Source: an uncultured Methanosarcinales archaeon (lineage in GTDB: Archaea; Nanobdellota; Nanobdellia; Woesearchaeales; ARS49). Taken from it: 64,000 nt of DNA. The stretch covers positions 9,879-73,878 of the forward strand of contig CAZWVL010000004.1 in the NCBI GenBank assembly GCA_964637115.1. Reading direction: 5' to 3'. A program made the position numbers and the translations under genes. The notes beneath the pieces were generated by a model. That model was not told the origin of the DNA and did no database searches. It saw only the letters and a program-made list of their open reading frames with translations. Positions 1 to 64,000 of this stretch are shown here, piece after piece; the stretch's first letter is position 1; each line of letters begins with the position of its first letter.

Positions 1-362
1 CTTGTTTGAGCAGTTTCTTCTGTTTTTCTTGAAGTTCTCTTATTCGTGCACCGGCTTGTTGATAATGCATTTCATATATGCGCTTATAAAACACTTCCAC
101 GCGCGGGTCACCAACGTTTGGCCCGGAAAATGTCTTCGTTTTATATTCGCTTACTCCAAGTTCAACCCGAAAACAAAAAGCAGAAATGCAAAAAATAGGA
201 TCGCAATCACCAAGTCTGGAATCTTTGCTTACCTGAACAGATATGTCTTGATAGGTACCGGTATAAGTAAACTCATTGTTAAAACAATTGTGCCCGTACC
301 TCCATTCTTTCACTTTCTTCCCAAGCTTCAGAAGCTCGTCCAAGGAGAGTTCGTCGGTCATT
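1..362 (-). CDS. MTD-leader family protein, copy C (N-terminal part only; gene runs off the window edge)
   Basis: The reverse complement of 300..362 encodes MTDELSLDELLKLGKKVKEW... in frame. It shares a ~60-nt near-identical 5' segment with the genes at 358..798 and 795..1445. It overlaps the start of the upstream gene by a few nt. Confidence 0.5.
300..362 (-). repeat. conserved ~60-nt 5' cassette of the MTD-leader family (copy C)
   Basis: It matches 737..798 and 1383..1445 at over 90% nucleotide identity while the downstream bodies are unrelated. Confidence 0.6.
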
Positions 363-798
363 TCAGCATTCTCTTGACATACCTAAGTAATTCCTGAGGG
401 CCTTTTTTGAGTAATTTATTTTGCTCTTTGTCAATTTCTCTTTGTTTCATTTCAAATTGTTTGCAATACGCTGTCTCCACACTTTCATAAAATAGATAAA
501 CCTTTTCATCACCTTTGAATTTTTTAGGTACAGCGTGCCGATAACGCTTGCTCTCACCTAATTTGACATGACGACAAGAAGCAGAAATACGGTATACTGT
601 TGTACCCAAGGCACATCCATGAAATGCAGTAATGATTATGCCATTGTATAATCCGGAATATTTAGTATAATTTAAACCCGGATCATCTAAATCGGACAGT
701 TTACCTAAAGATGCATCAACTACATCTGAATTTCTGCTCCATTCTTTCACTTTCTTCCCAAGCTTCAGAAGTTCGTCCAAGGAGAGTTGATCGGTCAT
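358..798 (-). CDS. MTD-leader family protein, copy A (146 aa), function unknown
   Basis: ORF with the N-terminus MTDQLSLDELLKLGKKVKEW, which is conserved at nucleotide level with its neighbours. The C-terminal body is unrelated to the paralogs. It is operon-packed, with 4-nt overlaps. Confidence 0.55.
   Translation of the reverse strand: MTDQLSLDELLKLGKKVKEWSRNSDVVDASLGKLSDLDDPGLNYTKYSGLYNGIIITAFHGCALGTTVYRISASCRHVKLGESKRYRHAVPKKFKGDEKVYLFYESVETAYCKQFEMKQREIDKEQNKLLKKGPQELLRYVKRMLK
737..798 (-). repeat. conserved ~60-nt 5' cassette of the MTD-leader family (copy A)
   Basis: ccattctttcactttcttcccaagcttcagaagttcgtccaaggagagttgatcggtcat. Confidence 0.6.
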
Positions 799-1445
799 TG
801 TGCCAATTCTCTCACCATTTTTAGAGTTGCTCTTCTGTGTTCTTCTGTTTTCTGTATTAGCTTTTCGTTTTCCTTTTTTACAAAATCATAGAATTTTTCT
901 ACTGCACCATTATTGCATCTATGGCCGACAATAGTGACTGTGTCAATTTCAGTCCTAACACTATAATAATCATCTCGATATCCGATTTTAAAGGCAACTC
1001 CTTGCAGAGCTCCCATGAAAATGCCAGTATATTCTCTGTCAGCTCCACGCTTCCATGATTCATACCATTTATCGCATTTTTTTCCAAGATTGATGATGTT
1101 ATCAACACTTGTTTTTGCATCAATTTTGAGAATTTCCCACGCACGTCCGCGTGCTACCATTTCGTGTTTTATTTTTACAGAATGAAAGAAGGCTTCAATT
1201 TCAGTATTGCTCTTGTTTTCTTCATAGGTATCGCGTTCATACTTTCCTAGCTCTGTTTTTTCTAATCTTGCCGAAATTTTATAAACGAAGTGTTCCATCC
1301 AATTTGAAGGTGCTAAATCCGTCCTAAAATCTATTCCTTCGTAATTTCCCTCATAACGAAGGCCTTCACGTATGCGGCTTATCTTCCATTCTTTCACTTT
1401 ATTCCCAAGCTTCAGAAGTTCGTCTAAAGAGAGTTGGTCGGTCAT
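795..1445 (-). CDS. MTD-leader family protein, copy B (216 aa), function unknown
   Basis: It has the same 20-aa N-terminal leader followed by a divergent body. Its start overlaps the stop of the upstream SBP gene (ATGA). Confidence 0.55.
   Translation of the reverse strand: MTDQLSLDELLKLGNKVKEWKISRIREGLRYEGNYEGIDFRTDLAPSNWMEHFVYKISARLEKTELGKYERDTYEENKSNTEIEAFFHSVKIKHEMVARGRAWEILKIDAKTSVDNIINLGKKCDKWYESWKRGADREYTGIFMGALQGVAFKIGYRDDYYSVRTEIDTVTIVGHRCNNGAVEKFYDFVKKENEKLIQKTEEHRRATLKMVRELAQ
1383..1445 (-). repeat. conserved ~60-nt 5' cassette of the MTD-leader family (copy B)
   Basis: ccattctttcactttattcccaagcttcagaagttcgtctaaagagagttggtcggtcat. Confidence 0.6.
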
Positions 1446-2512
1446 CTGTACAACTCTTCGAATTTGCCATTCTTAACCTGCTTCATTACTTGTTCTTTCT
1501 GCGTAATTCTGCCATCATTGTCAAACGTGATAATGTTAGAAACGCCAGCATAGTCCTTGATTGAGTGCAAATACTGGGAAATCTCGTCTGGTGTTGTTTT
1601 TCCATCACGCAAAGCCGTAGCAACGAGCATAACTGCGTCATATGCATACGCTGCAGAAGGCGAAGGTGGCAATCCAAACTTCTCAGTGTATTTCTTTGCA
1701 AATTCTATTTCACCGGGTCCTTTCGCAGGATACGGATAAATTGTTCCTTCAATTGATGGATATGCTTGGAGAAGCACCGGATTATCAGTTCCAGAGCTTG
1801 AGTACAACGGAATCTTGAGTCCGAGCTCTTGTGCTTGTTTGCTGAATGCACCTTGGCTTGGATAGAACGCAAAAGGTGCGTACACCGCATTAACATTCAA
1901 TTCTTTAATTTGTGAAATCACTGTCTTGAAGTCAGTTTCATCTGGATTTGTTGGGAATTCCTTGACAATTGTCAGTCCTTTTGCTTCATTGACAAAGTTA
2001 TCACGCATTGACTGCGACCAGTCATTCAGACTGTAAACGATAGCTACTTTCTTTATGCCGTTTTTCTTCATATATTGTATTTCGGGCATCACTTCTGCCC
2101 GCTCCGTGATCCATACGTCAAAGAAATACGGCGATGGTTGTGGAACAACGCCTGCTGATGGTGATATAATCAGGACTTTTTTCTCGTTTGCAATAGGGCT
2201 TGCTACCTGGCCAAACCAGGTTGGTCCAACAACGACTTTAAGATTATCCACTTCAGCAAGTTTGTTGATTGCTGTAGCCGTACCCTTGAAATCAGTTTTA
2301 CTATCCTCAACAATTAACTCAAGAGGCCTTCCATTTATGCCGTTGTGAGCATTAATGTCATCAGCCGCCAGCAGTGCGCCGTTTTTCTCTCCTTCTCCCC
2401 AGAACGAAGCCGGGCCGGTGAGATGGAATACACCGCCTATTTTGACTGTGTCAGGAGTTGTTTGTATGCAGGCTGCGAGCAATAACAAAATGATAACTGC
2501 AATCTTTTTCAT
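1442..2512 (-). CDS. ABC transporter substrate-binding lipoprotein, LivJ/LivK (PBP type I) family
   Basis: N-terminus MKKIAVIILLLLAAC (signal plus lipobox Cys). It has the PBP1 signature GxxxPLTGPxAxxGE...DDINAxGGINGRP...ED. Confidence 0.85.
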   Translation of the reverse strand: MKKIAVIILLLLAACIQTTPDTVKIGGVFHLTGPASFWGEGEKNGALLAADDINAHNGINGRPLELIVEDSKTDFKGTATAINKLAEVDNLKVVVGPTWFGQVASPIANEKKVLIISPSAGVVPQPSPYFFDVWITERAEVMPEIQYMKKNGIKKVAIVYSLNDWSQSMRDNFVNEAKGLTIVKEFPTNPDETDFKTVISQIKELNVNAVYAPFAFYPSQGAFSKQAQELGLKIPLYSSSGTDNPVLLQAYPSIEGTIYPYPAKGPGEIEFAKKYTEKFGLPPSPSAAYAYDAVMLVATALRDGKTTPDEISQYLHSIKDYAGVSNIITFDNDGRITQKEQVMKQVKNGKFEELYR

Positions 2513-3636
2513 TTCTGCACCATCTCAAACTTGCCATCTTGCACAACTTTCAGCTTGAATCCAGTCTGAACATTGCCTTTTTCATCAAAGCTGAAATTTC
2601 CCATGAAGCCATCATAGTTCTTAACGTTGTTTAGCAGCCAATCATGCACTTTTTCGCCATCATTGCCAACTGCACGTATCGCATCAACCAAAATTCTGAC
2701 AGTGTCATATGTTGCTGCTGTGTGGAACGGCACTGCCGGGTCTTTTCCATAGCGTTCTTTGTACTTTGCAAGGAACGCTTTGAATTCAAGTTTGTCAGCG
2801 TCGTAATTTGGATCGTAGAAATACACGCCTTCAAGTGCATCGCCTGCTATTGTTTTTGAATTCTCATTGGCAACAGTCGTGAATGTGGTAAACATAGGCG
2901 TTTTAAAGCTGAGTTCGCGTGATTGTTTGATGAAGTGTGCTCCTGTTGTGCCTAGCTGGCTTAAAATCAGTATTGCATCTGGTTTTTCTCGTTTTACTTT
3001 CAAGAGTGTTGTTCTGAAGTCTTTTGTGTCTGGAATGAATTCTTCATCCAGAACTATTTCTCCGCCTAATTTTTCAAATTCTTTCTTGAAATGGTCGCGT
3101 ATGTCAATTGTGTACTCTCTTTGTTCCGTAATTATGGCTGCTTTGGTAAAATTAAACTTCTCGATAAAGTCACGCGCTGGCTGTATTCCAGCTTGTACAT
3201 CTGCATTTCCTGTTCTGAAGACGTATTCTCCTGCATTGTCAATATTGCTTCCGCCTGTAACGGGTGTGATATACACAACTTTTGCTTCATTGACGTATGG
3301 CGCAGCTGCCATTGTGTCGTCGCTGCACGTGCCGCCAATGATTACTTTGACATCATCTACTTCAACTAATTTCTTGATTGCTGTAAGGCCCTGATTTTGC
3401 CCGCATTTTGCATCTTCAACAACAAATTCAATATTCAAATCAGACGCGAGTTCTTCTGCTGCAAGTTTCGCACTATCCACAATATTCTGTCCAAGAGAAG
3501 CAAAATCTCCTGAAAGAATTGTTGAGATGCCGATTTTCATTAAGGGTTTTTCTACTGGTTTTGTTTCTGTTTGTATTTCTGGTTGTGCACACGCTGCCAA
3601 TAGTAACAGCATAATAATCGCAAATACTATTTTCAT
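2509..3636 (-). CDS. ABC transporter substrate-binding lipoprotein, LivK family (paralog 2)
   Basis: MKIVFAIIMLLLLAAC lipobox; contains KIGISTILSGDFASLG. The likely start is the internal ATG (ATGA overlap with the upstream stop); the tool ORF extends to 3678. Confidence 0.85.
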   Translation of the reverse strand: MKIVFAIIMLLLLAACAQPEIQTETKPVEKPLMKIGISTILSGDFASLGQNIVDSAKLAAEELASDLNIEFVVEDAKCGQNQGLTAIKKLVEVDDVKVIIGGTCSDDTMAAAPYVNEAKVVYITPVTGGSNIDNAGEYVFRTGNADVQAGIQPARDFIEKFNFTKAAIITEQREYTIDIRDHFKKEFEKLGGEIVLDEEFIPDTKDFRTTLLKVKREKPDAILILSQLGTTGAHFIKQSRELSFKTPMFTTFTTVANENSKTIAGDALEGVYFYDPNYDADKLEFKAFLAKYKERYGKDPAVPFHTAATYDTVRILVDAIRAVGNDGEKVHDWLLNNVKNYDGFMGNFSFDEKGNVQTGFKLKVVQDGKFEMVQK

Positions 3637-4046
3637 TTCCGCCCTTCTGCAATTAAGCATTCTTTTACATTCTTGCACAGTTCGTCAAGCTCCTCTTGAT
3701 TTTGCACAGCCATACTGCAAGTGTATGTGACCTTTACACAATCGGGTTCTCGATCTATCCACATTTCTTGAGAACGAGAAGTATTATGTCCTGCTTTTTC
3801 AAGGAAGATACGGCGGTTTCCAATCAGCAGGCATTCGTTAGCAAGTGCTTCTTCAAAATTTCGCTTGTTGATTACTCGATACATTCCGAGCGTTATGGAT
3901 CGGCGCTCGTCAAAATACAATAACTCAACATTATTATATGGTGTTGAAATTACAAAATGTTCATTAAAGTTATTATGGCGCTTTCCAACATTCTCCCACT
4001 TGCCCCAGAATTTTTCCATGCTTTTTTCAAGGTTGATTTCTGTCAT
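3633..4046 (-). CDS. hypothetical cytoplasmic protein (137 aa), paralog of 4043..4417
   Basis: ORF with no TM segment. It shares MTEI- at the N-terminus, a YxNVxEL core and a C-terminal LC+xxK...AE..RK with its neighbour. Confidence 0.45.
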   Translation of the reverse strand: MTEINLEKSMEKFWGKWENVGKRHNNFNEHFVISTPYNNVELLYFDERRSITLGMYRVINKRNFEEALANECLLIGNRRIFLEKAGHNTSRSQEMWIDREPDCVKVTYTCSMAVQNQEELDELCKNVKECLIAEGRK

Positions 4047-4417
4047 TTTCTTTCCTCCGCCATCACTTTTTTGATGTCTCTGCAGAGTTTTGTTAGGTAA
4101 GTTTGAGAAGAAACTTGAATGTGATACACATTCCTTAACCCACTACGATCATTAAATCCCATCGTATATAAGTTTCTGATATCATATCCACGTTTTCTAA
4201 GAACATTAATACGATCCAATTCCTTACCTAAATCATGTTTTTTAAATAGAACTATAACAGATAGTTCTAATTCTCTGACGTTATCATAGTAACAAATAGT
4301 TGTACGGGCGTTTATGTCATATGCACCAGATCCCTGAATATACCCATGGAAATGTTTCCTAAACACGTCCTTTATAGATTCGTCAAAGCTGATTTCTGTC
4401 ATCCCGTTTTTCTCCAC
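4043..4417 (-). CDS. hypothetical cytoplasmic protein (124 aa), paralog of 3633..4046
   Basis: Tandem paralog, 4-nt overlaps, embedded between SBP genes. Confidence 0.45.
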   Translation of the reverse strand: MEKNGMTEISFDESIKDVFRKHFHGYIQGSGAYDINARTTICYYDNVRELELSVIVLFKKHDLGKELDRINVLRKRGYDIRNLYTMGFNDRSGLRNVYHIQVSSQTYLTKLCRDIKKVMAEERK

Positions 4418-5487
4418 ATGCCGTTCTCAAATTTCGTCAACATGATCTCGCGGTCTATAATCTGATCACCATTATAGCTCACCACACCACTTACTCCGTT
4501 CATGGTCAAGTTGCGCATGTTGTTGGCAACACACAGTGTTTCCGTGCACCCTTCGTATGCTTTTGCCATTGTCATTGCGTCATCATACAATACTGCGCTT
4601 CCTCGCAAGAAATAAGCCTGCTTCTTGTCTTCCAGTTTTTTCTTGAACGAAACAAAAATAGGGTCAGTGCTCGCTTCATCAACTGCAATATCCGCGCCCA
4701 GAGCATCTTTCAGCACTTCTGGATAATCACGGCTGTTCTCAGAGCTTCCGCACCCAAAACTCTGGAAAGGTATTAGGATTTGAGCGGTAATTCCAAGCTC
4801 TTTTATCTGCTTATACGCGTTCGGGCAATCAGGTGCATACATTGCCAAGATGATAGCAGTGCTCCCTGAATTTTTTATCTTTGTGAATTGTGTTCTGAAA
4901 TCAATGCTTCCCTGATCGTACATCTCAGCTGCGGCAAGTTCGCCAATCTGCTCAACACCCTGCTTGCACAGCAGCGTAAACTCGGCATTTGTGCCGAACA
5001 GCGCAATTCGCTTGTTCTTAGCTTGCGTATACAATTTCTTGCACGCTTCAAAGCCGTCAAGCTGGTCTTTGAACACATAAGTTTTATTCGCTGAAAACGA
5101 ATTGACAACATTTACATAAATGAACGGCACTTTTGCATCTTCAGCTAATGGCGCTATAATGCCAGTGGGCATAACTGTGATGGTAAAAAGTGCATCGACG
5201 TTATCCACGTTGATTAGCTTCGCAGTCGCCGGTGCTACTTGCTTTTTATCGCTTGCAAAATCCTCATACAGCACTTCAACAGGCTTTCCGTTTATTCCAC
5301 CCGCGGCATTAATGTCTTCCACTGCTAGGTCTATTCCATATTTTGAAAACTCGCCATAAAACGCATTCGAGCCCGTTAATGGCAAAACTGCGCCGAATTT
5401 GTATGGTTTTATTTCAGCTTTTTCTACTTTAGCGCATGCTGATAGGAACAATAATGCTACAATTGTAAAGACCAAGAATTGTTTCAT
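4399..5487 (-). CDS. ABC transporter substrate-binding lipoprotein, LivK family (paralog 3)
   Basis: MKQFLVFTIVALLFLSAC lipobox; GAVLPLTGSNAFYGE; DINAAGGINGKPVEV. Confidence 0.85.
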   Translation of the reverse strand: MKQFLVFTIVALLFLSACAKVEKAEIKPYKFGAVLPLTGSNAFYGEFSKYGIDLAVEDINAAGGINGKPVEVLYEDFASDKKQVAPATAKLINVDNVDALFTITVMPTGIIAPLAEDAKVPFIYVNVVNSFSANKTYVFKDQLDGFEACKKLYTQAKNKRIALFGTNAEFTLLCKQGVEQIGELAAAEMYDQGSIDFRTQFTKIKNSGSTAIILAMYAPDCPNAYKQIKELGITAQILIPFQSFGCGSSENSRDYPEVLKDALGADIAVDEASTDPIFVSFKKKLEDKKQAYFLRGSAVLYDDAMTMAKAYEGCTETLCVANNMRNLTMNGVSGVVSYNGDQIIDREIMLTKFENGMWRKTG

Positions 5488-5489
5488 CT

Positions 5490-6566
5490 TTACTCTCCAG
5501 CAAACAATGTCTTTTTGCCGTTCTCAATCTTGTAAATCGGCACTGGTCTTGATGCGTCTCCGTTCGTATTAAAGTAAGAAGAACCTTGCAGCCATTGTCT
5601 TACTGTTTCAGTATCTGTCGTTCTTGTTTCTCTATAAGCCTGTGCTAACACCTTGACAGCCATATGAGCAGCGTCAGATGAAATGCCTGGCTCCTTGCCG
5701 TACTTTTCTGTGTACTTCTTTACGAATTCTTCATCGTATGGAAGCATGTCTATATAGTATGAAATCGCAAAATCATCTGTAGTAATCGCATTTCTTGTTA
5801 ATGCTTCACCAAAGTTGCCTTCTGCGTTGAGCAATATGGCATCAAACTGTTGCTCTTTCATTTTTTTTACTATGTGTGCGGTGTCAATCGGGCCAACTGC
5901 GAGAAAAACAACGTCTGGCTTGAGTGATTTTGCTTTGGTTACTTGTGTTGCGAAGTCATTGCCGTCAAATGCTGTGCCGACAAAGTCTGCAGTCAATTCT
6001 CCGCCGTTTTCTTTCATTAATCGTTCAAAATTTTCTTTGTATGAATCTGACCAGGACCCAGGGGCTCTGAAAATTACAGCATGCTTAATTTTTTCCTGTT
6101 TAATCACCAGTCTATACGCTCTGACATGATTTGGAACTGGTGGCCAGGTTCTGAATAAATACTGGCTTAAGCGGGAATTGTCTTTTGTATTTCCGGTTGA
6201 CGGGTTTATTAGTATTAATTTGGCAGCGTCAGCAATCGGAGCCATTGGTTCAAGCGAGTAGTCCCACGTACCGCCTATAATCGCGTCAATTTTGTCAATT
6301 TCCATCAGTTTTGTAAGTGCAGTAACCGCTCTTTTTCCGTCCGTGCCGTCGTCTTCGTAAATAACAACAATTTTCTTGCCATTTATGCCTCCTGCAGCAT
6401 TTATTTCTTCTACGGCAAGGTCCATTCCGTTTCTCGAGCTTTCACCATAGAATGCTGCAACGCCTGTTAAGCTCAAAACTGCGCCTATCTTGATTTGTTC
6501 GCTTTGCTGAGGCGTGCAAGCTGCTAAAAGCAGCAAAGCTGCTAAAAGAACAAAAAATCCTTTCAT
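5490..6566 (-). CDS. ABC transporter substrate-binding lipoprotein, LivK family (paralog 4)
   Basis: MKGFFVLLAALLLLAAC lipobox; IGAVLSLTGVAAFYGE; EINAAGGINGKKIVV. Start trimmed to the internal ATG. Confidence 0.85.
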   Translation of the reverse strand: MKGFFVLLAALLLLAACTPQQSEQIKIGAVLSLTGVAAFYGESSRNGMDLAVEEINAAGGINGKKIVVIYEDDGTDGKRAVTALTKLMEIDKIDAIIGGTWDYSLEPMAPIADAAKLILINPSTGNTKDNSRLSQYLFRTWPPVPNHVRAYRLVIKQEKIKHAVIFRAPGSWSDSYKENFERLMKENGGELTADFVGTAFDGNDFATQVTKAKSLKPDVVFLAVGPIDTAHIVKKMKEQQFDAILLNAEGNFGEALTRNAITTDDFAISYYIDMLPYDEEFVKKYTEKYGKEPGISSDAAHMAVKVLAQAYRETRTTDTETVRQWLQGSSYFNTNGDASRPVPIYKIENGKKTLFAGE

Positions 6567-6567
6567 T

Positions 6568-7650
6568 TTAATCTTCCAGCGGAACAAATCCGCCATTCTT
6601 GACCTGCATCAGTATGAGCGGTCTGTCAACATCGCCTTTTGAATCAAAGCTGAACGTTCCGCTGACTCCATTGTAGTTCTGCGTTGCGTACAGCTGTTGT
6701 TTTATGCAGTCGGTATCATCGTTGCATTGCTCAACGATTTTTGATATCAATTTCAACGCATCATACGCATTGGCTACAAACCACGAGAAGTTCGGATCGT
6801 TGTACACGTTTGCATATTTCTGCTTGAATTCTTGTGCTTGCTGCGTGCCGGGATTAAATCCTGACGTGTAGACTATTCCTTCTCCTGCGCCTTGGGCAGC
6901 AGTTAAGAATGCTTTATCCTCCATTGCTGGTGTTGTCAAGAATGGTCCTGTATATCCCATTTCTCGGGCGATTTTCAGGTTAATCCCTATGTCTTTTGCA
7001 AATCCTGACGTATAGATGACTTCAGGTTTGGAATCGATTACTTTGCTAATCTGGGTGCGTGCATCGCCTGAGTCTTTGTCATATAGCTCTTGTGCGACAA
7101 GTGTTCCTCCTAATTCTTGGTAGCGTGTGGCAAATGGATTCGCATAAGCAAGCGGCCCTTCTGCATTTGCATTTAGCATTGCTGCTTTTTTCCAGCCTTT
7201 TGAAATGGCATATTCAGCCATTGTTTTGCCATGGCCAGTCGCTGTTTCACGGTTTCTGAATGTGTAATCGCCTGCATCGGTAATCTTTCCTGTAACTGCA
7301 GTTGAGCTCAAAATTATGACTTTCTTTTGTTCTGCAAGTGGCGCGACTGCAAGAACTGAGCCTGAAAGGACAGGGCCGATGATTATCTTCACTCCGTCAA
7401 CATCAGTGAGCTTGTTGAACGCAGTAACTGCTACTTTTGTGTCGCTCTGCTCATCTTCGAATATAACGTCGACGTTGCTGACTTCTTTGAGCGCGAGATT
7501 GATTCCTTTGGTAATTCCTTCTCCATAATTTCCTTGCGCGCCGGTTAACGTCAAAATAATGCCGACTTTGACTTTTTCTGTTGGTTGTTCAACTTGTACG
7601 CATGCGCCCAAAAGCAACAATGCTAATATGACAAAGATTATTTTTTTCAT
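6568..7650 (-). CDS. ABC transporter substrate-binding lipoprotein, LivK family (paralog 5, most diverged)
   Basis: MKKIIFVILALLLLGAC lipobox; VGIILTLTGAQGNYGE. Confidence 0.8.
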   Translation of the reverse strand: MKKIIFVILALLLLGACVQVEQPTEKVKVGIILTLTGAQGNYGEGITKGINLALKEVSNVDVIFEDEQSDTKVAVTAFNKLTDVDGVKIIIGPVLSGSVLAVAPLAEQKKVIILSSTAVTGKITDAGDYTFRNRETATGHGKTMAEYAISKGWKKAAMLNANAEGPLAYANPFATRYQELGGTLVAQELYDKDSGDARTQISKVIDSKPEVIYTSGFAKDIGINLKIAREMGYTGPFLTTPAMEDKAFLTAAQGAGEGIVYTSGFNPGTQQAQEFKQKYANVYNDPNFSWFVANAYDALKLISKIVEQCNDDTDCIKQQLYATQNYNGVSGTFSFDSKGDVDRPLILMQVKNGGFVPLED

Positions 7651-7651
7651 T

Positions 7652-8770
7652 TTATACCTCCACGTTTACCCATTTACCTTCGTTGTACTGAACAATACGA
7701 ATGGGACGAGTGGCATAATGATTACCGTCGAATGCCACGTGTCCTGCAACACCAGTGTAATCGGTTTCTGCGAGCTTGTCGCGTACGCATTCCTTGGTTA
7801 TTTCAGTGCACTTGCCTGCCGCAATAGAAATCTCGTGCATATTATCATAGGCGACTGCTGCGTCTACAGGACCGACAAGTTTTTTGCCAATGCGTGTTTC
7901 AATTTTCTGCATAAATTCAGCGAGTTTTGGTGTTGGCTGTGCTGGGTTGGCTGCTTGGTCTGCGGCATAAGCGTCTTTGAGAATGCGGTTTTTGTCCAGG
8001 TCCTTGACTGCCATTGGGTTTGCAGATAATGCAGTGCCGATGGGCAGGTATAATTGTGGAACAAAGTCCAGCTCAAGCATTTGTTTGTAAATCATGTTGC
8101 AGTCTGGGGGCCAGCAGACAAGAACAACAGCATCTGGTTGTATGCTCTTGAACTTGGTGACAGAAGTTCGCGCATCAGGGTCATTGCTGAGCTTCATTTC
8201 ATTTGCAACAATAGTACCGCCCTTTGTGACAAATTCTTTTTTGAGTGTTTCAAGACAGTCTGCGCTGAAGTCAGCGTCATTTCCGAGGAAGGCAAGGCGT
8301 TTGTGGCCGTTTTTCAGTGCCGTTTGTCCTAATTGTTTGCATTCATTTGCAGCATCACGCAAATCGCTAAATATCCAGGTGTTCTTTCTCGCATAGGTTG
8401 GGACACCAGTAAACCCGAACAATGGGACTGCATTTTGTTCCGCTACTGCGCTTGCGCCGCCTGTAACAGGCGTTGTTATCGAATAGATAAAGTCGACGCC
8501 ATCCTGCTGTATTAGTTTTGTAGTCGCAGTAGTGCCTTTTGCAGCATTATCTGCATCTTCTAGAATGGTTTGAATCTGCCTGCCGTTGATGCCGCCTGCT
8601 GCATTGATTTCTTCCTTTGCCATTTCAAGGGCTGAAACGACATATTCGCCAATCCAGGCATTTGGCCCGGTCATGGGCGCCACAATGCCGACTTTGTATG
8701 GCTGTGATTCTGTTTGTACGCACGCTGCCAAAAGCAGCAGCGTCAAAATTATCATTATTGTTTGTTTCAT
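7652..8770 (-). CDS. ABC transporter substrate-binding lipoprotein, LivK family (paralog 6)
   Basis: MKQTIMIILTLLLLAAC lipobox; VGIVAPMTGPNAWIGE; EINAAGGINGRQIQ. Confidence 0.85.
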   Translation of the reverse strand: MKQTIMIILTLLLLAACVQTESQPYKVGIVAPMTGPNAWIGEYVVSALEMAKEEINAAGGINGRQIQTILEDADNAAKGTTATTKLIQQDGVDFIYSITTPVTGGASAVAEQNAVPLFGFTGVPTYARKNTWIFSDLRDAANECKQLGQTALKNGHKRLAFLGNDADFSADCLETLKKEFVTKGGTIVANEMKLSNDPDARTSVTKFKSIQPDAVVLVCWPPDCNMIYKQMLELDFVPQLYLPIGTALSANPMAVKDLDKNRILKDAYAADQAANPAQPTPKLAEFMQKIETRIGKKLVGPVDAAVAYDNMHEISIAAGKCTEITKECVRDKLAETDYTGVAGHVAFDGNHYATRPIRIVQYNEGKWVNVEV

Positions 8771-8779
8771 TTTTCCACC

Positions 8780-9820
8780 TCAAAACTCCTTCTTCCACTC
8801 GAGCATGACAGCATGGCTGTCATCCCAGTGATTTGTAATTGGATTTTCGTTCAGATCTGCTTTGTACCAGATACGCAATCCGCTGTTGCCGAGCTCAAAT
8901 CGTAAACCGAGCATTGCACCATTGGTATCAGTTGCAAAGTTTCTTCGATATTCGATGCTCGGCGTAATGTCATTCAAGAATGCAAAGTCACCTATGTTGA
9001 GTGCGCCGCGGATTGATGCTTTTTTATCATGGGTGTAGGTTGCATCAATGCCGTAATCTCCTGTATCTTTGTCTACATAAATTTCGGCGTTGCCGAAGCT
9101 GAATGTTTTGAAGGATAATGGGAATGTTAAATCGCCCAAGACGCTAAGGGTGTTATGGTCCTCGTCATCAACGCCGAACACTTTTGCACGTTGTGCCCAC
9201 TGCTTTGAGCCGAGAGTAATACGGGCTTCTCTGAAATCGTTTTTACCGATTTTAATGTAGCTCCAGAGTGCTGCACCGTCTAATTTCAAGCTGTATGAAG
9301 CGTTTGCTTCCCAGTTGTTTCCGTTGTTAATATGTCCACCGGCGTATACTAAAGAGTCTCCAATTTCTGCTGTTAGCACACCGCTGGAATTGCCTTTGCT
9401 GTCAAATGCTGCTTCTAAGCCGAAATTGTCATCAAGTTTTAATCCGCCGAGCCAGATTACTTTGTGTTCATTGTTTTCTCTGTCTAACACATCAAATTCC
9501 AGTCCTGCAAATCCTTGTTTGGTATTGTATGAGAGGTATGCTTTGCCTTGGTCTAATGTTGCAGTATCGCGCCAGCCGAGATTAAGCCTGAAATTATCAT
9601 AGTAAAGGTCTGCACCTATTGCGGAATTGTCCTTGGAAGTTTCACCCATGACTTTGTTTCCTGCATACGAAACAATAGTCTGAGCTGCTTCATCGTGCCA
9701 TGTTTCTGCGTATACGCGTGTTTCCATTTTGACTGGTTTCACGTCCTGCGCAAACGCTCCAGTATAGAGCGCCAGCGCGGAGAGTGATGTCATCACTGCA
9801 TGTTTGAGTCTCTGTAACAT
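8780..9820 (-). CDS. secreted beta-rich protein with bacterial outer-membrane beta-barrel (porin-like) character
   Basis: Signal peptide MLQRLKHAVMTSLSALALYTGAFA|QD. About 320 aa of alternating-hydrophobic amphipathic strands with G, Y, N and D in the turns. The C-terminus is ...AVMLEWKKEF (terminal aromatic). It is the first gene of the minus-strand SBP operon. The tool ORF uses GTG at 9829. Confidence 0.5.
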   Translation of the reverse strand: MLQRLKHAVMTSLSALALYTGAFAQDVKPVKMETRVYAETWHDEAAQTIVSYAGNKVMGETSKDNSAIGADLYYDNFRLNLGWRDTATLDQGKAYLSYNTKQGFAGLEFDVLDRENNEHKVIWLGGLKLDDNFGLEAAFDSKGNSSGVLTAEIGDSLVYAGGHINNGNNWEANASYSLKLDGAALWSYIKIGKNDFREARITLGSKQWAQRAKVFGVDDEDHNTLSVLGDLTFPLSFKTFSFGNAEIYVDKDTGDYGIDATYTHDKKASIRGALNIGDFAFLNDITPSIEYRRNFATDTNGAMLGLRFELGNSGLRIWYKADLNENPITNHWDDSHAVMLEWKKEF

Positions 9821-9880
9821 TTCCACCACCTATGTTCAGTAGTGACATGAAACTAATTTATACTTTTTTATTAAACTATA

Positions 9881-9892
9881 TATACTAGTATA
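9881..9892. promoter_or_regulatory. 12-bp perfect palindrome TATACTAGTATA upstream of AbrB-PhoU paralog 1 and the porin-like gene
   Basis: AT-rich divergent intergenic region 9821..9948 with AGTATA repeats. Confidence 0.35.
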
Positions 9893-9948
9893 AAGTATAA
9901 GTATTAAAGAAAAGGTTTAAATATAAGCCATTGCATCGACGATGTAAT

Positions 9949-10860
9949 ATGAAAAGAAAAGTTGTCCGGCAGGGCGCGGCGACATTAATGGTCTCCCTGC
10001 CAAGCAAGTGGGCGCATAAAGTGCACCTGAAGAAAGGCGATGAGATTGACATAGAGGAATCCAACGGCAATCTAGTGATTTCCAAGGAAAAAGTTGAGAC
10101 CAAAAAGCAGACCACTATCAACATTTCCAGTTATTCAGAATCTTCTATCCGTGTGGCGCTGTGGAACACGTACCGCGCAGGTTACAGCCGCATTGTTGTT
10201 AATTTTTCTGATGAAAAACAGTACAAAATTGTGAAGGACGTAATTAAAAATTACGTCGTTGGCTTTGATGTTACTAAGAAAGAGAAGAATTCGTGCATTG
10301 TTGAAAATATCACAGAGCCCGCAGAAGAACAATTTGACGTTCTTTTCAGGAAAATCCTGTATAATATCTCTTTGTTAATCAACATTACTGAAGAACGGCT
10401 GAGAAATAAGCAAACGAGCGACAATTATAATGAAATTGTACTGAAAATCCACCAATATGACAACTTTTGTCGTCGGGTGATTGCGAAAAGGAATTTGTCC
10501 GGCAGTGAGGCATATTTGTTATGGTCATTCCTCACGTTGCTAATTCACGGACAGAGAGAACTGTACCATTTAAACAGGTACTTAGATAAGAACAAGGTAA
10601 AATTCACGAATTTTGAATTTTATGGCAAATTGAGAAAAATATTTGATTTATTGAACGAAGGATACGTCAAAAAAGACTTATCAAAATTTGAAAAGATTCA
10701 TGAATTGGAAAAAGATATCCTATATCAGGAATTTTATGGTTTGATTCAGAAAAATCAGAAAGAGAATATAGTGCTTTATCACATTGCTGCTGCAATAAGA
10801 CAGTTTTATTTGTCAGTAAGTCCTTTAGTGGGTCTATTATTGGAATCCAATAAGTCGTAG
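9949..10860 (+). CDS. AbrB/SpoVT-domain plus PhoU-like domain regulator (paralog 1 of 3)
   Basis: N-terminus MKRKVVRQGAATLMVSLPSKWAHKVHLKKGDEIDIEE (AbrB swapped-hairpin pattern) followed by a helical ~250-aa domain. Its 3' end overlaps the convergent kinase gene by 55 nt. The tool start at 9931 is TTG. Confidence 0.6.
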   Translation: MKRKVVRQGAATLMVSLPSKWAHKVHLKKGDEIDIEESNGNLVISKEKVETKKQTTINISSYSESSIRVALWNTYRAGYSRIVVNFSDEKQYKIVKDVIKNYVVGFDVTKKEKNSCIVENITEPAEEQFDVLFRKILYNISLLINITEERLRNKQTSDNYNEIVLKIHQYDNFCRRVIAKRNLSGSEAYLLWSFLTLLIHGQRELYHLNRYLDKNKVKFTNFEFYGKLRKIFDLLNEGYVKKDLSKFEKIHELEKDILYQEFYGLIQKNQKENIVLYHIAAAIRQFYLSVSPLVGLLLESNKS

Positions 10861-12566
10861 TGAATTCTTCCTTCATTGTCAGTTATGTGATACAATGCGA
10901 TTGCCCTGTTAATCAGGTTCCTTTTCGTTCCTGAAAGGAACTCTGAATAGCCTGATATTTCTTGGCCGTTTTTATTTGTTTTAGAATAATTCAGACTGTT
11001 TGCTTTTTTGCGTGCTTCAAATAATTCTTCTTTGTCACAGAAATATTCTGCACTGACATCAGCAAGTGTTTTATTGGTTCCAAGTTGATTTTTTAAATAC
11101 AATATTGCATAGAAACGGTATCTGAATTCATCAGGAGTGGTTTTATCATTAAATTTATTCACAAAATCATTCGGCACTAAAACTGAATTTGTGCGCATTT
11201 CTTTGTACTCATCTTGTTTTAATTTTTCGTCTTCCATGAGAGCGCTGCGCATTATTGAATAACATAAGCGCTTGCTCATTCTCCTCATATCCATTGTATT
11301 GTCAAGTGGGTCTGCAAATATTCCTTTTTTCGCCTCTTTTAACGGATTTTCTTGTTCCTTGATTTGCTTGAAATAGGGAATAAACTGTTCTGCAATGTCA
11401 GAATTTTGTAAAAGATAGTCTAATCCGCTGTCAGGATATATTCCTGTCCTTAAGGTTTCGTGTATTGCAGGTTCTTTGAATCGGTCTGCTTTTTCTTGAA
11501 TCTGCATTAATTTAAGGCCGCCAAAAATACCGGTTATAATACCAGCAATAGTTGTAAAACCTACTGCATATTTCCTGATTTTTTGCCACGGAACAATGCG
11601 CCTGTTGACAGCATCTTCAAAGTCTCCTTCGAAATTAAAATGTGCCATATTATCAATATACTTCGGATGTTGGACACTGAGGCAATTGCGGAGCATTTTT
11701 CTGTATTGTCGTGGAACAAGGGCGAGGCGTTTTTCCAGAGCAGCGTCGTGTTCATCAAGATTGACATTTGCTATTTGCTTGCCATCCTGTTTAAGTGTTG
11801 CTTTGAGTATCTTTCCATCGACGAAAATTGGTGTTCCATCTTCATCAGCTACCAATTCAATTTTAAATAGCGGTTCTCCGGTTAAAGCATAGAACATTGT
11901 TGCACCTAATGCATAAAACTCGCTTTGTATTGTTGCCTTGGCTTCTTTTTTGTCAAGGAGTGCATTGAGTATGTTTGGCGCAGTAAATTGTGTTCCACCT
12001 CTGGTCGGCAGGAATGATTCTGTAATGTCTCCGATTTTACCTGCTGTCTGCAGGTCTGAAAGCTTGGCGCTCTCATCACGTATTCCAATGAGTATATTTG
12101 ATGGCTTGATGTCTCTGTGCAAAAGGCCTTCGCGCCAGTGTAAATGTTTCAAGCCTGCTGCAACTTGAGAGAATATGTATTTGAACTTCTCTGGTTCGTT
12201 TATTTTACCAAATCGAACACGTTGCTCTAACGAAATGGCTTCATAATATTCTTCAACTGTGATTGTCTTGTCGCCCGTCTTGAACGCATCATTAATCTCT
12301 ACAATGTTCGGATGCTTGACTTTGTTCAGTGCTAGGACTTCGCGTTCATCCAGGTCACCTTTTGAGCGGTTAATGGCTGTCGTGATTGAATTCTCATCAA
12401 TGTGCTCTTTGGGAATCTTGACCACACGGACCTTTTCCACGCTGCCGTGCTTGTAAAGTGCTTCGTAAACGTCTCTGGTGTGGCCTTCTCCAAGTTTGCG
12501 AATTATCGTATACCCGTTTTCCTTGAGTAATTGCTCTACTTTAGAGTCGAGTTTAGTTGCTGCCAT
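10806..12566 (-). CDS. Hanks-type Ser/Thr protein kinase, single-pass membrane, with a ~230-aa C-terminal domain beyond the TM
   Basis: GEGHTRDVY...VVK (VAIK-like), catalytic loop HRDIKPSNILI, then one TM segment YAVGFTTIAGIITGIFGGLKL. Confidence 0.85.
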   Translation of the reverse strand: MAATKLDSKVEQLLKENGYTIIRKLGEGHTRDVYEALYKHGSVEKVRVVKIPKEHIDENSITTAINRSKGDLDEREVLALNKVKHPNIVEINDAFKTGDKTITVEEYYEAISLEQRVRFGKINEPEKFKYIFSQVAAGLKHLHWREGLLHRDIKPSNILIGIRDESAKLSDLQTAGKIGDITESFLPTRGGTQFTAPNILNALLDKKEAKATIQSEFYALGATMFYALTGEPLFKIELVADEDGTPIFVDGKILKATLKQDGKQIANVNLDEHDAALEKRLALVPRQYRKMLRNCLSVQHPKYIDNMAHFNFEGDFEDAVNRRIVPWQKIRKYAVGFTTIAGIITGIFGGLKLMQIQEKADRFKEPAIHETLRTGIYPDSGLDYLLQNSDIAEQFIPYFKQIKEQENPLKEAKKGIFADPLDNTMDMRRMSKRLCYSIMRSALMEDEKLKQDEYKEMRTNSVLVPNDFVNKFNDKTTPDEFRYRFYAILYLKNQLGTNKTLADVSAEYFCDKEELFEARKKANSLNYSKTNKNGQEISGYSEFLSGTKRNLINRAIALYHITDNEGRIHYDLLDSNNRPTKGLTDK

Positions 12567-12699
12567 CGTTCTCCTTCAGAAGCTTGTTTACGGCAAATTC
12601 TACAAAATGAGACTTGTTGCGAAAAGCCCCGTTTTGTAGTTTTTCCTCTACCTGCTTGATGGTATTCTCGTCTATGGATATGCTGACTTTGACCTTCAT
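12553..12699 (-). CDS. small ribbon-helix-helix (CopG/Arc-like) DNA-binding protein, 48 aa, overlapping the kinase start
   Basis: Hand-translated: MKVKVSISIDENTIKQVEEKLQNGAFRNKSHFVEFAVNKLLKENDGSN, a strand-helix-helix pattern. Its stop lies 11 nt inside the kinase ORF (ATGGCAGCAACTAA). It is below the 60-aa cutoff of the ORF track. Confidence 0.45.
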   Translation of the reverse strand: MKVKVSISIDENTIKQVEEKLQNGAFRNKSHFVEFAVNKLLKENDGSN

Positions 12700-12795
12700 A
12701 CGGGGTAGTAAGAATTGCCACCTTTATAAACCTTTCTCTTTTTAGCCACTATCAAGTGGTAACATTTATATACAGGTTATACATAACCTATCCAT
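12700..12795. promoter_or_regulatory. divergent promoter/operator region between the RHH-kinase and AbrB-like-kinase operons
   Basis: TATA-like TTTATAAA (~12723) and TTTATATA (~12766). Perfect palindromes CCACT-atca-AGTGG (~12744) and AGGTTAT-ac-ATAACCT (~12774). Confidence 0.45.
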
Positions 12796-12939
12796 ATGAA
12801 ACAGTTCATAATCACCAAGAAGATTGCCAAGCACGGCTCTCAGGCTATTATTGTAGTTCCGAGAGTTCTTGAATCTTATCTAAAGCCAAAGACGTTGGTA
12901 AAATTGACGATTGACGTGTTGGAGGAGCCAGATGAATAA
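12796..12939 (+). CDS. small AbrB/MazE-like protein, 47 aa
   Basis: Hand-translated: MKQFIITKKIAKHGSQAIIVVPRVLESYLKPKTLVKLTIDVLEEPDE. HGSQAIIVVPRVL fits the AbrB/MazE looped-hinge hairpin. Its stop overlaps the ATG of the next ORF (ATGAATAA). Confidence 0.4.
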   Translation: MKQFIITKKIAKHGSQAIIVVPRVLESYLKPKTLVKLTIDVLEEPDE

Positions 12940-13456
12940 TCCTCTAACTATTGACTTCAAACTGCAAAGAGAACATTTTGGTCAACTAATTGATATTGAC
13001 AGAATTGTTTTCCGGCAAGAACCTCATCCTAATCAGGTTGCAATAGCAGAGAGGCGACCTGAATTGTACACGGTTATCAGACGCGGAGACCATGTTGTTG
13101 GCTATGGTTTAGTTTTGCCATTGCGAAAAGCTGCGTTAACGGCTTTGAAAGAAGGAAAAATATGGGAAGATGAACTAAACATCGGCTGTCTAACCGACCG
13201 GTTGCCAGCTGGCTTTTACATTTCTTCAATTGCTGCAATACAAGATGCTTCTGAACGAGAGCGCGCAATGATTGTTGGAAGCACAGTCAGCCCTCCATTC
13301 CGCACACCTTTTGAAACAATTGCAATTCCTATTTCAGAAGCTGGTAACAGAATTTGTAGAAATCTGCTTCGTATGATTCCTGTACGAGCACGCACCGAAG
13401 TGAAAGGAATCGATGGCTATACGCCGACAACATACCAGCGTGGAGGAGCCAAATGA
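12932..13456 (+). CDS. hypothetical protein (174 aa), possibly an acyl-CoA N-acyltransferase-like fold
   Basis: ORF in an operon between the AbrB-like ORF and the APH-like kinase; its stop overlaps the kinase ATG (ATGA). The tool start at 12911 is TTG. The fold call is weak. Confidence 0.4.
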   Translation: MNNPLTIDFKLQREHFGQLIDIDRIVFRQEPHPNQVAIAERRPELYTVIRRGDHVVGYGLVLPLRKAALTALKEGKIWEDELNIGCLTDRLPAGFYISSIAAIQDASERERAMIVGSTVSPPFRTPFETIAIPISEAGNRICRNLLRMIPVRARTEVKGIDGYTPTTYQRGGAK

Positions 13457-15648
13457 AACCGCTTGAACTCCAGCTGAAAGAAATTCTTGGTGTTAAGGAA
13501 TACAACCGTTTTGCAGATACTGTGCTTTTCCCTGCTATCGAGCAGCTTGCTGAGAGCGGAAAGCTGAGCAATTCTGATCTTGCCAAATTGGCTAAATTGA
13601 CAAAGACCTATGGAGCAGGAATTTTTGACGTTGCCGCTTCAGACGTGGGAGAGGCAACCAAGCATAATCTGTCAGACGGCTTCTCAATTATTGCAAAATA
13701 CAAGTTGAATGAGGATTTGGAATTCAATCTGTTCGTGAAGAAATTCAGCGACAAAAAAAGCTTTGACCGGGGTGTTCTCATACAGGAAGAAATTGCGCAG
13801 CATTTGAGAAACACTGATTTGGCAGGCGTCGTTCCAGAACAGCTATATAAAAACCGGGGCAAGCGCATTGTTGTTATGCCGCTGGTCGAGGCAAAATCAC
13901 TCAATGCCGTCTTGCCTGAATCGAAAGACAAGGAAGAATTGCTTAGAAAAACAATAACAGAATATTTGAAAATAACTGATCATATTGGAGCTAAAAAAGT
14001 CTTTGTGCCTCCAAAAAGAAACGCCCTCGGAAAACTCTGGTATGATGATTTCAAACTGCCTTCATTGCAGAATTTCGACAGATTTTTTGCAAAGGGCTTT
14101 GGTGCTGATGAAAAAATTACAGAAAGCTACAAGCAGCACATAGGCAGCCGTTTGAACGGAAATACAGGCGATTTCATCCACGGTGATTTGCACCCAGGCA
14201 ACATTCTGATTAATGACAAGACCCATTTCATAGACTGGGAGCTGGCCGCAAATGGTTTTACTGAATTTGACCTTTACAAATTGTTCACAAAATCCAATGT
14301 GTCTGATGACCTCGAAGACCGTTTGCTTGCATATACTGTTATGACTAAGGAAAAACTGCGTGCAAAGCGCGAAAACAGGCAGCCAGCCAGCGCTGACACG
14401 CACAGATTGCTATTTGAAGCATCTAAGACACGATACAGGTTAAATCAGATTACTCAGGACTTGTTGACTGCTGAACGCTACAACAAGAATGCGCAAAAAG
14501 ATGTAAAACGCCACGACAAACTTGAAAAAATGGCATTAACTGCCTATAATATTGCCCTGCGCCATATAGAAAAAGCTGAAAGTGAGGGAATTCTCAGTGC
14601 TGATTTCAGGCTGACAATTGAAGATTTTGTACAAAAGAACAAGCCATATAACCGTATTAATAATGTTGAATTCGCTCAATTATTGAGCGTATATAATCCT
14701 CACACAACTCTTTCACAGGATAATCTTGTTTCGCACGGCACTGAAATAGGAGCGCCCGTTGACAAAGAATCCAAGCAAAAGAATTTAGAAATTATAAGGA
14801 AGAGTTTGCACAAGAAGGATTGGGGCAAGATTGCAAAACTTGGAATAGCTGCAGCAGTGTTGCTCTGTAGTGCAAGTTATGGTGGACGGAAGTATTTGGA
14901 GAGTGAACTTGCAAGAATAAAACTCGAGGAAAAGGCTAAACAGGAAGACGCCGATAGTTGGTTTAGAAATGATTTCTGCAAAATTTACGAGACGCGTATT
15001 GAGGCTGAGCTGCATGGTGGAAAGATTCGATGGGCTTATACAGAAGCTGACAAGAGACCGTTGGGAAAAGTGCGGTTAATCGAAGATCGTGAGTTGATCA
15101 AAAATACCTGTGACAAGTATAATCTTGACTTACAATTTACCAGGAGAATGTATAAGATAAATGCTGCTTTTGCTAACGTTGAAAATAATAAAATGAGTGA
15201 TAGAGGCATAAATTTCCTTGATCCATATAGATTCGTATATACCAAAGGTTCTGAGGCTGATCATTATGATCCAGTAATCAATCTTGAATTTGGTGCAAAA
15301 AGATTATCGCGATTGTTTGATAAGTATAAAGTGGATAGAAATATGATTAAAAATGGGCATCATGTCAATAATGGCAACGATGCAATAAAGAATAATGATT
15401 CTTCTTTACAACCATTGATTCGGGCATTAAAACAGTTTTATACCTTTCAAAAGAATTATACCGAAGATGAGGAAGATAAAAGATATGAAGAGCAGCTAAG
15501 CGATGATAAAAAATATAATAAAAAGCTTGCACGTGGCGTACGTGAAATCATATACGCCTTGTTGACAAATGGTCCCCAATCTGATTTTAATGGTGATATT
15601 GTATACTTGGAACAATCAGGAATTCCTGACAATTTCATGCGAGAGTAA
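13453..15648 (+). CDS. membrane-anchored APH/choline-kinase-like protein kinase-fold protein (731 aa)
   Basis: Catalytic motif HGDLHPGNILI and IDWE (APH/CAK family), one TM segment (IAKLGIAAAVLLCSASYGG), and a ~250-aa C-terminal domain. Confidence 0.7.
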   Translation: MKPLELQLKEILGVKEYNRFADTVLFPAIEQLAESGKLSNSDLAKLAKLTKTYGAGIFDVAASDVGEATKHNLSDGFSIIAKYKLNEDLEFNLFVKKFSDKKSFDRGVLIQEEIAQHLRNTDLAGVVPEQLYKNRGKRIVVMPLVEAKSLNAVLPESKDKEELLRKTITEYLKITDHIGAKKVFVPPKRNALGKLWYDDFKLPSLQNFDRFFAKGFGADEKITESYKQHIGSRLNGNTGDFIHGDLHPGNILINDKTHFIDWELAANGFTEFDLYKLFTKSNVSDDLEDRLLAYTVMTKEKLRAKRENRQPASADTHRLLFEASKTRYRLNQITQDLLTAERYNKNAQKDVKRHDKLEKMALTAYNIALRHIEKAESEGILSADFRLTIEDFVQKNKPYNRINNVEFAQLLSVYNPHTTLSQDNLVSHGTEIGAPVDKESKQKNLEIIRKSLHKKDWGKIAKLGIAAAVLLCSASYGGRKYLESELARIKLEEKAKQEDADSWFRNDFCKIYETRIEAELHGGKIRWAYTEADKRPLGKVRLIEDRELIKNTCDKYNLDLQFTRRMYKINAAFANVENNKMSDRGINFLDPYRFVYTKGSEADHYDPVINLEFGAKRLSRLFDKYKVDRNMIKNGHHVNNGNDAIKNNDSSLQPLIRALKQFYTFQKNYTEDEEDKRYEEQLSDDKKYNKKLARGVREIIYALLTNGPQSDFNGDIVYLEQSGIPDNFMRE

Positions 15649-16537
15649 GCGTTTGCCCCATCATTCTTACTATTAATTCTGTCATCTCCCGCAAAAAGCG
15701 CAGGACATATGTCTCCTTTGCCGATTTAGTGCTGTTTAGTTTTCTATCGATTTCAAAAGCAATGCTGTCACGCTCTTTTGCGAGTGCAGCTGCTGCTTCA
15801 TACGAGAATTCATAGAATAATCCTTCAAATTTCTTGAAAAGGCGCTGTATTCGGTCATAGAGGGCAATTACCGATGATTCTAATACAACCTTGTTTTTGG
15901 TGATATAGCCGGTCAGCAGCTTGTATTCGTCGCCAAGCTGCTCAAGAAGCATAACAACAGCATACATGACTGGAGTCTTCGAATATTCCGGATACCCATA
16001 TTTGTTTAGAATACGAAAACAATGGTCCGTTACCCTGTTTATGTTGGCTTCCATATCCTCAAGATAGGCGAGGTCTGTTTCTTTTCGTTTTAAGGTTTGA
16101 AGGCTTTCGTCAGCTACGGCGCTTATCATGAAAAATACCCGCCGAAGTATTGGGTCGAATGCGTTTTCAGACACACCCGAAATATCTTTGATGATAAGAT
16201 AATTTTTGCCTTGCTGGATTACTTCCATTCCTATCATTTCCCTGACGCGCTGCTGAATGAGTCTTGCCTTGTTTAACGAGTCAAACTTCACTTCCAGTTC
16301 ATCAACGCCTTCCAAGTATTTTGCAGCAACAATTCTTTTGAGCAAATTGTCAAGCTTGCTTAGATCAATGGTCTCCCGCATATGCTTGGGAACGGTTGGC
16401 GGGGTCATTACAAGCGTCGTATCTTTCTCTTCCAGTTCTATTTCATCACCCGCTTTCAGATTAAGCTTCTTTGTCCACTTGGCAGGCAGTGAAATAGTCA
16501 GTGTTGCCGCTCCCTGCTTGATTATCTTGCGTCGCAT
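15635..16537 (-). CDS. AbrB/SpoVT-domain plus PhoU-like domain regulator (paralog 2 of 3)
   Basis: MRRKIIKQGAATLTISLPAKWTKKLNLKAGDEIELEE. Its 3' end overlaps the convergent APH-like kinase by 14 nt. The tool start at 16558 is TTG. Confidence 0.6.
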   Translation of the reverse strand: MRRKIIKQGAATLTISLPAKWTKKLNLKAGDEIELEEKDTTLVMTPPTVPKHMRETIDLSKLDNLLKRIVAAKYLEGVDELEVKFDSLNKARLIQQRVREMIGMEVIQQGKNYLIIKDISGVSENAFDPILRRVFFMISAVADESLQTLKRKETDLAYLEDMEANINRVTDHCFRILNKYGYPEYSKTPVMYAVVMLLEQLGDEYKLLTGYITKNKVVLESSVIALYDRIQRLFKKFEGLFYEFSYEAAAALAKERDSIAFEIDRKLNSTKSAKETYVLRFLREMTELIVRMMGQTLTLA

Positions 16538-16594
16538 ATCGTCGATAGTCGCTTTCAAGTATATAAATTTTGCCTTTAGAATATAAGAATATGC

Positions 16595-16608
16595 TAGAAT
16601 ATATTCTA
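16595..16608. promoter_or_regulatory. 14-bp perfect palindrome TAGAATATATTCTA in the divergent promoter region of AbrB-PhoU paralog 2
   Basis: It is flanked by three direct AGAATAT repeats (16577-16602) and lies ~60 nt upstream of the 16675 ORF and ~40 nt upstream of the 16537 ORF. Confidence 0.4.
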
Positions 16609-16674
16609 TATGAAAAAAGAATATATTTCCGATAAGTTGTCACTTGTAGAGTAAGACAAGATTTGGGTGGTAAA

Positions 16675-17094
16675 ATGAACAAAAGAAACGATAACGGTCA
16701 TGTCAAATATTCACCGGATGCTTCATTAGTTAACAAGCTCAAGGTTGGAGATCATTATACTGAGATTTGGCAAGGTTTGCCCGATCACCCATTCGAGCCT
16801 TCTGCAACAACAGGTGGCAAGTCAGGCTTAAAGTATGAAACAAATGATAAATACGTCTGGGTTACGCCAAATACTGCTCGTGCACTGGAACAAAATCCGG
16901 ATGAAATTCTGTATGCCAGTATTAAGAAATCTAAAGACAAAGAGTATTGCGCCAGATGGGTAGAATCCATCAGCGGAACTTCCTTTGGAAATACTCTTGA
17001 AAGTGCTATTTCTCGAGCTCAAGAACTGAATATCGAAGAGTTACATAACAGAATCGAGAAGGATCGAAGAAAGAAATTGGAGGCCAAAAAATGA
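16675..17094 (+). CDS. hypothetical protein (~139 aa) leading the plus-strand SBP operon
   Basis: ORF whose stop overlaps the ATG of the following SBP gene (ATGA). The tool start is TTG at 16663. Confidence 0.4.
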   Translation: MNKRNDNGHVKYSPDASLVNKLKVGDHYTEIWQGLPDHPFEPSATTGGKSGLKYETNDKYVWVTPNTARALEQNPDEILYASIKKSKDKEYCARWVESISGTSFGNTLESAISRAQELNIEELHNRIEKDRRKKLEAKK

Positions 17095-18176
17095 AAACAG
17101 CAATAATTGCAATTCTAGTGCTGTTTCTAGCAGCATGCGTGCAAATAGAAGAAACAAAGCCATTCAAATTAGGTGCACCACTGCCTTTGACTGGCTCAAA
17201 TGCGTTCTATGGCGACTTTACAAAGTATGGTATAGAGCTTGCTGTTGAAGACATTAACAAAGCAGGCGGAATCAATGGTAGAACAGTCCAGGTTATCTAT
17301 GAAGATACTGCTGGAGATAAGACAAAAGCCACAACCGCGGCACAGAAGCTGATTCACATCGATGGTGTGGACGCTCTTATTACCTCCACGACTCCGATGA
17401 GCGGTGCGATTTCTCCGGTTGCTGAAGAGAACCGCATTCCGTTAATTTATGCTTCTGCAACAAATTCATTCACTATAAACAAAACGTATGTTTTCAAAGA
17501 TTATACAGATGCAGCCGGCATCTGTGAGCTTCTGATGAAACAGGTGAAAAAGGATGGGCATGAAAAAGTGGCCGTCTTTGGTACTGATGCTGAATTTACT
17601 CAGCTTTGTAAGAAAGGAGCAGAAAAAGTTGGAAAACTCAACTCATTTGAGGTTTATCCTGGCGGCGAAACTGATTTCAAAACACAGTTTGCCAAGATTA
17701 AGAATGCTGAAAACACTGCTTTGATTCTTTCGGTGTTCGCTGGAGATTGCCCGCATGCGTACAAGCAGATTCGCGAACTTGGGTTGAAGGCAAAATTGTA
17801 CACAGCTTTCCAGAGTTTTGCGTGCGGCAGTGCCGACAACACAAAAGCAAATGCCGACTTGCTTGAGGGCGCATATGGTGCTGATGTTGCTTTAGATGAA
17901 GAAAGCGATGATCCTGATTTTCTCGCTTTTAAGAAGCGCCTTGATGAAAGAGGCTGGACTACGCAAATTCGCGGAAGCGCCATTATGTACGATAGCACAA
18001 TGGAATTCGCAAAAGCCTTCCAGGATTGCCAAGATGCTCTTTGTGTAGCCAATAATCTCAGAGCTCTGCAGATGAATGGAATTTCTGGACACATCAGTTA
18101 TGGTGGAGACCAGATTGTTGAGCGCGAAATAATGTTGGTGAAATACGAAAACGGCAAATGGAGGAAAGTACAATGA
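17091..18176 (+). CDS. ABC transporter substrate-binding lipoprotein, LivK family (paralog 7)
   Basis: MKTAIIAILVLFLAAC lipobox; LGAPLPLTGSNAFYGD; DINKAGGINGRTVQV. It is the closest paralog to 4399..5487. Confidence 0.85.
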   Translation: MKTAIIAILVLFLAACVQIEETKPFKLGAPLPLTGSNAFYGDFTKYGIELAVEDINKAGGINGRTVQVIYEDTAGDKTKATTAAQKLIHIDGVDALITSTTPMSGAISPVAEENRIPLIYASATNSFTINKTYVFKDYTDAAGICELLMKQVKKDGHEKVAVFGTDAEFTQLCKKGAEKVGKLNSFEVYPGGETDFKTQFAKIKNAENTALILSVFAGDCPHAYKQIRELGLKAKLYTAFQSFACGSADNTKANADLLEGAYGADVALDEESDDPDFLAFKKRLDERGWTTQIRGSAIMYDSTMEFAKAFQDCQDALCVANNLRALQMNGISGHISYGGDQIVEREIMLVKYENGKWRKVQ

Positions 18177-19267
18177 AAACGGCAATATTCACAATAATTG
18201 CATTGCTGCTTTTGGCAGCGTGCGCAACGCAAGAATCAGTACAAACAACGCCTATTGCAAAAGAACCGGCAGTTGTCAAGATTGGGGTAACAGTGCCATT
18301 GACTGGTGATGTTGCATTCTTAGGAGAAGCAACGCGAAATTCCCTCGAATTGGCATTAAAAGAAGTGCAGGGAACAAAATACAAGTACGAGCTTGTGTTT
18401 GAAGATGACAAGCTTGATGCAAAACTGGCTTCCACAACTGCAACTAAATTGATTCAAGTTGACAATGTTGATGCAATCATCAGTTTGAGCTCTGGCACGG
18501 GGAATGTAGTTACCCCTCTTGCCGAGCAGAATAAGGTAATTCACTTTGGCATTGCTTCTGATGCAAATGTTGCAAAAGGAATGTTCAATTTCATCCATTG
18601 GACGCCGCCTGATGAGGAAGCTCGTTTATGGGTGCAAAAAGCACAGGAACATGGCTATAATCGCGTCGCAATTATTGTATTGCAGCATCCAGGTGCAATA
18701 GCAGTGGTTGATGCTGCAAAGAAACACGCAAAAGGTACCGACATCGAACTACATGAGGAGTTCTTTAATCCGGGCGAGAAGGATTTCAGAACAGTTCTGG
18801 TCAGGTCCAAGCAATTTAATCCTGATGCTTATATGCTCATGGCGTTCTCTCCTGAACTTGACATATTGCACAAGCAGTTGAAGGAATTAGGCATTAAGGC
18901 ACCTTTGACATCCATCGAGGCATTCGAACTTAGCAATGACCCTTCTCAGTTTGAAGGTCACTGGTATGTCAACGCTGCAGACCCGACAGGCGCATTTGCT
19001 GACAAGTATAAGGCTGCGTACAACAAAGAGCCGGTATTTGGCGGACCAAATGCATACGACATCTTCAAGATGATCGTGAAAGGCTTTGAGGATTCAGGCA
19101 AAGATGCATCTGTAAAACCTTCACCTGAAGAAGTTGCTGCTGCACTTATGCAGATAAAGGACTTCGATGGTGCACTGGGCAAATTGACTGTCGGCGAAGA
19201 TGGTATTGTCTGGAGCCCGGCAGTTGTCAGAACGATTCTGAACGGCAAGCCGGTGACTATCAAATAG
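18173..19267 (+). CDS. ABC transporter substrate-binding lipoprotein, LivK family (paralog 8)
   Basis: MKTAIFTIIALLLLAAC lipobox; IGVTVPLTGDVAFLGE. ATGA overlap with the preceding SBP gene. Confidence 0.85.
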   Translation: MKTAIFTIIALLLLAACATQESVQTTPIAKEPAVVKIGVTVPLTGDVAFLGEATRNSLELALKEVQGTKYKYELVFEDDKLDAKLASTTATKLIQVDNVDAIISLSSGTGNVVTPLAEQNKVIHFGIASDANVAKGMFNFIHWTPPDEEARLWVQKAQEHGYNRVAIIVLQHPGAIAVVDAAKKHAKGTDIELHEEFFNPGEKDFRTVLVRSKQFNPDAYMLMAFSPELDILHKQLKELGIKAPLTSIEAFELSNDPSQFEGHWYVNAADPTGAFADKYKAAYNKEPVFGGPNAYDIFKMIVKGFEDSGKDASVKPSPEEVAAALMQIKDFDGALGKLTVGEDGIVWSPAVVRTILNGKPVTIK

Positions 19268-19292
19268 TTTTTTCTTTTTATGAGGAAGCAAA

Positions 19293-19679
19293 ATGACTGA
19301 CGAACTTTCTTTGGAAGAAGTAATTGCTTTGGGATGTAAAGTAAGACCATGGAGCAAGAACAAAGACGAAGAAGATGAAGATGGCTATGTCGGTTGTTAC
19401 AAAGGAGTTCATATAAGCGTTTCCCGTCATCGATTGTTTATTGGAGAAGACTCTTTTGTATCATACAATCTGAAGATTGAATATAAAGGCACAACAATAG
19501 GAGAATTTTTTTATCAGGCGTTTGACCATTCATCTGCAAGAAATAGAGATGATGTTATGAAGTTCTATAAATTTGCCAAGTCACAAAATGAACAAGAATA
19601 TATCGCAAGGGTATGTGATCGTAACAGAGAAAAGCGATTTGAAGGAACCGTGAACTATGTGCGTGGTTTGTTAAAATAA
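19293..19679 (+). CDS. MTD-leader family protein, copy D (128 aa)
   Basis: MTDELSLEEVIALGCKVRPW. The same N-terminal leader family as 358..1445, with a diverged nucleotide sequence. It lies between the last SBP gene and livH. Confidence 0.5.
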   Translation: MTDELSLEEVIALGCKVRPWSKNKDEEDEDGYVGCYKGVHISVSRHRLFIGEDSFVSYNLKIEYKGTTIGEFFYQAFDHSSARNRDDVMKFYKFAKSQNEQEYIARVCDRNREKRFEGTVNYVRGLLK

Positions 19680-19725
19680 ATAGTTTATAGCAACCTTTAA
19701 AAGTAAAAAAGATGAGTAACTCACC

Positions 19726-20598
19726 ATGGGCATCGCAACGCAGTTAATATTGAACGGTATCATTGCGGGCGCCATATACGCGTTGGTTGCGTCTGGGTTC
19801 TCATTAATCTACTCTGTTACCAAATTTATGCATTTGGCGCACGGTGGAGTGTTGGCGTTAGGCGCCTATCTTATGTACACTTTCGCTGTTGCAAGTGGAT
19901 TGAACTTCTGGTTTGCCATTCTGCTGACATTAATCTGCAGCAGCGTTGCAGGAGAATTGATGAATTGGTTGGTCTACAAGCCTTTGAGAAAACGTAAGGC
20001 TTCTGGTGCAGTATTATTAATAGCAAGCATTGCTGTATTAATATTCGTTAACTCGTTGATTCTCGCCGTCTGGGGTGCTGATGTGAAGACCATTCACACC
20101 AGAAACCCTGTTTTTGACTTTATTGGTGCCAGAATCACTTTTATTCAAGTCACAATCATTATTGTCTCTGTAATTCTTCTTTTATGCTTGTGGTATTTGA
20201 TGAAAAAAACAAAATTGGGCAAGGCAATGCGTGCTGTTGCTGACAACAAGGATGTTGCGCAGACTGTTGGCATTAATCCAGAGAGAATTTACACATATAC
20301 TTTCCTTATTGGCAGTTTTTTGGCTGGTGTTGCCGGAATTCTTATTGGAATCGAACAGAATTTGTTTCCAACAATGGGCCTTTCATTAGTTATTAAGGGA
20401 TTTACTGGTGCAGTTATTGGCTCTTTGGCATCTGTTCCTGGCGCAGTATTGGGCTCATTCATTCTTGGTCTGGTGGAAAACATCGGCATCTGGTGGCTTC
20501 CGTCTGGTTACAAGGATGCAATTGCCTTCGTATTATTGTTCATTTTCCTCTTATTCAGGCCTTCCGGCCTATTGGGCGTTAAAGTGAGGGAGGCTTAA
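19726..20598 (+). CDS. livH: branched-chain amino acid ABC transporter permease (LivH-like)
   Basis: Polytopic membrane protein with LivH/BPD-transport-2 topology. It sits in the operon order permease, permease, ATPase, ATPase. Confidence 0.85.
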   Translation: MGIATQLILNGIIAGAIYALVASGFSLIYSVTKFMHLAHGGVLALGAYLMYTFAVASGLNFWFAILLTLICSSVAGELMNWLVYKPLRKRKASGAVLLIASIAVLIFVNSLILAVWGADVKTIHTRNPVFDFIGARITFIQVTIIIVSVILLLCLWYLMKKTKLGKAMRAVADNKDVAQTVGINPERIYTYTFLIGSFLAGVAGILIGIEQNLFPTMGLSLVIKGFTGAVIGSLASVPGAVLGSFILGLVENIGIWWLPSGYKDAIAFVLLFIFLLFRPSGLLGVKVREA

Positions 20599-21455
20599 TG
20601 GCATTTGTAAATTATCTGATTCATCTTGGAATTTTGGCGGCAATTTATAGTATTCTCACAATTAGTTTGAACTGGGCTGTTGGTTTTACTGGCTTGCTTA
20701 ATCTTGGCCATGTTGGATTTTTTGGTATCGGCGCTTATGTGAGCGCTCTATTAGCTATTAATGGTGTCCCTGTCTGGATTAGTATTATTATTGGCGGTCT
20801 TGCAGGCTTGATTGCTGGTTTCTTGCTTTCCCTGCCTACTTCAAGGTTGAAAGGTGATTATCTTGCTCTGGCAACGCTTGGTTTTTCGTTTATCATGGGA
20901 AGTATTGCAAGAAACTGGACTGATGTTACAAGAGGCGCGTTAGGTATTCCTGGCATTCCTAAGATTGTGAGAGGTAATACAGAGTTTCTCGTCGTTGTTT
21001 TGATTGTTGCAGTTATTACTTATTTCATCTTCTGGAAATTATCGCGTTCAAGATTTGGAAAGACGTGTGAAGCAGTTAGAGATGACGAATTGGCTGCAAG
21101 AATGCTTGGAAAAAATACTTTTATGACGAAAATTATGGCTTTGGGCATTAGTGCGTTTTTTGCCGGCATTGCTGGAGGTTTATTTGCGCATTACATTACT
21201 TTTATCGACCCGTCTATTTTCGGTATTGATGACTTGATTTTACTTTTCAGCATGTTGATTGTGGGCGGTCTTGCCAGTGTGAAAGGCGCTGCTTTCGGCA
21301 CGATTATTATTTTCTTGATTCCTGAGCCTTTGCGCTTTATCGGCTTCCCCAGTTCTGTGCTTGGTCCAATGCGTGCAATTATCTACGCGTTAATCTTGTT
21401 ATTAATCCTTATCTATAAGCCAAGAGGCTTATTTGGGAAGGTGGATTTGGCATGA
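20598..21455 (+). CDS. livM: branched-chain amino acid ABC transporter permease (LivM-like)
   Basis: Second polytopic permease; ATGA-style overlap with the previous gene. Confidence 0.85.
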   Translation: MAFVNYLIHLGILAAIYSILTISLNWAVGFTGLLNLGHVGFFGIGAYVSALLAINGVPVWISIIIGGLAGLIAGFLLSLPTSRLKGDYLALATLGFSFIMGSIARNWTDVTRGALGIPGIPKIVRGNTEFLVVVLIVAVITYFIFWKLSRSRFGKTCEAVRDDELAARMLGKNTFMTKIMALGISAFFAGIAGGLFAHYITFIDPSIFGIDDLILLFSMLIVGGLASVKGAAFGTIIIFLIPEPLRFIGFPSSVLGPMRAIIYALILLLILIYKPRGLFGKVDLA

Positions 21456-22135
21456 TTAGCGTGCAAAAATTGGACAAACATTTTGGTGGAGTTTATGCAG
21501 TTCATAATTGCAGCTTCACAGTTAAAGACAATACAATCACGAGTATTATCGGCCCGAACGGCGCCGGTAAAACAACGTTGTTCAATCTTATCTGTGGCAT
21601 TATCAAGCCGGATGCTGGCAGCATTTTCTTGAAGGGCCAGGAGATTACTGACCTTCCAACATACCGCATTGCTCGTTCTGGTATTAGCAGAACGTTCCAA
21701 CAGGCAAGATTGTTCAAAAATATGTCAGTAAAGGACAATTTGTTGTTAGCAAAGCAGACAACCGATGCAGAATTAAAGGAAATACTAAAAAAAGTGCGTT
21801 TTCCTCTTGATATAAACACAAAAGCAAGCGAACTGAGCTACGGCCAAACGAGATTAGTGGAAATTGCTAGAGCATTACTTAAACCTCACAAATTATTAAT
21901 GCTTGACGAGCCTACTGCTGGCGTGAATCCAAAAGTCCGCCAGGAATTGAAAGAAATTCTTCTAAATCTCAAAAAGGAAGGCAATACTATTGTGCTGATC
22001 GAGCACGATATGGAATTCGTGATGAGTATTAGTGATGATGTTATTGTGATGACAGAAGGTACTGTGTTGACAAGAGGAACGCCTAAACAAGTTCAATCTG
22101 ACAAGCGTGTTTTGGAGGCATATCTAGGCAAATGA
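21452..22135 (+). CDS. livG: ABC transporter ATP-binding protein (LivG-like)
   Basis: Walker A GPNGAGKTT, signature LSYGQTRLVEIARAL, Walker B LLMLDEP. Confidence 0.85.
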   Translation: MISVQKLDKHFGGVYAVHNCSFTVKDNTITSIIGPNGAGKTTLFNLICGIIKPDAGSIFLKGQEITDLPTYRIARSGISRTFQQARLFKNMSVKDNLLLAKQTTDAELKEILKKVRFPLDINTKASELSYGQTRLVEIARALLKPHKLLMLDEPTAGVNPKVRQELKEILLNLKKEGNTIVLIEHDMEFVMSISDDVIVMTEGTVLTRGTPKQVQSDKRVLEAYLGK

Positions 22136-22851
22136 GCTTCCTTACTGTGAAGAATTTGGAATCCGGATATGGAAAATTGCAGATTTTGTTTGGCGTAAAT
22201 ATGGACATTAAGCCGGACGAGATTACGGTCATTATTGGCCCTAATGGTGCAGGTAAGAGCACTGTGCTGAAGAGTATTTTCAAGTTGAATGACATTTACA
22301 GCGGCCAAATAATCTACAAGGGCAAGGATATTACTAACTTGCCAACTTACGAGCGTATTCAGATGGGCATTTCTATTGTGCCACAGGGCAGGCAAGTGTT
22401 TTCAGGTCTTACAATCAAAGAAAATTTGGAAATGGGCGCTTTTATGACAAAAGATAAAGACTTGATTCAGAAGCGCATGGATGAAGTTCTGTCTCATTTC
22501 CCTGCTCTTAAAGAAAAACTGCATCAAAATGCTTATAGTTTGTCCGGCGGCCAGCAACAGATGCTCGCTATTGCAAGAGGATTGATGCAAGACCCTCAAG
22601 TTCTTCTGCTAGACGAACCTTCTTTAGGTCTGGCACCTAAGACTATGAAGGAAATATTCGAAAAAATCCAGGAAATCAACAAAGAAGGCACTGCCATCAT
22701 CATGGTCGAGCAGAATGCCAAGGCAGCGTGTGAGATTGCCGACCATATTTACGTTCTAGAAGAAGGCAGAGTTGCCTTGCACGGTGACAAGAAAATAATG
22801 AAATCAGAAAAAATCAAGCATATTTATCTTGGCGGGCACGGGCATAAATAA
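22132..22851 (+). CDS. livF: ABC transporter ATP-binding protein (LivF-like)
   Basis: Walker A GPNGAGKST, signature LSGGQQQMLAIARGL, Walker B LLLDEPS. Confidence 0.85.
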   Translation: MSFLTVKNLESGYGKLQILFGVNMDIKPDEITVIIGPNGAGKSTVLKSIFKLNDIYSGQIIYKGKDITNLPTYERIQMGISIVPQGRQVFSGLTIKENLEMGAFMTKDKDLIQKRMDEVLSHFPALKEKLHQNAYSLSGGQQQMLAIARGLMQDPQVLLLDEPSLGLAPKTMKEIFEKIQEINKEGTAIIMVEQNAKAACEIADHIYVLEEGRVALHGDKKIMKSEKIKHIYLGGHGHK

Positions 22852-23013
22852 TTACTTTTTCTGGAATGCATTAACTATTATGCCGATTGCCACTACGATT
22901 AGTATCAATGGTATCCACGGAACCTTTACTATAACTACACCAAGCTCGTTCAGCAGCCATACAACGCCAATAACGAGCAATATCACTCCAAATGTTGGAA
23001 ACTTCTTTGCCAT
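22852..23013 (-). CDS. small two-TM membrane protein (53 aa), unannotated
   Basis: Hand-translated from the minus strand: MAKKFPTFGVILLVIGVVWLLNELGVVIVKVPWIPLILIVVAIGIIVNAFQKK. GAGGTGA lies 5 nt upstream of the ATG. It is below the 60-aa track cutoff. The + ORF 22829..23029 is its opposite-strand shadow. Confidence 0.3.
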   Translation of the reverse strand: MAKKFPTFGVILLVIGVVWLLNELGVVIVKVPWIPLILIVVAIGIIVNAFQKK

Positions 23014-23055
23014 ATGTTCACCTCTATGAATAAGAATGTAAAGAGTGTTTAAAAA

Positions 23056-24246
23056 TTATTTGTTCAGCCACTCCAATTCTTCTTCATCCAGCTTTAGTTC
23101 TTCTGTTATCATTTCCGCGCTTGGATGTTTCAATTGGTAGAGTCTGTGTACGTATGGCAGTGTGTCTTGTAATGCTTTTTTCTTTGAACAATGAGTGGCC
23201 GCAGCCAGTTTCTCAGCTACCCTTTTTCGTCGTGCATATTTTTGGTTTGCCATCCAGTGTTTAAGCAATCGTGTCGTTCTTTGGTAAGAGACAAATGCTG
23301 TTGATTTTTTGTCTTTTGCTACTGCAACACCTGCTGTTATGAGAACATCAACGTATGCCAAATATCTCCAGTATTGCCATCTTCGAATTCTGCCTCGGTA
23401 AACATCTGCTTTTGACAATGCTTCATATGCGCGTGCCAAATCTTGTGGATTCTTATATTCTCTTGGCATGTTTTCGTCTATCCATAGGAAACATTCGTCG
23501 ATATCTTCGTCAACCAAATCTAAAGCGCTTACTGCCACTGCAGGGTCTGTTGATTTCAGTATCTTGACTAGTGCTTGCATTATGCTTTCTGAATGCTCGC
23601 GATCGTGCAAAGTTTCAAGTCCATTGACCGTTAGTGCACCCGCTTGTGCGAGCATTTGCATGTCTGTTATTGCTCCTCTTAAGTCTCCGCCGCTTCTGCG
23701 CGCGAGTGTTTTCAAGATTACATCTTCTGAAATTATTTTTTCATTGTCTAGAATTCTCTTGAGTGCCGGCACCATTGCAGTCATCGTAACTGCCGGAAAT
23801 TCTATCATGATGCTTTTCGTGCGTAATGTGTTGAATTTGCTGTCCCAGGGGTCGTTTGCTGTTAAAAATATGGGAAATTTTGATTCTGATATCAATTCTG
23901 CTAGTGCTGAAACTCCTCCTCTGTCTTCGTTGCCTGCAATGCCGTCAATTTCATCTACCAAAACTATTTTTCCTTGCGAAAACAAGCTTTGTTGTTTCAA
24001 AGCATTGCCGATTTTAGAGTTTATCTCGTCAGCATTGCGGTGATCTGATGCATTGACTTCTACTAATTCAAACCCCAGTCGTTTGGCAAGTGCGTGTACT
24101 ACCGTTGTTTTGCCCGTTCCAGTTGGCCCATACAGCATCATTGCTCTTTTCTTTTGTTTAGAGTAATTTGTGGCAAAGTCGTACAACGGCTTAGTATCAT
24201 GCGGTATGTGCTCTAGCTCTGGTTTGTACTTTTGAACCCACAACAT
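23056..24246 (-). CDS. rfcL: replication factor C large subunit
   Basis: MLWVQKYKPE start typical of archaeal RFC. Walker A GPTGTGKTT, the NASDHR motif and a SRC-like box. The tool ORF extends to 24438, probably through a non-ATG start. Confidence 0.8.
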   Translation of the reverse strand: MLWVQKYKPELEHIPHDTKPLYDFATNYSKQKKRAMMLYGPTGTGKTTVVHALAKRLGFELVEVNASDHRNADEINSKIGNALKQQSLFSQGKIVLVDEIDGIAGNEDRGGVSALAELISESKFPIFLTANDPWDSKFNTLRTKSIMIEFPAVTMTAMVPALKRILDNEKIISEDVILKTLARRSGGDLRGAITDMQMLAQAGALTVNGLETLHDREHSESIMQALVKILKSTDPAVAVSALDLVDEDIDECFLWIDENMPREYKNPQDLARAYEALSKADVYRGRIRRWQYWRYLAYVDVLITAGVAVAKDKKSTAFVSYQRTTRLLKHWMANQKYARRKRVAEKLAAATHCSKKKALQDTLPYVHRLYQLKHPSAEMITEELKLDEEELEWLNK

Positions 24247-24324
24247 GGCATTAAATGATTCAAAATCGTATATAATCTTTTGTGTGGCATAATATTTATA
24301 TAGAGATTTGTGTGAAAAACAGGT

Positions 24325-24765
24325 ATGAAAGCTGTTGACGTTGATTTCAAGAAGATTGACATCGTTGACTATTATTCTCAGTTGGACCAGGTGAAGGTCC
24401 GCGTTTTGTTCAGTGATGCTTGCGTTGACGATAGTCAAGGCAAGCTCAGCAACAAAGTTGCCGTTGGCAGGGAGAAGGCATTAATCCGCCAGTTTTCCAT
24501 CACTGACCCTGGAACGCAGGCTTTGGAGATGATTTCTGAAATTAGAACTAAATTGAAAGAGCAGCACAAAGAGCATACACTTGACGATCATCCGTTGGCA
24601 GGCGCATTGATATTGAGGTTCAAGCAGGAAGATGGCTTGGTTCACGAGAGGATGGCAAAGTTTTTGGCACAGACCAGAGAGCGTATTCGTTCTGGCAAAA
24701 TGGCAAAGTTGAGTTATTTGGATTTGGAAAAGAAGGTTGTTGGCTTTAGTTCTTCGTTTAATTAG
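24325..24765 (+). CDS. hypothetical protein (146 aa)
   Basis: ORF convergent with valS (4-nt overlap at the 3' ends). No recognisable motif. Confidence 0.35.
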   Translation: MKAVDVDFKKIDIVDYYSQLDQVKVRVLFSDACVDDSQGKLSNKVAVGREKALIRQFSITDPGTQALEMISEIRTKLKEQHKEHTLDDHPLAGALILRFKQEDGLVHERMAKFLAQTRERIRSGKMAKLSYLDLEKKVVGFSSSFN

Positions 24766-27149
24766 AATTCCACAGTTATCTTGATATCCGGTGTTACTTC
24801 TTCTGTTCCTTTGCCCATTTCTATTTTTTCTGAAGCTGTTGTTGCTCTCAAATCGTCAAATACTCCTATTAGTGGAACTTTCGTGTCTATTATCAGTCGT
24901 TTGACTGGAGATTTCATTGACACCTTCATTTCTGATTTCTTTTTGCGCACTGCTGCAAGTATTGCAACTGCGGCATTGCCTTCCTGTTCGGCTTTTTCAT
25001 TGACAGCAGGGGCTTTTGGCCATTCTGCAAGATGTATGCTTTTGTGCCCTTCGTGTGTCAGGTATAAATTATAGACTTCCTCTGTGATGAATGGCGTGAA
25101 TGGCGACATTAATCTGACGATGGCAGACAAACATATTGAAAGTGCGTATTGCGCGCTTTTCTTTTGTTCCGGGCTTTTCGGCTCATACATTCTGGTCTTT
25201 ATCAGCTCAAGATAATTGTCGCAGTAGTCTTTCCAGAAGAATGATTCAATTGCTGTTTTTGCGCGGAAATATTCGTAAGAGTCAAATGCTATTGTTGCTT
25301 CTTGTATCGTTTTTGCCAGTCGTGTTAATATCCAGACGTCCAGGACTTCTGTTGCATTGCCTTTGTAATCATAGCCTTCAAGGTGCATATTGACGAATTT
25401 GGCGGCATTCCATAATTTAGTAACGAATTTATCGCCAGCAACTAATTCTTTTTCTTGATATACAAGGTCTTCTCCTAATTTGCTTCCGCCTGCCCAGTAT
25501 CTAAGAGCATCTGCGCTGTATTTTGCGAGAATCGCTTGTGGTTCTAAGGCATTTCCTTTGCTTTTGCTCATTTTCACGCCAAGTGGGTCTGTAACATAAC
25601 CTGATAGTGCAACGTCTTTCCACGGGTTTTTGCCATAATGTAGCTGACTTTTAACAAGTGTGTTGAACAGCCAGAAGCTGATTATCTCGTGCGCTTGTGG
25701 TCTTAGACTCATCGGGTATAATTTGGCACGATGTTTTTCCGGCACTAACTGTATTGCCAGTTGTGGTGTCATGCTGCTTGTTGCCCATGTGTCTAAAACA
25801 TCTTTTTCTGGCACAAATTCATCAGATTTGCATTTCAAGCAGGCTTTTGCTGATGGCGGGTCTTTTAATGGGTCTATTGGCAGTTTTTTCTCGTCCGCAA
25901 AGATTGGCTCGTCGCATTTTCTACAGTACCATACTGGGAATGGTACTCCAAAGAATCTTTGTCTAGATATTAACCAGTCCCATTGCAATCCTTTGACCCA
26001 GTTGTTGTATCGGTGCTTCATGAAGTCTGGATGCCAGTTTAACTCAGCACCCCATTCGAGAAGTTTATCTTTTAAGTCAAGATACTTGATGAACCATTGT
26101 TTGCTTTGGATTATTTCTATTTCTGTTGCGCATCTTTCGTGAACCTTAACTGCATGTTTTATTGGTTTTTGCGCGCGTAATAGGCCTTCTATTTTCAAAT
26201 CTGCAATGATTGCCTTGCGTGCTTCGTGTATTTTAAGTCCGTGATACTTGCCTGCCGCATCTGTCATCGTGCCGTTTTTGTTGATTGCTTCTTTCAAAGG
26301 CAGGTTATATGCAAGATACCATGCTATGTCTGTTTGGTCTCCAAAGGTGCAGCACATCACTATTCCCGTTCCTTTTGTCGGATCTGCTCTTTCGTCGGGC
26401 ATTATTGGTACTTCAGAATTAAATAATGGAGTTGTTGCTTTTTTGCCGAACAGTTTTTTGTATCTGTCATCATTTGGGTGTGCAAATACTGCAACACAGG
26501 CAGGAATTAGTTCTGGTCGTGTTGTCGCAATAAGCAACTCTTTGCCGTCTACTTTGAATACGATATCATTGAAAGTGCTGTCTTTTTCTGCGTCTTGGCA
26601 TTCTACTTGTGAAATTGCTGTTTCACACAATGGGCACCAGAGTGCTGGCGCGTTTTTCCTGTAAACTCTGCCTTTTTTCTGTAAGTCTAAGAAGCTCCAT
26701 TGCGAGATTTTTCTGCTATGGGCGTTTATTGTGCTGTATGCTAGCTTGAAGTCGCAGCTCATTCCTATTCTTTTCCAGTCGTGGATAAAGGCAGGCATTA
26801 TTTCTGCCACTGTTTGTTCGCAGAGTTTGATGAAGGCTTGCCTGTCCATCTTGCTGCCCTTAACTCCTTTTAATTTCTCAACTAATCGCTCTGTTGGCAG
26901 GCCATTGTCATCTGTTCCCCATGGATAGAATACGTTAAATCCTCTTAGCCTTTTGTAGCGTGCAACAATATCTTGTTGCGTATAGGAAAAGGCATGGCCG
27001 ATGTGCATTTTGCCAGAAACTGTTGGCGGCGGAGTATCTATGCTATAGACATCTCCTTTCTGTTCAGGATTGAAAGTAAAGATGCCTTCTTTTTCCCAGA
27101 ACTGCATCCACTTATCTTCTTCGATTTTGGAGTCATATCTGTCAGCCAT
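24762..27149 (-). CDS. valS: valyl-tRNA synthetase
   Basis: Class I aaRS. IDTPPPTVSGKMHIGHAFSYTQQDIVARYKRLRGFNVFYPWGTDDNGLPTE matches the archaeal ValRS N-terminal block. Also DWLISRQR and KMSKSKGN. Likely start MADRYDSK; the tool ORF extends to 27251. Confidence 0.85.
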   Translation of the reverse strand: MADRYDSKIEEDKWMQFWEKEGIFTFNPEQKGDVYSIDTPPPTVSGKMHIGHAFSYTQQDIVARYKRLRGFNVFYPWGTDDNGLPTERLVEKLKGVKGSKMDRQAFIKLCEQTVAEIMPAFIHDWKRIGMSCDFKLAYSTINAHSRKISQWSFLDLQKKGRVYRKNAPALWCPLCETAISQVECQDAEKDSTFNDIVFKVDGKELLIATTRPELIPACVAVFAHPNDDRYKKLFGKKATTPLFNSEVPIMPDERADPTKGTGIVMCCTFGDQTDIAWYLAYNLPLKEAINKNGTMTDAAGKYHGLKIHEARKAIIADLKIEGLLRAQKPIKHAVKVHERCATEIEIIQSKQWFIKYLDLKDKLLEWGAELNWHPDFMKHRYNNWVKGLQWDWLISRQRFFGVPFPVWYCRKCDEPIFADEKKLPIDPLKDPPSAKACLKCKSDEFVPEKDVLDTWATSSMTPQLAIQLVPEKHRAKLYPMSLRPQAHEIISFWLFNTLVKSQLHYGKNPWKDVALSGYVTDPLGVKMSKSKGNALEPQAILAKYSADALRYWAGGSKLGEDLVYQEKELVAGDKFVTKLWNAAKFVNMHLEGYDYKGNATEVLDVWILTRLAKTIQEATIAFDSYEYFRAKTAIESFFWKDYCDNYLELIKTRMYEPKSPEQKKSAQYALSICLSAIVRLMSPFTPFITEEVYNLYLTHEGHKSIHLAEWPKAPAVNEKAEQEGNAAVAILAAVRKKKSEMKVSMKSPVKRLIIDTKVPLIGVFDDLRATTASEKIEMGKGTEEVTPDIKITVEF

Positions 27150-27296
27150 ACTTTGTCGTCTTGGGAGTGCATTTAAAAACGTTTCGAGAAGCCGCGCTTC
27201 TAGAAAACCAGCCGAATAATCGGGATTCGGCTTGGTTTCGAGAACAATCAAAACCTTTTTATATCTCTTAACTTAGCTTCGAACTGGGGGAGTGTT

Positions 27297-27632
27297 ATGA
27301 CAAAAACAGCAACAATAAACGGAAAACTGGGCGATGTAAATGACGTTCGCTACACGCTTAACAGCGATATCACCGTGACATTCGATATTGATGACGGCGG
27401 ATATTCTAAAGTGCATTGCGCAGATTTGGGCATCGTAGGTGTTGATACAACTGACGCCAAAGCGCTCGACGAATTTAAAAGGAACTTAATCGCATCTTAC
27501 GAAACACTGCGCTTGCGCAGTCAGTCCAAACAATTGAATGCAGGCGAAATTATAAAGTTTGAGGACCTTTCAAAGCTTGTTGACAGAAAAGCGTACGATC
27601 CGCACAGCGGGCTTGAATTGTCCGTTAGATAA
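27297..27632 (+). CDS. hypothetical protein (111 aa)
   Basis: ORF divergent from valS. No motif recognised. Confidence 0.35.
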   Translation: MTKTATINGKLGDVNDVRYTLNSDITVTFDIDDGGYSKVHCADLGIVGVDTTDAKALDEFKRNLIASYETLRLRSQSKQLNAGEIIKFEDLSKLVDRKAYDPHSGLELSVR

Positions 27633-28098
27633 ATTTTACTTTTTTGCTTTTTCGTTCTCTTCTAAGCAGGTCGCCTATGTCAAACAGTCTTTTTATTACT
27701 ACTCTTTTGCCGTCTAAAGGCGCTATAACATTGCCATAGCCGAGGCATTCTTTGTGCTGGTTGAGTATGACTACCCTGTCATTCATTGCGGGATTGTTGT
27801 GTGATGCAATGCCTTTTGCGAATATGTCTCTGCCGCAGATAAAGAGCCATTCTGCTTTCTCGTTCACAATTATATGCTTGCGTGCTTCTTTTGCTATCTG
27901 TTGTAAGAAGTCAATTGATGGAATTAATACTGGACCTCTGATGTGCGCTATGCATTCGCCTGAATAAATCGGGTTCTTGCCTAGAAAATTCCTGTCCTTG
28001 ACAATAAAGTATGATCTGCTGACTATTTGTGCGTCTATTGTTCTTTTGATGCCGAATGGCTTGAGAAATTCTTCAATATTCATTGTTTTATTATTCAT
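27625..28098 (-). CDS. PUA-domain protein (NIP7-like), partner of the NOL1/NOP2 methyltransferase
   Basis: 157 aa with a C-terminal PUA-like segment (VVILNQHKECLGYGNVIAPLDGKRVVIK). 4-nt overlap with the upstream Nop2/Sun gene, which is the typical archaeal pairing. Confidence 0.55.
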   Translation of the reverse strand: MNNKTMNIEEFLKPFGIKRTIDAQIVSRSYFIVKDRNFLGKNPIYSGECIAHIRGPVLIPSIDFLQQIAKEARKHIIVNEKAEWLFICGRDIFAKGIASHNNPAMNDRVVILNQHKECLGYGNVIAPLDGKRVVIKRLFDIGDLLRRERKSKKVKFI

Positions 28099-28988
28099 AT
28101 TCTCACCAGTTTTGCGATGAAGAATCCTTCTGTTCCTGTTTTGTGCGGCCAGAAACGTTTACAGAGTGAAATATCTGGGTGAAGTTTCTTGCCAAACACA
28201 TTTGTTAGTCCAGGTTCACCGATTGATATGTTGACTTTCTCTAGTCTTACTGGCAGATTTTGCAGCGCCCAGTCAATATTCATCTCGTTTTCTTCAGGTT
28301 CAAGTGAGCAGGTGCTGTAAACTAGCTGGCCTCCGGACTTTAACATATTTACGCAATCGTGCAGTAATCTTCTTTGTATGTTGCTGCTTGTTTGTATTCC
28401 TTCCATTGTTCTTTTCTCAAACCATCCTGCTTCTGTCATGTAGTTTCCTGCACAGGGTACGTCGAGGAGTATTTTGTCAAATTGTATGCCTAGTCTGCTT
28501 GCAAGGACTGCATTTCCTTCAAAGACTGTCGTGTTTGTAATGCCGCATCGTTCTAAGTTCATCAATAAGCTTGGTATTCTGTGCGGCTTAAGCTCATAAG
28601 CTACGATTGTTCCTTGATTTTTCATTTGTGCTGCTAATTGTGTTGTTTTGCCGCCTGGCGCCGCGCAGGCATCTAATATTATGTCTGTTGGCTTGGGGTC
28701 TAGTATTTCTACTGGCAGTTGTGCTGCTGCTTCTTGCAAATAATAGTAACCAAGCAGACATTCTGTTATTGCTCCGAGTGAGAATTTTGACTGCACTATA
28801 GAATAACCGTTTTTGGTGAATGGAATTCTTTCCAGTTTTACGCCTAATTTCTCAAGTCGTGCAATTAGTTCTTTGGCTGTTATCTTTAAAGTATTTACGC
28901 GCAGTGTTGGAAGAATCTTTACGTCTGCTATTTCCCCGCCGATCTGCTCGTATCGCTTACGAAAGAATTCTTTTCCAGCGCTGTCCAT
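28095..28988 (-). CDS. NOL1/NOP2/Sun family RNA (cytosine-C5) methyltransferase
   Basis: SAM-binding motif ILDACAAPGGKT, the PC dyad DVPCAG and the catalytic TCS motif (LVYSTCSL). Confidence 0.8.
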   Translation of the reverse strand: MDSAGKEFFRKRYEQIGGEIADVKILPTLRVNTLKITAKELIARLEKLGVKLERIPFTKNGYSIVQSKFSLGAITECLLGYYYLQEAAAQLPVEILDPKPTDIILDACAAPGGKTTQLAAQMKNQGTIVAYELKPHRIPSLLMNLERCGITNTTVFEGNAVLASRLGIQFDKILLDVPCAGNYMTEAGWFEKRTMEGIQTSSNIQRRLLHDCVNMLKSGGQLVYSTCSLEPEENEMNIDWALQNLPVRLEKVNISIGEPGLTNVFGKKLHPDISLCKRFWPHKTGTEGFFIAKLVRI

Positions 28989-30393
28989 GTGGTGTGTCCT
29001 CTACTGCTATTCCTTTGTTTTTAAGTTCGTCTCGTAATTCGTCAGCGCGTGCAAAATTCTTTATTTGGCGTGCTTTTTCGCGTTCGTCTACTAATTTCTG
29101 AAGTTCTGATGTTAATTTTTCTTCTTTTACCAGTACGCCAAGCACTGTGTTGACATCTTCCATGAATTTAGCAACGGCTTCCGCGTCTTGTTTACTGAGC
29201 TCGTGCGAATCAAGATGCCTATTTATGATATTCATCAATTCAAAAATAGCGGCGAGTGCTGGACTCATCTCCAAATCATCGTCAAGTGACTGCTCGAATT
29301 GTAATCGTGCTTTTTGTATGGCATCGTGCACTTCTGCGTTGTTCTTGCTGCCGTGCGCTTCTCTGAGGCGCAGCATGAAGTCATTTAGTCTTTGGATTGC
29401 AACAGTTGCTGCGTCTAGTGCTTCAAGTGTGAAATTCATCTTTTGCCTGTAGTGGGTTGACAATAGCAAATATCGAACAGCTATTGGGTTGTATCCTTTT
29501 GCAATCAAGTCGCGCAAGGTATAGAAATTTCCAAGCGATTTTGACATTTTCTTGCCGTCTACTAGCAAAAATTCGGAATGTAACCAGTAATTTGCGAATT
29601 TCTTGCCAACACATCCTTCTGTCTGTGCTATTTCATCCTGATGGTGTGGGAAAATATTGTCAACGCCGCCGGTATGAATGTCTATAGTAACAAATTTTTC
29701 TGGATGGAACGCACTATTTGAAAACGCATCAGTAAGGTTTTTTGCACTCATGGCTGAACATTCGATATGCCATCCTGGTCTGCCTTTGCCTATTTCTGTT
29801 TCCCAGAAGACATCGCCATCTTTTTCGTCCCAGAATTTCCATAAAGCAAAGTCTGCGACGTTTTCTTTTTCATATTCATCTGCTTTGACTCTGCCTGACG
29901 CGCCTGCTTCAAGCTTGGCAACATCAATATTTGCCAATTGCCCGTAGTTTTTGAATTTTGCAATGGAGAAATATATGCCGTCGTCTGTTTTGTACGCTAA
30001 TCCTTTTTCAAGAAGGCATTGTATCATTGCGACCATTTCAGGAATGTAATCAGTTGCCTTTGGATATGCCTCTGCTGGTTCAATATTGAGTGCTTTAATG
30101 TCTTCAAAGAATGCCTTTGCATACATTTCTGCGAATTCTTTGAGAGACATGTTATTCTTCTGGCTGTCGCGGATAGTTTTGTCATCAACATCAGTAAGAT
30201 TCATGACTTGCTTGACTTGATAGCCTCGATATTTTATCCAGCGTCTAAGCAAATCTTCAAACAGGAACGTTCTAAAGTTGCCTATCTGTGCAAAATTGTA
30301 CACAGTCGGCCCACACGTATACATTCTGACGAGTTTTTTGTCTACCGGCTTGAATTCTTCCTTTGTTCTAGTGAGCGTATTGTAAAATTTCAT
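28957..30393 (-). CDS. cysS: cysteinyl-tRNA synthetase
   Basis: MKFYNTLTRTKEEFKP...MYTCGPTVYNFAQIGNFR (HIGH region variant), KMSKSLGN, the anticodon-binding domain and a C-terminal DALR-like segment. Confidence 0.9.
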   Translation of the reverse strand: MKFYNTLTRTKEEFKPVDKKLVRMYTCGPTVYNFAQIGNFRTFLFEDLLRRWIKYRGYQVKQVMNLTDVDDKTIRDSQKNNMSLKEFAEMYAKAFFEDIKALNIEPAEAYPKATDYIPEMVAMIQCLLEKGLAYKTDDGIYFSIAKFKNYGQLANIDVAKLEAGASGRVKADEYEKENVADFALWKFWDEKDGDVFWETEIGKGRPGWHIECSAMSAKNLTDAFSNSAFHPEKFVTIDIHTGGVDNIFPHHQDEIAQTEGCVGKKFANYWLHSEFLLVDGKKMSKSLGNFYTLRDLIAKGYNPIAVRYLLLSTHYRQKMNFTLEALDAATVAIQRLNDFMLRLREAHGSKNNAEVHDAIQKARLQFEQSLDDDLEMSPALAAIFELMNIINRHLDSHELSKQDAEAVAKFMEDVNTVLGVLVKEEKLTSELQKLVDEREKARQIKNFARADELRDELKNKGIAVEDTPHGQRWKRILS

Positions 30394-30486
30394 GATTTGT
30401 CGTGCATTATGATGCTTTAAATACCTTTCGAGAATAATGAGGACCGCCCTGCCCAGTTTCCCGAGCGGGCGGCCTCTGGACGACAG

Positions 30487-32274
30487 TTATTTCTTTTTGA
30501 ATTTCGCAAACACTGGCGCTAAATCCTTTCCTAACTGTTGCATTGAATATCTGCGTGTTGCCATGTATATGCCATATGCGAGCAGTGCTGCCGCAACAAT
30601 GTAGCCGAGCATTATTGTGATGTCTCCCATTAAGTCTATAATGGATGAATCAAACAATAATGCTCTTCTTAATAGCGAACTGGCTAAAACGTATGGATTG
30701 AAGCGTGCGATGTACGCAAATGCTTCCGGCATGCTTTCTATTGGGATTATGACGTCGCTTATGAAGAGGAATATTGCTCCTACGCTGACTGCTGTTAGGG
30801 TTGCTGTTTCTTCGTTGTTGAAGAAGTATCCAATCATCATTCCGATGAGTATGAAGAGCGAATTAACTATTAACAAAAGCAAAAACGCTTCTGGCACGTT
30901 TGTTATTATCTGGCTTGAGAAGAACACGCTTGCGATTGCAAGTATGATGATTGTTTGGAAAAACAGCAGTATGAATGCTGTGATGAAGTTTGAAATGACG
31001 TAACTTGAATCTCTGACTGGGGTCATGTATGTTCTGAAGCTTGCCGGAGAATGTTTGTCAAGCAATATGAGTGTAGGAGTTATGAGCAGTGACGTGAACA
31101 TGATGACAAGTACAATCAACACTGGGAAGAGATAGTTCAAATACGTTTTTTGTTGTACAAGTGGTTTGATTGACGTAACTATCGGCTGTGAAACTGCGCT
31201 TGGGTCTTTTATCTCTATTGCGCTGATTCTGTTATCGATGTCGTTCATGGCTTGTTGGATTTCTAGAATGTTCAGCAAACTCTTGTCAAGGAGGGTATTA
31301 ACTGCGTCTAATACGCGCAAACTTAGCTGTCTGCTCGTGTCTGCTTCTTGCAAACGCGATTTGGTATTGGAGATTTGTCCGGCAAGTGCGTCAAGGTCTT
31401 TTGAGAAATCAGCAAATGATTGCATGGTGAGATTTTTTGTTTCAGCCATTTCTGCCTTAATTTTTTTGATCTCATCTACGCTTTTTTGGAAGCTCGCAAG
31501 AAGATTGTCTTTGGTTTGTCCGCTGGCGCCCGATGTTTTGACAAGTGCGTCTGCAGCGTCGATGAATGATGTGGCCTTGCTGAGTCCTTTATCGCCAAGT
31601 GCTAGTGCACTATCCACCCATTGTTTGACTTGTGTCTTGGCTTTTGTAAGGTTTTCAAGAGGAAACGCACTTTCGTCAAAGGTTAAATCAACGTCGCTTA
31701 ATTCTGCCATTAACTGTTGTGTGTTCTTTGAAAGTAAATCGTTTTGTGTTGTGAGCTTGATAACTACTTGTCTTTGGTCTCCTATGCGCTGGTGCGCGTA
31801 TTCGAGCGTGTCAAGCAGCACTTTCGTGAAGTTTCTGCTTGCTTGGAGTGTTTTTTCGCCTACTTTTTCAGTCATTACTTGTAAAACTGTCCAGACGAGA
31901 TTTATTCTGGAGTAATCAACGTGGAATGTGATTTCGTTCATGGGCGGCTTGCCGACTGTGAAATTTGAAGAGAATACCATGCAAGTGTTGATGTCTGTTT
32001 TTCTTATGGCGTCAACGCATTCATCTTCAGTTATGTATTCTATTACTTTGAATTGTTCTCTTAATTGGTCTAGGAATGCTGTTGTGACTTCATTTGCATC
32101 AGGTCTGTAGCTGCCTATCTTGACTGCATATACGTTGCTGTTGTCAAACGCTAATCCTGCCAGAAAAACGACAAGAAGAGGTCCAAGAATTACTACTAGT
32201 GAGCTTGCTTTTGCCCTGACTAGGTTTTTGAGATTTTTCTTTACAAGTTCTAAAACTTCCTGGGCAATGTTCAT
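30487..32274 (-). CDS. ABC-2 family exporter permease with a large coiled-coil extracytoplasmic domain (YhgE/Pip-like architecture)
   Basis: One N-terminal TM segment, a ~330-aa helical extracytoplasmic region, then 5 C-terminal TM segments. Its 4-nt overlap with the downstream ATPase gene suggests translational coupling. Confidence 0.65.
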   Translation of the reverse strand: MNIAQEVLELVKKNLKNLVRAKASSLVVILGPLLVVFLAGLAFDNSNVYAVKIGSYRPDANEVTTAFLDQLREQFKVIEYITEDECVDAIRKTDINTCMVFSSNFTVGKPPMNEITFHVDYSRINLVWTVLQVMTEKVGEKTLQASRNFTKVLLDTLEYAHQRIGDQRQVVIKLTTQNDLLSKNTQQLMAELSDVDLTFDESAFPLENLTKAKTQVKQWVDSALALGDKGLSKATSFIDAADALVKTSGASGQTKDNLLASFQKSVDEIKKIKAEMAETKNLTMQSFADFSKDLDALAGQISNTKSRLQEADTSRQLSLRVLDAVNTLLDKSLLNILEIQQAMNDIDNRISAIEIKDPSAVSQPIVTSIKPLVQQKTYLNYLFPVLIVLVIMFTSLLITPTLILLDKHSPASFRTYMTPVRDSSYVISNFITAFILLFFQTIIILAIASVFFSSQIITNVPEAFLLLLIVNSLFILIGMMIGYFFNNEETATLTAVSVGAIFLFISDVIIPIESMPEAFAYIARFNPYVLASSLLRRALLFDSSIIDLMGDITIMLGYIVAAALLAYGIYMATRRYSMQQLGKDLAPVFAKFKKK

Positions 32275-33359
32275 CTTCGCACCACAGATTCGAATACTTT
32301 GCCTAGGCTTGGTCTTGCTACGTGCAGACTTTGGACGTCTTTTTTGCGTTCGAGATATTCGGAAATGACTGGCAGTATTTTTTCAGGCATTGGTGTTTGT
32401 ATTACGAGTTCGCCTGATTCTTGTGTTACTTTGCTCAGGTATCGTTTGCGCTTGCTGAGTTCTTTTAGAATATTGCTATAGTCTTTTGATGCTGTCTGGA
32501 AGTAAATTTCATAGTTGCGTGAGTAAATGTTCCTTAATTCTTCTGCCGTGCCGAGTTCTGCTATTTTCTTGTTTTGCAGTATGCCTATTCTGTCGCAAAG
32601 GAGTTCTATTTCTGCAAGGAAGTGTGATGCCAGGATTATTGTGGTGCCTTTTTCGTTTATCTGCTTGATTAACTCCCAGAATTGTTTTCTTAATATCGGG
32701 TCTAGGTCTGCTGTTGGTTCGTCAAGCACAAGGATGCTTGGGTCGTGCAGCAATGCGCAGGCTATGTCAAGTCTTTTTTGCATTCCTCCTGACAAATGTG
32801 ATGAAGTGGCATCTCTTGCATCTTTTAATCCAACTAGTTCGATGAGCGCATTTGCTCTTCTTATCAAATCTGTCTCTTCCATGCCGTATAATCTGCCGAA
32901 GTGTTCAAGGTTTTCCCGCACTGTGAGCTTGCCGTAAAAGCTTGGTGTTTGTGTTGAGAATCCTACGTATTTTTTGATGAGTTCTGGATGCTTGAACACG
33001 CTTTGTATGCTGCCGTCTGGCAGTGCAAGCAATACATCTCCCTGGTCGGGTTTGAAAAAGCCGACAAGCAGATTGAGAAGGGTTGTCTTGCCTGCTCCGC
33101 TTATGCCTATTAGGCCGAAAATTTCTCCTGCTTGGACGTCAAAGTCGACATTTTCGAGAATTGTGTTCTGGCCGAATTTTTTGGCAATGCCTTGCACCCT
33201 TATGATTACGCCTTTTTCGAGTTTTTTGAATGCCTTGTCGATGTAGTTCGTAACTTGTGATTCAGGCCATCCTGCTTTGAGAAGGAGTGCTCTGATTTCT
33301 TGCCTGGACAATCCTTGTTGTGCTGTCAGCTGTATGTGCTCTGCCAGTGTGTCGTCCAT
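32271..33359 (-). CDS. ABC transporter ATP-binding protein with N- and C-terminal extensions
   Basis: Walker A GISGAGKTT, signature LSGGMQKRLDIACAL, Walker B LVLDEPT. It carries a ~45-aa N-terminal helical extension and a ~100-aa C-terminal domain. Confidence 0.8.
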   Translation of the reverse strand: MDDTLAEHIQLTAQQGLSRQEIRALLLKAGWPESQVTNYIDKAFKKLEKGVIIRVQGIAKKFGQNTILENVDFDVQAGEIFGLIGISGAGKTTLLNLLVGFFKPDQGDVLLALPDGSIQSVFKHPELIKKYVGFSTQTPSFYGKLTVRENLEHFGRLYGMEETDLIRRANALIELVGLKDARDATSSHLSGGMQKRLDIACALLHDPSILVLDEPTADLDPILRKQFWELIKQINEKGTTIILASHFLAEIELLCDRIGILQNKKIAELGTAEELRNIYSRNYEIYFQTASKDYSNILKELSKRKRYLSKVTQESGELVIQTPMPEKILPVISEYLERKKDVQSLHVARPSLGKVFESVVRR

Positions 33360-33492
33360 AGGGCGTTAGTACGCCAGTTTGTTTAAAAATAAAAGCAACT
33401 ATTCGATAGTGGGAACTTCGGGGTTCGAGGGGACCGGGAATTAAGGCCTCTTCGTTATGATTGCGTAGCCTATATTGCAATAATCTTTTTAT

Positions 33493-33957
33493 ATGATTGC
33501 CAACAATGTTTCTGTTATGGGACGCTGTGAGTTGTGTGGCAAAGAGACGCCGTTGATTACAGCTATTGTTGAAGGCACGCAGATGTCTGTTTGCCAGGAT
33601 TGTGGTAAGTTCGGAAAGGTCATTCAGAGGCCTGTTGCACGTTTTGCCAAGCAGTCAATTGCAAAAGAGACTGAACCTGCCGAAGTTGTTGTTTCTGATT
33701 ATGCACAGCGCATCCGTCAGGCAAGAGAGAAATCTGGCATGACGCAGAAGGAGTTTGCAATGATGCTCAATGAGAAGGAGAGCATTATTCATAAGATTGA
33801 GAACAGTCAATTCGTCCCTCCCATCAGCATGGCGAGGAAATTGGAGAAATTGTTGAAGATAACTCTGATTGAGATTGAGGAAGAGGAAAAGACAGAGGCT
33901 GCGACTAAGAGCTCTGGTCCTTTGACGATTGGAGATATTATTAACCTGAAGAAATAG
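33493..33957 (+). CDS. mbf1: archaeal multiprotein bridging factor 1 (Zn-ribbon plus HTH-XRE)
   Basis: N-terminal CxxC...CxxC (CELCGKE...CQDCGK) followed by the HTH_XRE block IRQAREKSGMTQKEFAMMLNEKESIIHKIENSQ. Confidence 0.75.
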   Translation: MIANNVSVMGRCELCGKETPLITAIVEGTQMSVCQDCGKFGKVIQRPVARFAKQSIAKETEPAEVVVSDYAQRIRQAREKSGMTQKEFAMMLNEKESIIHKIENSQFVPPISMARKLEKLLKITLIEIEEEEKTEAATKSSGPLTIGDIINLKK

Positions 33958-35035
33958 CTGCATACTTTTCAATTATTTTGTTTTGCATTCCCGTATTTAG
34001 TGCAATTAAGCCATTTTCGCAAGATTGCAATGCCTGATTGATCCCAATAAGAAGAAGTGAGCGAGTTAGCTGAATTTTTTCTGGGGGAACATTGTCTTTG
34101 TTTCCATCAAAATTGATTGGAAAGCCGCTATTGAGAAGGTTTATTTCGTTTATTGAGATTGTTTTATGGCAGACGGTATAGCGTGGAAGCTGTTTTCTCA
34201 AGAAAATTGCAGGAAATTCTATGTCAGAAGATGAGGCGCTTGCTAATACAACGCCTTTTTTGCATTCTTCCAGCTGTTTAGGCTGTAAAATTGTATTTCC
34301 TGTGCATCCAACAATAAGATCATAGGCATCAAGTTTTAGTCTTGATTCTGAGAATAATGCTTGCTTATTTCTTGATATGTCATAGCTTGTAACAGAATAA
34401 TGCCTGCCAAGCAATTCGTAGACACAATTTCCAATGGCGCCATTTCCCACAACAAGTACATTTGAATTCTCCCGCAAATATGGCTGAATTTTTTCTGCCA
34501 CGACTCCGGCAATCATAGGAGATTCTAATCTCAATTTGGCTTCGCATCGTGCCACGTTCACAACAGGATACTTCAAAGAAGCTTCATTCAGCTTTCTATA
34601 CCCTGAAGATGTTTGTTCAACACCAAACGTGTTCTTGAAAGCTCCATTTGCCGCGAGGAGCAGATCTCCCCCATCATCTATTACAAGTACTCGTTCAAGA
34701 TTTGACAATGATGAATGAGAGAATGCAAGCAGTTCTTCTATGGCTTGTTGAGTCTGTTCATCAAACGTTCTATAACTGTCGAAGGTGTCGGAATGGGGAC
34801 TGACATAAGCGCCGCTATTTATGAAGCGGTTAAGTACATCTTTATTTGTTGAATAGCATTTTCCTAGAAGGAAGACATGCTTTGGATTGAGATTCTTCTT
34901 GAAGAGTTTTTCAAATAAATCGTAAGTTGTTGAGAGCAGATGCTGCCTTGCAAGAACTCCCGTGTGCTGCATATCAAATCCGCACAATTCTGCTGCGTAG
35001 TCCAAAACCGGCAATGTGTACTGATTCGCCACCAT
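33941..35035 (-). CDS. S-adenosylhomocysteine-hydrolase-like NAD-binding fold protein (divergent, short)
   Basis: VLVIDDGGDLLLAANG resembles the SAHH DDGGD motif. Rossmann block VLVVGNGAIGNCVYELL...YDISRNK and ...IVGCTGNTIL mirror the SAHH cofactor domain. At 364 aa it is shorter than canonical SAHH, and the catalytic residues were not verified. Confidence 0.4.
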   Translation of the reverse strand: MVANQYTLPVLDYAAELCGFDMQHTGVLARQHLLSTTYDLFEKLFKKNLNPKHVFLLGKCYSTNKDVLNRFINSGAYVSPHSDTFDSYRTFDEQTQQAIEELLAFSHSSLSNLERVLVIDDGGDLLLAANGAFKNTFGVEQTSSGYRKLNEASLKYPVVNVARCEAKLRLESPMIAGVVAEKIQPYLRENSNVLVVGNGAIGNCVYELLGRHYSVTSYDISRNKQALFSESRLKLDAYDLIVGCTGNTILQPKQLEECKKGVVLASASSSDIEFPAIFLRKQLPRYTVCHKTISINEINLLNSGFPINFDGNKDNVPPEKIQLTRSLLLIGINQALQSCENGLIALNTGMQNKIIEKYAAISSG

Positions 35036-35129
35036 AGAGTGGTGGTATTATTCGGAATTTAAAGATTATTCTACCAGATTTTACGTAGAAAACGCATAAT
35101 TTAAATAGAAAACCAGATAAATAGGTAAA

Positions 35130-36113
35130 ATGCTGGATAAAGTTGACAAAAAGCTCCTACACCGTCTGCACGTTAATGCGAGATCTCCAGTCAGCCAAAT
35201 AGCAAAAAGCACAGGTTTGACACGCGAGGTCGTATCGTATAGAATGAAACGTCTTGAAGAAGAGGGAGTAATCAAGTCGTACATAACAAGAATTAATCAA
35301 TCATTCTTTTGTGAAGGCATTGGAACAATAGCATTCAAGTTGACTAAGTTCGACGAAAAAAGATTTAATGAAATACTTGATTTCCTGAAGAAGCACAGGG
35401 CTGTTAACTGGGTGGCGGAACTTTCAGGAACCACAGACATTGTTGTCACCTTGCTGTACAAGAATTCTCAAGATCTTGCAAATACAATATCTGAAATAAC
35501 CATTTTCATGGGAAACAATCTCAAGGAGCACCATCTGTCCTTATACATTACTGAATATAAGTTTGAAAGGCAGGGCATCATTTATGGAAAGCAGTCCGAG
35601 CATCCGCTTGAACGGGTTGTTTCTTTTGGGGAACAGAAAGCAAAAGTAAAGATTGACGAAAATGACATGATTATTCTAAGGGAACTTGCCAAGAACTGTA
35701 GAATTAAAAATATCGAATTGGCCAAGGAGACTGGACTGAGCGAGGATATGGTGCGCTTAAGGATAAAAAAACTTGAAAAGCAGAAAATAATTCTCGGCCA
35801 TACTATTGCCTTAGATATCAACAAATTCGGTCTCGAGGCTTATTATATGGCGTTTCAGATTGAAAAAATGACAAGGGAAACAATTGCGAAACTTTCATAC
35901 TATGCGCATATGAATCCTTATATTGGCTATTGTGCGAGAGCTGCTGGAAAATATAATGTTATTCTTGCGCTTTACGCATTTGATAGAAAACACTTTAATG
36001 ATCTTTTGCACGATATAAGGAAGCATTTCGGGGATAAGCTTGCTGATTATGAGTTCCAATTGAATCTTCAGGAACATAAGGAAGTTTTTGTTCCTGAAAA
36101 TTTTATTTCTTAG
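35130..36113 (+). CDS. Lrp/AsnC-family transcriptional regulator, tandem-duplicated (two HTH plus RAM-like modules)
   Basis: KKLLHRLHVNARSPVSQIAKSTGLTREVVSYRMKRLEEEGVI, and a second copy MIILRELAKNCRIKNIELAKETGLSEDMVRLRIKKLEKQKII. Confidence 0.65.
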   Translation: MLDKVDKKLLHRLHVNARSPVSQIAKSTGLTREVVSYRMKRLEEEGVIKSYITRINQSFFCEGIGTIAFKLTKFDEKRFNEILDFLKKHRAVNWVAELSGTTDIVVTLLYKNSQDLANTISEITIFMGNNLKEHHLSLYITEYKFERQGIIYGKQSEHPLERVVSFGEQKAKVKIDENDMIILRELAKNCRIKNIELAKETGLSEDMVRLRIKKLEKQKIILGHTIALDINKFGLEAYYMAFQIEKMTRETIAKLSYYAHMNPYIGYCARAAGKYNVILALYAFDRKHFNDLLHDIRKHFGDKLADYEFQLNLQEHKEVFVPENFIS

Positions 36114-37500
36114 CCCAAATTCTATACCAGCACTTTCCAGACTGTTCATCAAATACTCTCATAAATTTCTCGTCGACTTGTGCGAGCATTTGTTCTGTTT
36201 TTGCTGGACATTCTGCATCATCAGGCGGGCAGATTATTCCTCCGCCGCAGTTATCAATAAGTATTGCGCCGATTTTGTCTGAATGTTTTTTGACATATTC
36301 AAAAAAGTCTCTTGAGACGTTTGTTCCATAAACTGGATAGTATATTTTTTCTAATTTAGTATCAATATATGTTGCAATGATGGGATTCGCCGTCCAAATT
36401 TCTCCAGATATTTGTTTGTCTTGAACATAACCGAAGTATCGTTCTGCAACTTCATCTGGTTGTTGCAGTTCATTTTCATAATAGTATCTAATGCTTGTAT
36501 TTAGCATCCAGAGACCGAGAATAATTGCAATAATTGCAAACACCCATTTATTTTTTGTTTTTAATAAATCATATATCCAAACGATGCCAAGTGCAGTTAG
36601 CATTGCAGCAAATGGCAGTATTAATGTCAAGTAGCGGTAATCATGGCAGTGAATCTGTATCAGGTAAGCTGCAGGCAGCACTAAACTGAGCGCATAGAGT
36701 ATGTGTTGCTTTCTCCATCTTTTGTAGAGGGCATATAGTCCTGGAACTGCCATGAAGTGGAGTACGGTCTCGCTGAAAACAAGCCACCATCCGTAGTACC
36801 ACCACGGCCGGTATCGTAAAACATTGCAGCCAAGTACTTTTGAGATTGCGTCTTGTGCCGCTGCTGTTGTGGCAAGTGGACTGCCGTATGCAATCCAGCT
36901 GTACAAAATATATGGGATGATAATGGTTGCAAATCCTGCAAGTGCAGGCATTATCTTTTTCTTTTTGGAAAATACAAGTGCCGCAATTATGACTATGATG
37001 AAAATTCCTGCTGTGAATTTTGAGATGTATGCTAGGCCGACAGCCAGTCCAGACCAATAATATTTTTCTTTGGTGAACAACCACAAGGCTAGCAATGCAA
37101 AGAACACGTGTGGAATTTCTGTGTATTGATGAAAGCTTAGATAATAGAATATTGGGCTTACTGCGATAATTAGAGAAGCCAGTATTGCAACCTTTTCATC
37201 CCACCAATATCGTGCGAGCTGATACGTTAGCCAAACTATGCCGAGCATCAGCAGAATTTCAAATAGTCTGCCGAAAAGTGCAGGGTCAAGGCCAATCTTC
37301 CAGAATAATCCTAGAATTATTGGTACAAATGGCGGCCTGATGTGCTCCCAGAGACCGTTTTCTCCTCCGGAGAACAAATATTTTCCCATGCCGACGTATA
37401 CTCCTGCATCCCACCAGATTTCGTGCCAGCCAAAGGCAAACATGAGGCGAATAATTAGAGCAACCGCGAGAATTATAATTAATGGATAGTTCCTTCTCAT
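36103..37500 (-). CDS. GT-C fold membrane glycosyltransferase (PMT_2/ArnT-like)
   Basis: About 11 TM helices with the first-loop acidic motif EIWWDAGVY. Its 4-nt overlap with the upstream gene puts it last in a 5-gene operon. Confidence 0.6.
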   Translation of the reverse strand: MRRNYPLIIILAVALIIRLMFAFGWHEIWWDAGVYVGMGKYLFSGGENGLWEHIRPPFVPIILGLFWKIGLDPALFGRLFEILLMLGIVWLTYQLARYWWDEKVAILASLIIAVSPIFYYLSFHQYTEIPHVFFALLALWLFTKEKYYWSGLAVGLAYISKFTAGIFIIVIIAALVFSKKKKIMPALAGFATIIIPYILYSWIAYGSPLATTAAAQDAISKVLGCNVLRYRPWWYYGWWLVFSETVLHFMAVPGLYALYKRWRKQHILYALSLVLPAAYLIQIHCHDYRYLTLILPFAAMLTALGIVWIYDLLKTKNKWVFAIIAIILGLWMLNTSIRYYYENELQQPDEVAERYFGYVQDKQISGEIWTANPIIATYIDTKLEKIYYPVYGTNVSRDFFEYVKKHSDKIGAILIDNCGGGIICPPDDAECPAKTEQMLAQVDEKFMRVFDEQSGKCWYRIWAKK

Positions 37501-39656
37501 ATAAATACCGGATTTGGATCGTCGAATGATGCTCTGTTCGCATATTCTCTGAATATTTTTTGTCCGTATGGATAACTGGCGCTGTGGAAAAGTATTACTT
37601 TTCGTAATTCGTCTTCATCCATCCATTTCTTGATTGTTTCATAGTCGTGTTTGTTGAATACCCGTGTTGCAATAATGCTGGAATTGATTTCTCGTGCTTT
37701 GCCTGTTACTAAATCCATCTGTCCAAAGTCGTCCATGCTTACATACGTTACATCAAGTGGAATTGCTTTTGTTAACGCATCAAAATATGATGCTGGTGTT
37801 TGGTAATACCATAGTGCATAGGCTGCATCTGTTGCGTTTGCAATTACGATTTTGTCATTTAGCGTTATTTTTATTGGCCTATTTCCTATGACTGCTTTGT
37901 CAGCATAGAAAGTTGTTGGAGCGCTGCCTGTAAGCGATAAATTATGCCCCAGTGCAAGATAGGCGTATTTGTCTGGGAAACACGCGACTGATATGTTGTG
38001 TTCGCTTAAGTATTTGGCGGCGTAAACTTTTCCCGGGTGATCGCAGTCGCTGATTACTGCCGAGGCGTTGTAGCGTATTGCCTGCTCTACCAGCATGTTT
38101 ACTCCGTGTGTGTCAATGATGACTGCTAAATCTCTTCTCAAAAAGCGAGTGGTTGGATAACTTAGCTTGTCTAGTGGCACTTCAAATCTGAAAGTGTTAT
38201 TATTATCTATTGCAAACCAGCGATCGCCTTTTCGTGCTACTAGTGTGCCGACGGCAGGAATGTGGGTTATGTTGAGATATTTCAAGTCTTTGACGCGTGC
38301 TCCTTCGTGCCAGCCGATTTCGGGCAGCAGTTCAGATGCATTCCAGCTTAGTCGTTCTGAGAATGTGACAAGAATTTTTGGCCCGTATGGATTTGCGAGT
38401 TGTCCGCTTAGCCAGTCTCTGTATACCCTGTCTTCTTGTGAAATAACTGTGCTGTTTCTGTTGATTGTGATGCTTGTTCTGCCGATAATGGCTGTTTCTG
38501 CGTTGGTTTTGTTTAGTGCAGGAATTATTGGTGTTTGATATCCGCTTATAACTGTTTCATTTGCTGTTATTGCGTGTTTGTCAAAATCGAGTCGGGGCCT
38601 GACTCCGCGCGAGAGTCTTTCCATTAAGTCTGCGCGGTATGTATTGCCCACAGATTTCCATTCTTTTGCTGCCGCTCTTAGAAATGCCGCTCTATTTCTG
38701 CCGCAGCCGATTGAAGCGCTTGTTTCGTAAATTAACGCCATTTCTTCGCGGTTTGTGCTTTTTATCTGGTCGTAATATTGCAGGCTCTGGCAGATGATGG
38801 TATCATTGTGTGTAAGCCTGCCGATGATCATCAGTGCATCTCCGCGCACCCATTTGTCTGCACTGTCATTTGCTGCAATTGCCTCAAGTTGTTTTATGAA
38901 TCTTGTAACGTTGATGCCTGCCGCTTCTGGAGTGATGAGGAAATTGATGTCTTGTGCGTATGGGTCTGCTTTTCTGAGGAACTTCTGGACGCTCGCGTTT
39001 AACATGCCAGTATATACAAGTCCTGTGTATGGTGTTCCGTCAACAATTATTGTTGGTGCGGATGTAACATTGTAGTTTTCTGCCAGTAATTTGACAAGAG
39101 GCTCGTCTTTGTAGTCTTTGTCAAGAGTTAGGATGATTAATTGTTGTTCGTAGTCTTTGCTCAGGTCTTGCAGAATGAAGCCCTGTCTTTCGCTTTCATC
39201 TTGGTCTATTTCGTAGAAGAAGATTATTGGCAGGTATGGCTTGTCGCATTCCTTGTTCAGTCTTTCAATTAGGGCCAGGAATCTGAGTTCAAGCAGGAAG
39301 TATTTTCTTTTCAGGTAGTCATAGTCTTTTCGCCTGAAAAAACTGAAGCGCGAATAGCTTCCCAAATCCTCTCCTACTTTTCTGATTTCATTTTTCAGGT
39401 CTGAAATTCTTGACACCATTGCCTCGCATTGTTCGCCTCCAAAGGTTTCTGTGAAGAACTTTTCCACTCTGTATGCTTCGCTGTCTATTTCGTGTGCAAT
39501 CATCACATCCTCAATGATTGAAATTCTAAAAGCGTCAAATACGTGGTTAATCAGTATGCCGGCTGCAAATATGAGGATTGTAAGCAGCAGGCTTCTTAGG
39601 AGAATTGTTTTGCGTTCATCCATGGAGAAGTGGCAGTAATTGTTCTTTGGAAACAA
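37497..39656 (-). CDS. N-terminally anchored extracytoplasmic protein (719 aa), rich in N-glycosylation sequons
   Basis: Single N-terminal TM segment, then a large domain with many N-x-S/T sites (NAS, NIT, NNT, NIS, NLS, NAT, NSS). Its N-terminal ~200 aa are paralogous to 39616..40254. Confidence 0.5.
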   Translation of the reverse strand: MFPKNNYCHFSMDERKTILLRSLLLTILIFAAGILINHVFDAFRISIIEDVMIAHEIDSEAYRVEKFFTETFGGEQCEAMVSRISDLKNEIRKVGEDLGSYSRFSFFRRKDYDYLKRKYFLLELRFLALIERLNKECDKPYLPIIFFYEIDQDESERQGFILQDLSKDYEQQLIILTLDKDYKDEPLVKLLAENYNVTSAPTIIVDGTPYTGLVYTGMLNASVQKFLRKADPYAQDINFLITPEAAGINVTRFIKQLEAIAANDSADKWVRGDALMIIGRLTHNDTIICQSLQYYDQIKSTNREEMALIYETSASIGCGRNRAAFLRAAAKEWKSVGNTYRADLMERLSRGVRPRLDFDKHAITANETVISGYQTPIIPALNKTNAETAIIGRTSITINRNSTVISQEDRVYRDWLSGQLANPYGPKILVTFSERLSWNASELLPEIGWHEGARVKDLKYLNITHIPAVGTLVARKGDRWFAIDNNNTFRFEVPLDKLSYPTTRFLRRDLAVIIDTHGVNMLVEQAIRYNASAVISDCDHPGKVYAAKYLSEHNISVACFPDKYAYLALGHNLSLTGSAPTTFYADKAVIGNRPIKITLNDKIVIANATDAAYALWYYQTPASYFDALTKAIPLDVTYVSMDDFGQMDLVTGKAREINSSIIATRVFNKHDYETIKKWMDEDELRKVILFHSASYPYGQKIFREYANRASFDDPNPVFI

Positions 39657-40254
39657 GGCCTGGCAGCGTGTTTTCGTAATTTACAACAAGTGTGGGCGTC
39701 TGGTGAATGTCATAATAATCTTCCAGAAACTCAAGTTCTTTGGAATATTTGTATTCGATGGCGAATACGTGTAAATTGTGCTTCTCCACAAGTTCATCAA
39801 GTATTTTTCCTTGTTGTTCGCTAGCCGGGTCTTGCTGTCTGAAGTAGTAGAGGATGACATTTATTGTGCTGCCGCAGTCTTGCTGGAGTTTTTTGTCAAG
39901 AATGTATGTTCTTATTTGCATTAAATGGTATTTTCTTTTTAAGAAAGCGTAATTTTCTTCTCCGAGTTTTTGTTTTGCATCGCCTGCTCCGAGGACTTTG
40001 CCTAATTGCCAGAGTTCATCGCCCAGGCTGCCAAGTCTTTTTGCTGCAAGCGGGCAGTTTGTTTCAAAGCTTTCGAACAATTCCTGCTCGACGAGGAAGC
40101 TTTCTGCATCTAGTTCTGATTGTCTGAGAACTTTTGAGGCTTCTGCTGAGCTTGAGCTTTTCCATTGGTTGCCCAACAAAACTCCGATTGAGAAAACAAC
40201 TGCCAGCAGTAAAATCGTTATGACCAAGACTTGTTTTTTCATTTGACTTCCCAC
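39616..40254 (-). CDS. N-terminally anchored protein (212 aa), paralog of the N-terminal domain of 37497..39656
   Basis: Shared pattern FLKRKY..L....I......C......I.FY...D..SE.QG.IL..L...PT.VV...GLV. One TM segment. Confidence 0.5.
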   Translation of the reverse strand: MGSQMKKQVLVITILLLAVVFSIGVLLGNQWKSSSSAEASKVLRQSELDAESFLVEQELFESFETNCPLAAKRLGSLGDELWQLGKVLGAGDAKQKLGEENYAFLKRKYHLMQIRTYILDKKLQQDCGSTINVILYYFRQQDPASEQQGKILDELVEKHNLHVFAIEYKYSKELEFLEDYYDIHQTPTLVVNYENTLPGLVSKEQLLPLLHG

Positions 40255-41615
40255 ACGCCTATGTTCGAGCCGGTATTCAGTTTTTTAAACGTTTCGCTGT
40301 TTTTGACGAGGAAGTCAAGGCCTTGTTCTTCTCTTTCCCAGAGCAGCCCGTGCTCCATTTCAGATGTGATCAAGATATGGGTAATATTGTATTTGTTGAA
40401 CAGTTTTTCTGCTTGCGCGAGGTCTGTTGTCTTGAATAATGCTGCTGCATCCCATGTTTGTTCACCTGGCTCTGCGAGTTCGCGCCAGAGCGGGTCAAGA
40501 ATCGCTGTATGCCCTGCCGATTCTACCCAGAAGCCGTAATTTTCATGGGTTAGCACTATTCCTGGCTGGAATTCTAGTGCTTTGAAAAAGGCTGGTGTTG
40601 GTGGAGTGTCTGCAGTGCTGACTGCGTGCGAAATACTGCTGAACAATAATCCGCAGAATAGTACTAGTAATGCTGCTTGTCTGAGGAAAGTTAGTTCCCA
40701 TTTTCTCTGTGAAAGTTTTGCAAGTGCAGCTCCTGCAAGAGCAGAAACAACTACATTGGCGAATACCAAAAGGTGAGGGAAAAAGAAACTTGCTATCAAG
40801 AATGCTGTGAAGATTGAGTATGCTGCATAGATTTTTTTCTTGTGTTTCCATACGAGTACTGCTCCTACTATTGCCAGTAATAATGCAAATATGCTGAATC
40901 CGTACACGCCGCCTAAGTCGCTGATGTATTGTGGTAAGCCTTGCTGAAGTCCTACAAGCGGAGGATTGTGCCCAAGTACGAGCGCGCCAATGCTTAGGAA
41001 TGCGGTGATTACGAATCGGTTAGTGTCTTTTTGGGCTGTGAGAAGCAACACTATGAGGAATCCTAGCGCGGTGATGTTGTAGATGAATCCTGAAAGGCAT
41101 GCGATGACGTAGAATATGCTGCCAATTAGCCATGCTCTGCCCAGTAAAAGCCACGTGCCTGCCATGAGCAGGAAGAGTATGAAGGCGTGTGGCGTTCCTA
41201 TGGTGCCGACTGCGATTAGTGGTGGTGAGAGTGCGTAAGCTAAAAGCATCCAGGGCTGTGTGTTTTTTGAAATGTTGAGTTTTCTGAGTAAAAGCCAGAA
41301 GAAGACAAAGCTGAGTATTGCAAAAATGCCTGGCAGCAGATTGAATGCTAATGGTCCAATAATTGCATAAGCTCCTGCTAATGCAATATGGTATGGGTGC
41401 AGGATGTATGGTCTGCCATTTGCAATGGCAGTGTCCATTTTTGGTATGCCGTCGAGCAATTGCATGGCCATTCTGCTGTGGTAATATGGCTCTGTTCCCG
41501 CGAGTGTTTGATTGTGGTGTGCAAAACGCAAATGGAGCGGCAGTGCTATCATAAAGACTGCCAAAATGAATATGGCAAATAGATGTCTATTCATGCTACC
41601 ACCTTGACTTTGCAC
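40239..41615 (-). CDS. polytopic membrane protein, GT-C-like glycosyltransferase candidate
   Basis: About 12 TM helices with a first-loop acidic/aromatic motif (GTEPYYHSRMA) and a ~110-aa C-terminal soluble domain. Confidence 0.45.
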   Translation of the reverse strand: MQSQGGSMNRHLFAIFILAVFMIALPLHLRFAHHNQTLAGTEPYYHSRMAMQLLDGIPKMDTAIANGRPYILHPYHIALAGAYAIIGPLAFNLLPGIFAILSFVFFWLLLRKLNISKNTQPWMLLAYALSPPLIAVGTIGTPHAFILFLLMAGTWLLLGRAWLIGSIFYVIACLSGFIYNITALGFLIVLLLTAQKDTNRFVITAFLSIGALVLGHNPPLVGLQQGLPQYISDLGGVYGFSIFALLLAIVGAVLVWKHKKKIYAAYSIFTAFLIASFFFPHLLVFANVVVSALAGAALAKLSQRKWELTFLRQAALLVLFCGLLFSSISHAVSTADTPPTPAFFKALEFQPGIVLTHENYGFWVESAGHTAILDPLWRELAEPGEQTWDAAALFKTTDLAQAEKLFNKYNITHILITSEMEHGLLWEREEQGLDFLVKNSETFKKLNTGSNIGVWEVK

Positions 41616-43069
41616 TTGCGGTCTTTTTCATATATTTTTATGCTGTTTGAATGGATTTTTTTGAAGCATTCGCCATCCGCATATGGCAGATCTTTAAAGC
41701 CCGGCGGAACGATGATGTAATCCGCTGAGTACTTGTCGACCAGTTGTACTGCCTCTGTTTCAAAGGTTGTTTTGTAGACGCGCAGGACGTCTTGATATCG
41801 TTCATTTGTACGGGGCTGTAGGAAGAAGTAATCGTCTATGATGTTTTTTCTCTTTGCAAGCGCAGTGATGTAGTTTCCGTACGAAACTGGCGCCATGATC
41901 GAGGCATCTGCAGATGTTTTTTTGCTGAGCATTTCGAGTGCATTAACTTCCTCCTGCGTTATTGTGTGTCCAAGTTGTGCAGTTACTTCAGTGTATGTTG
42001 GATAGGCAGTGGTGTAAATGGCCAGAATTATGGCTACTGCAGTGAAAATCCATGTTGCTTTCGCGATTTTTGTTTCTTTGAGCCAGCTTGAGAAATATAA
42101 TAGCCATTTGGCAAACAGGAATGCCAGGGAAATTCCCAAAAGCATCAAGCCTGTGTAGATGTTTATGAGTCTGAACCAGAGCATTATCTTGGCGACCAGC
42201 GTGATTGAAAGCAGGATGAGTGTTTCGCGCTGTGGTTCGATGAATGATGCTTTGTACAATGCATACGTTCCTCCAATAAGTGGGAAAACGCCAATTTGCC
42301 AGAGCGCGCCTAGGATTGTGATGTTGGAGAAATATTGTGACAGGAGTTCTTTTGGAACGTTCTGCCAGATGACTGCCGGTCCGTGGAATAAGATTAATTT
42401 TTTGTAGATTAGGAATTGGGCCCATAGCGCGAAAAATATTGCAAATAATCCTAGTTCGTATTCCGCAATTCTCGGCTTGAGTTTTTCCAGCTGTAAAAGA
42501 ATTATGTATACTCCAATGCTGAGGACAAATACGATTGACAACGGGTGCATGAACACAAACAACAAAAGGGCTGACAGGAAAATCATAATCCATTTGCGTT
42601 CTGGGCATTTCAGCCATGCGTAAGTTAGAAAGAAGAACAGCGGAACGGCCAGTGTCAATTGTGAAACTTGGTTGAACGTATGTGCAAAATATGCAGGCAC
42701 AAGTGAAGTTATTAACGCTGTGAATTCTGAAAAGAGCTTGTGTTTCGTTAACAAGAATGATATGAGGTATGCTGGGATGACTAACAGGCTTGCAAAGACG
42801 TTTGGGATGATTTTGTACACTAATGGCAAGGGCATAAACCATCCGAAGAAGGCTAATATTGCGTCAAATATTGGGCTTCTGATTAACGTTCTTCCTCCGT
42901 AACCAAGCGGGTCGTGCCAGAGCAGTTTTCCGTTGTACAGGCTGTCTGTGGCACGTACTTCCAGATAGGCGCTGTCTGAGCTGAAATAAGGTGTTTGGAA
43001 TGCGAAATATAGTCGAATAGCTAATACGAATAGAAATACGACTGTTAGCCCCACCCACGGTTTACTCAT
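41591..43069 (-). CDS. polytopic membrane protein, GT-C-like (PMT_2-type) glycosyltransferase candidate
   Basis: About 13 TM helices with the first-loop motif FSSDSAYLEVRATDSLY and a ~130-aa C-terminal soluble domain. Likely start MSKPWVGL; the tool ORF extends to 43135. Confidence 0.5.
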   Translation of the reverse strand: MSKPWVGLTVVFLFVLAIRLYFAFQTPYFSSDSAYLEVRATDSLYNGKLLWHDPLGYGGRTLIRSPIFDAILAFFGWFMPLPLVYKIIPNVFASLLVIPAYLISFLLTKHKLFSEFTALITSLVPAYFAHTFNQVSQLTLAVPLFFFLTYAWLKCPERKWIMIFLSALLLFVFMHPLSIVFVLSIGVYIILLQLEKLKPRIAEYELGLFAIFFALWAQFLIYKKLILFHGPAVIWQNVPKELLSQYFSNITILGALWQIGVFPLIGGTYALYKASFIEPQRETLILLSITLVAKIMLWFRLINIYTGLMLLGISLAFLFAKWLLYFSSWLKETKIAKATWIFTAVAIILAIYTTAYPTYTEVTAQLGHTITQEEVNALEMLSKKTSADASIMAPVSYGNYITALAKRKNIIDDYFFLQPRTNERYQDVLRVYKTTFETEAVQLVDKYSADYIIVPPGFKDLPYADGECFKKIHSNSIKIYEKDRKCKVKVVA

Positions 43070-43125
43070 ACTATAGTAGCAAAGGAGAGGGTTTATAAAG
43101 GTTATTGGCATTGGTATAGACGGGT

Positions 43126-43806
43126 ATGAACACAAAAAGAGTGCCTACGGGGGCTGATTTTTTGGATGATTTCTTGGAAGGTGGATTTGAGACAGATGCC
43201 ATTACGACTATTTATGGCCCTGCTGGCGCTGGAAAAACTAATCTTGCCTTGCTGGCAGCTGTCGAGGTTGCCAAACAGGGTAAAAAAGTTATTTATATTG
43301 ATACTGAGGGTGGTTTTTCTGTTGCTCGTTTGAAGCAGATCTTGCCCGATTACAAGAAATTGCTTGACAAGTTTGTGTTTCTAAGGCCCACTACTTTCGA
43401 AGAACAGAAAAAAGCTATTGAGATGTTGAAACAGCTCGTTAATCAGCGCATTGGCTTGATTGTTGTTGACACGATTACAATGCTTTACCGCTTGCAGAGG
43501 AGTTTCAAGGAAGATGATAATTTCAATCGTGATTTGAGCTTGCAGATGCTTGCTTTGAACGAGATTGCCCGAAAGCACAATATTCCTGTTCTTTTGACAT
43601 CGCAGGTTTACGCGTCTTTTGAAAACAGCAAGGTTAAGATTGTTGGCGGGGATATTTTGTTGTACACGAGCAAGTGTTTGCTTGAGCTTGAGCCGTTGCA
43701 CTCTGGAAGAAGAAAGATTGTTCTTAAAAAGCACAGGAGTATTGCCGGCGAGAAGGAAGCTTTGTTTGAAATTGTAGAAAAGGGCGTGAAAGAAGTCAAA
43801 ATCTAG
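43126..43806 (+). CDS. radB: DNA repair and recombination protein RadB
   Basis: Short RecA-superfamily protein: GGFETDAITTIYGPAGAGKTNLAL, Walker B VVDTIT. 226 aa with no N-terminal HhH domain, which distinguishes RadB from RadA. Confidence 0.8.
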   Translation: MNTKRVPTGADFLDDFLEGGFETDAITTIYGPAGAGKTNLALLAAVEVAKQGKKVIYIDTEGGFSVARLKQILPDYKKLLDKFVFLRPTTFEEQKKAIEMLKQLVNQRIGLIVVDTITMLYRLQRSFKEDDNFNRDLSLQMLALNEIARKHNIPVLLTSQVYASFENSKVKIVGGDILLYTSKCLLELEPLHSGRRKIVLKKHRSIAGEKEALFEIVEKGVKEVKI

Positions 43807-43841
43807 AAAAATTTATTTACTCTGAACCTTAATTTACAATT

Positions 43842-44654
43842 ATGGGCCTGCTCAACCGATTGTTTGGTGGAAAGAAAAATCTTGCTAAGGAGATTTCTTT
43901 AGACGAAGAAAAGATCCAACAGGTTTGGGCTGATTATCTTGCAACGTATGAAACAAAGGCAAACCTGGCCAAAAATAAATTAAACGTAGAAGAAATGACT
44001 CCTGAAGTCATGCAGGCACTTCAGCAGATAGAAAGCCTTATCGCGAAAGAGCTTGTCTATATTGAAGATGAACAGAAGGCTGAAAAAGAGGTTTTAAGGG
44101 ATTTGGACAGCCTTACTGAGGGTGAGTCCGCTGATAAAATTGAAGATTTAACAAACGACGTCACCATGTCAAATCGACTTAGTGAATACAAAGTGCAGGC
44201 CTTGCTTGAACAGCTGTTCTCGGTTCTCCAGACTGAATTGCAAATAATTCAGCTTATTAAGAGGGATCCGTCGCACGCCAAAGATACGGCCATAAAGTTG
44301 CGTGACCTCATCAAGTATACCGAGAACGTGATTCAGGACGGACTCAATTCTTCATATACCAATGAAAAAAGACAAAAACAAATATTGGATGCAGTGCATA
44401 AAGTCCTTGCAGGAAATCTAACTAACCCGCCGAAAGCATCATCAAAAGTCCCCGCAATTAAAAGTGTGGTGAAACAATTCGCAGAGGATTTATTAGAAAC
44501 GAACTTCGCAGGCCAAGGGTCTCTGGAAAAAGTCGTTGAAAATGAGGCGCTGCTCACCAAACTGATTGCGGAGTATCATCCAAAGTTCTCTCCAGCGCAA
44601 ATCAAGACAGTCATTAAGGCCTTCCGCGAGGCGTATTACAACGCAGAGTTTTAA
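43842..44654 (+). CDS. hypothetical helical/coiled-coil protein (270 aa)
   Basis: ORF with no recognisable motif. Confidence 0.35.
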   Translation: MGLLNRLFGGKKNLAKEISLDEEKIQQVWADYLATYETKANLAKNKLNVEEMTPEVMQALQQIESLIAKELVYIEDEQKAEKEVLRDLDSLTEGESADKIEDLTNDVTMSNRLSEYKVQALLEQLFSVLQTELQIIQLIKRDPSHAKDTAIKLRDLIKYTENVIQDGLNSSYTNEKRQKQILDAVHKVLAGNLTNPPKASSKVPAIKSVVKQFAEDLLETNFAGQGSLEKVVENEALLTKLIAEYHPKFSPAQIKTVIKAFREAYYNAEF

Positions 44655-44670
44655 AATTAAAAAAATAAGT

Positions 44671-45273
44671 TTACTCTTCCGTGAATTCGTCCAGAGTAAA
44701 TGGTGGTTCTTGGTCCGCACTAAGAACGCCTCTTATTTTCAAATACTCGCGTGCGAGGATGTAGAACAATAGGCCGAGTGATTTCTTGCCTTTGTTGTTG
44801 CACGGCACAACCAGGTCTATTTCGTTGCTCTGGTTGTTTGTATCGCACAATGCAATGACTGGCAGACCGATTTGAATTGCGTCTTTGATGGCGTTTCTGT
44901 CCGGCCAGCTGTCTGTTGCAAGGATTGCTTTTACTTCGATGAACGTATCCAGTTTTGGATTTGTCAAAATTCCTGGTGGATATCTGCCTGCAAATACTCT
45001 GATGCCTGTGTGTTTGCCGAATGCTTTGACTGCTTTCCAGCCGTTTTCTCGTCTGCTGCAGATTAGAATTTCTTCTGGTGAGTATTGTGATAGCAAATTT
45101 GCAGCCATTCTGATGCGCTCATCAATTTTTTGCAGGTTGAGAACGCTTAAACCGTCTGGTCTTGTTTTGTAGATAAACGAGTCCATGTACTTTGTTCTGA
45201 ACTTTGTTCCTATGTGTATACCTGACTTCAGATATACGTCTTGTGGTACTAAAAATGTTCCTTCGGTTGACAT
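44671..45273 (-). CDS. rps2: 30S ribosomal protein uS2 (archaeal type)
   Basis: LVPQDVYLKSGIHIGTKFRTKYMDSFIYKTRPDGLSVLNLQKIDERIRMAANLL matches the archaeal S2 block. Also IALCDTNN. Confidence 0.85.
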   Translation of the reverse strand: MSTEGTFLVPQDVYLKSGIHIGTKFRTKYMDSFIYKTRPDGLSVLNLQKIDERIRMAANLLSQYSPEEILICSRRENGWKAVKAFGKHTGIRVFAGRYPPGILTNPKLDTFIEVKAILATDSWPDRNAIKDAIQIGLPVIALCDTNNQSNEIDLVVPCNNKGKKSLGLLFYILAREYLKIRGVLSADQEPPFTLDEFTEE

Positions 45274-45380
45274 ATTTCTTTCTCCCGGTGTTTTTTATTG
45301 CCTCACACCGTGTTTGTTCGTGCCAAGCTGGCATAAACTGTTGGCAATACATTGTCGTCGAGAAGGGTTGTTTATAAAGC

Positions 45381-46442
45381 TTATGGTCCATAGCCGAAAC
45401 GCCGTCTGAGATTAGTAAGGCGTTTTATTAGCTCGGGATCCATTGTTCTTTTTTTTGCTTTTTCCAAACCTGCTAGAAGGGGCAAAAAGAGATCTAGTCT
45501 GGTCTTATTGATGACTTCTTGCGCTTCGCCGGACAGTTCTATTTTGTTGAAAATGAATTGCAATGGGAAAACGCTATAGCCTGGCGGCAGCGTTATTACT
45601 TGTTGTTGTTCTGGATGTTCTTTTGCAAAGACGTAGTCAAGGGTTATAGCATCATGTTCTTTTTGTTCATATGGTGCGCTGAGGAAGCTTGCATGTCTTT
45701 CTATTTCCCCTGGCCAGAATATCATTCCTGTCAGAGTGTCGATTGAAAATACGCGATGCGATTGCAACATGCCTGGAACATCGTAATACCTGCCAAGAGT
45801 CATTCCTGTGCCGATATTTTCGCCTGGCAATTCTTCGAATTTTCCTTTGAGGAATTCAACATTTTTTTGAACGCGATGTTCTACGGACAAATCATAACCC
45901 CGCAGACTGCGTTCTTCAGGATTCATGGGTTTTTCAATTCTTTGCAGTGCTACTTGTGATGCAGTTATTGCATCACCTATTTCTTGTATTTTGCTGTAAA
46001 GTACGACTATATCGTTCATAAGTCCGCTGTAATGAGATTTTGATTCGACTATTGTTGCTTCACCCGCTTTTTTTCGGTATAGTGCTTCCAGTTCGCTGCG
46101 TGATAGCATGAAATCTTGTGCTAATGCTTCTTTTCCGCCTACGAGAAAATATAGGTCGAATTGCCCCTTGTAGTTTTTGATTGCTTCTTTTATTATGTTC
46201 ATTTCACTTTGTGAAATGGCCACTTCCTGCATTCTGGCTATATCTGTGAGTGCATGCACCAGGCGCACGATTGATGAAAGAAGTTTTGTTAATTCATTCG
46301 CGCGTGTTTCTCGTGCTAATCCTTGAACTGTTTTGAGAAATCCTGATAGACTGGCGTACTTGCCGTCAATACTTACAACAACATTTTGGTTTCCGCACGG
46401 CCCAATGCATCGTTGTGATACCTCTTTAAGCGATATCGCCAT
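45381..46442 (-). CDS. hypothetical protein (353 aa)
   Basis: ORF upstream of rps2 on the same strand. No motif recognised. Confidence 0.4.
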   Translation of the reverse strand: MAISLKEVSQRCIGPCGNQNVVVSIDGKYASLSGFLKTVQGLARETRANELTKLLSSIVRLVHALTDIARMQEVAISQSEMNIIKEAIKNYKGQFDLYFLVGGKEALAQDFMLSRSELEALYRKKAGEATIVESKSHYSGLMNDIVVLYSKIQEIGDAITASQVALQRIEKPMNPEERSLRGYDLSVEHRVQKNVEFLKGKFEELPGENIGTGMTLGRYYDVPGMLQSHRVFSIDTLTGMIFWPGEIERHASFLSAPYEQKEHDAITLDYVFAKEHPEQQQVITLPPGYSVFPLQFIFNKIELSGEAQEVINKTRLDLFLPLLAGLEKAKKRTMDPELIKRLTNLRRRFGYGP

Positions 46443-46474
46443 CGTATCTGAAATAGAAAGTTTGCTTTTAAATG

Positions 46475-46987
46475 TTACTTGTAGGCCGCAACATCCTTGT
46501 AAATCGGCCCTTCAGAAGTGAGCTGGCTTTCTATTAACTTAAATTCTTTTATGTCAAAAGTAAGTTGTTCAACTTTCAGATTTTTGACATTTTCTGCAAA
46601 TTTTTTGTCTTGAACTTCTTTGACACGGGCAAGAGTTATGTGTGCTTTGAAATCTTTTTCTTTTGGAAAATTTAGCGCTTCATCAATATTTTTCTGAAGT
46701 TCGCAAATGATGTCTCTTGGTTCTATGCCTATCCATACAACTCGCGGCGTGCCGTTTTCTGGAAATACTCCTATACCGTCTAATTTTGCAGTAAATGACT
46801 TGAATGATATTTTCGTAAGTCGTTTTTTTACCTCATCTGCCTGAACGGGCGTGATTTCGCCCAGGAACTTGAGTGTCAAATGAAAACTTTTGGTGAATGT
46901 TAGTTTGGCGCCGATTAATTTTTTCTGTAGAGTGAGAAAATAGTCGTGTACTGCCTGCGATACATCAAACGCGATAAATAATCTCAT
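46475..46987 (-). CDS. thpR: RNA 2',3'-cyclic phosphodiesterase (2H phosphoesterase, ThpR/LigT)
   Basis: Two H-x-T-x motifs: FHLTLKFLG and AHITLARV. Start MRLFIAFD. The 84-aa Q/K-rich N-terminal extension in the tool ORF is a frame artefact over the TRAM-tail repeats. Confidence 0.7.
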   Translation of the reverse strand: MRLFIAFDVSQAVHDYFLTLQKKLIGAKLTFTKSFHLTLKFLGEITPVQADEVKKRLTKISFKSFTAKLDGIGVFPENGTPRVVWIGIEPRDIICELQKNIDEALNFPKEKDFKAHITLARVKEVQDKKFAENVKNLKVEQLTFDIKEFKLIESQLTSEGPIYKDVAAYK

Positions 46988-47018
46988 TGTAAAGAAAAAA
47001 GATAATAAAAATAAAAAC
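46988..47018 (-). terminator. oligo-T tract after the TRAM gene (archaeal-style terminator) doubling as an AT-rich promoter for thpR
   Basis: Minus strand reads GTTTTTATTTTTATTATCTTTTTTCTTT immediately after the TRAM stop. thpR's ATG follows ~30 nt later, which suggests a leaderless transcript. Confidence 0.35.
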
Positions 47019-47465
47019 TTATTGTTCGTCAGATGGTTCTTCAGCTGGTTCCTCGGCTGGTGCTTCCTCTGCAGGAGCTTCTTCGCCAAAGCTTTCAGAG
47101 TCCTCTGAAGATTCTGCAGGTGCTTCTTCTGCTGGAGCTTCTGCAGGCGCTTCTGCTGGTGCTTCTTCGCCAAAGCTTTCAGATTCTCCTGCTGGAGCTT
47201 CTGCTGCTGGTGCCGTGCCTTGTCCGACGACTTCTGCAAAACCGACTTTGCGCAACACTTTTGTTACGCGAATTTTGATTTGCTGTCCTTCTTTGACGCC
47301 CGGAACGAACAACACGAAGCCATTTTTCTTGGCTATGCCGTCGCCTTTTTCGCCAACTGCTTCTATGGTGACGTCTAATTCGTCACCAACTTTGACTGGT
47401 GGGGTTTGCATCCCCATGCCTCCGCCTTGTGGTCGGAAGCCTCCTGATCTTCTATCTCCGTACAT
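47019..47465 (-). CDS. TRAM-domain protein with an unusual acidic (APAEE)n C-terminal tail
   Basis: VKVGDELDVTIEAVGEKGDGIAKKNGFVLFVPGVKEGQQIKIRVTKVLRKVGFAEVV is the stand-alone archaeal TRAM fold. It has a Gly/Arg-rich N-terminus and a ~55-aa tail of EAPAE repeats. Confidence 0.7.
   Translation of the reverse strand: MYGDRRSGGFRPQGGGMGMQTPPVKVGDELDVTIEAVGEKGDGIAKKNGFVLFVPGVKEGQQIKIRVTKVLRKVGFAEVVGQGTAPAAEAPAGESESFGEEAPAEAPAEAPAEEAPAESSEDSESFGEEAPAEEAPAEEPAEEPSDEQ
47040..47220 (-). repeat. approximately 87-nt tandem duplication inside the TRAM tail coding region
   Basis: ...gcttcttcgccaaagctttcaga... occurs twice (near 47074 and 47161), flanked by gctggagcttctgc repeats. It encodes SESFGEEAPAE(E)APAE twice. 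Confidence 0.6.
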
Positions 47466-47547
47466 ATTTTATTTCACCTACCTGTATATTGTATGCCCCG
47501 CATACAAAGTGTTTTGCTCGAGGAAAGTATTTAAATGTTGTGCATGA

Positions 47548-48015
47548 TTGCTCGTGAATATGTTGGTTCCGATTACTGAACGACGAAGGCAGATTCAAGA
47601 CCTGTACGATAATAAAGCATGGGATGACTTGAGCAAATTAGGCATTATGATGAAGGAAGGGCCAAGCTCGATTGATTGTGGTGGGTATGTTCTAAAACAA
47701 TTGGGATATACGTCTTCGCGGGAAACGCTTTCTATTTTATGGTCAGAGCCGCGTTCACCGGCGCCGTTAAGGACTAAGTGCATCATTGTATACCGCTTTG
47801 AAAGCAAGCCTGTAATCCAGCAGCACGGCATTTATCAGTCCGACGGCAAAGTACTTTCAAAGTGGGGCCAAAACGAGCCCGTTTTCCTGCATGAAATTCA
47901 GGACGTGCCAACTAAGTATGGCGACCTTGCTGAGTTTATTGAAATTTCTGAAGGACTTCTTTTAAAACTGCACCATTCAATTCAGGAGCACAGGATGGGC
48001 CCTGAAGATTATTAA
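47548..48015 (+). CDS. hypothetical protein (155 aa)
   Basis: ORF only. Confidence 0.3.
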   Translation: MLVNMLVPITERRRQIQDLYDNKAWDDLSKLGIMMKEGPSSIDCGGYVLKQLGYTSSRETLSILWSEPRSPAPLRTKCIIVYRFESKPVIQQHGIYQSDGKVLSKWGQNEPVFLHEIQDVPTKYGDLAEFIEISEGLLLKLHHSIQEHRMGPEDY

Positions 48016-48143
48016 AAATTCAGCTGCAGAGCTGAGCGTGCATGAATGAGATGCATTCTTTGCAGAGCGCTTCTGCTTGCACGAGTTGTGCCAGTCTGCC
48101 GCTGGGTGTTTCTCCACCTCTGTGGCCGCATATCACACAGGGC

Positions 48144-49202
48144 TTATGCATCCTTGACTCCTGCTTCCGTAACTTGGAATATTGCTTCGCCTTCTGGCAT
48201 GCATGGTGAGTCGACCATCTTGGCAACTCTAGTACCTTTCTTGCCTCTGCGCAAGTACAATCTGTACGTGCTGTTGTGCGCTACAATATGGCCGCCGATT
48301 GCTTCTGTTGGGTCGCCAAAGAACTGGTCTGGCTTTGCCATTACTTGGTTCGTGACGTAGACCGCAATGTTGTGTTTGTCTGCAACCTTCATCAGCACGT
48401 GCATGTGTTTGTTGATTCTTTGCTGTCTGTCTGCGAGTGTTCCTCTGCCGATGAATTCTGCTCTGAAGTGTGCTGTCAAGCTGTCAACAACAAGGAGCTT
48501 GACATTCACGCCTTGTTTAATTAGGTCGTCAATTTTTTCTGCTAAAAGCATCTGATGGTCTGAGTTGAATGCTCGTGCTACTTTTACGCCTTTGAGCGCT
48601 TCCTGTGGGTCAAGGCCGCAGTCTTCTGCTATGCTTTTGATGCGTTCTGGTCTGAACGTGCCTTCAGTGTCTATGTAAACGCAAACTCCGCTTGCTCCTC
48701 CTTTTTCTGGTGGTAATTGTACTCTGACAGCTAATGTGTGTGCAATTTGTGATTTTCCAGAGCCGTATTGACCGTATGCTTCTGTTATTGCTCCTGTTTC
48801 AAATCCGCCGCCCATTAGTTTGTCTAGTTCAGCGCTTCCTGTCTTTATTTTCACCATTTTCTCGCGTTTTTTCATTATTTCTTCGCCGGATGTGAATTCC
48901 ATTTCGAGGTTTGCGCGTGCTATTGCAATGATTTTCTTGGCTGTTGCTTCTGACATTTCTGTTGCGCCGACTATTTCTCCTGGTGTTGCTACAGCAATGC
49001 TCATCAAGTCGTGGAATCCTGCTGCTGCCAGTTTTTCAATTGATGCCGGCCCTACGCCTGGCAGGTCTTCAACGCTTGCTATTTTCTTTTTTGGTATTTC
49101 TTCCATTTTTTTCGCTACCTCGAAAACTCCTTCTGATGTTTCGACGCGTGCAATTGTTTCTTCATCATAATCTATTGTTCTTTTGTTTGCCATGTTTATC
49201 AC
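48144..49202 (-). CDS. radA: DNA repair and recombination protein RadA
   Basis: N-terminal HhH domain ([17 protein letters not shown]), Walker [10 protein letters not shown], Walker B LLVVDSLT; 352 aa. Confidence 0.9.
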
Positions 49203-49254
49203 CTTTTTAGTTTTATTGATTGATTTGTTGGAAATTTTACGGAGCTTAATAAAT

Positions 49255-49300
49255 AAAATAAAAAATTACCCGCAGCAGGGTTGCTGCTGGGGCGGGGTAG
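49255..49300 (-). terminator. hairpin plus T-rich tract downstream of the PC4-like gene
   Basis: Minus strand: CAGCAGCAACCCTGCTG, then GGGTAATTTTTTATTTTATTTATT. Confidence 0.35.
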
Positions 49301-49321
49301 TTGTGGCTTCTTTCTTTTTCT

Positions 49322-49597
49322 TCAAATGGTCACCTCTGTTTTTGGTTGTTCATCTGCATGGCCGTTAAGCACTAGATATCTGAATGCTTCTTCTATTACA
49401 AGTGCTACTTTCGGCAGGTCATTTACTCGTAACGAGTCTGTGCTTTTCCATTCGCCTGTCTTGTCTTTGTACCTTCTTTGCAGGCTTACCGAGTGGCTCT
49501 CGAATGTTTTGCCATCCTTGCCTACTCCGGTGTTTTTCCATATTGTTGCACTGATTGCTCCAGTGCTGAACTTTTTTTCTGGTTTATTTCCTTCCAT
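49322..49597 (-). CDS. PC4/Sub1-like ssDNA-binding protein (transcriptional coactivator p15 fold) candidate
   Basis: 91 aa. FSTGAISATIWKNTGVGKDGKTFESHSVSLQRRYKDKTGEWKSTDSLRVNDLPKVALVIEEAF resembles the PC4 C-terminal domain pattern (KRYVSV..FKGK.YVDIREY...G...PGKKGISL). Confidence 0.4.
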   Translation of the reverse strand: MEGNKPEKKFSTGAISATIWKNTGVGKDGKTFESHSVSLQRRYKDKTGEWKSTDSLRVNDLPKVALVIEEAFRYLVLNGHADEQPKTEVTI

Positions 49598-49709
49598 TTT
49601 TTTACCTCTTGCTATTCGCGTTTTGTTTCAGCCCACGACTTTGCCGTGAGTGAGGTGCTCGCATGTTTACTCTTAGAACAGGCAGGGTTTAAATAGCTCA
49701 GGAAGGTGG

Positions 49710-50066
49710 TTGTCCAGTGTCCAGTGGGGGTTTATCGACGATAATAATATAAAGCCGGAATTATTCCGACATTGTATGCCTTGGTATGAAGCTGTTTACC
49801 GTGTATCAGAAAGTAGTTTTGGTGGCGTTAGATATGATCATTGGACTGGGCGGCTTAAATTTGAAGCACGAAATCATGATCATGCAACTCTGCTTGCCAG
49901 AGAAGACAGAGAACGTATGTGCGATATGTTCACGCGTTATTCTTTGATTGATGTAATCGAAAGCAAACCGCCCAAGCCAGTAAAGTTGAAAATTGTTAAA
50001 GTTGATGGTGGCAAGCTTTATTTTAATAAGGATACAAAGGAGTTGGTTGGTGCGGCCTTTCGCTAA
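49710..50066 (+). CDS. hypothetical protein (TTG start in the tool ORF)
   Basis: ORF only. The first in-frame ATG is at about 49776. Confidence 0.25.
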   Translation: MSSVQWGFIDDNNIKPELFRHCMPWYEAVYRVSESSFGGVRYDHWTGRLKFEARNHDHATLLAREDRERMCDMFTRYSLIDVIESKPPKPVKLKIVKVDGGKLYFNKDTKELVGAAFR

Positions 50067-50389
50067 TATCTGAATGTCAGCTGACCCGTATAACCGTTTC
50101 TTCCGCTGCTGTCTTTCATGACTACAGGTATTGCATATTCCGAACCGATCATTTTGAGAAACTCAGTCGCCATACAACCATTAAACATACTTGGCATTTC
50201 AAATTCTTCGCCTGCTTGGGCGATAACTTCAAGTGATGATGGTGGAAGACCTGCAAAGTTGCGTGCTCTGCAGTTTTCAAGCAGCCGCACTCTAAGTGTG
50301 CCGTTGTTTTCTGAAACAACTTCTACTGGAACGCTAATTCCAAGCACGCTCTGTGGTTTCGCTACACTAAGATATAACCTCTTTTCCAT
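50063..50389 (-). CDS. hypothetical protein (108 aa)
   Basis: ORF only. Confidence 0.3.
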   Translation of the reverse strand: MEKRLYLSVAKPQSVLGISVPVEVVSENNGTLRVRLLENCRARNFAGLPPSSLEVIAQAGEEFEMPSMFNGCMATEFLKMIGSEYAIPVVMKDSSGRNGYTGQLTFRY

Positions 50390-50428
50390 CGTTTGTACAA
50401 AACTAAATTCCTAGCTTATTAAATTTTA

Positions 50429-50890
50429 TTAAAAAATATGCCTCACGAAGATAAGCACGTCCAACACAAGCACCCCTCCAAGCGTCAGCAGTTCCATTAA
50501 CCCATCTGTCATTATCGGCCCTTGTATTCTGAAAGTGCTGACTGGGTGCAATAAATTGCAGCCGAGTCTTGTGAAGCAATCAGATGCAAGATGTGATGTA
50601 TATCCAATTGCCAGTGGAATGCCAATAATATCTAATTTTGCAAAGTGGAATCCAAAATATATGATGACTGCCGGAAATATGCTGTGGAAGAATCCTCTGT
50701 GTTCAAAGACTGCTGGAATCCAGCGTGTTATTGGCAGCATTCTGTTAATTTTGCTGTTCTTATGATCAACATCCGGCAGCAATGCTCCCAAGATGACAAG
50801 TGGGATGAAAATATACCATGATTGATGCAATAATGGAAAGAGTATGAGTCCCGCAAGCAGTCCTATTGCCATGTGCGTTCTGCCCATCAT
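50429..50890 (-). CDS. membrane-bound metal-dependent hydrolase (YdjM/DUF457-like)
   Basis: 4 TM helices. Conserved LPDVDH and GHR..FHS-like motifs are seen as ALLPDVDHKNS and HRGFFHS. Confidence 0.5.
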   Translation of the reverse strand: MMGRTHMAIGLLAGLILFPLLHQSWYIFIPLVILGALLPDVDHKNSKINRMLPITRWIPAVFEHRGFFHSIFPAVIIYFGFHFAKLDIIGIPLAIGYTSHLASDCFTRLGCNLLHPVSTFRIQGPIMTDGLMELLTLGGVLVLDVLIFVRHIF

Positions 50891-50932
50891 CTTCAGTCAC
50901 CTTTTACAGCAAGAGAAATAGCGTACTATAAA

Positions 50933-51910
50933 TTACTGCTGGCTTACTCTTGCCAGTTCTTCTTCTGGGTTTGCTTTGTAGACTTGGTTTACGATGAATT
51001 CTATTCTGTCAAAGAACGTGTTTTTCTTCGCACGGCCGATAAATCTGAATTGTTCTCCCAATAATTCTGTTTTAAGAGGTTCAAATGTTTCTGGATTGAC
51101 TCTGTAAGCTACCATTTGCTCTTTGTTTTTGCTGAGTAATCTTTCTGCTTGGTTTCTGAACAATACTATTCTCATATTCTCCGTGCCATCATCTAGAAAC
51201 ACATTAACTAAGTAACTATAGTCAGGCATTAATGCCGAGTGTTCTTCACACACCCATTGTCCTTCTACTTCTTTCAGTCTTGATGAACATTGTGGGCAGA
51301 CTTCGAAGAACTTAGGATCAAATACTTGTACGATTGTGCCTACAACTTCTACTTGTTCGTCGCTTTCTGTTAGTTCTTTCAGGGTTTTGCGTGTTGCTTT
51401 GTTTGGCTTTACTTCTGGCACGGTTTCTTTTGGATTTAAGTTTACTCTGCTTCCTTCATTGAGATGTACTTCTTTGTAGCCTCTTTGATTCTCGCGTACC
51501 ATTCCTCCTGATACTTTGACTGGCGCGCCTGTGCTTATCTGAGCAAGTAAATCTGCTTGATTTCCCCAACAGACTATTCGCACAACGCCTGTATCGTCTC
51601 CCACTAAGAAGCTGCCAACTTTTCCTGCGCTGCCGTCTGCGCGTTTGAATTCTTTGACTTCGTAAATTTGTGTTACTCTGCCAAGGATTTCTGCATTTCT
51701 CATGCCTGGCAGTAAATCTTTTATTTTGCCGCCGCCTTCAAAGAGCTTTACTCCTAATTCATTTGCAATTATGTGTGCCGCGCCTTCTTTAGAAATGAGT
51801 CCTGCAAGTGCTACGCATTTGGCGTCTATTCTTGTCATCAAATCTGCTTCTGCAAGACCTGTTTTTTCTTTTATGCGCGCCAATATGTCTGGCAATGGCA
51901 TTCTAATCAT
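50933..51910 (-). CDS. rpa: replication protein A (ssDNA-binding, OB folds plus zinc ribbon)
   Basis: The N-terminal wH/OB region, the central OB (VGSFLVGDDTGVVRIVCW) and the C4 zinc motif CPQCSSRL...C.EH are typical of archaeal RPA. Confidence 0.8.
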   Translation of the reverse strand: MIRMPLPDILARIKEKTGLAEADLMTRIDAKCVALAGLISKEGAAHIIANELGVKLFEGGGKIKDLLPGMRNAEILGRVTQIYEVKEFKRADGSAGKVGSFLVGDDTGVVRIVCWGNQADLLAQISTGAPVKVSGGMVRENQRGYKEVHLNEGSRVNLNPKETVPEVKPNKATRKTLKELTESDEQVEVVGTIVQVFDPKFFEVCPQCSSRLKEVEGQWVCEEHSALMPDYSYLVNVFLDDGTENMRIVLFRNQAERLLSKNKEQMVAYRVNPETFEPLKTELLGEQFRFIGRAKKNTFFDRIEFIVNQVYKANPEEELARVSQQ

Positions 51911-51985
51911 GTTTTACCCCATTGTTGGCAGAAATTGGTGTTTTATAAATATTTGTGTGGTGCGGTGTAAGTCAAATTAGTATAT

Positions 51986-52081
51986 CTAAGCCGCCGCGCC
52001 TCAATTACACTGAGGTGAATTTTTTTCTCCCCTTGCAAATGCAGGGGAGAAAAAATTCAGTCAAAAACCGCGGCGGCTTAG
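51986..52081. other. 96-nt structured element bounded by perfect 13-bp terminal inverted repeats (candidate ncRNA or MITE-like element)
   Basis: CTAAGCCGCCGCG at 51986 and CGCGGCGGCTTAG at 52069 are exact reverse complements. Between them lie hairpin CCTCA-attacac-TGAGG, a T7 run, hairpin TCTCCCCT-tgcaaatgc-AGGGGAGA and an A6 run. The element is GC-rich in an AT-rich intergenic region between rpa and the pilin cluster. Confidence 0.5.
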
Positions 52082-52118
52082 TAAAGCAGAACCAGCGCGT
52101 CGCTGTTCAGAAAGACAG

Positions 52119-52658
52119 TTACGGCTTGCACGCGCTTAGGTCTGTTTTTGTGTCTATAGTAAAGCTCGGGGCAAACCATATGTGTCCGATATTTTCAAGA
52201 ACTAATCCTTTTAGTGTCAGGTCTTGTTTGACGGGCAGGATTGCAATTGCGTGGATGTTCTTGCCCTCCAAATAGAGTTCATAATTGTTTTTTGGGATTT
52301 TTGTGACGGGCGATTGTGCATTGTAAGCATCTATGTATTTGTCGAGTTCTTGGTTGAATCTTGGTGTTAGGCCTGTTGTGCACGCAGTAAGTACGTCAGG
52401 CATAGAAAGTTCTGCTGATTTTTCAAGATATGTTATGATGTTTTCTTTTACATATGGCGCTTTTAACAGCGCCATTTCAGTATCTCCCAGCGTTGTCTTG
52501 TTTTCCGCAACTTTTGTGGTGAGCTGCAAGAACAGGAACGAAAGTGCCATAACTACCACAACTATCATGCTGAGTGCATAATCTAGTCCGCGCTTCGAAA
52601 AACGAAGTTTTTTGAAGCTAGAAAATGCCGTGCATTTTCTTTGTTTGTTCATCCCCAT
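52119..52658 (-). CDS. class III signal peptide (archaeal type IV pilin-like) protein
   Basis: N-terminus ...KLRFSKRG|LDYALSMIVVVVMALSFLF (basic, then Gly, then a hydrophobic helix). Its 5' coding region carries the conserved palindromic motif. Confidence 0.55.
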   Translation of the reverse strand: MGMNKQRKCTAFSSFKKLRFSKRGLDYALSMIVVVVMALSFLFLQLTTKVAENKTTLGDTEMALLKAPYVKENIITYLEKSAELSMPDVLTACTTGLTPRFNQELDKYIDAYNAQSPVTKIPKNNYELYLEGKNIHAIAILPVKQDLTLKGLVLENIGHIWFAPSFTIDTKTDLSACKP

Positions 52659-52660
52659 TT
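52592..52660 (-). promoter_or_regulatory. conserved palindrome-rich 5' coding motif, copy 1 (pilin gene 52119..52658)
   Basis: It encodes CTAFSSFKKLRFSKRG. The DNA contains hairpin CTTCG-aaaaa-CGAAG plus a further inverted repeat. Confidence 0.4.
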
Positions 52661-53164
52661 CACCTTCATGGTCAGCTTGAATTTTATTGCCTTGCCTGGT
52701 TTTACCGGCAGGTATGCTTCTTGGCTTGTGTCTTGAAGAACGTTAAGTCCAATTGCTTTTATGAGCCGCCAGACAGGATCGACAGCTATTGCAAGACTCC
52801 AACTGGCAATTACGTGCAGTGGTTCATTGCTTGTAACTGAGAGCGTGCAGTCTTTTGTCGAAGTGCAGCTGGCACTGTAGCTTCCTTTTGGCAGCGCAAT
52901 ATAATTTTTTGCATAGTTTTCAATTATTGTTGCGGCAGTGCTTGCATCTTTGTCGGCTATTTCTATGCCGTGTTTATCGATGAGCTCAGCAAAGAAGTTT
53001 TGTAGTTCTACATTTGCTGCTATGCTTTCTGCCTGATTTTTCTCTGCTGCCGTAATATTGTTTCCAACCCAGATGTAGAAAATGATGATTAAGATTGCTA
53101 TGATGAATATTGAAAGTATTAGTTTTGCCCCTTCCAATGCTCCGCGTTTATTTTTTGAGTTCAT
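52649..53164 (-). CDS. class III signal peptide pilin-like protein
   Basis: MNSKNKRG|ALEGAKLILSIFIIAILIIIF. Confidence 0.6.
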   Translation of the reverse strand: MNSKNKRGALEGAKLILSIFIIAILIIIFYIWVGNNITAAEKNQAESIAANVELQNFFAELIDKHGIEIADKDASTAATIIENYAKNYIALPKGSYSASCTSTKDCTLSVTSNEPLHVIASWSLAIAVDPVWRLIKAIGLNVLQDTSQEAYLPVKPGKAIKFKLTMKVKWG

Positions 53165-53657
53165 ATTTTCTTGGATAATATTCTTCTATGGTTAAATTCT
53201 GGATTGTGCCTTCTGCCATTACTTTGCGTTGTTCTATGTAAGTTTCATACTTGAATTTGGCAAGGGGTTTTGCGCGTTTGTAGAATAGTTCATCGTAAAC
53301 CGCACTTTTTCCGTCGAGTGAAACATTGTAAGTGAGAAGTTTTGTCGTGTAGAGCTTATCCAACCCAGCCAAGTTTGCAGTATAAAGGAATGGGCTTGTT
53401 TGCCCCGTGTATTCACTTGTAATCCAAAGTCTGCTTTTTATCTGTTGTGCTAGGACTGCTTGGTCTATTGATATCGGTTGCACACTGGATTCAACAAGGT
53501 TTTTTGGAATTATGACCATTGATAACGCTACACACGCAGTGAGGAATGCGTACCACGCTGCAAAAAGGAGAAGATTTCTGGGTCCATTCGCTCTCCTTGA
53601 AAAGCGTAGCTTTTCGAGGCTCGAAAATGCCGTGCATCGTTGCTTATACCACGCCAT
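53148..53657 (-). CDS. class III signal peptide pilin-like protein
   Basis: ...EKLRFSRRANGPRNLLLFAAWYAFLTACVALSMVII. Carries the conserved 5' motif. Confidence 0.5.
   Translation of the reverse strand: MAWYKQRCTAFSSLEKLRFSRRANGPRNLLLFAAWYAFLTACVALSMVIIPKNLVESSVQPISIDQAVLAQQIKSRLWITSEYTGQTSPFLYTANLAGLDKLYTTKLLTYNVSLDGKSAVYDELFYKRAKPLAKFKYETYIEQRKVMAEGTIQNLTIEEYYPRKYELKK
53590..53650 (-). promoter_or_regulatory. conserved palindrome-rich 5' coding motif, copy 2 (pilin gene 53148..53657)
   Basis: It encodes CTAFSSLEKLRFSRRA. There are two overlapping, mutually exclusive hairpins: GAAAAGC-gta-GCTTTTC and TTTTCGA-ggc-TCGAAAA. Confidence 0.4.
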
Positions 53658-54699
53658 ATTTTTTCACCCCTTCAAATATCGCGTTTGCTAGGTTGCCCGT
53701 GCTGCCCAGTATGCTTGTTTTTTTCTGCGCATTGCCTATTTCAAGTATTACTGCCGGCCTTTTTCCTTTGAGCACTTGTTTTGCATCATCTGCTGCTAAT
53801 CTGCTGACATCTATTGGTATTGGTCTTACCGGCAGGTTGAATTCTGTTGTTATTGTGTTAAGTATTTCGCACGCTAATCTTTTGCTGTTTTTGTTTTCTG
53901 GATTATAGTATGCTTTGACAACCTCTAAATCGTCTGCTCTGCTTCCTACGTGCAGTGAAAGTAAAGCATCTCCTGCCTTGTTTTGTCTTACGTCAATTGA
54001 TGCAACACTGTCCGCATCTAATGCGCGTGTTGGATTTACAATCACTCCTCCTGCTGCTATTGTGAATGATTTTGCAAGCCGCATTGTGTATTTGCTTTCT
54101 TTCAAACCCACACTGTCAATTGTTGTTCCTTCGTCTCCTGTTGTGCCGTCATATCCTTTGCCGGGGTCTATTGCAATGCTTTTGAGCGGTATTCCTGCCA
54201 GTGTATCGCATTCAAGCAGGTATGGGCTTGCCAGGTTTGCTGGTTGTACTGCTCCAAATGTGTTTCCGCGTTTGAAGAGGGTTAGTGGCCCAATTGTTTT
54301 TTTGCCGGTTTCTGGCGTAAATTCTTTTCCTTTGAGAATGTATCCAGGCACTTGTGTGAAAAGGAAAGTGCTTGTTGGCACGCCGCGTTCTCGCGTGTAT
54401 ACTTTGCTGCCTTCAAAGACTAGAACATAAGGTCCTGCATCTGTGATTGTTCTGTCTGCATTAATGTCTTTTCCGAATGACTGTAATGCTTGCAAATCCA
54501 TACTGATTAGGTTTACCGCATTTTGCCGGTCGTATGCTTCATTGTTTCCTATGGAAAGCGCAGCATAAAGTACTGTAAGCAGAACAATGCCCAACCCTAT
54601 CGCTACAAGAAATGCTGGTGGCAAGACTAATTCTTCACTAGCTCTTTTTTGTTTGAATAATTTCATGCAATTATGAACTGGCTGCCTTCGGTTGTGCAT
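53644..54699 (-). CDS. large pilin-like / minor pilin protein (351 aa)
   Basis: KQKRASEELVLPPAFLVAIGLGIVLLTVLYAALSIG at the N-terminus, followed by a large beta-rich domain. Confidence 0.55.
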   Translation of the reverse strand: MHNRRQPVHNCMKLFKQKRASEELVLPPAFLVAIGLGIVLLTVLYAALSIGNNEAYDRQNAVNLISMDLQALQSFGKDINADRTITDAGPYVLVFEGSKVYTRERGVPTSTFLFTQVPGYILKGKEFTPETGKKTIGPLTLFKRGNTFGAVQPANLASPYLLECDTLAGIPLKSIAIDPGKGYDGTTGDEGTTIDSVGLKESKYTMRLAKSFTIAAGGVIVNPTRALDADSVASIDVRQNKAGDALLSLHVGSRADDLEVVKAYYNPENKNSKRLACEILNTITTEFNLPVRPIPIDVSRLAADDAKQVLKGKRPAVILEIGNAQKKTSILGSTGNLANAIFEGVKKYGVV

Positions 54700-55169
54700 T
54701 CAACTTTGACCGTGACTATTCCGCCTTTGCTTTCAGGTGAAGGAGGATAAAGTGCTCCTGCACATAATTCTCCGCCGCATTGTGCAGTGGTGCATTTTTG
54801 TTTGATATCAATTGTTTTGCAGGTTGTTTTTGGCCCGCCAGAAGTTAGATGATACATGCACATGCATGCTCTGCCTCTGCATTTTGCTTCTCCTCCGCCA
54901 TCTGGGTAGAATGCTATATCCATTGCTTCTTCTGAACTTATGGGCACGTTGATTTCTTGTTTGCCGTAGATTTTTCCTTCATCATAGTCGTTGAGCAATT
55001 TTGCGCTTGCTTTTAAGACTCGTGCGAAGTCCATTTCTTGCGGGTCTTTTGTCCCCTGCGTAAAAACGTATATTATGCCTACAAATATCAGCGCCACTGA
55101 ACCTATTTCCAAAACGGCCAGGATAATATTGACAAGCCATGCCGGCATCAAGTCGGACCCTTTTTTCAT
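54663..55169 (-). CDS. Cys-rich class III signal peptide pilin-like protein
   Basis: MKKG|SDLMPAWLVNIILAVLEIGSVALIFVGIIYV. The C-terminal domain has at least 7 Cys (CRGRACMCMYH...CKTID...CTTAQCGGELCAG). The tool ORF extends to 55259. Confidence 0.55.
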   Translation of the reverse strand: MKKGSDLMPAWLVNIILAVLEIGSVALIFVGIIYVFTQGTKDPQEMDFARVLKASAKLLNDYDEGKIYGKQEINVPISSEEAMDIAFYPDGGGEAKCRGRACMCMYHLTSGGPKTTCKTIDIKQKCTTAQCGGELCAGALYPPSPESKGGIVTVKVECTTEGSQFIIA

Positions 55170-55207
55170 AAACATAATTTGAGAAAGTGTGTATTTAAAG
55201 GTTCTGC

Positions 55208-55513
55208 CTACTTTGGCACGCAGCAAGTGGAGAATTTTTTCTGCACGCAATCTCCCCACGGTTTTCCAGTAGGCGAATTTGTAACTGGGTCGTATTTTGC
55301 AGCATCACACGTATTCGAGCAGAACCTGCCCATAACCAGAGATTGGCACTTGTCTGCCGATATGTTTGCTTCTTCTCCAAATTGCCCGTATCCCTTCTCT
55401 GATTTCTTTACCTGTTGCTGTACAAATATTATCAGGATGACGAGAATAACCAATCCAAGCACTATTGTTACAATCGTGCCGGTTGCCATTTCTAACGCTT
55501 TTTTGTCTTTCAC
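55208..55513 (-). CDS. small Cys-rich pilin-like protein (101 aa)
   Basis: MKDKKALEMATGTIVTIVLGLVILVILIIFV, with 8 Cys in the last 50 aa including a CC pair. Confidence 0.55.
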   Translation of the reverse strand: MKDKKALEMATGTIVTIVLGLVILVILIIFVQQQVKKSEKGYGQFGEEANISADKCQSLVMGRFCSNTCDAAKYDPVTNSPTGKPWGDCVQKKFSTCCVPK

Positions 55514-55546
55514 GTGTGTAGTCCTGTCTTGTTGATATTTAAAGTT

Positions 55547-56029
55547 TTAGCTGCAGTCAGATGCAGGTGTTCTGGTTAGGAATACTTCTCCTCCCCATCC
55601 TGCATCATAGCATACTGTAAACATTGATGCTGTTTTATCAATATTTGATTCTATGTTCCATTCGATTGAAACTCCCGTACCTAACAATTTCGTGGAGAGC
55701 TCACTTTCGCTTATTGTTGTTGTTAATGTTGACGTGTCTATTTTATAGCAGCAGGGATTGTTTGTTCCTGCTGTTGCTTTTTTCCAGCAATCGTGTACTG
55801 CTGCTGCCAGGATGCCTGCATCCACTATCTTGCGTGTGCCGCATCCTGCTCCTACAGTTGTTCCCGGTATTATGATGCCTTCTGTCTTGCTTGGAAAGGC
55901 CATGTCCCAAATTGAACCTAAAAATGTTTTTTCTGTTTTTTGTTTTTGTTGATAAATAAATGCTGCTGCTGCTCCGAGAATGATGAGCGCAAGAATTGCT
56001 GTTACCAAAAATGACATTCCTCTTTTCAT
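55547..56029 (-). CDS. class III signal peptide pilin-like protein
   Basis: MKRG|MSFLVTAILALIILGAAAAFIY. The tool ORF extends to 56137. Confidence 0.55.
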   Translation of the reverse strand: MKRGMSFLVTAILALIILGAAAAFIYQQKQKTEKTFLGSIWDMAFPSKTEGIIIPGTTVGAGCGTRKIVDAGILAAAVHDCWKKATAGTNNPCCYKIDTSTLTTTISESELSTKLLGTGVSIEWNIESNIDKTASMFTVCYDAGWGGEVFLTRTPASDCS

Positions 56030-56159
56030 GGTAATTGTGCTATGACATCTGCTCCTTTTTGTCCCGATTTGATGCTGAGCCAGATTAAGAAGATTAGTAT
56101 CAATAATCCTAGTATCATTCCTATTATTACAAACCATCCTGGGAATTCTTGTGCTCGCT

Positions 56160-57254
56160 TCATGCTACTATGTCTGTGCATCCTAAACCGCCATCTTTCA
56201 TATCTTTTGTAATTAATTCATAGGGATGGATGACCACAACTTTAAGAGTATCGGATTTTTCTATTGCTTCATCGGTGATTGCAGTTGCGATCGCCCCAGC
56301 TTCTACAGCGCCTACTCCAGTGGTAACACCTTTCTCTGCAGCGGTAACAACTTTCGTCGCTTTTTCTGCAGTGGTAGCAAGTTTACCTGCCTTAATAGCA
56401 AGGCTAGCTGCACGTGTAGTGAGACCGGCAGTGGAAAGACGTGCGAGTACACGAAGCCCTGCTCCAGCAACTTTTCCAACTCCAGGAAGCGCCACCGTCA
56501 GTGCTATGTCAGCAGTCCAAAGGGAAAGCTCCACCCAGTTTTTTGAAAGCCAGCCTTCTTTCTCTTCAATAAAAACAACGGAGATGGGAATTTTGGTGGT
56601 GAAAAACAGCGATGACTGATCAGGCATTATGCTTTGTCCTTGCATGTAGTCGTAATAAGTGGTTTTGTAATATGGTTCTGCCTTCATCCACGCGTAGAGT
56701 GAATTGACGCTCACCTGATCGTTTATGTTTATAGGCAGATCGTCAGAAAAGGTGACCACGCTGCACACCACGCAAAATACGTGTTTGCCGGAGAAGAATC
56801 CTTTAATTCCTCCTGGACCGAAAACATCAAGCTTTCCGTGCCAGACTTTGTTCCAACAGCCGACCATTTCTTTCCCCAGGATTGAGTCAAGAGCCCATTC
56901 ATTCATTGCCGTGTCAGTAACTCCTTGTGCGACACCAAAAACGTTGCGCGCGTCTGAATAATACCCAGTATTGTCCTGATAATATTTATCTAAGCGTTTT
57001 TTTGCGATGTTTTTACGTACTCCGATATCATCTTTTGATATTGTCAAGTATTCTGCTTCGCATCCTGGAGGCACTTCCGCAAAACCAAGCGAGCCTGCCT
57101 TGACCGCTGCTGAAATGAATAAGTTGAGGTTGCACGTTGTTTGTCCTCCCGCAAATTTGAGAAGCGGAATAATTGAGTTTTTAAAAAAAAGGAGGAGAAT
57201 TATGGCTGCGATGGCGATCGCAATTAAAGTTACAAACTGTGCCCGCTTGTTCAT
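56160..57254 (-). CDS. large pilin-like protein (364 aa) with an Ala/Thr/Gly-rich C-terminal region
   Basis: MNKRA|QFVTLIAIAIAAIILLLFF. The C-terminus has low-complexity GVGKVAGAGLRVLARLSTAGLTTRAASLAIKAGKLATTAEKATKVVTAAEKGVTTGVGAVEAGAIATAI. Confidence 0.55.
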   Translation of the reverse strand: MNKRAQFVTLIAIAIAAIILLLFFKNSIIPLLKFAGGQTTCNLNLFISAAVKAGSLGFAEVPPGCEAEYLTISKDDIGVRKNIAKKRLDKYYQDNTGYYSDARNVFGVAQGVTDTAMNEWALDSILGKEMVGCWNKVWHGKLDVFGPGGIKGFFSGKHVFCVVCSVVTFSDDLPININDQVSVNSLYAWMKAEPYYKTTYYDYMQGQSIMPDQSSLFFTTKIPISVVFIEEKEGWLSKNWVELSLWTADIALTVALPGVGKVAGAGLRVLARLSTAGLTTRAASLAIKAGKLATTAEKATKVVTAAEKGVTTGVGAVEAGAIATAITDEAIEKSDTLKVVVIHPYELITKDMKDGGLGCTDIVA

Positions 57255-57408
57255 GTTGTCAGCTTCTCCAGTATTGGTTTGATGACAAACATAATTATTA
57301 ACAGAAATCCGAGAACGATGAGCAGTATTTTGAGCCAGGTTTCCCAGTTAATATCAAATTGACCTCTTTTCGACATACTTATTTCCTTAGAAACAGCATA
57401 TTAAATAC

Positions 57409-57684
57409 TTACTGTTTTTTTCTACAGCAGATTTCTCCTGGTCTCAGGTCTTTGAATGAAGCGTAGATAACGTCGCAATCCGTGCCTACTGGTTTTCGCT
57501 CATTATCTGGCTCGCAAGTGTTTTCCGTTACGTTTGCTATGCCTCTGCTGCTTTTTGTTATTTGTTGTTGTACTACGAAGATAATTATTACAAGAACTAT
57601 GAGCCCAAGGGCTGCTATTATTATGGTGTTTAATGGCAGTCCTTGTCCTAGCCTGTTAGAATGCAGCATTCGTCGCATCTCCAT
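57409..57684 (-). CDS. small Cys-rich class III signal peptide pilin-like protein (91 aa)
   Basis: ...NRLGQG|LPLNTIIIAALGLIVLVIIIFVV, with 5 Cys in the C-terminal half. Confidence 0.55.
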   Translation of the reverse strand: MEMRRMLHSNRLGQGLPLNTIIIAALGLIVLVIIIFVVQQQITKSSRGIANVTENTCEPDNERKPVGTDCDVIYASFKDLRPGEICCRKKQ

Positions 57685-58004
57685 GGACTTGGGTTGTTTG
57701 TTTTTGGCATGTTTCTCGGGATGCTTGCTCCGCTCAGTCTTGTTTCAAATTCTGCATCGCATGCTTGGTCTGAATAAATGCCTGCTGGCGCGCCTGATGG
57801 CGGGTTTAATTTGTAGCATCTGCCTGCGCATTCGTTTGCTGCTTGTCCGACCTTTCTCATTTGTCCGCCGAATATGGCACCAATGACTACGAGAACTAAT
57901 ATGCCTAGTGCTGCAATGATGATTGTGCTTATTGGTAAGCCTTGTGCTCTCCTTGAAAAGCGAAGCTTTTCATGGCTCGAAAACGTGAGTTTTCGTTGTT
58001 TCAT
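57648..58004 (-). CDS. small Cys-rich class III signal peptide pilin-like protein (118 aa)
   Basis: ...KLRFSRRAQG|LPISTIIIAALGILVLVVIGAIFGG, with 6 Cys (CAGRCY...ACDAEF...WRCDECC). Carries the conserved 5' motif. Confidence 0.55.
   Translation of the reverse strand: MKQRKLTFSSHEKLRFSRRAQGLPISTIIIAALGILVLVVIGAIFGGQMRKVGQAANECAGRCYKLNPPSGAPAGIYSDQACDAEFETRLSGASIPRNMPKTNNPSPWRCDECCILTG
57945..58004 (-). promoter_or_regulatory. conserved palindrome-rich 5' coding motif, copy 3 (pilin gene 57648..58004)
   Basis: It encodes LTFSSHEKLRFSRRAQG. Hairpins GAAAAGC-gaa-GCTTTTC and CGAAAAC-gtga-GTTTTCG. Confidence 0.4.
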
Positions 58005-58072
58005 AGGAATACACCTCTCTTACAGAAACTTCCAGACTATGCCGATATTTAAATGTTGCTCTATGTTAAGGT

Positions 58073-58858
58073 CTACTTGCCAAAGCTTGCAAGCTCTTTT
58101 TTGACATCTTCTAAACGATTCATCAGACTTTCAATGACACGATCAATTTGCTTGAGTGCGGTCTTGACATCTTCGGTACCGCCCATAACTATTGCTTTCT
58201 GCAATTTTTCACGCAATAAAACAGTCAAAGAAAGGTATTCTTCAGTCATTTGAAGATGCGCAGTAAGTATGGCTTTTGCCATTAGCGGATCGTTTATGAC
58301 ATTCGGTTGTGTATGGATGGAGTAAAGTGCGTCGATTGTTTGTGGATGAGCTGTCCATTGAAAAATGCCGACAAGGTCTATTCGTGTTGGAGGAATCTCT
58401 ATTTTCTCAACAAAAACTTTATTTTTGATTAAACTGTCCTGCGCCCGTTGTGTTGCAGTGACAATATCCTGATACCTGTATAATTTATCTTCTACAGATA
58501 TGAACTGTTCATTGTGTTTAACCAGTAGCATGACAACGCTGATTGCCTCTCGCAGTTTCTTCTGACATGAAGACAAATCGCCAGACTTGTAATCTTCCAC
58601 TGCAGCGTGCAACGTCGATTCAAGTAAGTTTTCTTGTTTGTCTACAGATTGCCTGACGGCTGGCGGCAGTTCTTGATATGATGTTTTTCGTACAATCCCT
58701 TGATAATATGCAGCAGAAAGAGCAATGACACCTGCAACGCCGCCAGCGAACCACTTGGCGGCTTTCTTGAAATCAACCATAAAGTTACTAAGTGCGACTC
58801 GTTTTAAAATATTTCTATGGTTAGGGCGTGTCAAATAGCGCTTCTGCTTGATTTGCAT
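58073..58858 (-). CDS. N-terminally anchored hypothetical protein (261 aa)
   Basis: One TM segment (WFAGGVAGVIALSAAYY), then a helical domain. Confidence 0.4.
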   Translation of the reverse strand: MQIKQKRYLTRPNHRNILKRVALSNFMVDFKKAAKWFAGGVAGVIALSAAYYQGIVRKTSYQELPPAVRQSVDKQENLLESTLHAAVEDYKSGDLSSCQKKLREAISVVMLLVKHNEQFISVEDKLYRYQDIVTATQRAQDSLIKNKVFVEKIEIPPTRIDLVGIFQWTAHPQTIDALYSIHTQPNVINDPLMAKAILTAHLQMTEEYLSLTVLLREKLQKAIVMGGTEDVKTALKQIDRVIESLMNRLEDVKKELASFGK

Positions 58859-59291
58859 CAGAAAGGAAGCGTTCTCTTTTGAGTTCGTCTATTACATAGT
58901 GTATTTGCTTCTTTTTTATGTGAAACGTGCTTTCCAGGTGTTCTACGAAGTCTTCCATTGTTGGCATGTCTTTGAAGACGCATTCCATAACGACATTCCA
59001 GCCGTTGTTTATTCTGAAAAGTGAATTGACGTTTGGATGGTTCTTCAGCTGTTGGAAGAACTTGTCTTTTTCTGTTGATTCAACGCTTAGTAGCAGATAT
59101 GCTCTTGTTGAAAAGCCGATTTTTTCATAATTTATGAGCACTGTTGGCTTTAGCCATTGTTTTCGTTTGTATTGTTTTAGTCTGTCGTGAATTGTGCTCA
59201 CTGGCAGTTTTAGCTTGCGTGACAGTGCTGTCAGCGGTATTCTGCCATTGTTGCGTAATTGGGTTATGATGTTGATGTCGGTTTTTTTCAT
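58821..59291 (-). CDS. Lrp/AsnC-family transcriptional regulator
   Basis: HTH ITQLRNNGRIPLTALSRKLKLPVSTIHDRLKQ plus a C-terminal RAM-like domain. Confidence 0.7.
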   Translation of the reverse strand: MKKTDINIITQLRNNGRIPLTALSRKLKLPVSTIHDRLKQYKRKQWLKPTVLINYEKIGFSTRAYLLLSVESTEKDKFFQQLKNHPNVNSLFRINNGWNVVMECVFKDMPTMEDFVEHLESTFHIKKKQIHYVIDELKRERFLSDANQAEALFDTP

Positions 59292-59300
59292 GGTGAACTC

Positions 59301-59337
59301 CGAGGGGTTCGAAAAGGGGGCGTCGGTTGAGCCCCCT
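59301..59337 (-). terminator. GC hairpin plus T-run; candidate terminator for 59418..61190
   Basis: On the minus strand, GGGGGCUCAACCGACGCCCCC (6-bp GC stem) is followed by CUUUUCG. It lies ~80 nt downstream of the stop. Confidence 0.4.
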
Positions 59338-59417
59338 TTGATATGGCTGCGTAGCCTCTATGCCCGCTCAGATAAATACAAAATCAAGACTCAGCATATT
59401 CTTTGTTCTTAAGATTC

Positions 59418-61190
59418 TTAAGATGGTATAAGTTTATGTATCTCTTGTAGTGCTTTGTGAATGTGGAGATACTCATCTTTGAAACGGTCGTAGTATTCTT
59501 TGTCTTGTTCTTTTATCGCGTCTATAGCGTACATGGCTTTTCTTATCATTTGTTTTCTGTATACTTTCATTCTGGGTCTTTCTGGCGAACTCCACGCGCT
59601 TGACAACGCTATCATTCGATGTATGATTGCGTTGTTGTATGCCCGTTCAATTGTTGAGAAGTTGGCGTTTTTATCGTGCTTGTGCGTTTCAACAATATAG
59701 CGTACCGTGTACGCTTTTTTTTCAACGTCGTCAAAGAAATCTCCGTACTCTAACAGGTTGACAAGGTCAAATACGACAGGAACGAGATGTTCTCCCTCAT
59801 TATCAATTACTCCGATTTTCTTTCCTATGATCCAGTTTTCTGGGTGTGCATCTTTGTTCCACGCCCACGGAATGTTGTTTAATGCTTCAACAACTGGCGT
59901 GTAATTTTGCACAATCTTTTGAGAAAGTTCTTCAGGAATGTTAAATTCTTCTGCTTTGAGTTTTTCTTCCAGGTTTTTCTTGACGTCGAGTTTTTCCAGG
60001 CCTTCTTTAGGATAATACGCATGTATTTTGGCCAGTGCAGAAATGACTTGGGGCATCGCGTTTTTGCCATCTTTTTTGTCATCCTTTTTGAGCTTTTCAT
60101 ACAGTGTTTCTCCTTCTATATGGCGCATTATGTGTACGTATCTTCTTTCGTGAGGCTCTCTTGTAATGTAGAGCGGCTGTGGAACTTCAATATCTTCAAT
60201 AATTGCTGCGAGTTTTGCGCTTCTCTCTGCTTCTGATACGAGCTCTTCTCGGGATTCGCGTTCTTTGAATACAAGTGTGTTTGAAAAGAATTTGTTGTTT
60301 GTCAGCTTGCGGACAATCGAGCGTGATTCTCCCAATCTCTCCCACATTGGTTGCTCGCAGAGCACATTATGAGCTTCTTTCCACGCTTGTTCTGTATCAT
60401 CGCGTTTTTGTGCTGTTGCGAGTAGTGCGTGAAAGACGTACATTTCTGCGCGCTCTGGAAGCTTGAATTCATCTGCAGCGAGTCTTCCAAGTGCGCTCCA
60501 GTACCATGAATGTTCTGGCTTGAGTATGCTTTCGTGTGCTGATGCAAGGATGTATTCGTATGAACTTCGTGGCATGAGCCATCGTGCCAGTCCAAATATC
60601 AGGTCTCGGTAGGCGTATGCTATTCTGCCGCTAAGGGAGAGTTTTGGTTTTTTGTTGTTTAACCAGTCAAATGCGTCTTTTAGCAGCAGGTAACCGACAT
60701 CAATCTTTCTTTCGATGCTATAATTGAGCATTGCATCGATGGCCAATGCGACATTTTGTTTTTCTCTGGCTTTCTTTTCGAGGTCTGCTCCTTTTTTGCG
60801 CATCAAAAATATCGTGTCAGTTATTCCGTAATCGAGTTGTTTTTCTCCTGTTAGGAAAATTGATGGTGGTGTTTGTTCTTGGAGGCGTGCTTCAAGGTTT
60901 TTTATTATTTTTCTGTCGCCTGGCCGCGTTCGCTCGCAAGTATCTTTTTCTTTTGTGTACGCATGCAGTACAGCCGTAAAAAGATATGCTACGATGCCAA
61001 CGCCAACTGTAGGAATAACTGCTTTCGCAAAATCAGAAAATGGGTTGTCCTTGCCGTCCGTTAGTAATTGATGGCATTTGTAGGTAAGTGCTCCAGCTGC
61101 TGCAATTCTGGCATTCCATAGAGGGCTTTTTGTGAGCAGCTTCAAAACAAGTTTTCCCAATCCCATATCACTGCCCAGTAGCGATAACAT
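59418..61190 (-). CDS. membrane-anchored protein with a C-terminal APH-like kinase-fold domain (590 aa)
   Basis: TM segment AVIPTVGVGIVAYLFTAVLHAY. C-terminal catalytic-loop-like NKDAHPENWII and VIDNEGE (HxDxxxxN / IDxE of the APH/CAK fold). Confidence 0.5.
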   Translation of the reverse strand: MLSLLGSDMGLGKLVLKLLTKSPLWNARIAAAGALTYKCHQLLTDGKDNPFSDFAKAVIPTVGVGIVAYLFTAVLHAYTKEKDTCERTRPGDRKIIKNLEARLQEQTPPSIFLTGEKQLDYGITDTIFLMRKKGADLEKKAREKQNVALAIDAMLNYSIERKIDVGYLLLKDAFDWLNNKKPKLSLSGRIAYAYRDLIFGLARWLMPRSSYEYILASAHESILKPEHSWYWSALGRLAADEFKLPERAEMYVFHALLATAQKRDDTEQAWKEAHNVLCEQPMWERLGESRSIVRKLTNNKFFSNTLVFKERESREELVSEAERSAKLAAIIEDIEVPQPLYITREPHERRYVHIMRHIEGETLYEKLKKDDKKDGKNAMPQVISALAKIHAYYPKEGLEKLDVKKNLEEKLKAEEFNIPEELSQKIVQNYTPVVEALNNIPWAWNKDAHPENWIIGKKIGVIDNEGEHLVPVVFDLVNLLEYGDFFDDVEKKAYTVRYIVETHKHDKNANFSTIERAYNNAIIHRMIALSSAWSSPERPRMKVYRKQMIRKAMYAIDAIKEQDKEYYDRFKDEYLHIHKALQEIHKLIPS

Positions 61191-61270
61191 TTATATATTA
61201 ACTTATCGTCGATGTAATTGTCAAGAACAACCAAGATATGATTATGAATGTGGTGGTTCTTGAGCATGCT

Positions 61271-61312
61271 CGGAAACTACGCCTAAAAGGATGTTTCCGC
61301 GCGGAGTTTCCG
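61271..61312. promoter_or_regulatory. inverted repeat CGGAAACT-N26-AGTTTCCG ending 5 nt before the ATG of 61317
   Basis: Perfect 8-bp arms, with an extra GTTTCC inside the spacer. Confidence 0.35.
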
Positions 61313-61316
61313 ACAT

Positions 61317-62219
61317 ATGAAGCGCAAGGTCATTCAGATTGCCGACAAAACCTTTGTTATCAGCCTGCCGACTGACTGGGTGAAGCAGTGGAGCATAAAG
61401 AAGGGCGAGGAAGTTGATGTTATAGAAAAGGGTCCGCGCTTGATTGTCAGCACAGCTGAACCGAGGCAATTAAGGAAAAAGGGTATTGATGTCTCTAATG
61501 CAAGTGAAAGAACTTTGCGCTGGCTTCTTTCATCTTTGCACAAGAAAGGCTATGATGAAATTGAAATTCATACTGAAAATCCTGAGCACGCCATCATTAT
61601 TGATCAGCTGCTGAAAGATTTGTTTTTGGGTTTTGCTGTTGTTCATTGTTCTGGTAGTCAGTGTGTTGTGCGTTCGCTATCTAAAGAGCTGGATGACCAG
61701 CTTGACGTTATTGTAAGGCGCGCTTTTCTTGTAACGCTTGCTTTGGCAGAGCAAAGTTTGCAGATGGCCAAGAGCAGGAAGTTTGAGGAACTTCATCATA
61801 TTCTTGATTTGGAAAAAACCAATAATCAGTTGACAAACTTTTGTGAACGAATTTTAAACAAGAGAGGGCTTGACGAACCTGTCAAGACCAGCTTTTTGTA
61901 CGTTATTATGTGGAATTTGGAAAAGATTGCTGACGAATACAAGTATATCTGCGAGCAATTGGCAAAGAAGAAGAAAGTTAGCGTTGAAACAGCAGTTTTA
62001 TTCGAGAAAGTGAATGGTTTGCTGAGAAAGTATTACGAATTGTTTTACAGTTTCAACATTGAGAGGCTTAGCGCGCTGTCTGATGAGTACAAAATAATTA
62101 AAGAACAGGTTGAAAAGGCGATGATAAAGAATGAAGATGCCGTGATTCTATCACATTTGCATCACATCACGCTGAAAACTGCTGATTTTAGTGCATCAAC
62201 GTTTGCGCTTTATGACTAA
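61317..62219 (+). CDS. AbrB/SpoVT-domain plus PhoU-like domain regulator (paralog 3 of 3)
   Basis: MKRKVIQIADKTFVISLPTDWVKQWSIKKGEEVDVIE followed by a helical domain. It is divergent from the kinase-like gene. Confidence 0.6.
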   Translation: MKRKVIQIADKTFVISLPTDWVKQWSIKKGEEVDVIEKGPRLIVSTAEPRQLRKKGIDVSNASERTLRWLLSSLHKKGYDEIEIHTENPEHAIIIDQLLKDLFLGFAVVHCSGSQCVVRSLSKELDDQLDVIVRRAFLVTLALAEQSLQMAKSRKFEELHHILDLEKTNNQLTNFCERILNKRGLDEPVKTSFLYVIMWNLEKIADEYKYICEQLAKKKKVSVETAVLFEKVNGLLRKYYELFYSFNIERLSALSDEYKIIKEQVEKAMIKNEDAVILSHLHHITLKTADFSASTFALYD

Positions 62220-62321
62220 AAGCATTTGAACAAGCATTCATAAGATCGTCTGAGAAGATGATATTTCTAAGGGAAGTTTTTTAATATCGCATCATTGTCT
62301 GTTTCTCAAGGTGGTTAAAAA

Positions 62322-62675
62322 ATGGCTAAACTCGGCATTATTTCACGTCAAAACCTCTATGAACTGACACTAAGAGGACAAGGACCTACTCAAGGAGAGC
62401 GATGTTGTGAAATTGGAAAAACGCCAGTTGCGACTATAAACGACTTGGAATTAATCGCGAGTTTTGCAGGCTCTTACGATAAATGGAAATGTTTCTACGA
62501 TAATCGAAATCACGTATCCTGTCCTGTTATATTCGGGCACCAACAACTATTCGATCTCGCAGACGCGGTCGGTGGGGAATATGTCTGTTTCATTAATTCA
62601 AATCGTTCAGGAAAATTAGAAGATGCTCAGCTCGGATACGATGTTCAGGTCTATCGTAGCAAGAAAGCCCAATAA
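62322..62675 (+). CDS. hypothetical protein (117 aa)
   Basis: ORF only. Confidence 0.3.
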   Translation: MAKLGIISRQNLYELTLRGQGPTQGERCCEIGKTPVATINDLELIASFAGSYDKWKCFYDNRNHVSCPVIFGHQQLFDLADAVGGEYVCFINSNRSGKLEDAQLGYDVQVYRSKKAQ

Positions 62676-62737
62676 CATCAGCTCTGCCTTCTTGACCAAG
62701 AAAGGGTAATGCATCAACACAGCTCTTATCGGTATGG

Positions 62738-62785
62738 GCTTTCTTTTCTCTTTACTACTTAAAAGAGACAAAAAACGAAAGCTTT
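62738..62785 (+). terminator. nested hairpin followed by a short T-run downstream of 62322..62675
   Basis: GCTTTC...TCTCTTT-actactt-AAAGAGA...GAAAGC followed by TTTAAAA. Confidence 0.3.
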
Positions 62786-62811
62786 AAAAGGATTGAATTG
62801 TACTTTCGTTT

Positions 62812-63873
62812 GTGGACAAAAGGAAATCAGAATCCAAAGGAAGCACTAGAAGAGTGGTAATTTTTGGCTTAGCAGGTTTGCTTGCCTCATATGGTCTTTA
62901 CCGCTTCTTCGGAAATAAAGAATTGGATTTATCTTTTTTGGAAGCAAAAGCTCAGACCTTCCCTGCATTCAAGCTAAATGATCCAAAAGCGCTTTCAGAT
63001 TTGCCAGAAAAAGTTAAAGAAGAGTTTGTGCGTTTTACCCAGTCCGACCCGACTATCAAACAAAAATGGTACGCCCGTGGTGGAACTTCAGATATTTCTT
63101 TGCACGTAGTTAATGCAACTAAGCAAGAGATGGTTGTTCCAGAGCAGAATCTCCGATATGCTGAAGCTTACAAAGAGTTTTGTACTCTCGCATCAGACTT
63201 TGCCATGAAGCGCTGTGGGTATGATCCTAATGACAGACTCCCGATTACAATTCTTCGTGATAAGAGTCCGTCTGCTGAATGTATAAGCATAGTTAATAGT
63301 GTTATTGAAAAGTACGATATTAAATTCAATATTTCTCAAAAAGGTGTTGAACCGCTGCAACACGATGTGGCTTTGTCTCATTTTAGTTATCAACGTGGAG
63401 GATTCCAGATTAGCTTAACTCTTGATAAAAATACAAACGCGTGCATTCTAACACGCGGCCCAATGACATTTACTACAACAGGCGAAACGTATGAAGTTCT
63501 TGAAACGCCGTTTGCAGAAACATTGCATTTGATAACTTCCCCCACAACCATAACACATATCACCCAAGTTTTGCGTGAACTGAAGAAGGAGGAACGCAAT
63601 GAAAGATTTATGCTGGACATAATAGGACATGAAATGAAAGTTGAAGAGGCAATTGTCCATGCTGTTGGTCACAAGATGCTTGAAGAATTCGCAAGCAAGT
63701 ATCGTCTTCCCATAACCGAATCTCAACGTAAGGAAAGAATTGAATTCCAAAAGAATTATCCAGACTACCAGTTGATTGGCAAGGCTCTTGATCTTATCAA
63801 AACGCACGGTACAGATTTAATATCGTTGTATGTTAAAAATCCTGAACCTATAAGATCTGCTCTGAAAAACTAA
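62812..63873 (+). CDS. N-terminally anchored hypothetical protein (353 aa)
   Basis: TM segment RRVVIFGLAGLLASYGLYRFF, then a soluble domain. Confidence 0.4.
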   Translation: MDKRKSESKGSTRRVVIFGLAGLLASYGLYRFFGNKELDLSFLEAKAQTFPAFKLNDPKALSDLPEKVKEEFVRFTQSDPTIKQKWYARGGTSDISLHVVNATKQEMVVPEQNLRYAEAYKEFCTLASDFAMKRCGYDPNDRLPITILRDKSPSAECISIVNSVIEKYDIKFNISQKGVEPLQHDVALSHFSYQRGGFQISLTLDKNTNACILTRGPMTFTTTGETYEVLETPFAETLHLITSPTTITHITQVLRELKKEERNERFMLDIIGHEMKVEEAIVHAVGHKMLEEFASKYRLPITESQRKERIEFQKNYPDYQLIGKALDLIKTHGTDLISLYVKNPEPIRSALKN

Positions 63874-64000
63874 GACTTACAGATATATAACGTTAATCTG
63901 ATATCCATTCCTGCTCTGATTTTTTCTGGCCGCGTGCTTCCTTCTCTTTCTCCTTCGCAGGGTCCATTCTCAATCTGAATTTGCTCGACTGCTTCAGTTC

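What the first reader, a model, noticed from the sequence alone, without database searches (positions are those of the whole stretch)
9821..16662. Mirror-symmetric kinase and regulator module inserted between the two arms of the LIV transporter super-locus
Between the outward-facing SBP arms sits a near-palindromic gene arrangement. AbrB-PhoU(+) runs into a Hanks kinase on the minus strand, which is preceded by an RHH ORF. A divergent promoter separates this from an AbrB-like ORF, a 174-aa ORF and an APH-like kinase on the plus strand, which runs into AbrB-PhoU(-). Both kinases are single-pass membrane proteins with an N-terminal kinase domain and a ~230-250-aa domain beyond the TM. Both are capped by a convergent AbrB-PhoU gene overlapping their 3' ends (55 nt and 14 nt). 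I do not know this architecture as a described system. It looks like a paired transmembrane sensor-kinase circuit with dedicated small DNA-binding partners, possibly controlling the flanking amino-acid uptake system.
Basis: partly seen in the sequence, partly recalled or inferred. Interest (0 to 1): 0.85.

Follow-up and report, generated by a model that had tools for sequence, protein, structure and literature searches.

The report
Twin membrane-kinase and AbrB-PhoU cassettes
The locus holds two head-to-head copies of a three-gene cassette (a tiny DNA-binding protein, a single-pass membrane protein kinase, and a convergent AbrB-PhoU transcription factor) that is conserved, with its own promoter elements, across hundreds of DPANN (Woese-/Pace-/Nanoarchaeota) genomes and appears to be an undescribed signalling module.

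Summary
AbrB-PhoU-A (9949-10860,+) overlaps a Hanks kinase (10806-12566,-) by 55 nt. An RHH-like mini-ORF (12553-12699,-) overlaps the kinase start. A 96-nt divergent promoter leads to a 47-aa mini-ORF, a 174-aa ORF and an APH-fold kinase (13453-15648,+). That kinase overlaps AbrB-PhoU-B (15635-16537,-) by 14 nt.

The arrangement is not chance:
- Anchoring on AbrB-PhoU in species-representative genomes, 31 of 32 close relatives have an abutting convergent kinase, and 33 of 42 kinases have a mini-ORF.
- Anchoring on a promoter DNA motif in metagenomes, 18 of 18 testable loci do.
- The AbrB-PhoU subtype tracks the kinase class (44/0/2/11).
- Both promoter types carry strongly conserved operator-like elements.

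The conserved unit is one cassette. The mirrored pair occurs only in this lineage. The link to the LIV transporter holds for the APH arm (5/5 loci, plus AlaE exporters inside related operons) but not for the Hanks arm (3/80).

The most likely function is one-step transmembrane Ser/Thr-kinase signalling to a cognate AbrB-PhoU regulator, with autoregulation by the mini-protein. This function is inferred, not shown. I found no description in the searched literature.

The parts
8780..9829 (-). Gene for a 349-aa protein with a signal-peptide-like N-terminus, rich in beta strand.
   Evidence: An iterated profile finds 26 family members in the fetched loci. Of these, 25 lie divergently upstream of an AbrB-PhoU gene. 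There is no Pfam or PDB sequence hit for the window copy. Two of 17 members weakly match the OMP beta-barrel model.
9857..9904 (+). Conserved upstream block of the A-type AbrB-PhoU promoter: TTTATACTTTTTTATTAAACTATATATACTAGTATAAAGTATAAGTAT.
   Evidence: The core motif occurs 37 times in 2.28 Mb, and 32 of those are directly upstream of AbrB-PhoU genes. It is unique in the window. Exact 25-mer matches in metagenomes are followed by an AbrB-PhoU gene in 35 of 44 contigs directly, and in 7 more after an inserted gene.
9916..9923 (+). TATA-like box (TTTAAATA) about 26-30 nt upstream of the AbrB-PhoU-A ATG. A leaderless transcript is inferred.
   Evidence: Sequence. The box sits at the conserved position in the promoter alignment. 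Promoter function is inferred from general archaeal promoter geometry.
9949..10860 (+). AbrB-PhoU-A. It has an AbrB/SpoVT domain (about 9949-10095), an Alba/SpoVS-like alpha/beta middle domain (about 10108-10308) and a PhoU-like six-helix bundle (about 10324-10851).
10806..12566 (-). Hanks-type membrane Ser/Thr kinase. The kinase domain is 11673-12512, the TM helix 11514-11570, and the family-specific helical ectodomain 10809-11513.
10806..10860 (.). 55-nt convergent 3' overlap of AbrB-PhoU-A and the Hanks kinase.
   Evidence: An overlap of 55-58 nt is kept in L001-L004 and L046. Across the family the stop-to-stop spacing ranges from -90 to +373 nt, with a mode of -4.
12553..12699 (-). 48-aa RHH-like mini-ORF, translationally coupled to the Hanks kinase by a 14-nt overlap.
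   Evidence: Pfam RHH_1 scores 15.8 bits, below the cut-off. NCBIfam CdrS gives E 3e-4. The same family sits upstream of kinases in L001, L002, L026, L043, L044 and L072.
12723..12772 (.). Divergent promoter core. It contains the TATA box for the RHH operon (12723-12730, read on the minus strand), the shared O1 palindrome CCACTATCAAGTGG (12746-12759), and the TATA box for the mini-ORF operon (12765-12772).
   Evidence: The O1 inverted repeat sits upstream of the TATA box in 19 of 28 mini-ORF promoters and 4 of 4 RHH promoters. It is about 35-fold enriched there.
12778..12785 (+). O2 element (TATACATA) between the TATA box and the ATG of the mini-ORF.
   Evidence: O2 is present in 25 of 28 mini-AbrB promoters and 0 of 4 RHH promoters. 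Of 22 O2 pairs in 940 kb, 18 lie in these upstream regions.
12796..12939 (+). 47-aa mini-ORF ('mini-AbrB'), sequence MKQFIITKKIAKHGSQAIIVVPRVLE..LKP.T.VKLTIDVLEE.
   Evidence: Extremely conserved, 45-83% identity, upstream of both Hanks and APH kinases in 29 of 42 genome loci. The AbrB fold is not verified.
12932..13456 (+). 174-aa ORF of unknown function, inserted between the mini-ORF and the APH kinase.
   Evidence: Present only in the window, L001 and L002. No Pfam, NCBIfam, PADLOC or PDB hit. In other loci the same slot holds AlaE.
13453..15648 (+). APH-fold membrane kinase. The kinase domain is about 13732-14325, the TM segment 14830-14886, and the ectodomain 14887-15645.
   Evidence: Pfam APH E 8e-11. 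K96, H243-G244-D245 and D261-W262-E263 are invariant. The best NCBIfam hit is PRK11768, a serine/threonine protein kinase. The family is rare, with 7 hits.
15635..16537 (-). AbrB-PhoU-B, a paralogue of A (23% identity) and the cognate partner of the APH kinase. The 3' overlap of 14 nt is 15635-15648.
   Evidence: The B subtype pairs with APH-type kinases in 11 of 13 paired cases.
16560..16628 (-). B-type promoter. It contains a TATA box (16560-16567) and repeated (A)GAATATATTC(T) palindromes.
   Evidence: The same layout is conserved in L002 and L005.

Best explanation
The region contains two copies of one conserved cassette, placed head to head.

Each cassette encodes three products:
1. A 46-48-aa DNA-binding mini-protein, either the highly conserved 'mini-AbrB' or an RHH substitute. 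It is translationally coupled to the kinase gene.
2. A single-pass membrane protein kinase with a cytoplasmic N-terminal catalytic domain (Hanks or APH fold) and an extracytoplasmic C-terminal sensor domain.
3. A convergently transcribed transcription factor with AbrB, Alba-like and PhoU-like domains.

Proposed mechanism (all steps inferred):
- The ectodomain senses an external cue.
- The kinase binds and/or phosphorylates its cognate AbrB-PhoU regulator. The PhoU-like bundle acts as the kinase-docking module, as PhoU does for the sensor kinase PhoR.
- This changes binding of the AbrB domain to the conserved operators at the cassette promoters and at target genes.
- The mini-protein autorepresses the kinase operon at the O2 site, which overlaps the transcription start.

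The APH-type cassette is tied to amino-acid transport (LIV importer, AlaE exporter). The Hanks-type cassette is a general module of DPANN archaea.

What is shown: gene order, folds, intact catalytic motifs, co-occurrence, subtype co-variation and conserved cis-elements.
What is inferred: phosphotransfer, docking, operator assignment, the signal and the target genes.
For: Conservation of the trio in unrelated flanks:
- Kinase homologues at 33-86% identity keep the trio.
- APH-kinase homologues at 42-66% identity keep it too.

Unbiased anchoring on AbrB-PhoU in species-representative genomes (315 loci, essentially all Woese-/Pace-/Nanoarchaeota):
- 31 of 32 close relatives with enough sequence have an abutting convergent kinase.
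- 42 of 59 loci overall have one.
- 33 of 42 kinases have a mini-AbrB or RHH ORF upstream.

Independent anchoring on a 25-nt promoter motif in metagenomes:
- 42 of 44 loci have a downstream AbrB-PhoU gene.
- 18 of 18 testable loci have a convergent kinase.

Partner specificity: A-type with Hanks 44, A-type with APH 0, B-type with Hanks 2, B-type with APH 11.

Kinases look active:
- Catalytic residues are invariant.
- Each has a single hydrophobic segment with positively charged residues on the kinase-domain side.
- Ectodomains are swapped between kinase classes in L076.

Cis-elements:
- A conserved A-block lies upstream of AbrB-PhoU genes.
- O1 and O2 lie at kinase-operon promoters. O2 co-varies with mini-AbrB against RHH, 25 of 28 versus 0 of 4.

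Precedents:
- PhoU bridges an ABC transporter and the sensor kinase PhoR through its PAS domain (abstracts of PMC13577022 and PMC9239213).
- B. subtilis AbrB is phosphorylated by the Hanks kinases PrkC, PrkD and YabT, which changes its DNA binding (Kobir 2014, as cited in PMC6213207).

APH arm and amino acids:
- 5 of 5 loci sit next to LIV genes.
- AlaE lies inside related operons in L007, L074 and L075.
Against: - No experiment or phosphosite data exist. The substrate relationship is inferred from gene linkage only.
- No cognate phosphatase is seen in the cassette.
- The mini-ORF's AbrB fold is not statistically supported.
- APH-fold enzymes are mostly small-molecule kinases.
- The ectodomains match no known ligand-binding fold.
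- TM hydropathy is modest.
- More distant AbrB-PhoU paralogues often lack a kinase: only 11 of 27 have one. The third paralogue in the window, at 61317-62219, also lacks one.
- The cassette's DNA motifs are absent from the LIV promoters in the window.
- The co-occurrence counts are not phylogenetically independent and rest on MAGs and simple ORF calling.
Confidence: 0.58

Rival explanations
1. The cassette is a toxin-antitoxin-like or anti-virus module. The kinase is a toxin or abortive-infection effector. The overlapping upstream mini AbrB/RHH protein is its antitoxin and autorepressor. AbrB-PhoU is an accessory regulator.
For: - The layout is antitoxin-first, with a small AbrB- or RHH-type ORF overlapping the start of the larger gene. 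AbrB-like and RHH ORFs are interchanged at the same position.
- The AbrB domains match MazE and Doc-partner models weakly.
- The Hanks domain matches the kinase domains of defence systems mad6 and PD-T4-6.
Against: - The PADLOC hits cover only the generic kinase domain. No other component matches.
- The mini-proteins are 46-48 aa, long enough only for a DNA-binding core, with no toxin-neutralising extension.
- The kinases are membrane-anchored with large ectodomains.
- The cassette is found in 315 species-level genomes of a reduced-genome lineage, among housekeeping genes. Partners co-diverge and promoters are conserved. This pattern fits vertical inheritance, not a mobile defence island.
Confidence: 0.1
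2. The APH-fold protein is a small-molecule kinase, acting for example on an amino acid or a related metabolite. It works in amino-acid uptake or export metabolism and is not a signalling protein kinase. AbrB-PhoU-B would then be an ordinary regulator of that operon.
For: - The Pfam APH family and the NCBIfam hits to MTR kinase, thiamine kinase and macrolide phosphotransferase are small-molecule kinases.
- The gene always lies among LIV genes, and AlaE, a PLP-dependent enzyme gene (in L001 and L002) or the 174-aa ORF sits in or beside the operon.
Against: - The architecture matches the Hanks cassette: mini-AbrB, TM segment, ectodomain and convergent co-varying AbrB-PhoU.
- The best NCBIfam hit is a protein kinase family, PRK11768.
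- An APH-like kinase in L076 carries the Hanks-type ectodomain.
- A membrane anchor with a 250-aa external domain is unusual for a metabolic kinase.
Confidence: 0.2
3. The AbrB-PhoU proteins are classical phosphate-homeostasis regulators, and the kinases sense phosphate.
For: The PhoU fold, and JGI's automatic name 'phosphate uptake regulator' for homologues.
Against: - No pst or pho genes appear in the annotated neighbourhoods inspected.
- The Pfam PhoU model is not matched.
- AbrB-PhoU is a multi-copy transcription-factor family in archaea without a demonstrated phosphate role (PMC6316755).
Confidence: 0.05
4. The arrangement is coincidental dense packing of unrelated genes in a compact genome.
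For: Short overlaps are common in compact archaeal genomes. The stop-to-stop spacing varies from -90 to +373 nt.
Against: - 31 of 32 and 18 of 18 co-occurrence in two independently anchored surveys.
- Subtype co-variation.
- Conserved promoters.
Confidence: 0.02

Closest known systems
Bacterial receptor-type Hanks kinases with transcription-factor substrates (PknB/PrkC type; B. subtilis PrkC, PrkD and YabT phosphorylating AbrB)
   Same: - A precedent exists for an AbrB-type regulator as kinase substrate (PMC6213207).
   Different: - The ectodomain is an orphan helical domain, not PASTA.
- The kinase has DLQ instead of DFG.
- The regulator is a three-domain AbrB-Alba-like-PhoU protein encoded convergently, with its 3' end abutting the kinase gene.
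- There is an extra mini-ORF.
- The lineage is DPANN archaea.
PhoU-PhoR-PstSCAB phosphate signalling
   Same: A PhoU-fold protein is genetically linked to a membrane sensor kinase and, in the APH arm, to an ABC transporter. PhoU is known to dock on the sensor kinase and on the transporter.
   Different: - Here the kinase is a Ser/Thr or APH type, not a histidine kinase.
- The PhoU-like domain is fused to a DNA-binding domain.
- The transporter is a LIV type.
- The Pfam PhoU model is not matched.
- No response regulator is present.
Archaeal SpoVT/AbrB-PhoU transcription regulators (for example T. kodakarensis TK2245; the PhoU family of P. furiosus)
   Same: The same AbrB + PhoU domain combination, recognised as a multi-copy archaeal transcription-factor family (PMC7325993 and PMC6316755).
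   Different: I found no paper reporting a link of that family to membrane kinases or mini-ORFs. The DPANN proteins form their own subfamilies, each with a dedicated kinase partner and a conserved promoter.
Type II toxin-antitoxin operons with AbrB/MazE or RHH antitoxins (and kinase toxins such as HipA)
   Same: A small AbrB-like or RHH ORF comes first and overlaps the downstream gene. DNA-binding folds are interchanged at that position. Autoregulation at an operator overlapping the promoter is likely.
   Different: - The mini-proteins lack a neutralising tail.
- The kinase is a membrane receptor type.
- There is a third, convergent regulator.
- The genomic context is housekeeping, and the pattern looks vertically inherited.

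Membership tests
Hanks-type (eukaryote-like) protein kinases | Pfam Pkinase domain above the gathering score | tested here: met
   112.4 bits against 31.7
Hanks-type (eukaryote-like) protein kinases | Catalytic residues: ATP-binding Lys, HRD Asp, catalytic-loop Asn, Mg-binding Asp of DFG | tested here: met
   K50 is nearly invariant. H150, R151, D152, N157 and D171 are invariant in 29 sequences. The DFG motif is replaced by DLQ, with the Asp kept.
Hanks-type (eukaryote-like) protein kinases | Bilobal kinase fold | tested here: met
   [not shown]
APH / eukaryote-like kinase (ELK) fold phosphotransferases | Pfam APH above the gathering score, plus the HxDxxxxN catalytic loop and the Mg-binding Asp | tested here: met
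   42.7 bits against 23.2. K96, H243-G244-D245 and D261-W262-E263 are invariant in 7 sequences.
APH / eukaryote-like kinase (ELK) fold phosphotransferases | Substrate class (small molecule or protein) | not testable with these tools
   Only the best NCBIfam hit, PRK11768 Ser/Thr protein kinase at E 1e-6 and far below its cut-off, gives a hint.
AbrB/MazE/SpoVT DNA-binding domain (the two 300-aa regulators) | Pfam PF04014 above the gathering score at the N-terminus | tested here: met
   29.7 and 36.1 bits against 24.7. Foldseek gives MazE 1mvf at probability 0.99.
PhoU | Pfam PhoU (PF01895) sequence match | tested here: not met
   No hit for A or B at E<=0.1. The third paralogue scores 13.3 bits against 23.5. 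A PDB sequence profile search finds no PhoU.
PhoU | Six-helix (two three-helix-bundle) PhoU fold | tested here: met
   [not shown]
PhoU | Paired E(D)xxxD metal-binding motifs (from my own knowledge of PhoU structures) | tested here: inconclusive
   One motif, E127-x3-D131, is largely conserved. The second, at 253-257, is not conserved across the family.
AbrB/SpoVT domain (the 47-aa mini-ORF) | Significant sequence or profile match to AbrB-type domains | tested here: inconclusive
   No Pfam or NCBIfam hit. hhalign against the AbrB domain of AbrB-PhoU is in register but gives E 0.045-0.09. PDB profile search finds nothing relevant.
Ribbon-helix-helix (CopG/CdrS-like) proteins (the 48-aa ORF) | Pfam RHH_1 or NCBIfam CdrS above the cut-off | tested here: inconclusive
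   RHH_1 scores 15.8 bits against 20.5. CdrS scores 20.5 bits against 100, E 3e-4. The beta-strand and helix pattern is conserved in 8 homologues.
Type II toxin-antitoxin systems | Known toxin family, and an antitoxin with a toxin-neutralising region | tested here: not met
   The kinases match only generic kinase models. The mini-proteins are 46-48 aa. No PADLOC hit falls outside the kinase domain.
Two-component systems | Histidine kinase and receiver domains | tested here: not met
   No such Pfam domains in any cassette protein.

The most novel reading that the evidence does not exclude
The cassette is a DPANN-specific one-step transmembrane signalling system that functionally replaces two-component systems.

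- An orphan ectodomain senses a host-derived or environmental cue.
- The kinase docks on and phosphorylates a PhoU-domain transcription factor.
- The 46-aa mini-AbrB acts as an autorepressor or a heterodimerising modulator.
- Outputs include a divergently encoded secreted protein that resembles a beta-barrel (the orf349 family) and, in the APH version, amino-acid import and export.

On this reading the system would regulate the symbiont's surface and its nutrient scavenging.
Probability: 0.3. Interest if true: 0.8.

Novelty: new variant of a known kind. Interest (0 to 1): 0.68.

Why it matters
DPANN archaea have tiny genomes and few recognisable regulators, and their signalling is almost unknown. 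This cassette is widespread: 315 species-level genomes in one scan. It has a strict architecture, matched kinase and regulator subfamilies, and promoter DNA that is nearly invariant between species whose proteins are only about 50% identical.

It offers a concrete, testable signalling pathway. It comes with candidate operators, candidate phospho-acceptors (the invariant T13 and S17 in the AbrB domain) and candidate outputs. It would also extend the role of PhoU as a kinase adaptor from histidine kinases to Ser/Thr kinases.

Tried and rejected
Identity of the ectodomains:
- hhalign of the two ectodomains against each other shows no homology (E 0.18).
- PDB profile searches with either ectodomain give nothing.
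- The only Pfam hint is a 32-residue match to SLT in the APH ectodomain, E 0.03-0.04, which I treat as noise.
- An exhaustive search shows that the Hanks ectodomain occurs only in this kinase family.

Other proteins:
- PhoU by sequence was not detected. The question was resolved by fold.
- The mini-ORF as AbrB is not significant.
- The 174-aa ORF has no hit anywhere.
- orf143 (16663-17094) is not a conserved neighbour.

Alternative classifications:
- A defence system: PADLOC hits cover only the kinase domain.
- A structured RNA in the conserved promoters: no Rfam match at E<=1.

A LIV regulon via shared motifs: none of the A-block, B palindrome, O1 or O2 elements occurs at the LIV promoters in the window.

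Literature: no paper links AbrB-PhoU to kinases or describes DPANN kinase cassettes.

The listing of cluster members gave no organism names.

Full report
**1. What is there**

| Gene | Coordinates | Notes |
|---|---|---|
| AbrB-PhoU-A | 9949-10860 (+) | converges on the Hanks kinase, 55 nt overlap |
| Hanks kinase | 10806-12566 (-), 586 aa | |
| RHH-like ORF | 12553-12699 (-), 48 aa | overlaps the kinase start by 14 nt |
| Intergenic region | 12700-12795, 96 nt | |
| Mini-ORF | 12796-12939 (+), 47 aa | |
| 174-aa ORF | 12932-13456 (+) | |
| APH-fold kinase | 13453-15648 (+), 731 aa | converges on AbrB-PhoU-B, 14 nt overlap |
| AbrB-PhoU-B | 15635-16537 (-) | |

LIV-type binding-protein genes flank both sides: six on the left and two on the right, followed by two permease and two ATPase genes. 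The organism is an archaeon of the Woese-/Pace-/Nanoarchaeota (DPANN) group. This follows from the record titles of nearly all related loci.

**2. The proteins**

The Hanks kinase:
- It has all catalytic residues, with DLQ in place of DFG.
- It has one hydrophobic helix at aa 333-351.
- It has a well-predicted helical C-terminal domain. That domain matches nothing in Pfam or the PDB and occurs only at the C-terminus of this kinase family.

The APH-fold protein:
- It keeps the ATP-binding Lys, the HGD catalytic loop and a DWE metal site.
- It has one hydrophobic segment at aa 460-478 and a different, unrecognised C-terminal domain.

The two 300-aa regulators:
- They are paralogues with 23% identity.
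- The AF2 model of A has pLDDT 89. It shows an AbrB/MazE-like N-terminal domain, an Alba/SpoVS-like alpha/beta middle domain and a six-helix bundle.
- The PhoU call is therefore right at the level of fold, although the Pfam PhoU model is not matched.

The mini-ORFs:
- The 48-aa ORF is RHH-like but scores below the cut-offs.
- The 47-aa ORF aligns in register with AbrB domains, but not significantly.

**3. Is the arrangement conserved?**

Yes, and strongly.

Hanks-kinase homologues at 86, 56, 45, 40 and 33% identity all have a 45-49-aa ORF overlapping their start and a convergent AbrB-PhoU of 300-305 aa at their 3' end. The surrounding genes are otherwise unrelated.

The APH-kinase family is rare, with 7 hits. 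It shows the same layout in every locus examined.

To avoid bias I anchored on the regulator. A scan of one genome per species found 315 loci, of which 80 were fetched.
- Among close relatives with at least 2.2 kb of sequence downstream, 31 of 32 have an abutting convergent kinase. The exception has a 324-aa insertion followed by the kinase.
- Over all tiers, 42 of 59 have a kinase.
- Of those 42 kinases, 33 have a mini-ORF upstream.

A second survey was anchored only on a 25-nt promoter motif in metagenomes and is independent of the first.
- An AbrB-PhoU gene lies downstream in 42 of 44 contigs.
- A convergent kinase is present in 18 of 18 testable contigs.

**4. Specific pairing**

AbrB-PhoU proteins fall into subtypes that track the kinase class: A with Hanks 44, A with APH 0, B with Hanks 2, B with APH 11.

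The mini-ORF upstream of most kinases of either class is the same family as the window's 47-aa ORF. It is remarkably conserved, at 45-83% identity, while the kinases are at 30-45%.

The RHH ORF is a lineage-restricted substitute at the same position: the window, L001, L002, L026, L043, L044 and L072.

Ectodomains vary between kinases, and one APH-like kinase (L076) carries the Hanks-type ectodomain. This modularity is typical of sensor proteins.

**5. Cis-regulatory DNA (not part of the original finding)**

All four transcription units in the window have a TATA-like box about 26-30 nt upstream of the start codon, which suggests leaderless mRNAs (inference from general archaeal promoter geometry).

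Upstream of A-type AbrB-PhoU genes lies a block of about 45 nt, TtTAaACtTTtTtATTAaAcTATATATAtTAGTATAAAt.TaTAtAc. It is more than 80% conserved between species whose proteins are about 50% identical. Its core occurs 37 times in 2.28 Mb, 32 of them at this position. The window copy is 9857-9904 and is unique in the window.

B-type promoters share a different set of (A)GAATATATTC(T) palindromes.

Kinase-operon promoters carry two elements:
- O1 is an inverted repeat, (C/T)ACT-N4-6-AGT(A/G)GT, upstream of the TATA box.
- O2 is a pair of TATGTATA/TATACATA repeats between the TATA box and the ATG.
- Of 22 O2 pairs in 940 kb, 18 fall in the 0.6% of sequence that lies upstream of mini-ORFs.
- O2 is present in 25 of 28 mini-AbrB promoters and in 0 of 4 RHH promoters. 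This points to the mini-protein as its binder.

In the window a single O1 palindrome, CCACTATCAAGTGG (12746-12759), sits exactly between the two divergent TATA boxes. It is the physical centre of the 'mirror'.

No Rfam family matches these regions.

**6. Relation to the LIV transporter**

The APH-type cassette with this ectodomain is next to LIV binding-protein or ABC genes in 5 of 5 loci.

In three loci (L007, L074, L075) an AlaE-type alanine exporter gene sits between the mini-ORF and the APH-like kinase. That is the slot occupied in the window by the unknown 174-aa ORF.

By contrast, only 3 of 80 regulator-anchored loci have an SBP gene within 8 kb. None of the cassette's DNA motifs occurs at the LIV promoters in the window.

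So a link to amino-acid transport is plausible for the APH arm only, and it rests on co-location.

**7. Mechanism**

The best-supported reading is a one-step transmembrane signalling cassette. The steps are:
- a sensor ectodomain;
- a cytoplasmic Ser/Thr (or APH-fold) kinase;
- a cognate AbrB-PhoU transcription factor whose PhoU-like bundle serves as the kinase-interaction module, as PhoU does with PhoR;
- control of the factor's AbrB domain by phosphorylation, as shown for B. subtilis AbrB and Hanks kinases;
- autorepression of the kinase operon by the mini-protein.

T13 and S17 in the DNA-binding loop of the AbrB domain are invariant and are candidate acceptor sites. That is speculative.

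Every step beyond gene linkage, fold and motif conservation is inferred.

The rivals are less well supported, for the reasons listed with each:
- a toxin-antitoxin or defence logic;
- a metabolic small-molecule kinase for the APH arm;
- classical phosphate control;
- chance.

**8. Comparison and novelty**

Receptor-type Hanks kinases, AbrB-PhoU transcription factors and PhoU-kinase docking are each known. What appears new is:
- their fixed combination with a mini-ORF;
- the convergent abutting gene order;
- the matched subfamilies;
- the conserved promoters across DPANN archaea.

I found no description of this in the searched literature. I therefore class it as a new variant of a known kind.

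It is conserved in L002 and degraded in L001, where the APH kinase and its regulator are lost but the mini-ORF and the 174-aa ORF remain.

**9. Caveats**

- All comparative data come from metagenome-assembled genomes and simple ORF calling.
- The counts are not corrected for shared ancestry.
- Some MAG taxonomic labels look unreliable, for example 'uncultured Methanosarcinales' and 'Coatesbacteria'.
- The TM predictions rest on hydropathy and AF2 helices only.

Noticed in passing
window 8780-9829 (-): A 349-aa protein with a signal-peptide-like N-terminus, rich in beta strand and ending in ...EWKKEF. It belongs to a divergent family. Of 26 members found in the fetched loci, 25 lie divergently upstream of an AbrB-PhoU gene, 13 of them within about 100-160 nt and sharing the conserved A-block region. 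Two of 17 members weakly match the Pfam OMP beta-barrel model. It may be a regulated target or a fourth component of the cassette.
   Followed up: partly
window 9857-9904 and the equivalent positions in 31 other loci: A block of about 45 nt upstream of AbrB-PhoU genes is nearly invariant between species whose proteins are only about 50% identical. It contains several TATA-like and GTATA/TATAC units. What binds it is unknown.
   Followed up: partly
window 61317-62219 (+): A third AbrB-PhoU paralogue: Pfam AbrB domain, and a weak PhoU hit at E 0.11. It is not next to any kinase or mini-ORF. It belongs to a kinase-less subgroup that is also common in other genomes.
   Followed up: partly
L001 8789-9871 and L002 8855-9871, compared with window 12700-12795: In the two closest relatives a gene for a PLP-dependent enzyme (Pfam PALP) sits immediately upstream of the RHH ORF, in the same operon. 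It is absent from the window, where the RHH ORF has its own promoter.
   Followed up: no
L007 113-673; L074 11173-11823; L075 11180-11692: AlaE-family (L-alanine exporter) genes are inserted between the mini-AbrB ORF and APH-like kinases. This is the slot occupied by the unknown 174-aa ORF in the window.
   Followed up: partly
L076 8884-11241: An APH-like membrane kinase whose C-terminal domain matches the ectodomain of the Hanks-kinase family (domain E 1.7e-9). This indicates ectodomain shuffling between the two kinase classes.
   Followed up: no
L072 8968-15206; L041 2719-5914; the JGI contig of P0034: Tandem arrays of two or three kinase genes between the mini-ORF and the convergent AbrB-PhoU gene. 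In the P0034 contig each kinase has its own mini-ORF.
   Followed up: no
L019, L037, L044, L051, L128, L114: Extra copies of the mini-AbrB ORF that are not next to a kinase, up to three per 16-kb locus. The mini-protein may therefore have roles beyond the cassette.
   Followed up: no
window 1442-8770 and 17091-19267: Eight paralogous LIV-type substrate-binding-protein genes (six on the minus strand, two on the plus strand) serve a single set of permease and ATPase genes (19726-22851). That is an unusually large SBP expansion for a small-genome archaeon.
   Followed up: no
window 10806-10860 and homologous loci: The 55-58-nt antisense overlap encodes conserved C-terminal tails in both proteins...LDSNNRPTKGLTDK in the kinase and ...SPLVGLLLESNKS in the regulator. 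It is kept in L001-L004 and L046, but not family-wide.
   Followed up: partly
record titles of L008, L018, L020, L023, L045, L070, L076, L080, L081: Several MAGs carrying the cassette are labelled 'uncultured Methanosarcinales archaeon', 'bacterium' or 'Coatesbacteria'. Given the gene content, these labels are probably binning or labelling errors.
   Followed up: no

Follow-up and report, generated by a model that had tools for sequence, protein, structure and literature searches.

Three genes in one contig of an uncultured Methanosarcinales archaeon, each encoding a regulator that joins an N-terminal AbrB/MazE domain to a PhoU-like domain, lie directly beside genes for membrane-anchored kinase-fold proteins. 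We propose that each pair represents a conserved DPANN signalling module in which the membrane kinase acts on the AbrB-PhoU regulator, and we give this reading a probability of roughly 0.55. The proposal builds on domain architectures, intact catalytic motifs, paralogy, and an adjacency that is conserved irrespective of gene orientation. The DNA analysed, here called the window, is a 64,000-nt stretch of contig CAZWVL010000004.1, from an organism that GTDB places in the Woesearchaeales (ARS49).

The six open reading frames of the original prediction, which we call A1–A3 (regulators) and K1–K3 (kinases), were recovered at exactly the same coordinates, and an identical public contig carries independent gene calls that agree with them in both genes and overlaps. 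The predicted arrangement of two convergent pairs with overlapping 3' ends and one divergent pair was likewise reproduced. A1 (303 aa; 9949..10860, + strand) converges with K1 (10806..12566, − strand) with a 3' overlap of 55 nt (10806..10860), and K2 (13453..15648, +) converges with A2 (300 aa; 15635..16537, −) with an overlap of 14 nt (15635..15648). K3 (59418..61190, −) and A3 (300 aa; 61317..62219, +) are instead arranged head-to-head, with a spacing of 126 nt. Several smaller genes flank the pairs. The start of K1 is overlapped by the stop of a 48-aa ribbon-helix-helix-like ORF (12553..12699, −), read from the sequence, with a weak RHH_1 match (E=0.014). The K2 operon is headed by a 47-aa ORF (12796..12939, +), also read from the sequence, which has an AbrB-like N-terminal pattern by eye only and no significant Pfam match; both small ORFs are called as genes on the identical contig. 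A 174-aa ORF (12932..13456, +), found in both the sequence and the gene calls, overlaps the 47-aa ORF at its start and the start of K2 at its stop (ATGA), and has no match in Pfam or PADLOC. Directly downstream of K3 lies a gene for an Lrp/AsnC-family regulator (58821..59291, −), identified by matches to HTH_24 and AsnC_trans_reg.

As originally predicted, the regulators are three paralogous proteins with AbrB-type N-termini and PhoU-like character. They share 27–31% mutual identity (31% for A3 against A2), and the 64-kb window holds no fourth copy. In each, an AbrB/MazE domain at the N-terminus is followed by a small α/β domain and a C-terminal six-helix bundle of PhoU fold. The N-domain is matched by PF04014 at 29.8, 36.2 and 26.2 bits in A1, A2 and A3, respectively, against a gathering cut-off of 24.7. 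The PhoU family PF01895 gave no match to A1, A2 or A3 in Pfam at E≤0.01, and is present, sometimes faintly, in more distant AbrB-PhoU family members. The PhoU assignment comes from a profile of the regulator family, which matches Pseudomonas aeruginosa PhoU (4q25) with E=1.5e-6, and from an AlphaFold model of A2 (pLDDT 88) with helices spanning residues 124–299. In a Foldseek search with this model, PhoU or PhoU-like proteins take all of the top 12 places among PDB matches (probability 1.00; target TM 0.45–0.72), and its N-terminus is matched by MazE structures. A2 and A3 also retain the PhoU-like motif LE.(L/I)(G/A)DEY, which aligns to LERIGDE of PhoU. The AbrB-PhoU family as a whole is large: clustering at 50% identity leaves more than 6000 clusters.

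A membrane-anchored kinase-fold gene does sit beside each regulator, but the three kinases do not form a single family: K1 is of the Hanks type, K2 and K3 are of the APH type, and no pair of them is mutually detectable by BLASTP. Hydropathy indicates one TM segment in each, at residues 336–354 (weak) in K1, 460–478 in K2 and 57–75 in K3. K1, the sole Hanks-type member of the three, matches Pkinase (PF00069) at 112.4 bits against a cut-off of 31.7 and carries the catalytic motifs in its sequence (a VVK lysine, HRDIKPSN, and D(LQ)/SDL with the DFG-equivalent Asp); its kinase domain (residues 1–330) is followed by the TM segment and a C-terminal domain of ~230 aa. K2 matches PF01636 at 42.7 bits (cut-off 23.2) and contains HGDLHPGN and IDWE, corresponding to the Brenner motif and ID.E, with an APH domain at about 60–340, then the TM segment and a C-terminal domain of ~250 aa. 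Its best NCBIfam match is the SrkA/YihE-type Ser/Thr kinase model, far below the cut-off of that model. K3 has the opposite layout, with an N-terminal TM anchor, a helical-repeat region, and a C-terminal domain of predicted APH/choline-kinase fold at about 285–590. K3 itself has no Pfam match, and its assignment to the APH type is by modelled fold and motif only. Its AlphaFold model (pLDDT 86) matches APH(3')/choline-kinase structures in Foldseek, with 115 hits at E≤1e-3, and with E about 1e-6 against APH(3')-Ia and choline kinase. The motif KDAHPENW...D(463) shows no variation within the K3 family, and 18 of 33 homologues carry PF01636. The true start of K3 is probably M9, at 61166; the family consensus begins MGL.

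The original prediction also held that the pairing reflects a partnership rather than chance, and named as its check whether AbrB-PhoU genes elsewhere are enriched next to kinase genes. This was assessed in a census of 80 species-level DPANN genomes outside the window, at loci that are those most similar to A2 and not a random sample of the family, and strong enrichment was found. In a uniform jackhmmer screen, a kinase-like gene occupies the +1 position of 22/87 AbrB-PhoU genes, compared to 5/1204 upstream or distal positions (p about 1e-22); across the 80 genomes the rate is 25% at +1, 8% at +2, 11% at +3 and ~0.4% elsewhere. In a union count, a convergent kinase-fold gene is the immediate downstream neighbour of 29 of 88 AbrB-PhoU genes; for 37 of 88 one lies within +1 to +3, always on the opposite strand, and none (0/88) has a kinase within three genes upstream. 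Pfam alone finds Pkinase or APH in 20/86 downstream neighbours, and fewer than two members of each among 150 random distal genes. Pairs can also recur within a genome, with three in the window and two in the genome of locus L016, where an A1 orthologue (L016_A16, 43% identity) is likewise convergent with a Pkinase gene. Orthologues of K2 are convergent with those of A2 at five loci (L001, L002, L003, L012 and L013).

The kinases found in this slot differ, comprising Pkinase, APH-plus-TM and TPR-plus-APH proteins and an APH-like family of ~1000 aa, and close relatives of a given regulator pair with APH in some genomes and with Pkinase in others. That unrelated kinase families occupy one slot suggests selection for a kinase in general and not for one particular gene. 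The pairing is nevertheless confined to a part of the family, as only about a third to two-fifths of the AbrB-PhoU genes in this clade are kinase-paired. More than half have other convergent neighbours, for example inositol monophosphatase, pyruvate kinase, PfkB or GatB, and none of three members checked from a subfamily of ~330 aa has a kinase nearby.

The K3/A3 locus allows the association to be viewed from the kinase side. In a reciprocal search, about two-thirds of K3 relatives adjoin an AbrB-PhoU gene. The divergent layout is kept down to 35% K3 identity, and the K3 family shows two gene orders, ABR− K3+ Lrp+ and K3+ ABR− Lrp+, within identical flanking synteny. The Lrp/AsnC gene follows K3 orthologues at loci L086, L087 and L089, with a gene of matching size in this position at L090; elsewhere, an Lrp/AsnC gene is the divergent upstream neighbour of 18/82 AbrB-PhoU genes. 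As the K3 family keeps its adjacency across the switch between convergent and divergent order, a 3' overlap cannot be essential to the association.

In the module that we propose, the first component would be a kinase of the protein-kinase-like superfamily, of either Hanks or APH type and anchored in the membrane by a single helix, which would receive its input through the non-catalytic part of the protein, namely the C-terminal domain past the TM helix or the helical-repeat region. The second would be a soluble regulator, with the AbrB/MazE swapped-hairpin domain for DNA binding and with the PhoU-fold six-helix bundle. The kinase might phosphorylate the regulator on Ser/Thr, or its cytoplasmic domain might dock on the PhoU-like bundle; either action would alter DNA binding and thereby the transcription of target genes. 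Contact between the proteins, phosphorylation, the direction of control, the signal and the target genes are elements that we infer from gene neighbourhood. Since the genes are mostly convergent, they are not co-transcribed, and a shared pathway cannot be argued from an operon in the usual way. We saw no kinase-regulator fusion among 70 homologues and the 150 best representatives, and no Ser/Thr column specific to kinase-paired regulators. Among solved structures, those nearest to K3 are small-molecule kinases, and the best family match of K2 is APH, so protein-kinase activity is assumed for both; the sub-threshold SrkA/YihE match of K2 and the TPR repeats carried by relatives hint at it only indirectly.

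An unlikely alternative is that the link is transcriptional only, with the AbrB-PhoU protein serving as local regulator of the kinase gene, or with antisense 3' overlap dampening expression, and no contact between the proteins. Downstream neighbours of AbrB-PhoU genes are indeed convergent in 71/90 cases, where about 41% is expected, and 62% of their convergent pairs overlap at the 3' ends compared to 37% of other convergent pairs. Read by eye, the K1 stop is followed by its first oligo-T run about 45 nt further on, within A1, and the K1 and A1 transcripts therefore probably overlap. However, the K3 family stays adjacent in both gene orders, a local regulator normally lies divergent from or upstream of its target and not at its 3' end, 2 kb from the promoter, and this explanation does not account for the recurrence of unrelated kinase families rather than other genes. 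We consider it quite unlikely that the regulators sense phosphate, a metal or a nucleotide beside phosphotransferases and phosphatases of any kind, with the APH-type proteins acting as small-molecule kinases for lipid head-groups, sugars or antibiotics. The retention of the PhoU-like motif in A2 and A3 and the closeness of K3 to the aminoglycoside and choline kinase folds would fit such a role, as would the convergent partners of non-kinase fold, which include inositol monophosphatase (6), pyruvate kinase, PfkB sugar kinase, a guanylate-kinase-like protein and PRTase/OMP decarboxylase, although this list has no background comparison and may be a selection effect. Against it, at least 10 partners besides K1 are, like K1, genuine Hanks-type protein kinases, partners have TM anchors, TPR repeats and large non-catalytic domains typical of receptors, and pst/pho transporter genes were noted beside none of the examined loci, including those in the window.

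A toxin-antitoxin-like or antiviral defence function, in which a kinase effector such as HipA or the defence Ser/Thr kinases is neutralised by an AbrB/MazE-fold protein, is very improbable. The N-domain does have the MazE/AbrB antitoxin fold, very small ORFs of RHH-like and AbrB-like character lie ahead of the kinases, and two PADLOC kinase models, mad6 and PD-T4-6, hit K1, but these matches cover the generic kinase domain only; PADLOC gave nothing for A1–A3, K2 or the small ORFs, and one marginal match for K3 (E=0.0012). The genes are convergent or divergent and not co-transcribed, the partner proteins sit in the membrane and have large accessory domains, the regulator is a three-domain protein of 300 aa from a very large family, and the pairs lie in chromosomal synteny conserved down to 35% identity and not in variable islands. 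With this gene orientation and only generic kinase matches, we do not assign the pairs to a type II toxin-antitoxin or PADLOC defence system. Finally, DPANN genomes are compact and convergent overlaps are common in them, but chance or compaction, with adjacency carrying no functional meaning, is hardly credible. The probability of three out of three pairings among the 70 genes of the window is about 1.4e-4, the cross-genome enrichment has p values of 1e-17 to 1e-22, and the reciprocal K3 search confirms the pairing; positional enrichment, union count and reciprocal search together refute this explanation.

The proposed kinase-regulator module resembles several known systems in part. One precedent is Bacillus subtilis, where the Hanks kinases PrkC, PrkD and YabT phosphorylate AbrB and thereby inhibit its binding to DNA (PMC4837961); like the proposed module, this system combines a eukaryotic-like kinase anchored in the membrane with a DNA-binding protein of the swapped-hairpin (AbrB) fold. 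The Bacillus genes, however, are not linked, and AbrB there has 96 aa and no PhoU domain, whereas pairs of the type seen in the window have a three-domain regulator, adjacent genes in many genomes and a kinase that is sometimes APH-type, and phosphorylation is hypothetical. In the bacterial PhoU-PhoR-PstB system, too, a PhoU-fold six-helix bundle is partnered with a membrane kinase: PhoU attaches to PhoR at its PAS domain and represses this kinase (PMC13577022, PMC9239213, PMC4423584). There, PhoR is a histidine kinase, and PhoU lacks a DNA-binding domain and belongs to the pst operon. The pair genes and their annotated neighbours showed no histidine kinase, no PAS domain and no pst gene, and the neighbour surveys likewise noted no pst or pho gene. 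The pairs also recall two-component systems, in which a membrane sensor kinase and a cytoplasmic DNA-binding effector are encoded side by side and have expanded into paralogous pairs, but they differ in their kinase folds and in having convergent genes that are not co-transcribed, and A1–A3 and K1–K3 contain no HisKA/HATPase(_c) or receiver domains. The domain architecture of A1–A3 is that of the archaeal 'PhoU family' (SpoVT/AbrB plus PhoU), a recognised multi-paralogue family of transcription factors with seven members in Pyrococcus furiosus; a Thermococcus kodakarensis example, TK2245, is listed in a table of chromosome-associated proteins from mass spectrometry, and these papers give no ligand, partner, regulon or kinase association for the family (PMC6316755, PMC7325993).

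In the literature that we searched, no paper ties kinases to AbrB-PhoU regulators or reports a ligand or partner for the archaeal class. DPANN archaea have tiny genomes and are uncultured or grown in co-culture, and we know of no described signalling pathway in them. A conserved and repeatedly duplicated pair would thus give a testable candidate for how DPANN archaea sense their surroundings or hosts, and would offer a first functional handle on the archaeal AbrB-PhoU class of transcription factors. Action of the APH-type members on the regulator, if confirmed, would extend the known range of substrates of the APH/choline-kinase family. We also put forward, as a more novel but rather unlikely reading, that AbrB-PhoU proteins and membrane-anchored kinase-fold proteins may constitute the principal transmembrane signalling of Woesearchaeota-type DPANN archaea, filling the role of two-component systems, with the PhoU-like bundle as a docking or phospho-accepting 'receiver' and Hanks and APH proteins as interchangeable transmitters. 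If true, some APH-family enzymes would be protein kinases that act on transcription factors.

All six ORFs of the original prediction are present in the window, and independent gene calls on the identical public contig agree with them, overlaps included. The window has a G+C content of ~42%, and the close homologues of its proteins belong to Woesearchaeota/Nanoarchaeota (DPANN) metagenome-assembled genomes. A tRNA scan and an Rfam scan of the window gave no matches; its other genes encode, among others, an RFC-like AAA+ protein, a class I tRNA synthetase and a dolichyl-phosphate-mannose-type glycosyltransferase.

The regulators A1 (9949..10860 +), A2 (15635..16537 -) and A3 (61317..62219 +) are indeed paralogous, with 27-31% pairwise identity across most of their length, and the window holds no fourth AbrB-PhoU copy. 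PF04014 (AbrB/MazE) scores above the Pfam cut-off at residues ~7-49 of all three. Their proposed AbrB-PhoU identity stands at the level of fold, but the sequence threshold of PF01895 (PhoU) is not reached: there was no direct Pfam match in A1, A2 or A3, and a single-sequence search of the PDB with A2 returned only noise (14-3-3 proteins at E ~0.6). With a profile built from 18 family members, P. aeruginosa PhoU (4q25) was detected (E=1.5e-6), and the alignment placed the family motif LE.lgDEy on LERIGDE of PhoU. In the AlphaFold model of A2 (pLDDT 88), a beta domain at the N-terminus is followed by an alpha/beta domain (54-118) and then by six long helices (124-299); the best 12 matches of the model in the PDB are PhoU or PhoU-like without exception, and its N-terminus is matched by MazE. 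Given the profile match and the model matches, the AbrB-PhoU label is right at fold level. The family comprises 6450 clusters at 50% identity (E<=1e-3), and the 150 best of the 6450 representatives are all stand-alone proteins of 291-355 aa; no fusion to a kinase was found among these 150 or among 70 homologues. It matches the transcription factors called the archaeal "PhoU family", seven of which are listed for P. furiosus; TK2245 of T. kodakarensis is among the chromosome-associated proteins tabulated from mass spectrometry (PMC6316755, PMC7325993).

The paired proteins K1 (10806..12566 -), K2 (13453..15648 +) and K3 (59418..61190 -) had been described as membrane-anchored and of kinase fold, which is supported by their kinase domains or fold and by hydropathy. 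One transmembrane segment was found per protein (K1 336-354, K2 460-478, K3 57-75), located after the kinase domain in K1 and K2, and in K3 before a helical-repeat region and the kinase domain; several orthologues have comparable segments. The three represent more than one family. K1 is of the Hanks type (Pkinase, 112 bits), and its catalytic lysine, HRDIKPSN and DFG-equivalent Asp are all in place. K2 matches the APH family PF01636 at 42.7 bits, with motifs HGDLHPGN...IDWE. K3 itself has no Pfam match, PF01636 is found in 18 of its 33 homologues, and KDAHPENW and D463 are invariant across its family; its model (pLDDT 86) resembles APH(3')-Ia and choline/ethanolamine kinases, and the PDB gives 115 matches at E<=1e-3. 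K2 is of APH type, as is K3 by fold and motif, and protein phosphorylation by either is putative.

Two pairs had been reported as convergent with overlapping 3' ends and one as divergent, and we see the same geometry: A1 and K1 overlap by 55 nt, K2 and A2 by 14 nt, and K3 and A3 lie 126 nt apart. The start of K3 is probably the ninth codon: the family consensus opens MGL, and the annotated start directly adjoins a TATA-like box. K1 and K2 are separated by a divergent promoter region common to both kinase operons, with TATA-like boxes near 12724-12733 and 12764-12773, and each operon is headed by a tiny ORF. A 48-aa RHH-like ORF (12553..12699 -; RHH_1 E=0.014) is read together with K1, while a 47-aa ORF with an AbrB-like sequence pattern (12796..12939 +) and a 174-aa ORF (12932..13456 +) are read together with K2, to which the 174-aa ORF is translationally coupled by an ATGA overlap. 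Start and stop codons overlap at each of the junctions 48-aa ORF/K1, 47-aa/174-aa ORF and 174-aa ORF/K2. The 174-aa ORF has neither a Pfam nor a PADLOC match.

According to the gene table of the identical contig, the A1-K1-K2-A2 cluster is flanked on both sides (4399..8770 -, 17091..19267 + and 19726..22851 +) by six paralogous substrate-binding genes of the branched-chain-amino-acid type (Peripla_BP_6), along with a pair of permeases and a pair of ATPases. A Peripla_BP_6 gene is the upstream neighbour of 5/80 AbrB-PhoU genes in other genomes. Between the substrate-binding-protein array and A1, a 349-aa protein without a Pfam match (8780..9829 -) has a signal-peptide-like N-terminus, a beta-rich composition and the C-terminus ...EWKKEF; its terminal Phe resembles that of bacterial outer-membrane beta-barrels, which is unexpected for a DPANN archaeon.

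The proposed partnership implies that kinases are enriched beside AbrB-PhoU genes elsewhere, and this enrichment was found. A pattern scan based on a 9-sequence alignment, with one genome per GTDB species, gave 221 relatives, and the best 80 were analysed with 10-kb flanks and uniform gene calling. By record label these loci are from DPANN-type MAGs, some tagged Methanosarcinales or Euryarchaeota; they are the most similar to A2, so the frequencies apply to that part of the family. All 1416 genes were screened alike by an iterative HMM search whose seeds were the domains of the three kinases. Outside the window, kinase-like genes occupied the first, second and third positions downstream of the regulator (+1, +2, +3) in 22/87, 6/79 and 8/71 cases, and the +1 frequency compares with only 5/1204 upstream or beyond +3 (Fisher p=7e-23). 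The commonest Pfam families in 86 downstream neighbours were Pkinase (10) and APH (10), each with fewer than two members in 150 randomly drawn genes four or more positions away (p=4e-8 even if two are assumed). A union count, which adds partners from per-protein Pfam scans (TPR plus APH) and from profile-profile comparison (a ~1000-aa family), places a kinase-fold gene directly downstream of 29/88 AbrB-PhoU genes and within three genes of 37/88, always on the opposite strand, and within three genes upstream of 0/88. An opposite-strand downstream neighbour was seen for 71/90 AbrB-PhoU genes, where the adjacent pairs of these loci taken together predict ~41% (binomial p=4e-13), and 3' ends overlap in 62% of convergent AbrB-PhoU pairs compared to 37% of other convergent pairs (p=0.002).

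Among 89 regulators placed in a neighbour-joining tree, those of the A2 clade (the window and numbered loci L001, L002, L003 and L012 of other genomes) always have a K2-type partner. Locus L016 reproduces the four-gene arrangement A> <K K> <A of the window, and its A1 orthologue (43% identity) is likewise convergent with a Pkinase gene. Sequence conservation is higher among the regulators than among the kinases: A2 shares 60% identity with its counterpart in L001 and K2 36%, and K1 is only 23-26% identical to either kinase of L016. Within one related clade, close regulators have a Pkinase partner (L016, L019, L029) or an APH partner (L015, L018), so that different kinase families occupy the partner slot. 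Several copies of the pair per genome have arisen by duplication.

A reciprocal test was made from K3. Four orthologues were located (35-60% identity); three have AbrB-PhoU directly divergent and Lrp/AsnC directly downstream, as in the window, and the fourth has all three genes within ~3 kb. Scanning metagenomes for the motif of the K3 family yielded 40 loci, in which, by hand count, AbrB-PhoU adjoins ~16 of roughly 24 informative close relatives; none of the distant APH relatives (family-HMM E>1e-20) has such a neighbour. With ABR denoting the AbrB-PhoU gene, the order is "... 160+ ABR- K3+ Lrp+" in L086, L087, L089, L090 and the window, and "... 169+ K3+ ABR- Lrp+" in ten other loci with the same flanking synteny. 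Adjacency is therefore kept while orientation flips between divergent and convergent.

The Lrp/AsnC regulator (58821..59291 -), directly downstream of K3, is a third conserved member of this neighbourhood. It holds that position in the Pfam-annotated loci L086, L087 and L089, and L090, L097, L098, L102, L103 and L107 contain a gene that matches it in size and position. Across the family, Lrp/AsnC is divergent upstream of 18/82 AbrB-PhoU genes, against 2/150 in the background, mostly independently of kinase presence. Further along, a 118-aa protein (57648..58004 -) has, by eye, an archaeal type-IV-pilin-like class III signal peptide, RRAQG/LPISTIIIAALGILVLVV, and an Amidase_3 protein (53644..54699 -) follows on the same strand. 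The order K3, Lrp, ..., Amidase_3 is kept by Pfam annotation in L086, L087 and L088, and the gene-size pattern of L089 and L090 matches it.

More than half of the sampled AbrB-PhoU genes have a convergent neighbour other than a kinase-fold gene, these neighbours including inositol monophosphatase, pyruvate kinase, PfkB, guanylate-kinase-like, GatB, radical-SAM and domain-less families. An inositol-monophosphatase-family gene, a candidate for a second recurrent partner, lies downstream of six AbrB-PhoU genes (L024, L028, L036, L055 twice, L065), convergently in five, and three genes upstream of one distant ~330-aa homologue; no kinase was found near three members of this ~330-aa subfamily. The ~1000-aa partner family aligns with the K3 kinase domain, catalytic motif included (hhalign E=1e-4, probability 58%), and a PDB profile search with it was empty. 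Family X (448-676 aa), without a recognisable domain, occupies +1 in L040, L052, L057, L063, L068 and L070, and five of these six loci have a Pkinase gene on the same strand, two genes further down from it. Its invariant residues (K243, D286....N291, D329, D341), the D....N pair included, are suggestive of a kinase catalytic core; hhalign and a PDB profile search gave nothing. For the partner family of L035/L041, hhalign also gave nothing.

Overall, these data show that the genomic coupling of a DNA-binding AbrB-PhoU protein with a membrane-anchored kinase-fold protein is conserved and independent of orientation. The catalytic residues of the kinase-fold partners are intact, and the most economical reading would be a module of sensor kinase and effector regulator. 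In B. subtilis, phosphorylation of AbrB by Hanks kinases lowers its binding to DNA (PMC4837961), and bacterial PhoU binds the kinase PhoR via its PAS domain and represses it (PMC13577022, PMC9239213); both precedents are experimentally established and make a direct kinase-regulator link plausible. The kind of link, the direction of control, the signal and the targets are all inferred. We assign a probability of about 0.55 to a direct joint action of both proteins in a single pathway. A role of the regulator as phosphorylation substrate in particular we consider less likely than not. No S/T column is enriched in kinase-paired regulators (best p 0.005 across ~300 columns, not significant), and T12 and S16 are near-invariant whatever the partner.

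The coupling could instead be transcription-only or antisense, which we judge unlikely. An antisense 3' overlap was discarded as the essential feature, since the K3 family stays adjacent to its regulator in both orientations. Somewhat less likely still is a link to phospho-metabolism, with the APH enzymes acting on small molecules. A toxin-antitoxin or defence module appears highly improbable, the PADLOC matches being only generic kinase ones. Chance would give three of three pairings among 70 window genes at ~1.4e-4, and we regard it as a negligible explanation.

All domains involved are known, and signalling from kinase to transcription factor is a known kind of system. In the searchable literature, we found no work linking AbrB-PhoU proteins with kinases or treating DPANN kinase signalling, nor any description of the specific, conserved coupling, in DPANN archaea, between AbrB-PhoU regulators and membrane kinases of the Hanks and APH types. 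We know of no described signalling pathway in DPANN archaea. The finding is of interest because the pairing, a result of comparative genomics, offers a hypothesis on how this archaeal group may signal that can be put directly to the test.

What the first reader, a model, noticed from the sequence alone, without database searches (positions are those of the whole stretch)
12553..12699. Unannotated 48-aa ribbon-helix-helix ORF translationally overlapping the Hanks kinase start
The minus-strand ORF MKVKVSISIDENTIKQVEEKLQNGAFRNKSHFVEFAVNKLLKENDGSN has the beta-strand, helix, helix pattern of CopG/Arc/MetJ RHH repressors. It ends 11 nt inside the kinase ORF in the +1 frame (ATGGCAGCAACTAA). This tight coupling of a small DNA-binding protein to a kinase is reminiscent of antitoxin-toxin or HipB-HipA logic, but here the partner is a eukaryotic-type Ser/Thr kinase. 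It falls below the ORF-track length cutoff.
Basis: seen in the sequence. Interest (0 to 1): 0.75.

Follow-up and report, generated by a model that had tools for sequence, protein, structure and literature searches.

The report
Small RHH regulator heading kinase operon
The 48-codon ORF is a real, conserved gene for a tiny ribbon-helix-helix DNA-binding protein that sits first in an operon with a membrane Ser/Thr kinase in an archaeon. It most likely represses its own promoter and is not an antitoxin, so it is a fairly ordinary regulator belonging to a large family that no curated model yet describes.

Summary
The ORF at 12553-12699 (-) exists exactly as described. Its last 14 nt (ATGGCAGCAACTAA) overlap the start of a Hanks-type kinase gene at 10806-12566 (-).

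The RHH call and the tight coupling are supported. The toxin-antitoxin / HipBA reading is not:
- The protein is a bare RHH domain; helix 2 ends at residue 44 of 48.
- Across 91 family members, mostly labelled Woesearchaeota or Nanoarchaeota, 80 overlap a downstream gene.
- That downstream gene varies: MoxR-like ATPases, Mpv17-like membrane proteins, Hanks kinases, APH-like kinases and assorted enzymes.

RHH-headed promoters share a fixed layout: a TACTA..TAGTA inverted repeat upstream of the TATA box and a second one between TATA and the ATG. This motif occurs in 33/45 of them against 11/120 other promoters (p = 1e-15). The window has both repeats, at 12746-12759 and 12705-12721.

Best reading: a CopG-like autorepressor translated as the first cistron of a near-leaderless operon. 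DNA binding was not tested. Known kind, new member.

The parts
12553..12699 (-). 48-aa ribbon-helix-helix (RHH) gene, first cistron of the operon
12553..12566 (-). 14-nt overlap between the RHH stop (TAA 12553-12555) and the kinase start (ATG 12564-12566)
   Evidence: Sequence. The identical 14-nt ATG..TAA geometry is found in L006, L014 and L010.
12571..12574 (-). Shine-Dalgarno-like GGAG, 4 nt before the kinase ATG, inside the RHH coding sequence
   Evidence: Sequence. An SD-like purine motif lies at -16..-4 of the partner start in 62/90 family junctions; no background rate was computed for comparison. Function is inferred.
10806..12566 (-). 586-aa Hanks-type Ser/Thr kinase with one hydrophobic segment (about aa 332-352) and an uncharacterised C-terminal domain
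   Evidence: Pfam Pkinase E = 3.3e-32. Catalytic residues are invariant in A4. The hydrophobic segment passes my crude Kyte-Doolittle threshold only in the L006 orthologue.
12705..12721 (.). O2: inverted repeat GTGGCAATTCTTACTAC (minus-strand reading) between the TATA box and the RHH ATG; putative operator
   Evidence: The only match to this pattern in 64 kb. The family-wide equivalent is TAGTA at +6..+9 and TACTA at +19..+22 from the TATA start. Conserved in orthologous promoters.
12723..12730 (-). TATA box TTTATAAA of the RHH-kinase operon, starting 31 nt before the ATG, which implies a leaderless or near-leaderless mRNA
   Evidence: The family mode for TATA start to ATG is 31-33 nt. The transcription start is inferred from standard archaeal promoter geometry.
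12746..12759 (.). O1: palindrome CCACTATCAAGTGG between the two divergent TATA boxes; putative operator
   Evidence: The family equivalent is TACTA at -31..-27 and TAGTA at -22..-17 from the TATA start. Conserved in L006, L010 and L014.
12765..12772 (+). TATA box TTTATATA of the divergent operon, starting 31 nt before the ATG at 12796
   Evidence: Conserved in A5.
12774..12789 (.). O3: palindrome AGGTTATACATAACCT between the divergent TATA box and the ATG at 12796; a different sequence from O1 and O2
   Evidence: The arm read ATAACC on the minus strand (GGTTAT on the plus strand) is conserved and the other arm varies among orthologues. Binder unknown.
12796..12939 (+). Divergent 47-aa ORF heading the second kinase operon; beta-rich and possibly AbrB-like
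   Evidence: 85-89% identical in L006 and L010. No Pfam or PDB sequence match. Single-sequence AlphaFold pLDDT is only 65.
12932..13456 (+). 174-aa ORF of unknown function, overlapping the 47-aa ORF by 8 nt
   Evidence: Gene calls on the same DNA. No family match.
13453..15648 (+). 731-aa APH-like kinase-fold protein with a hydrophobic segment and a C-terminal domain
   Evidence: Pfam APH E = 7.6e-11. A homologue (24% identity, E = 4e-16) is headed directly by an RHH-family gene in L008.
9931..10860 (+). AbrB/MazE-domain regulator of about 300 aa (PhoU-like by my reading, no PhoU model matched), convergent with the kinase and overlapping its 3' end by 55 nt; probable true start is the ATG at 9950
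   Evidence: Pfam MazE_antitoxin E = 6.2e-7. The same neighbour is present in L006, L008 and L010. Promoter sequence.
15635..16558 (-). Paralogous AbrB/MazE-domain regulator convergent with the APH-like gene (14-nt overlap)
   Evidence: Pfam E = 6.1e-9. 28% identical to the 9931-10860 protein.

Best explanation
The ORF encodes a minimal, DNA-binding-only ribbon-helix-helix (RHH) transcription factor of the CopG/Arc type. It is the first cistron of a leaderless or near-leaderless bicistronic mRNA whose second cistron is a membrane-anchored Hanks-type Ser/Thr kinase. Ribosomes finishing the RHH ORF are positioned on the kinase start through the 14-nt overlap and an internal GGAG, so both proteins are made from one transcript. 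RHH dimers then bind two inverted repeats that bracket the operon's TATA box: O1 upstream and O2 between TATA and the transcription start. This blocks TBP/TFB/RNA polymerase access, giving negative autoregulation that caps kinase levels. Because O1 abuts the TATA/BRE of the divergent promoter, the same protein may also damp the neighbouring APH-like kinase operon. Shown: gene reality, fold, overlap, promoter geometry, and motif enrichment and conservation. Inferred: DNA binding, repression rather than activation, and translational coupling.
For: Gene reality:
- The identical protein is already called in public gene sets.
- 164 word-index homologues, 1008 50%-identity cluster representatives and 334 confirmed loci among the 185,579 species representatives searched.
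- dN/dS is 0.02-0.19 while synonymous sites are saturated.

Fold:
- AlphaFold pLDDT 86.3, with residues 1-10 extended and helices at 11-22 and 29-44.
- Foldseek TM-scores 0.73-0.83 to ParD, NikR and SvtR.
- Pfam RHH_1 matches 50/108 family members. hhalign against CopG gives E = 7e-5.
- In the alignment, K2, S6, N28 and S30 are invariant and K4 nearly so. My reading is that K2, K4, S6 and S/T8 are the DNA-facing strand positions and that R-N-K-S forms the cap of helix 2.

Promoter and operators:
- TACTAC/GTAGTA occurs in 33/45 RHH promoters against 11/120 other TATA-bearing promoters in the same loci (Fisher p = 1.4e-15), at fixed positions on both sides of the TATA box.
- The window carries both repeats, and the O2-type pattern is unique in the 64 kb.
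- In L010 and L014 a PALP gene has been inserted ahead of the RHH gene, and the O1-TATA-O2 block sits at the operon's true promoter upstream of PALP.
- This control region shows 82% column identity across loci whose synonymous sites are saturated.

Coupling: 80 of 91 family genes overlap the downstream gene and 7 more lie within 15 nt.
Against: No binding or expression data exist; the operators are inferred from enrichment and position only. The window protein itself scores below Pfam's RHH_1 gathering threshold (15.8 against 20.5 bits), and a family-profile search of PDB sequences gave nothing below E = 0.05. The model is a monomer, so the dimeric beta-ribbon is not modelled. 24 of 91 family genes are internal cistrons, including repeated RHH copies within one operon, which simple autoregulation does not require. 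The window's O1 and O2 half-sites (CCACT, GTGGCA) deviate from the family consensus TACTA/TAGTA. Some of the motif conservation could reflect common descent of the loci.
Confidence: 0.68

Rival explanations
1. The pair is a type II toxin-antitoxin or HipB-HipA-like module. The ribbon-helix-helix (RHH) protein neutralises a growth-arresting kinase by direct binding and represses the operon as a complex with it.
For: The layout resembles a TA operon: a small DNA-binding gene comes first and overlaps a larger enzyme gene. Many of the best structural neighbours are RHH antitoxins such as ParD, Rv0298, MazE4 and TacA. Weak ParD and VapB Pfam matches occur in 14 and 11 of 108 family members. PIN/MazE pairs lie near some family loci.
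Against: The protein ends 4 residues after helix 2, so it has no toxin-binding extension. Partners of the same RHH family include MoxR-like ATPases, Mpv17-like membrane proteins, a proteasome subunit, a transketolase and a nucleoside hydrolase, which are not toxins. The kinase looks like a membrane receptor kinase with an extra C-terminal domain. RHH and kinase identities are discordant (71/86% against 90/55%). PADLOC matches cover the generic kinase domain only, and the RHH protein has none. HipA- and HipB-type families are absent from the matches.
Confidence: 0.05
2. The pair is a phospho-switch. The co-translated kinase phosphorylates the RHH protein on a conserved Ser or Thr (S6, S8, T13 or S30) and so changes its DNA binding. 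An extracellular signal sensed by the kinase's C-terminal domain would then feed back on this operon and possibly the divergent one. This adds to autoregulation rather than replacing it.
For: The kinase keeps all catalytic residues. Both kinase-type genes at this locus are headed by small putative DNA-binding proteins, and in L008 the APH-like kinase is headed by an RHH-family gene. 11 of 83 partners are kinase-fold proteins from at least three unrelated clusters. Ser/Thr residues sit on the DNA-facing strand.
Against: The same Ser/Thr residues are invariant in family members paired with non-kinase partners, so their conservation is explained by structure or DNA contact. RHH and kinase do not co-vary. 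There is no direct evidence of phosphorylation.
Confidence: 0.15
3. The protein is a trans-acting regulator of a wider regulon, in the manner of CdrS, and possibly an activator. Because the DNA-reading residues and operator half-sites are shared across paralogues, the RHH proteins of one genome would cross-regulate all RHH-headed operons and other promoters. Local autoregulation would be secondary.
For: The DNA-facing residues and the TACTA/TAGTA half-site are conserved family-wide. 11/120 promoters without an RHH gene also carry the hexamer. The promoter of the adjacent AbrB/MazE-domain gene has a conserved TACTAGTA about 30 nt upstream of its TATA box. The best NCBIfam match is CdrS (E = 3.4e-4).
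Against: The O2-type repeat is unique in the 64-kb window, and only one family member is encoded there. O2 lies between the TATA box and the start, which is a repressor position rather than an activator position (archaeal promoter knowledge). The CdrS score is far below its cutoff and no FtsZ partner was found.
Confidence: 0.12

Closest known systems
CopG (RepA) of plasmid pMV158, and the analogous ORF56 of Sulfolobus plasmid pRN1 (both recalled from my own knowledge)
   Different: This gene is chromosomal, in an archaeon. The cargo is a membrane Ser/Thr kinase rather than a replication protein. There are two operators bracketing an archaeal TATA box, and the mRNA is probably leaderless. The family heads many unrelated cargo genes, and no viral relatives were found.
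CdrS, the haloarchaeal RHH cell-division regulator co-transcribed with ftsZ2 (PMC7439475, PMC8406309)
   Same: It is a small archaeal RHH protein encoded immediately upstream of, and co-transcribed with, a functionally important downstream gene. It is the best NCBIfam match for this ORF (NF058555, E = 3.4e-4).
   Different: The score is 20.5 bits against a cutoff of 100. No FtsZ/tubulin partner was found among 83 partners. The CdrS paper reports CdrS in all major archaeal groups except DPANN, whereas most related loci here are labelled Woesearchaeota, Nanoarchaeota or Pacearchaeota.
RHH antitoxins of type II toxin-antitoxin systems (ParD, Rv0298, MazE4, TacA)
   Different: Antitoxins carry a C-terminal toxin-binding region, and this protein ends at the RHH domain. 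Partners here are diverse and mostly not toxin-like.
HipB-HipA
   Same: A small DNA-binding protein is encoded ahead of a protein kinase.
   Different: HipB is an Xre-type HTH protein and HipA belongs to a separate kinase family (my knowledge). Here the small protein is an RHH and the kinase matches the Hanks-type Pkinase model; no HipA-family model was among the matches.
Omega repressor of plasmid pSM19035
   Different: Omega has an unstructured N-terminal tail, a bacterial plasmid context and a different heptad sequence. The resemblance of the site grammar is an analogy only.

Membership tests
Ribbon-helix-helix superfamily (Pfam PF01402 RHH_1 and relatives) | Beta-strand, helix, helix topology in about 45 residues | tested here: met
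Ribbon-helix-helix superfamily (Pfam PF01402 RHH_1 and relatives) | Sequence match to the curated model above its gathering score | tested here: inconclusive
   The window protein scores 15.8 bits against a cutoff of 20.5, E = 0.014. 50/108 family members match RHH_1 at E <= 0.05, best 2.5e-5. Other RHH families also match (ParD, VapB, RHH_3, RHH_8).
Ribbon-helix-helix superfamily (Pfam PF01402 RHH_1 and relatives) | Homodimer forming a two-stranded antiparallel beta-ribbon that inserts into the major groove | not testable with these tools
   Only a monomer could be modelled. The alternating pattern K2/K4/S6/S8 (polar) against V5/I7/I9 (hydrophobic) fits a ribbon.
Ribbon-helix-helix superfamily (Pfam PF01402 RHH_1 and relatives) | Binds repeated or symmetric DNA subsites | not testable with these tools
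   Indirect only: the TACTA/TAGTA inverted repeats are enriched in RHH promoters (33/45 against 11/120) and sit at fixed positions.
CopG / pRN1-ORF56-type first-cistron autorepressor | RHH-only protein encoded as the first gene and co-transcribed with the regulated downstream gene | tested here: met
   48 aa with a 14-nt overlap with the kinase. 67/91 family genes are first cistrons and 80/91 overlap the next gene. Co-transcription is inferred from the overlap.
CopG / pRN1-ORF56-type first-cistron autorepressor | Operator overlapping its own promoter | tested here: inconclusive
   Inverted repeats flank the TATA box in the window and family-wide. Binding was not tested.
CopG / pRN1-ORF56-type first-cistron autorepressor | Plasmid replication-control context | tested here: not met
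   The window carries the RFC large subunit, ValRS and CysRS. The partner is a kinase. No relatives were found in viral contigs.
Type II toxin-antitoxin RHH antitoxin | C-terminal toxin-neutralising extension beyond the RHH domain | tested here: not met
   Helix 2 ends at residue 44 of 48. Most family members are 43-52 aa.
Type II toxin-antitoxin RHH antitoxin | Constant pairing with a toxin family | tested here: not met
   83 partners fall into more than 30 BLAST clusters. These include AAA_5 ATPases (13), Mpv17-like proteins (18), Pkinase (7), APH (4) and housekeeping-type enzymes.
Type II toxin-antitoxin RHH antitoxin | Partner is toxic when expressed alone | not testable with these tools
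   Needs an experiment.
HipB-HipA | Xre-type HTH antitoxin plus a HipA-family kinase | tested here: not met
   The small protein is an RHH. The kinase matches Pkinase, and no HipA-family model is among its Pfam or NCBIfam matches.
CdrS (NCBIfam NF058555) | Score above the curated cutoff | tested here: not met
   20.5 bits against a cutoff of 100.
CdrS (NCBIfam NF058555) | Synteny with ftsZ2 | tested here: not met
   No tubulin/FtsZ domain among 83 downstream partners.
Hanks-type Ser/Thr kinase (the partner gene) | Pkinase domain above threshold with intact catalytic Lys, Glu, HRD Asp, Asn and DFG-position Asp | tested here: met
   112.4 bits against a cutoff of 31.7. K50, E76, D152, N157 and D171 are invariant in A4. 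The DFG motif reads DLQ.

The most novel reading that the evidence does not exclude
The ORF may belong to a widespread archaeal family, most of whose loci are labelled Woesearchaeota, Nanoarchaeota or Pacearchaeota, that acts as a portable regulatory cassette. The cassette would comprise a promoter, two conserved operators, a leaderless mRNA and a 46-aa ribbon-helix-helix (RHH) gene whose 3' end contains the start codon of whatever cargo follows. It would have been placed in front of kinases, MoxR ATPases, membrane proteins and enzymes, and duplicated together with its cargo inside operons. Because all copies keep the same DNA-reading residues and half-site, they would form one cross-talking network that controls the variable membrane and signalling gene set of these reduced-genome archaea.
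Probability: 0.35. Interest if true: 0.55.

Novelty: new member of a known kind. Interest (0 to 1): 0.35.

Why it matters
Small genes like this one are often dropped by length cutoffs, yet here the 48-aa protein is probably what sets the expression of a receptor-type Ser/Thr kinase. The family has at least 1008 sequence clusters and most members carry no functional name. It has a recognisable operator, and it could be a convenient entry point into transcription control in Woesearchaeota and Nanoarchaeota, which are uncultured and have almost no characterised regulators. The predicted operator and promoter fit within about 100 bp, so the hypothesis can be tested directly in vitro. For toxin-antitoxin and defence surveys the lesson is cautionary: a small ribbon-helix-helix gene overlapping a kinase is not sufficient evidence of a toxin-antitoxin pair.

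Tried and rejected
1. A family-profile search of PDB sequences gave only marginal hits (antitoxin Rv0298 E = 0.048, CopG E = 0.39). The fold had to be shown by structure comparison instead.
2. I tried an unbiased test of whether orthologous kinases always carry the mini-ORF, and it failed twice. The metagenome scan with the kinase alignment was swamped by generic Hanks kinases of about 30% identity. None of those 80 loci has a family member upstream, which serves only as a negative control. The word-index search with the kinase's C-terminal 287 aa returned nothing. Conservation of the pair therefore rests on loci found through the RHH gene.
4. Rfam found no RNA family in the window, so a riboswitch or leader-RNA reading was dropped.
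5. PADLOC gave only generic kinase-domain matches (mad6, PD-T4-6) and none for the RHH protein. I rejected a defence-system reading for lack of any specific component.
6. No relatives were found in viral contigs.
7. The divergent 47-aa ORF could not be classified: there was no Pfam or PDB sequence match, and the AlphaFold model had low confidence.
8. A first pattern with the wrong spacer (YACT N5 AGTR) missed O1. Corrected patterns were used.
9. I considered testing whether operator sequence co-varies with the DNA-reading residues. This is impossible because those residues are invariant.
Full report
**Observation**

It shares 14 nt with the next ORF on the same strand, 10806-12566. That sequence is ATGGCAGCAACTAA, with the kinase ATG at 12564-12566 and the ribbon-helix-helix (RHH) stop TAA at 12553-12555. 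The kinase reads in the +1 frame relative to the RHH ORF. A GGAG lies 4 nt before the kinase ATG (12571-12574).

The partner is a Hanks-type kinase: Pfam Pkinase E = 3.3e-32. Its catalytic residues K50, E76, D152, N157 and D171 are invariant among orthologues, and the N-terminus is conserved from residue 1, which supports the overlapping ATG as the true start.

A 48-codon ORF is not remarkable in itself, because 10 kb here holds 113 ORFs of at least 30 aa. The case for a gene rests on homology.

**Is it a gene?**

Yes.
- The identical 48-aa protein is already a called gene in NCBI, JGI and Logan gene sets, on contigs up to 142 kb.
- A profile of close homologues found 164 proteins by word index.
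- An exhaustive HMM search found 1008 cluster representatives at E <= 1e-3 and 231 at E <= 1e-10. Nearly all of those listed are stand-alone proteins of 43-60 aa.
- 334 loci were confirmed among the 185,579 species-representative genomes searched. Most of the 79 listed are labelled Woesearchaeota, Nanoarchaeota or Pacearchaeota, and many others 'uncultured Methanosarcinales'.
- Some sources already name homologues 'Arc/MetJ-type ribbon-helix-helix transcriptional regulator'.
- Over codons 1-41, outside the overlap, dN/dS between loci is 0.02-0.19 with synonymous sites saturated.
- The window is archaeal chromosomal DNA, carrying the RFC large subunit, ValRS and CysRS. No viral relatives were found.

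**Fold**

Sequence models are marginal for this protein alone. Pfam RHH_1 scores 15.8 bits against a cutoff of 20.5, and NCBIfam CdrS gives E = 3.4e-4. Across the family they are consistent: RHH_1 matches 50 of 108 members, and other RHH families also match. hhalign against CopG gives E = 7e-5.

In the family alignment, M1, K2, S6, N28, S30 and E34 are invariant, and K4, D10, R27, K29, H31 and A36 are nearly so. My reading is that these correspond to the polar face of the strand (K2, K4, S6) and the N-cap of helix 2 (R-N-K-S). The protein ends 4 residues after helix 2.

**Control region**

The 96-nt intergenic region holds two divergent TATA boxes: TTTATAAA at 12723-12730 for the RHH operon and TTTATATA at 12765-12772 for the opposite operon. 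Each starts 31 nt before its ATG. By standard archaeal promoter geometry this predicts leaderless or near-leaderless mRNAs, which is an inference.

Three inverted repeats are present:
- O2, GTGGCAATTCTTACTAC at 12705-12721, between the TATA box and the RHH ATG.
- O1, CCACTATCAAGTGG at 12746-12759, between the two TATA boxes.
- O3, AGGTTATACATAACCT at 12774-12789, between the other TATA box and its ATG.

I listed the upstream regions of all family genes. Those that head an operon share one layout: TACTA..TAGTA about 20-30 nt upstream of the TATA box, then TAGTA..TACTA between the TATA box and the ATG.
- The hexamer TACTAC/GTAGTA is present in 33/45 such promoters against 11/120 other TATA-bearing promoters in the same loci (Fisher p = 1.4e-15).
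- The pentamers sit at fixed offsets from the TATA start: -31..-27 and -22..-17, then +6..+9 and +19..+22.
- In L010 and L014 a PALP gene lies between the promoter and the RHH gene. There the O1-TATA-O2 block is found upstream of PALP, at the operon's real promoter.
- The four orthologous control regions show 82% column identity even though synonymous sites are saturated.
- The O2-type pattern is unique in the 64-kb window, and no second family member is encoded there.

**What follows the mini-ORF elsewhere?**

In 91 unique family genes from 79 genome loci plus the contigs found through the first homologues:
- 80 overlap a downstream same-strand gene, 72 of them by 4, 8, 11, 14, 17 or 20 nt.
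- 7 more lie within 15 nt of the downstream gene.
- 67 are first cistrons and 24 are internal.

The 83 partners fall into many unrelated groups:
- An 18-member cluster of Mpv17/PMP22-like membrane proteins, often in tandem [RHH + cargo] arrays of two or three units.
- MoxR-like AAA_5 ATPases (13).
- Hanks kinases (7, in at least two unrelated clusters).
- APH-like kinases (4).
- Single cases: an ADP-ribosylglycohydrolase, a proteasome subunit, a nucleoside hydrolase, a transketolase, an SNF2 helicase and a methyltransferase.

The kinase pairing itself is conserved. L006, L010 and L014 carry kinases 54-86% identical to the window's, each with the same 14-nt junction. RHH and kinase similarities are discordant, however. 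Window against L014 is 71% for the RHH and 86% for the kinase, while L006 against L014 is 90% and 55%.

In L008 a family member (71% identical) heads an APH-like kinase. That kinase is related to the one in the window's divergent operon, which is headed by a different 47-aa protein.

**Mechanism**

The best-supported reading is a CopG-like autorepressor. It is translated first from a leaderless bicistronic mRNA, with the kinase translated by coupling. Binding of RHH dimers at O1 and O2 would occlude the TATA, BRE and start region. Binding at O1 may also affect the divergent promoter.

The gene, fold, junction, promoter layout and motif statistics are shown. DNA binding, the direction of regulation and translational coupling are inferred.

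The toxin-antitoxin / HipBA reading is disfavoured for four reasons: there is no toxin-binding tail, the partners are diverse and mostly not toxin-like, RHH and kinase do not co-vary, and no HipA- or HipB-type families match. PADLOC matches only the generic kinase domain.

A phospho-switch, in which the kinase modifies the RHH protein, and a wider regulon remain possible additions.

One observation is unexplained: internal RHH copies are kept in front of each cargo paralogue in the tandem arrays.

**Comparison and novelty**

The closest functional analogues are CopG of pMV158 and ORF56 of pRN1 (my knowledge), and CdrS for the archaeal 'small RHH upstream of its cargo' layout. CdrS membership fails: the score is 20.5 bits against a cutoff of 100, and there is no ftsZ2 synteny. 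The CdrS paper reports CdrS as absent from DPANN archaea (PMC7439475).

This is a new member of a known kind. The family-level pattern, a conserved operator plus an obligatory overlap with varied cargo, is the part worth recording. My two literature searches turned up no description of it.

**Limits**

An unbiased, kinase-first survey of orthologues could not be completed. All synteny evidence therefore comes from loci found through the RHH gene.

Noticed in passing
window 12796-12939 (+), with 12932-13456 and 13453-15648: The divergent operon mirrors the ribbon-helix-helix (RHH)-kinase operon. A conserved 47-aa beta-rich ORF (85-89% identical in L006 and L010) heads it, followed by overlaps of 8 nt and 4 nt into a 174-aa ORF and a 731-aa APH-like kinase-fold protein. 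The small ORF may be AbrB-like, but no model matched and the AlphaFold pLDDT was 65. A distinct palindrome, AGGTTATACATAACCT at 12774-12789, occupies the position that O2 holds in the RHH promoter.
   Followed up: partly
window about 1400-19300: The locus is nearly mirror-symmetric. On each side the order outward is: small DNA-binding gene, membrane kinase, a convergent AbrB/MazE-domain regulator (the two are 28% identical), then runs of Peripla_BP_6 solute-binding protein genes. It looks like an ancient inverted duplication in which the kinase type (Hanks or APH-like) and the small regulator type (RHH or beta-rich) were swapped.
   Followed up: partly
window 10806-10860 and 15635-15648: The 3' ends of both kinase genes overlap the 3' ends of the convergent AbrB/MazE-domain regulator genes, by 55 nt and 14 nt. 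The same convergent neighbour is kept in L006, L008 and L010. That regulator may be part of the same signalling module, for example as a kinase substrate.
   Followed up: no
window 9880-9950; L006, L010, L014 equivalents: The promoter of the AbrB/MazE-domain gene is highly conserved between loci. It carries a TACTAGTA palindrome (9883-9890) about 30 nt upstream of its TATA box (TTTAAATA, 9916-9923), followed by AAGTAT direct repeats. The palindrome resembles fused RHH half-sites and might be an additional RHH target.
   Followed up: partly
L012 2997-5018; L034 1387-4360; also L074, L078, L086, L065: Loci in Woesearchaeota and related archaea carry tandem arrays of two or three [46-aa RHH + 240-315-aa Mpv17/PMP22-like membrane protein] units in one operon. 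Only the first RHH gene has a promoter and operator. Why each cargo paralogue keeps its own RHH copy is unexplained.
   Followed up: partly
window 13453-15648 (aa 599-630) and one of the 83 RHH partners: The C-terminal part of the APH-like protein has a weak match to the SLT lytic transglycosylase domain (E = 0.029). One RHH-coupled partner elsewhere matches SLT at E = 4.5e-15. A kinase-fold protein with an extracytoplasmic lysozyme-like domain would be unusual in an archaeon.
   Followed up: no
L014, L015, L025 and about 15 other loci: Many related loci carry the record title 'uncultured Methanosarcinales archaeon', and one carries 'Aminicenantes bacterium'. Their closest relatives are labelled Woesearchaeota, Nanoarchaeota or Pacearchaeota. 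The labels may be placeholder or binning artefacts. The window's own taxon was not established beyond 'archaeon'.
   Followed up: no
window 16537-16568 and 9916-9950: Other promoters in the window also place a TATA box 31-34 nt before the probable ATG. Examples are the AbrB/MazE-domain genes, whose true starts are probably the internal ATGs at 16537 and 9950 rather than the upstream TTGs. Leaderless transcripts may be the rule in this organism.
   Followed up: partly
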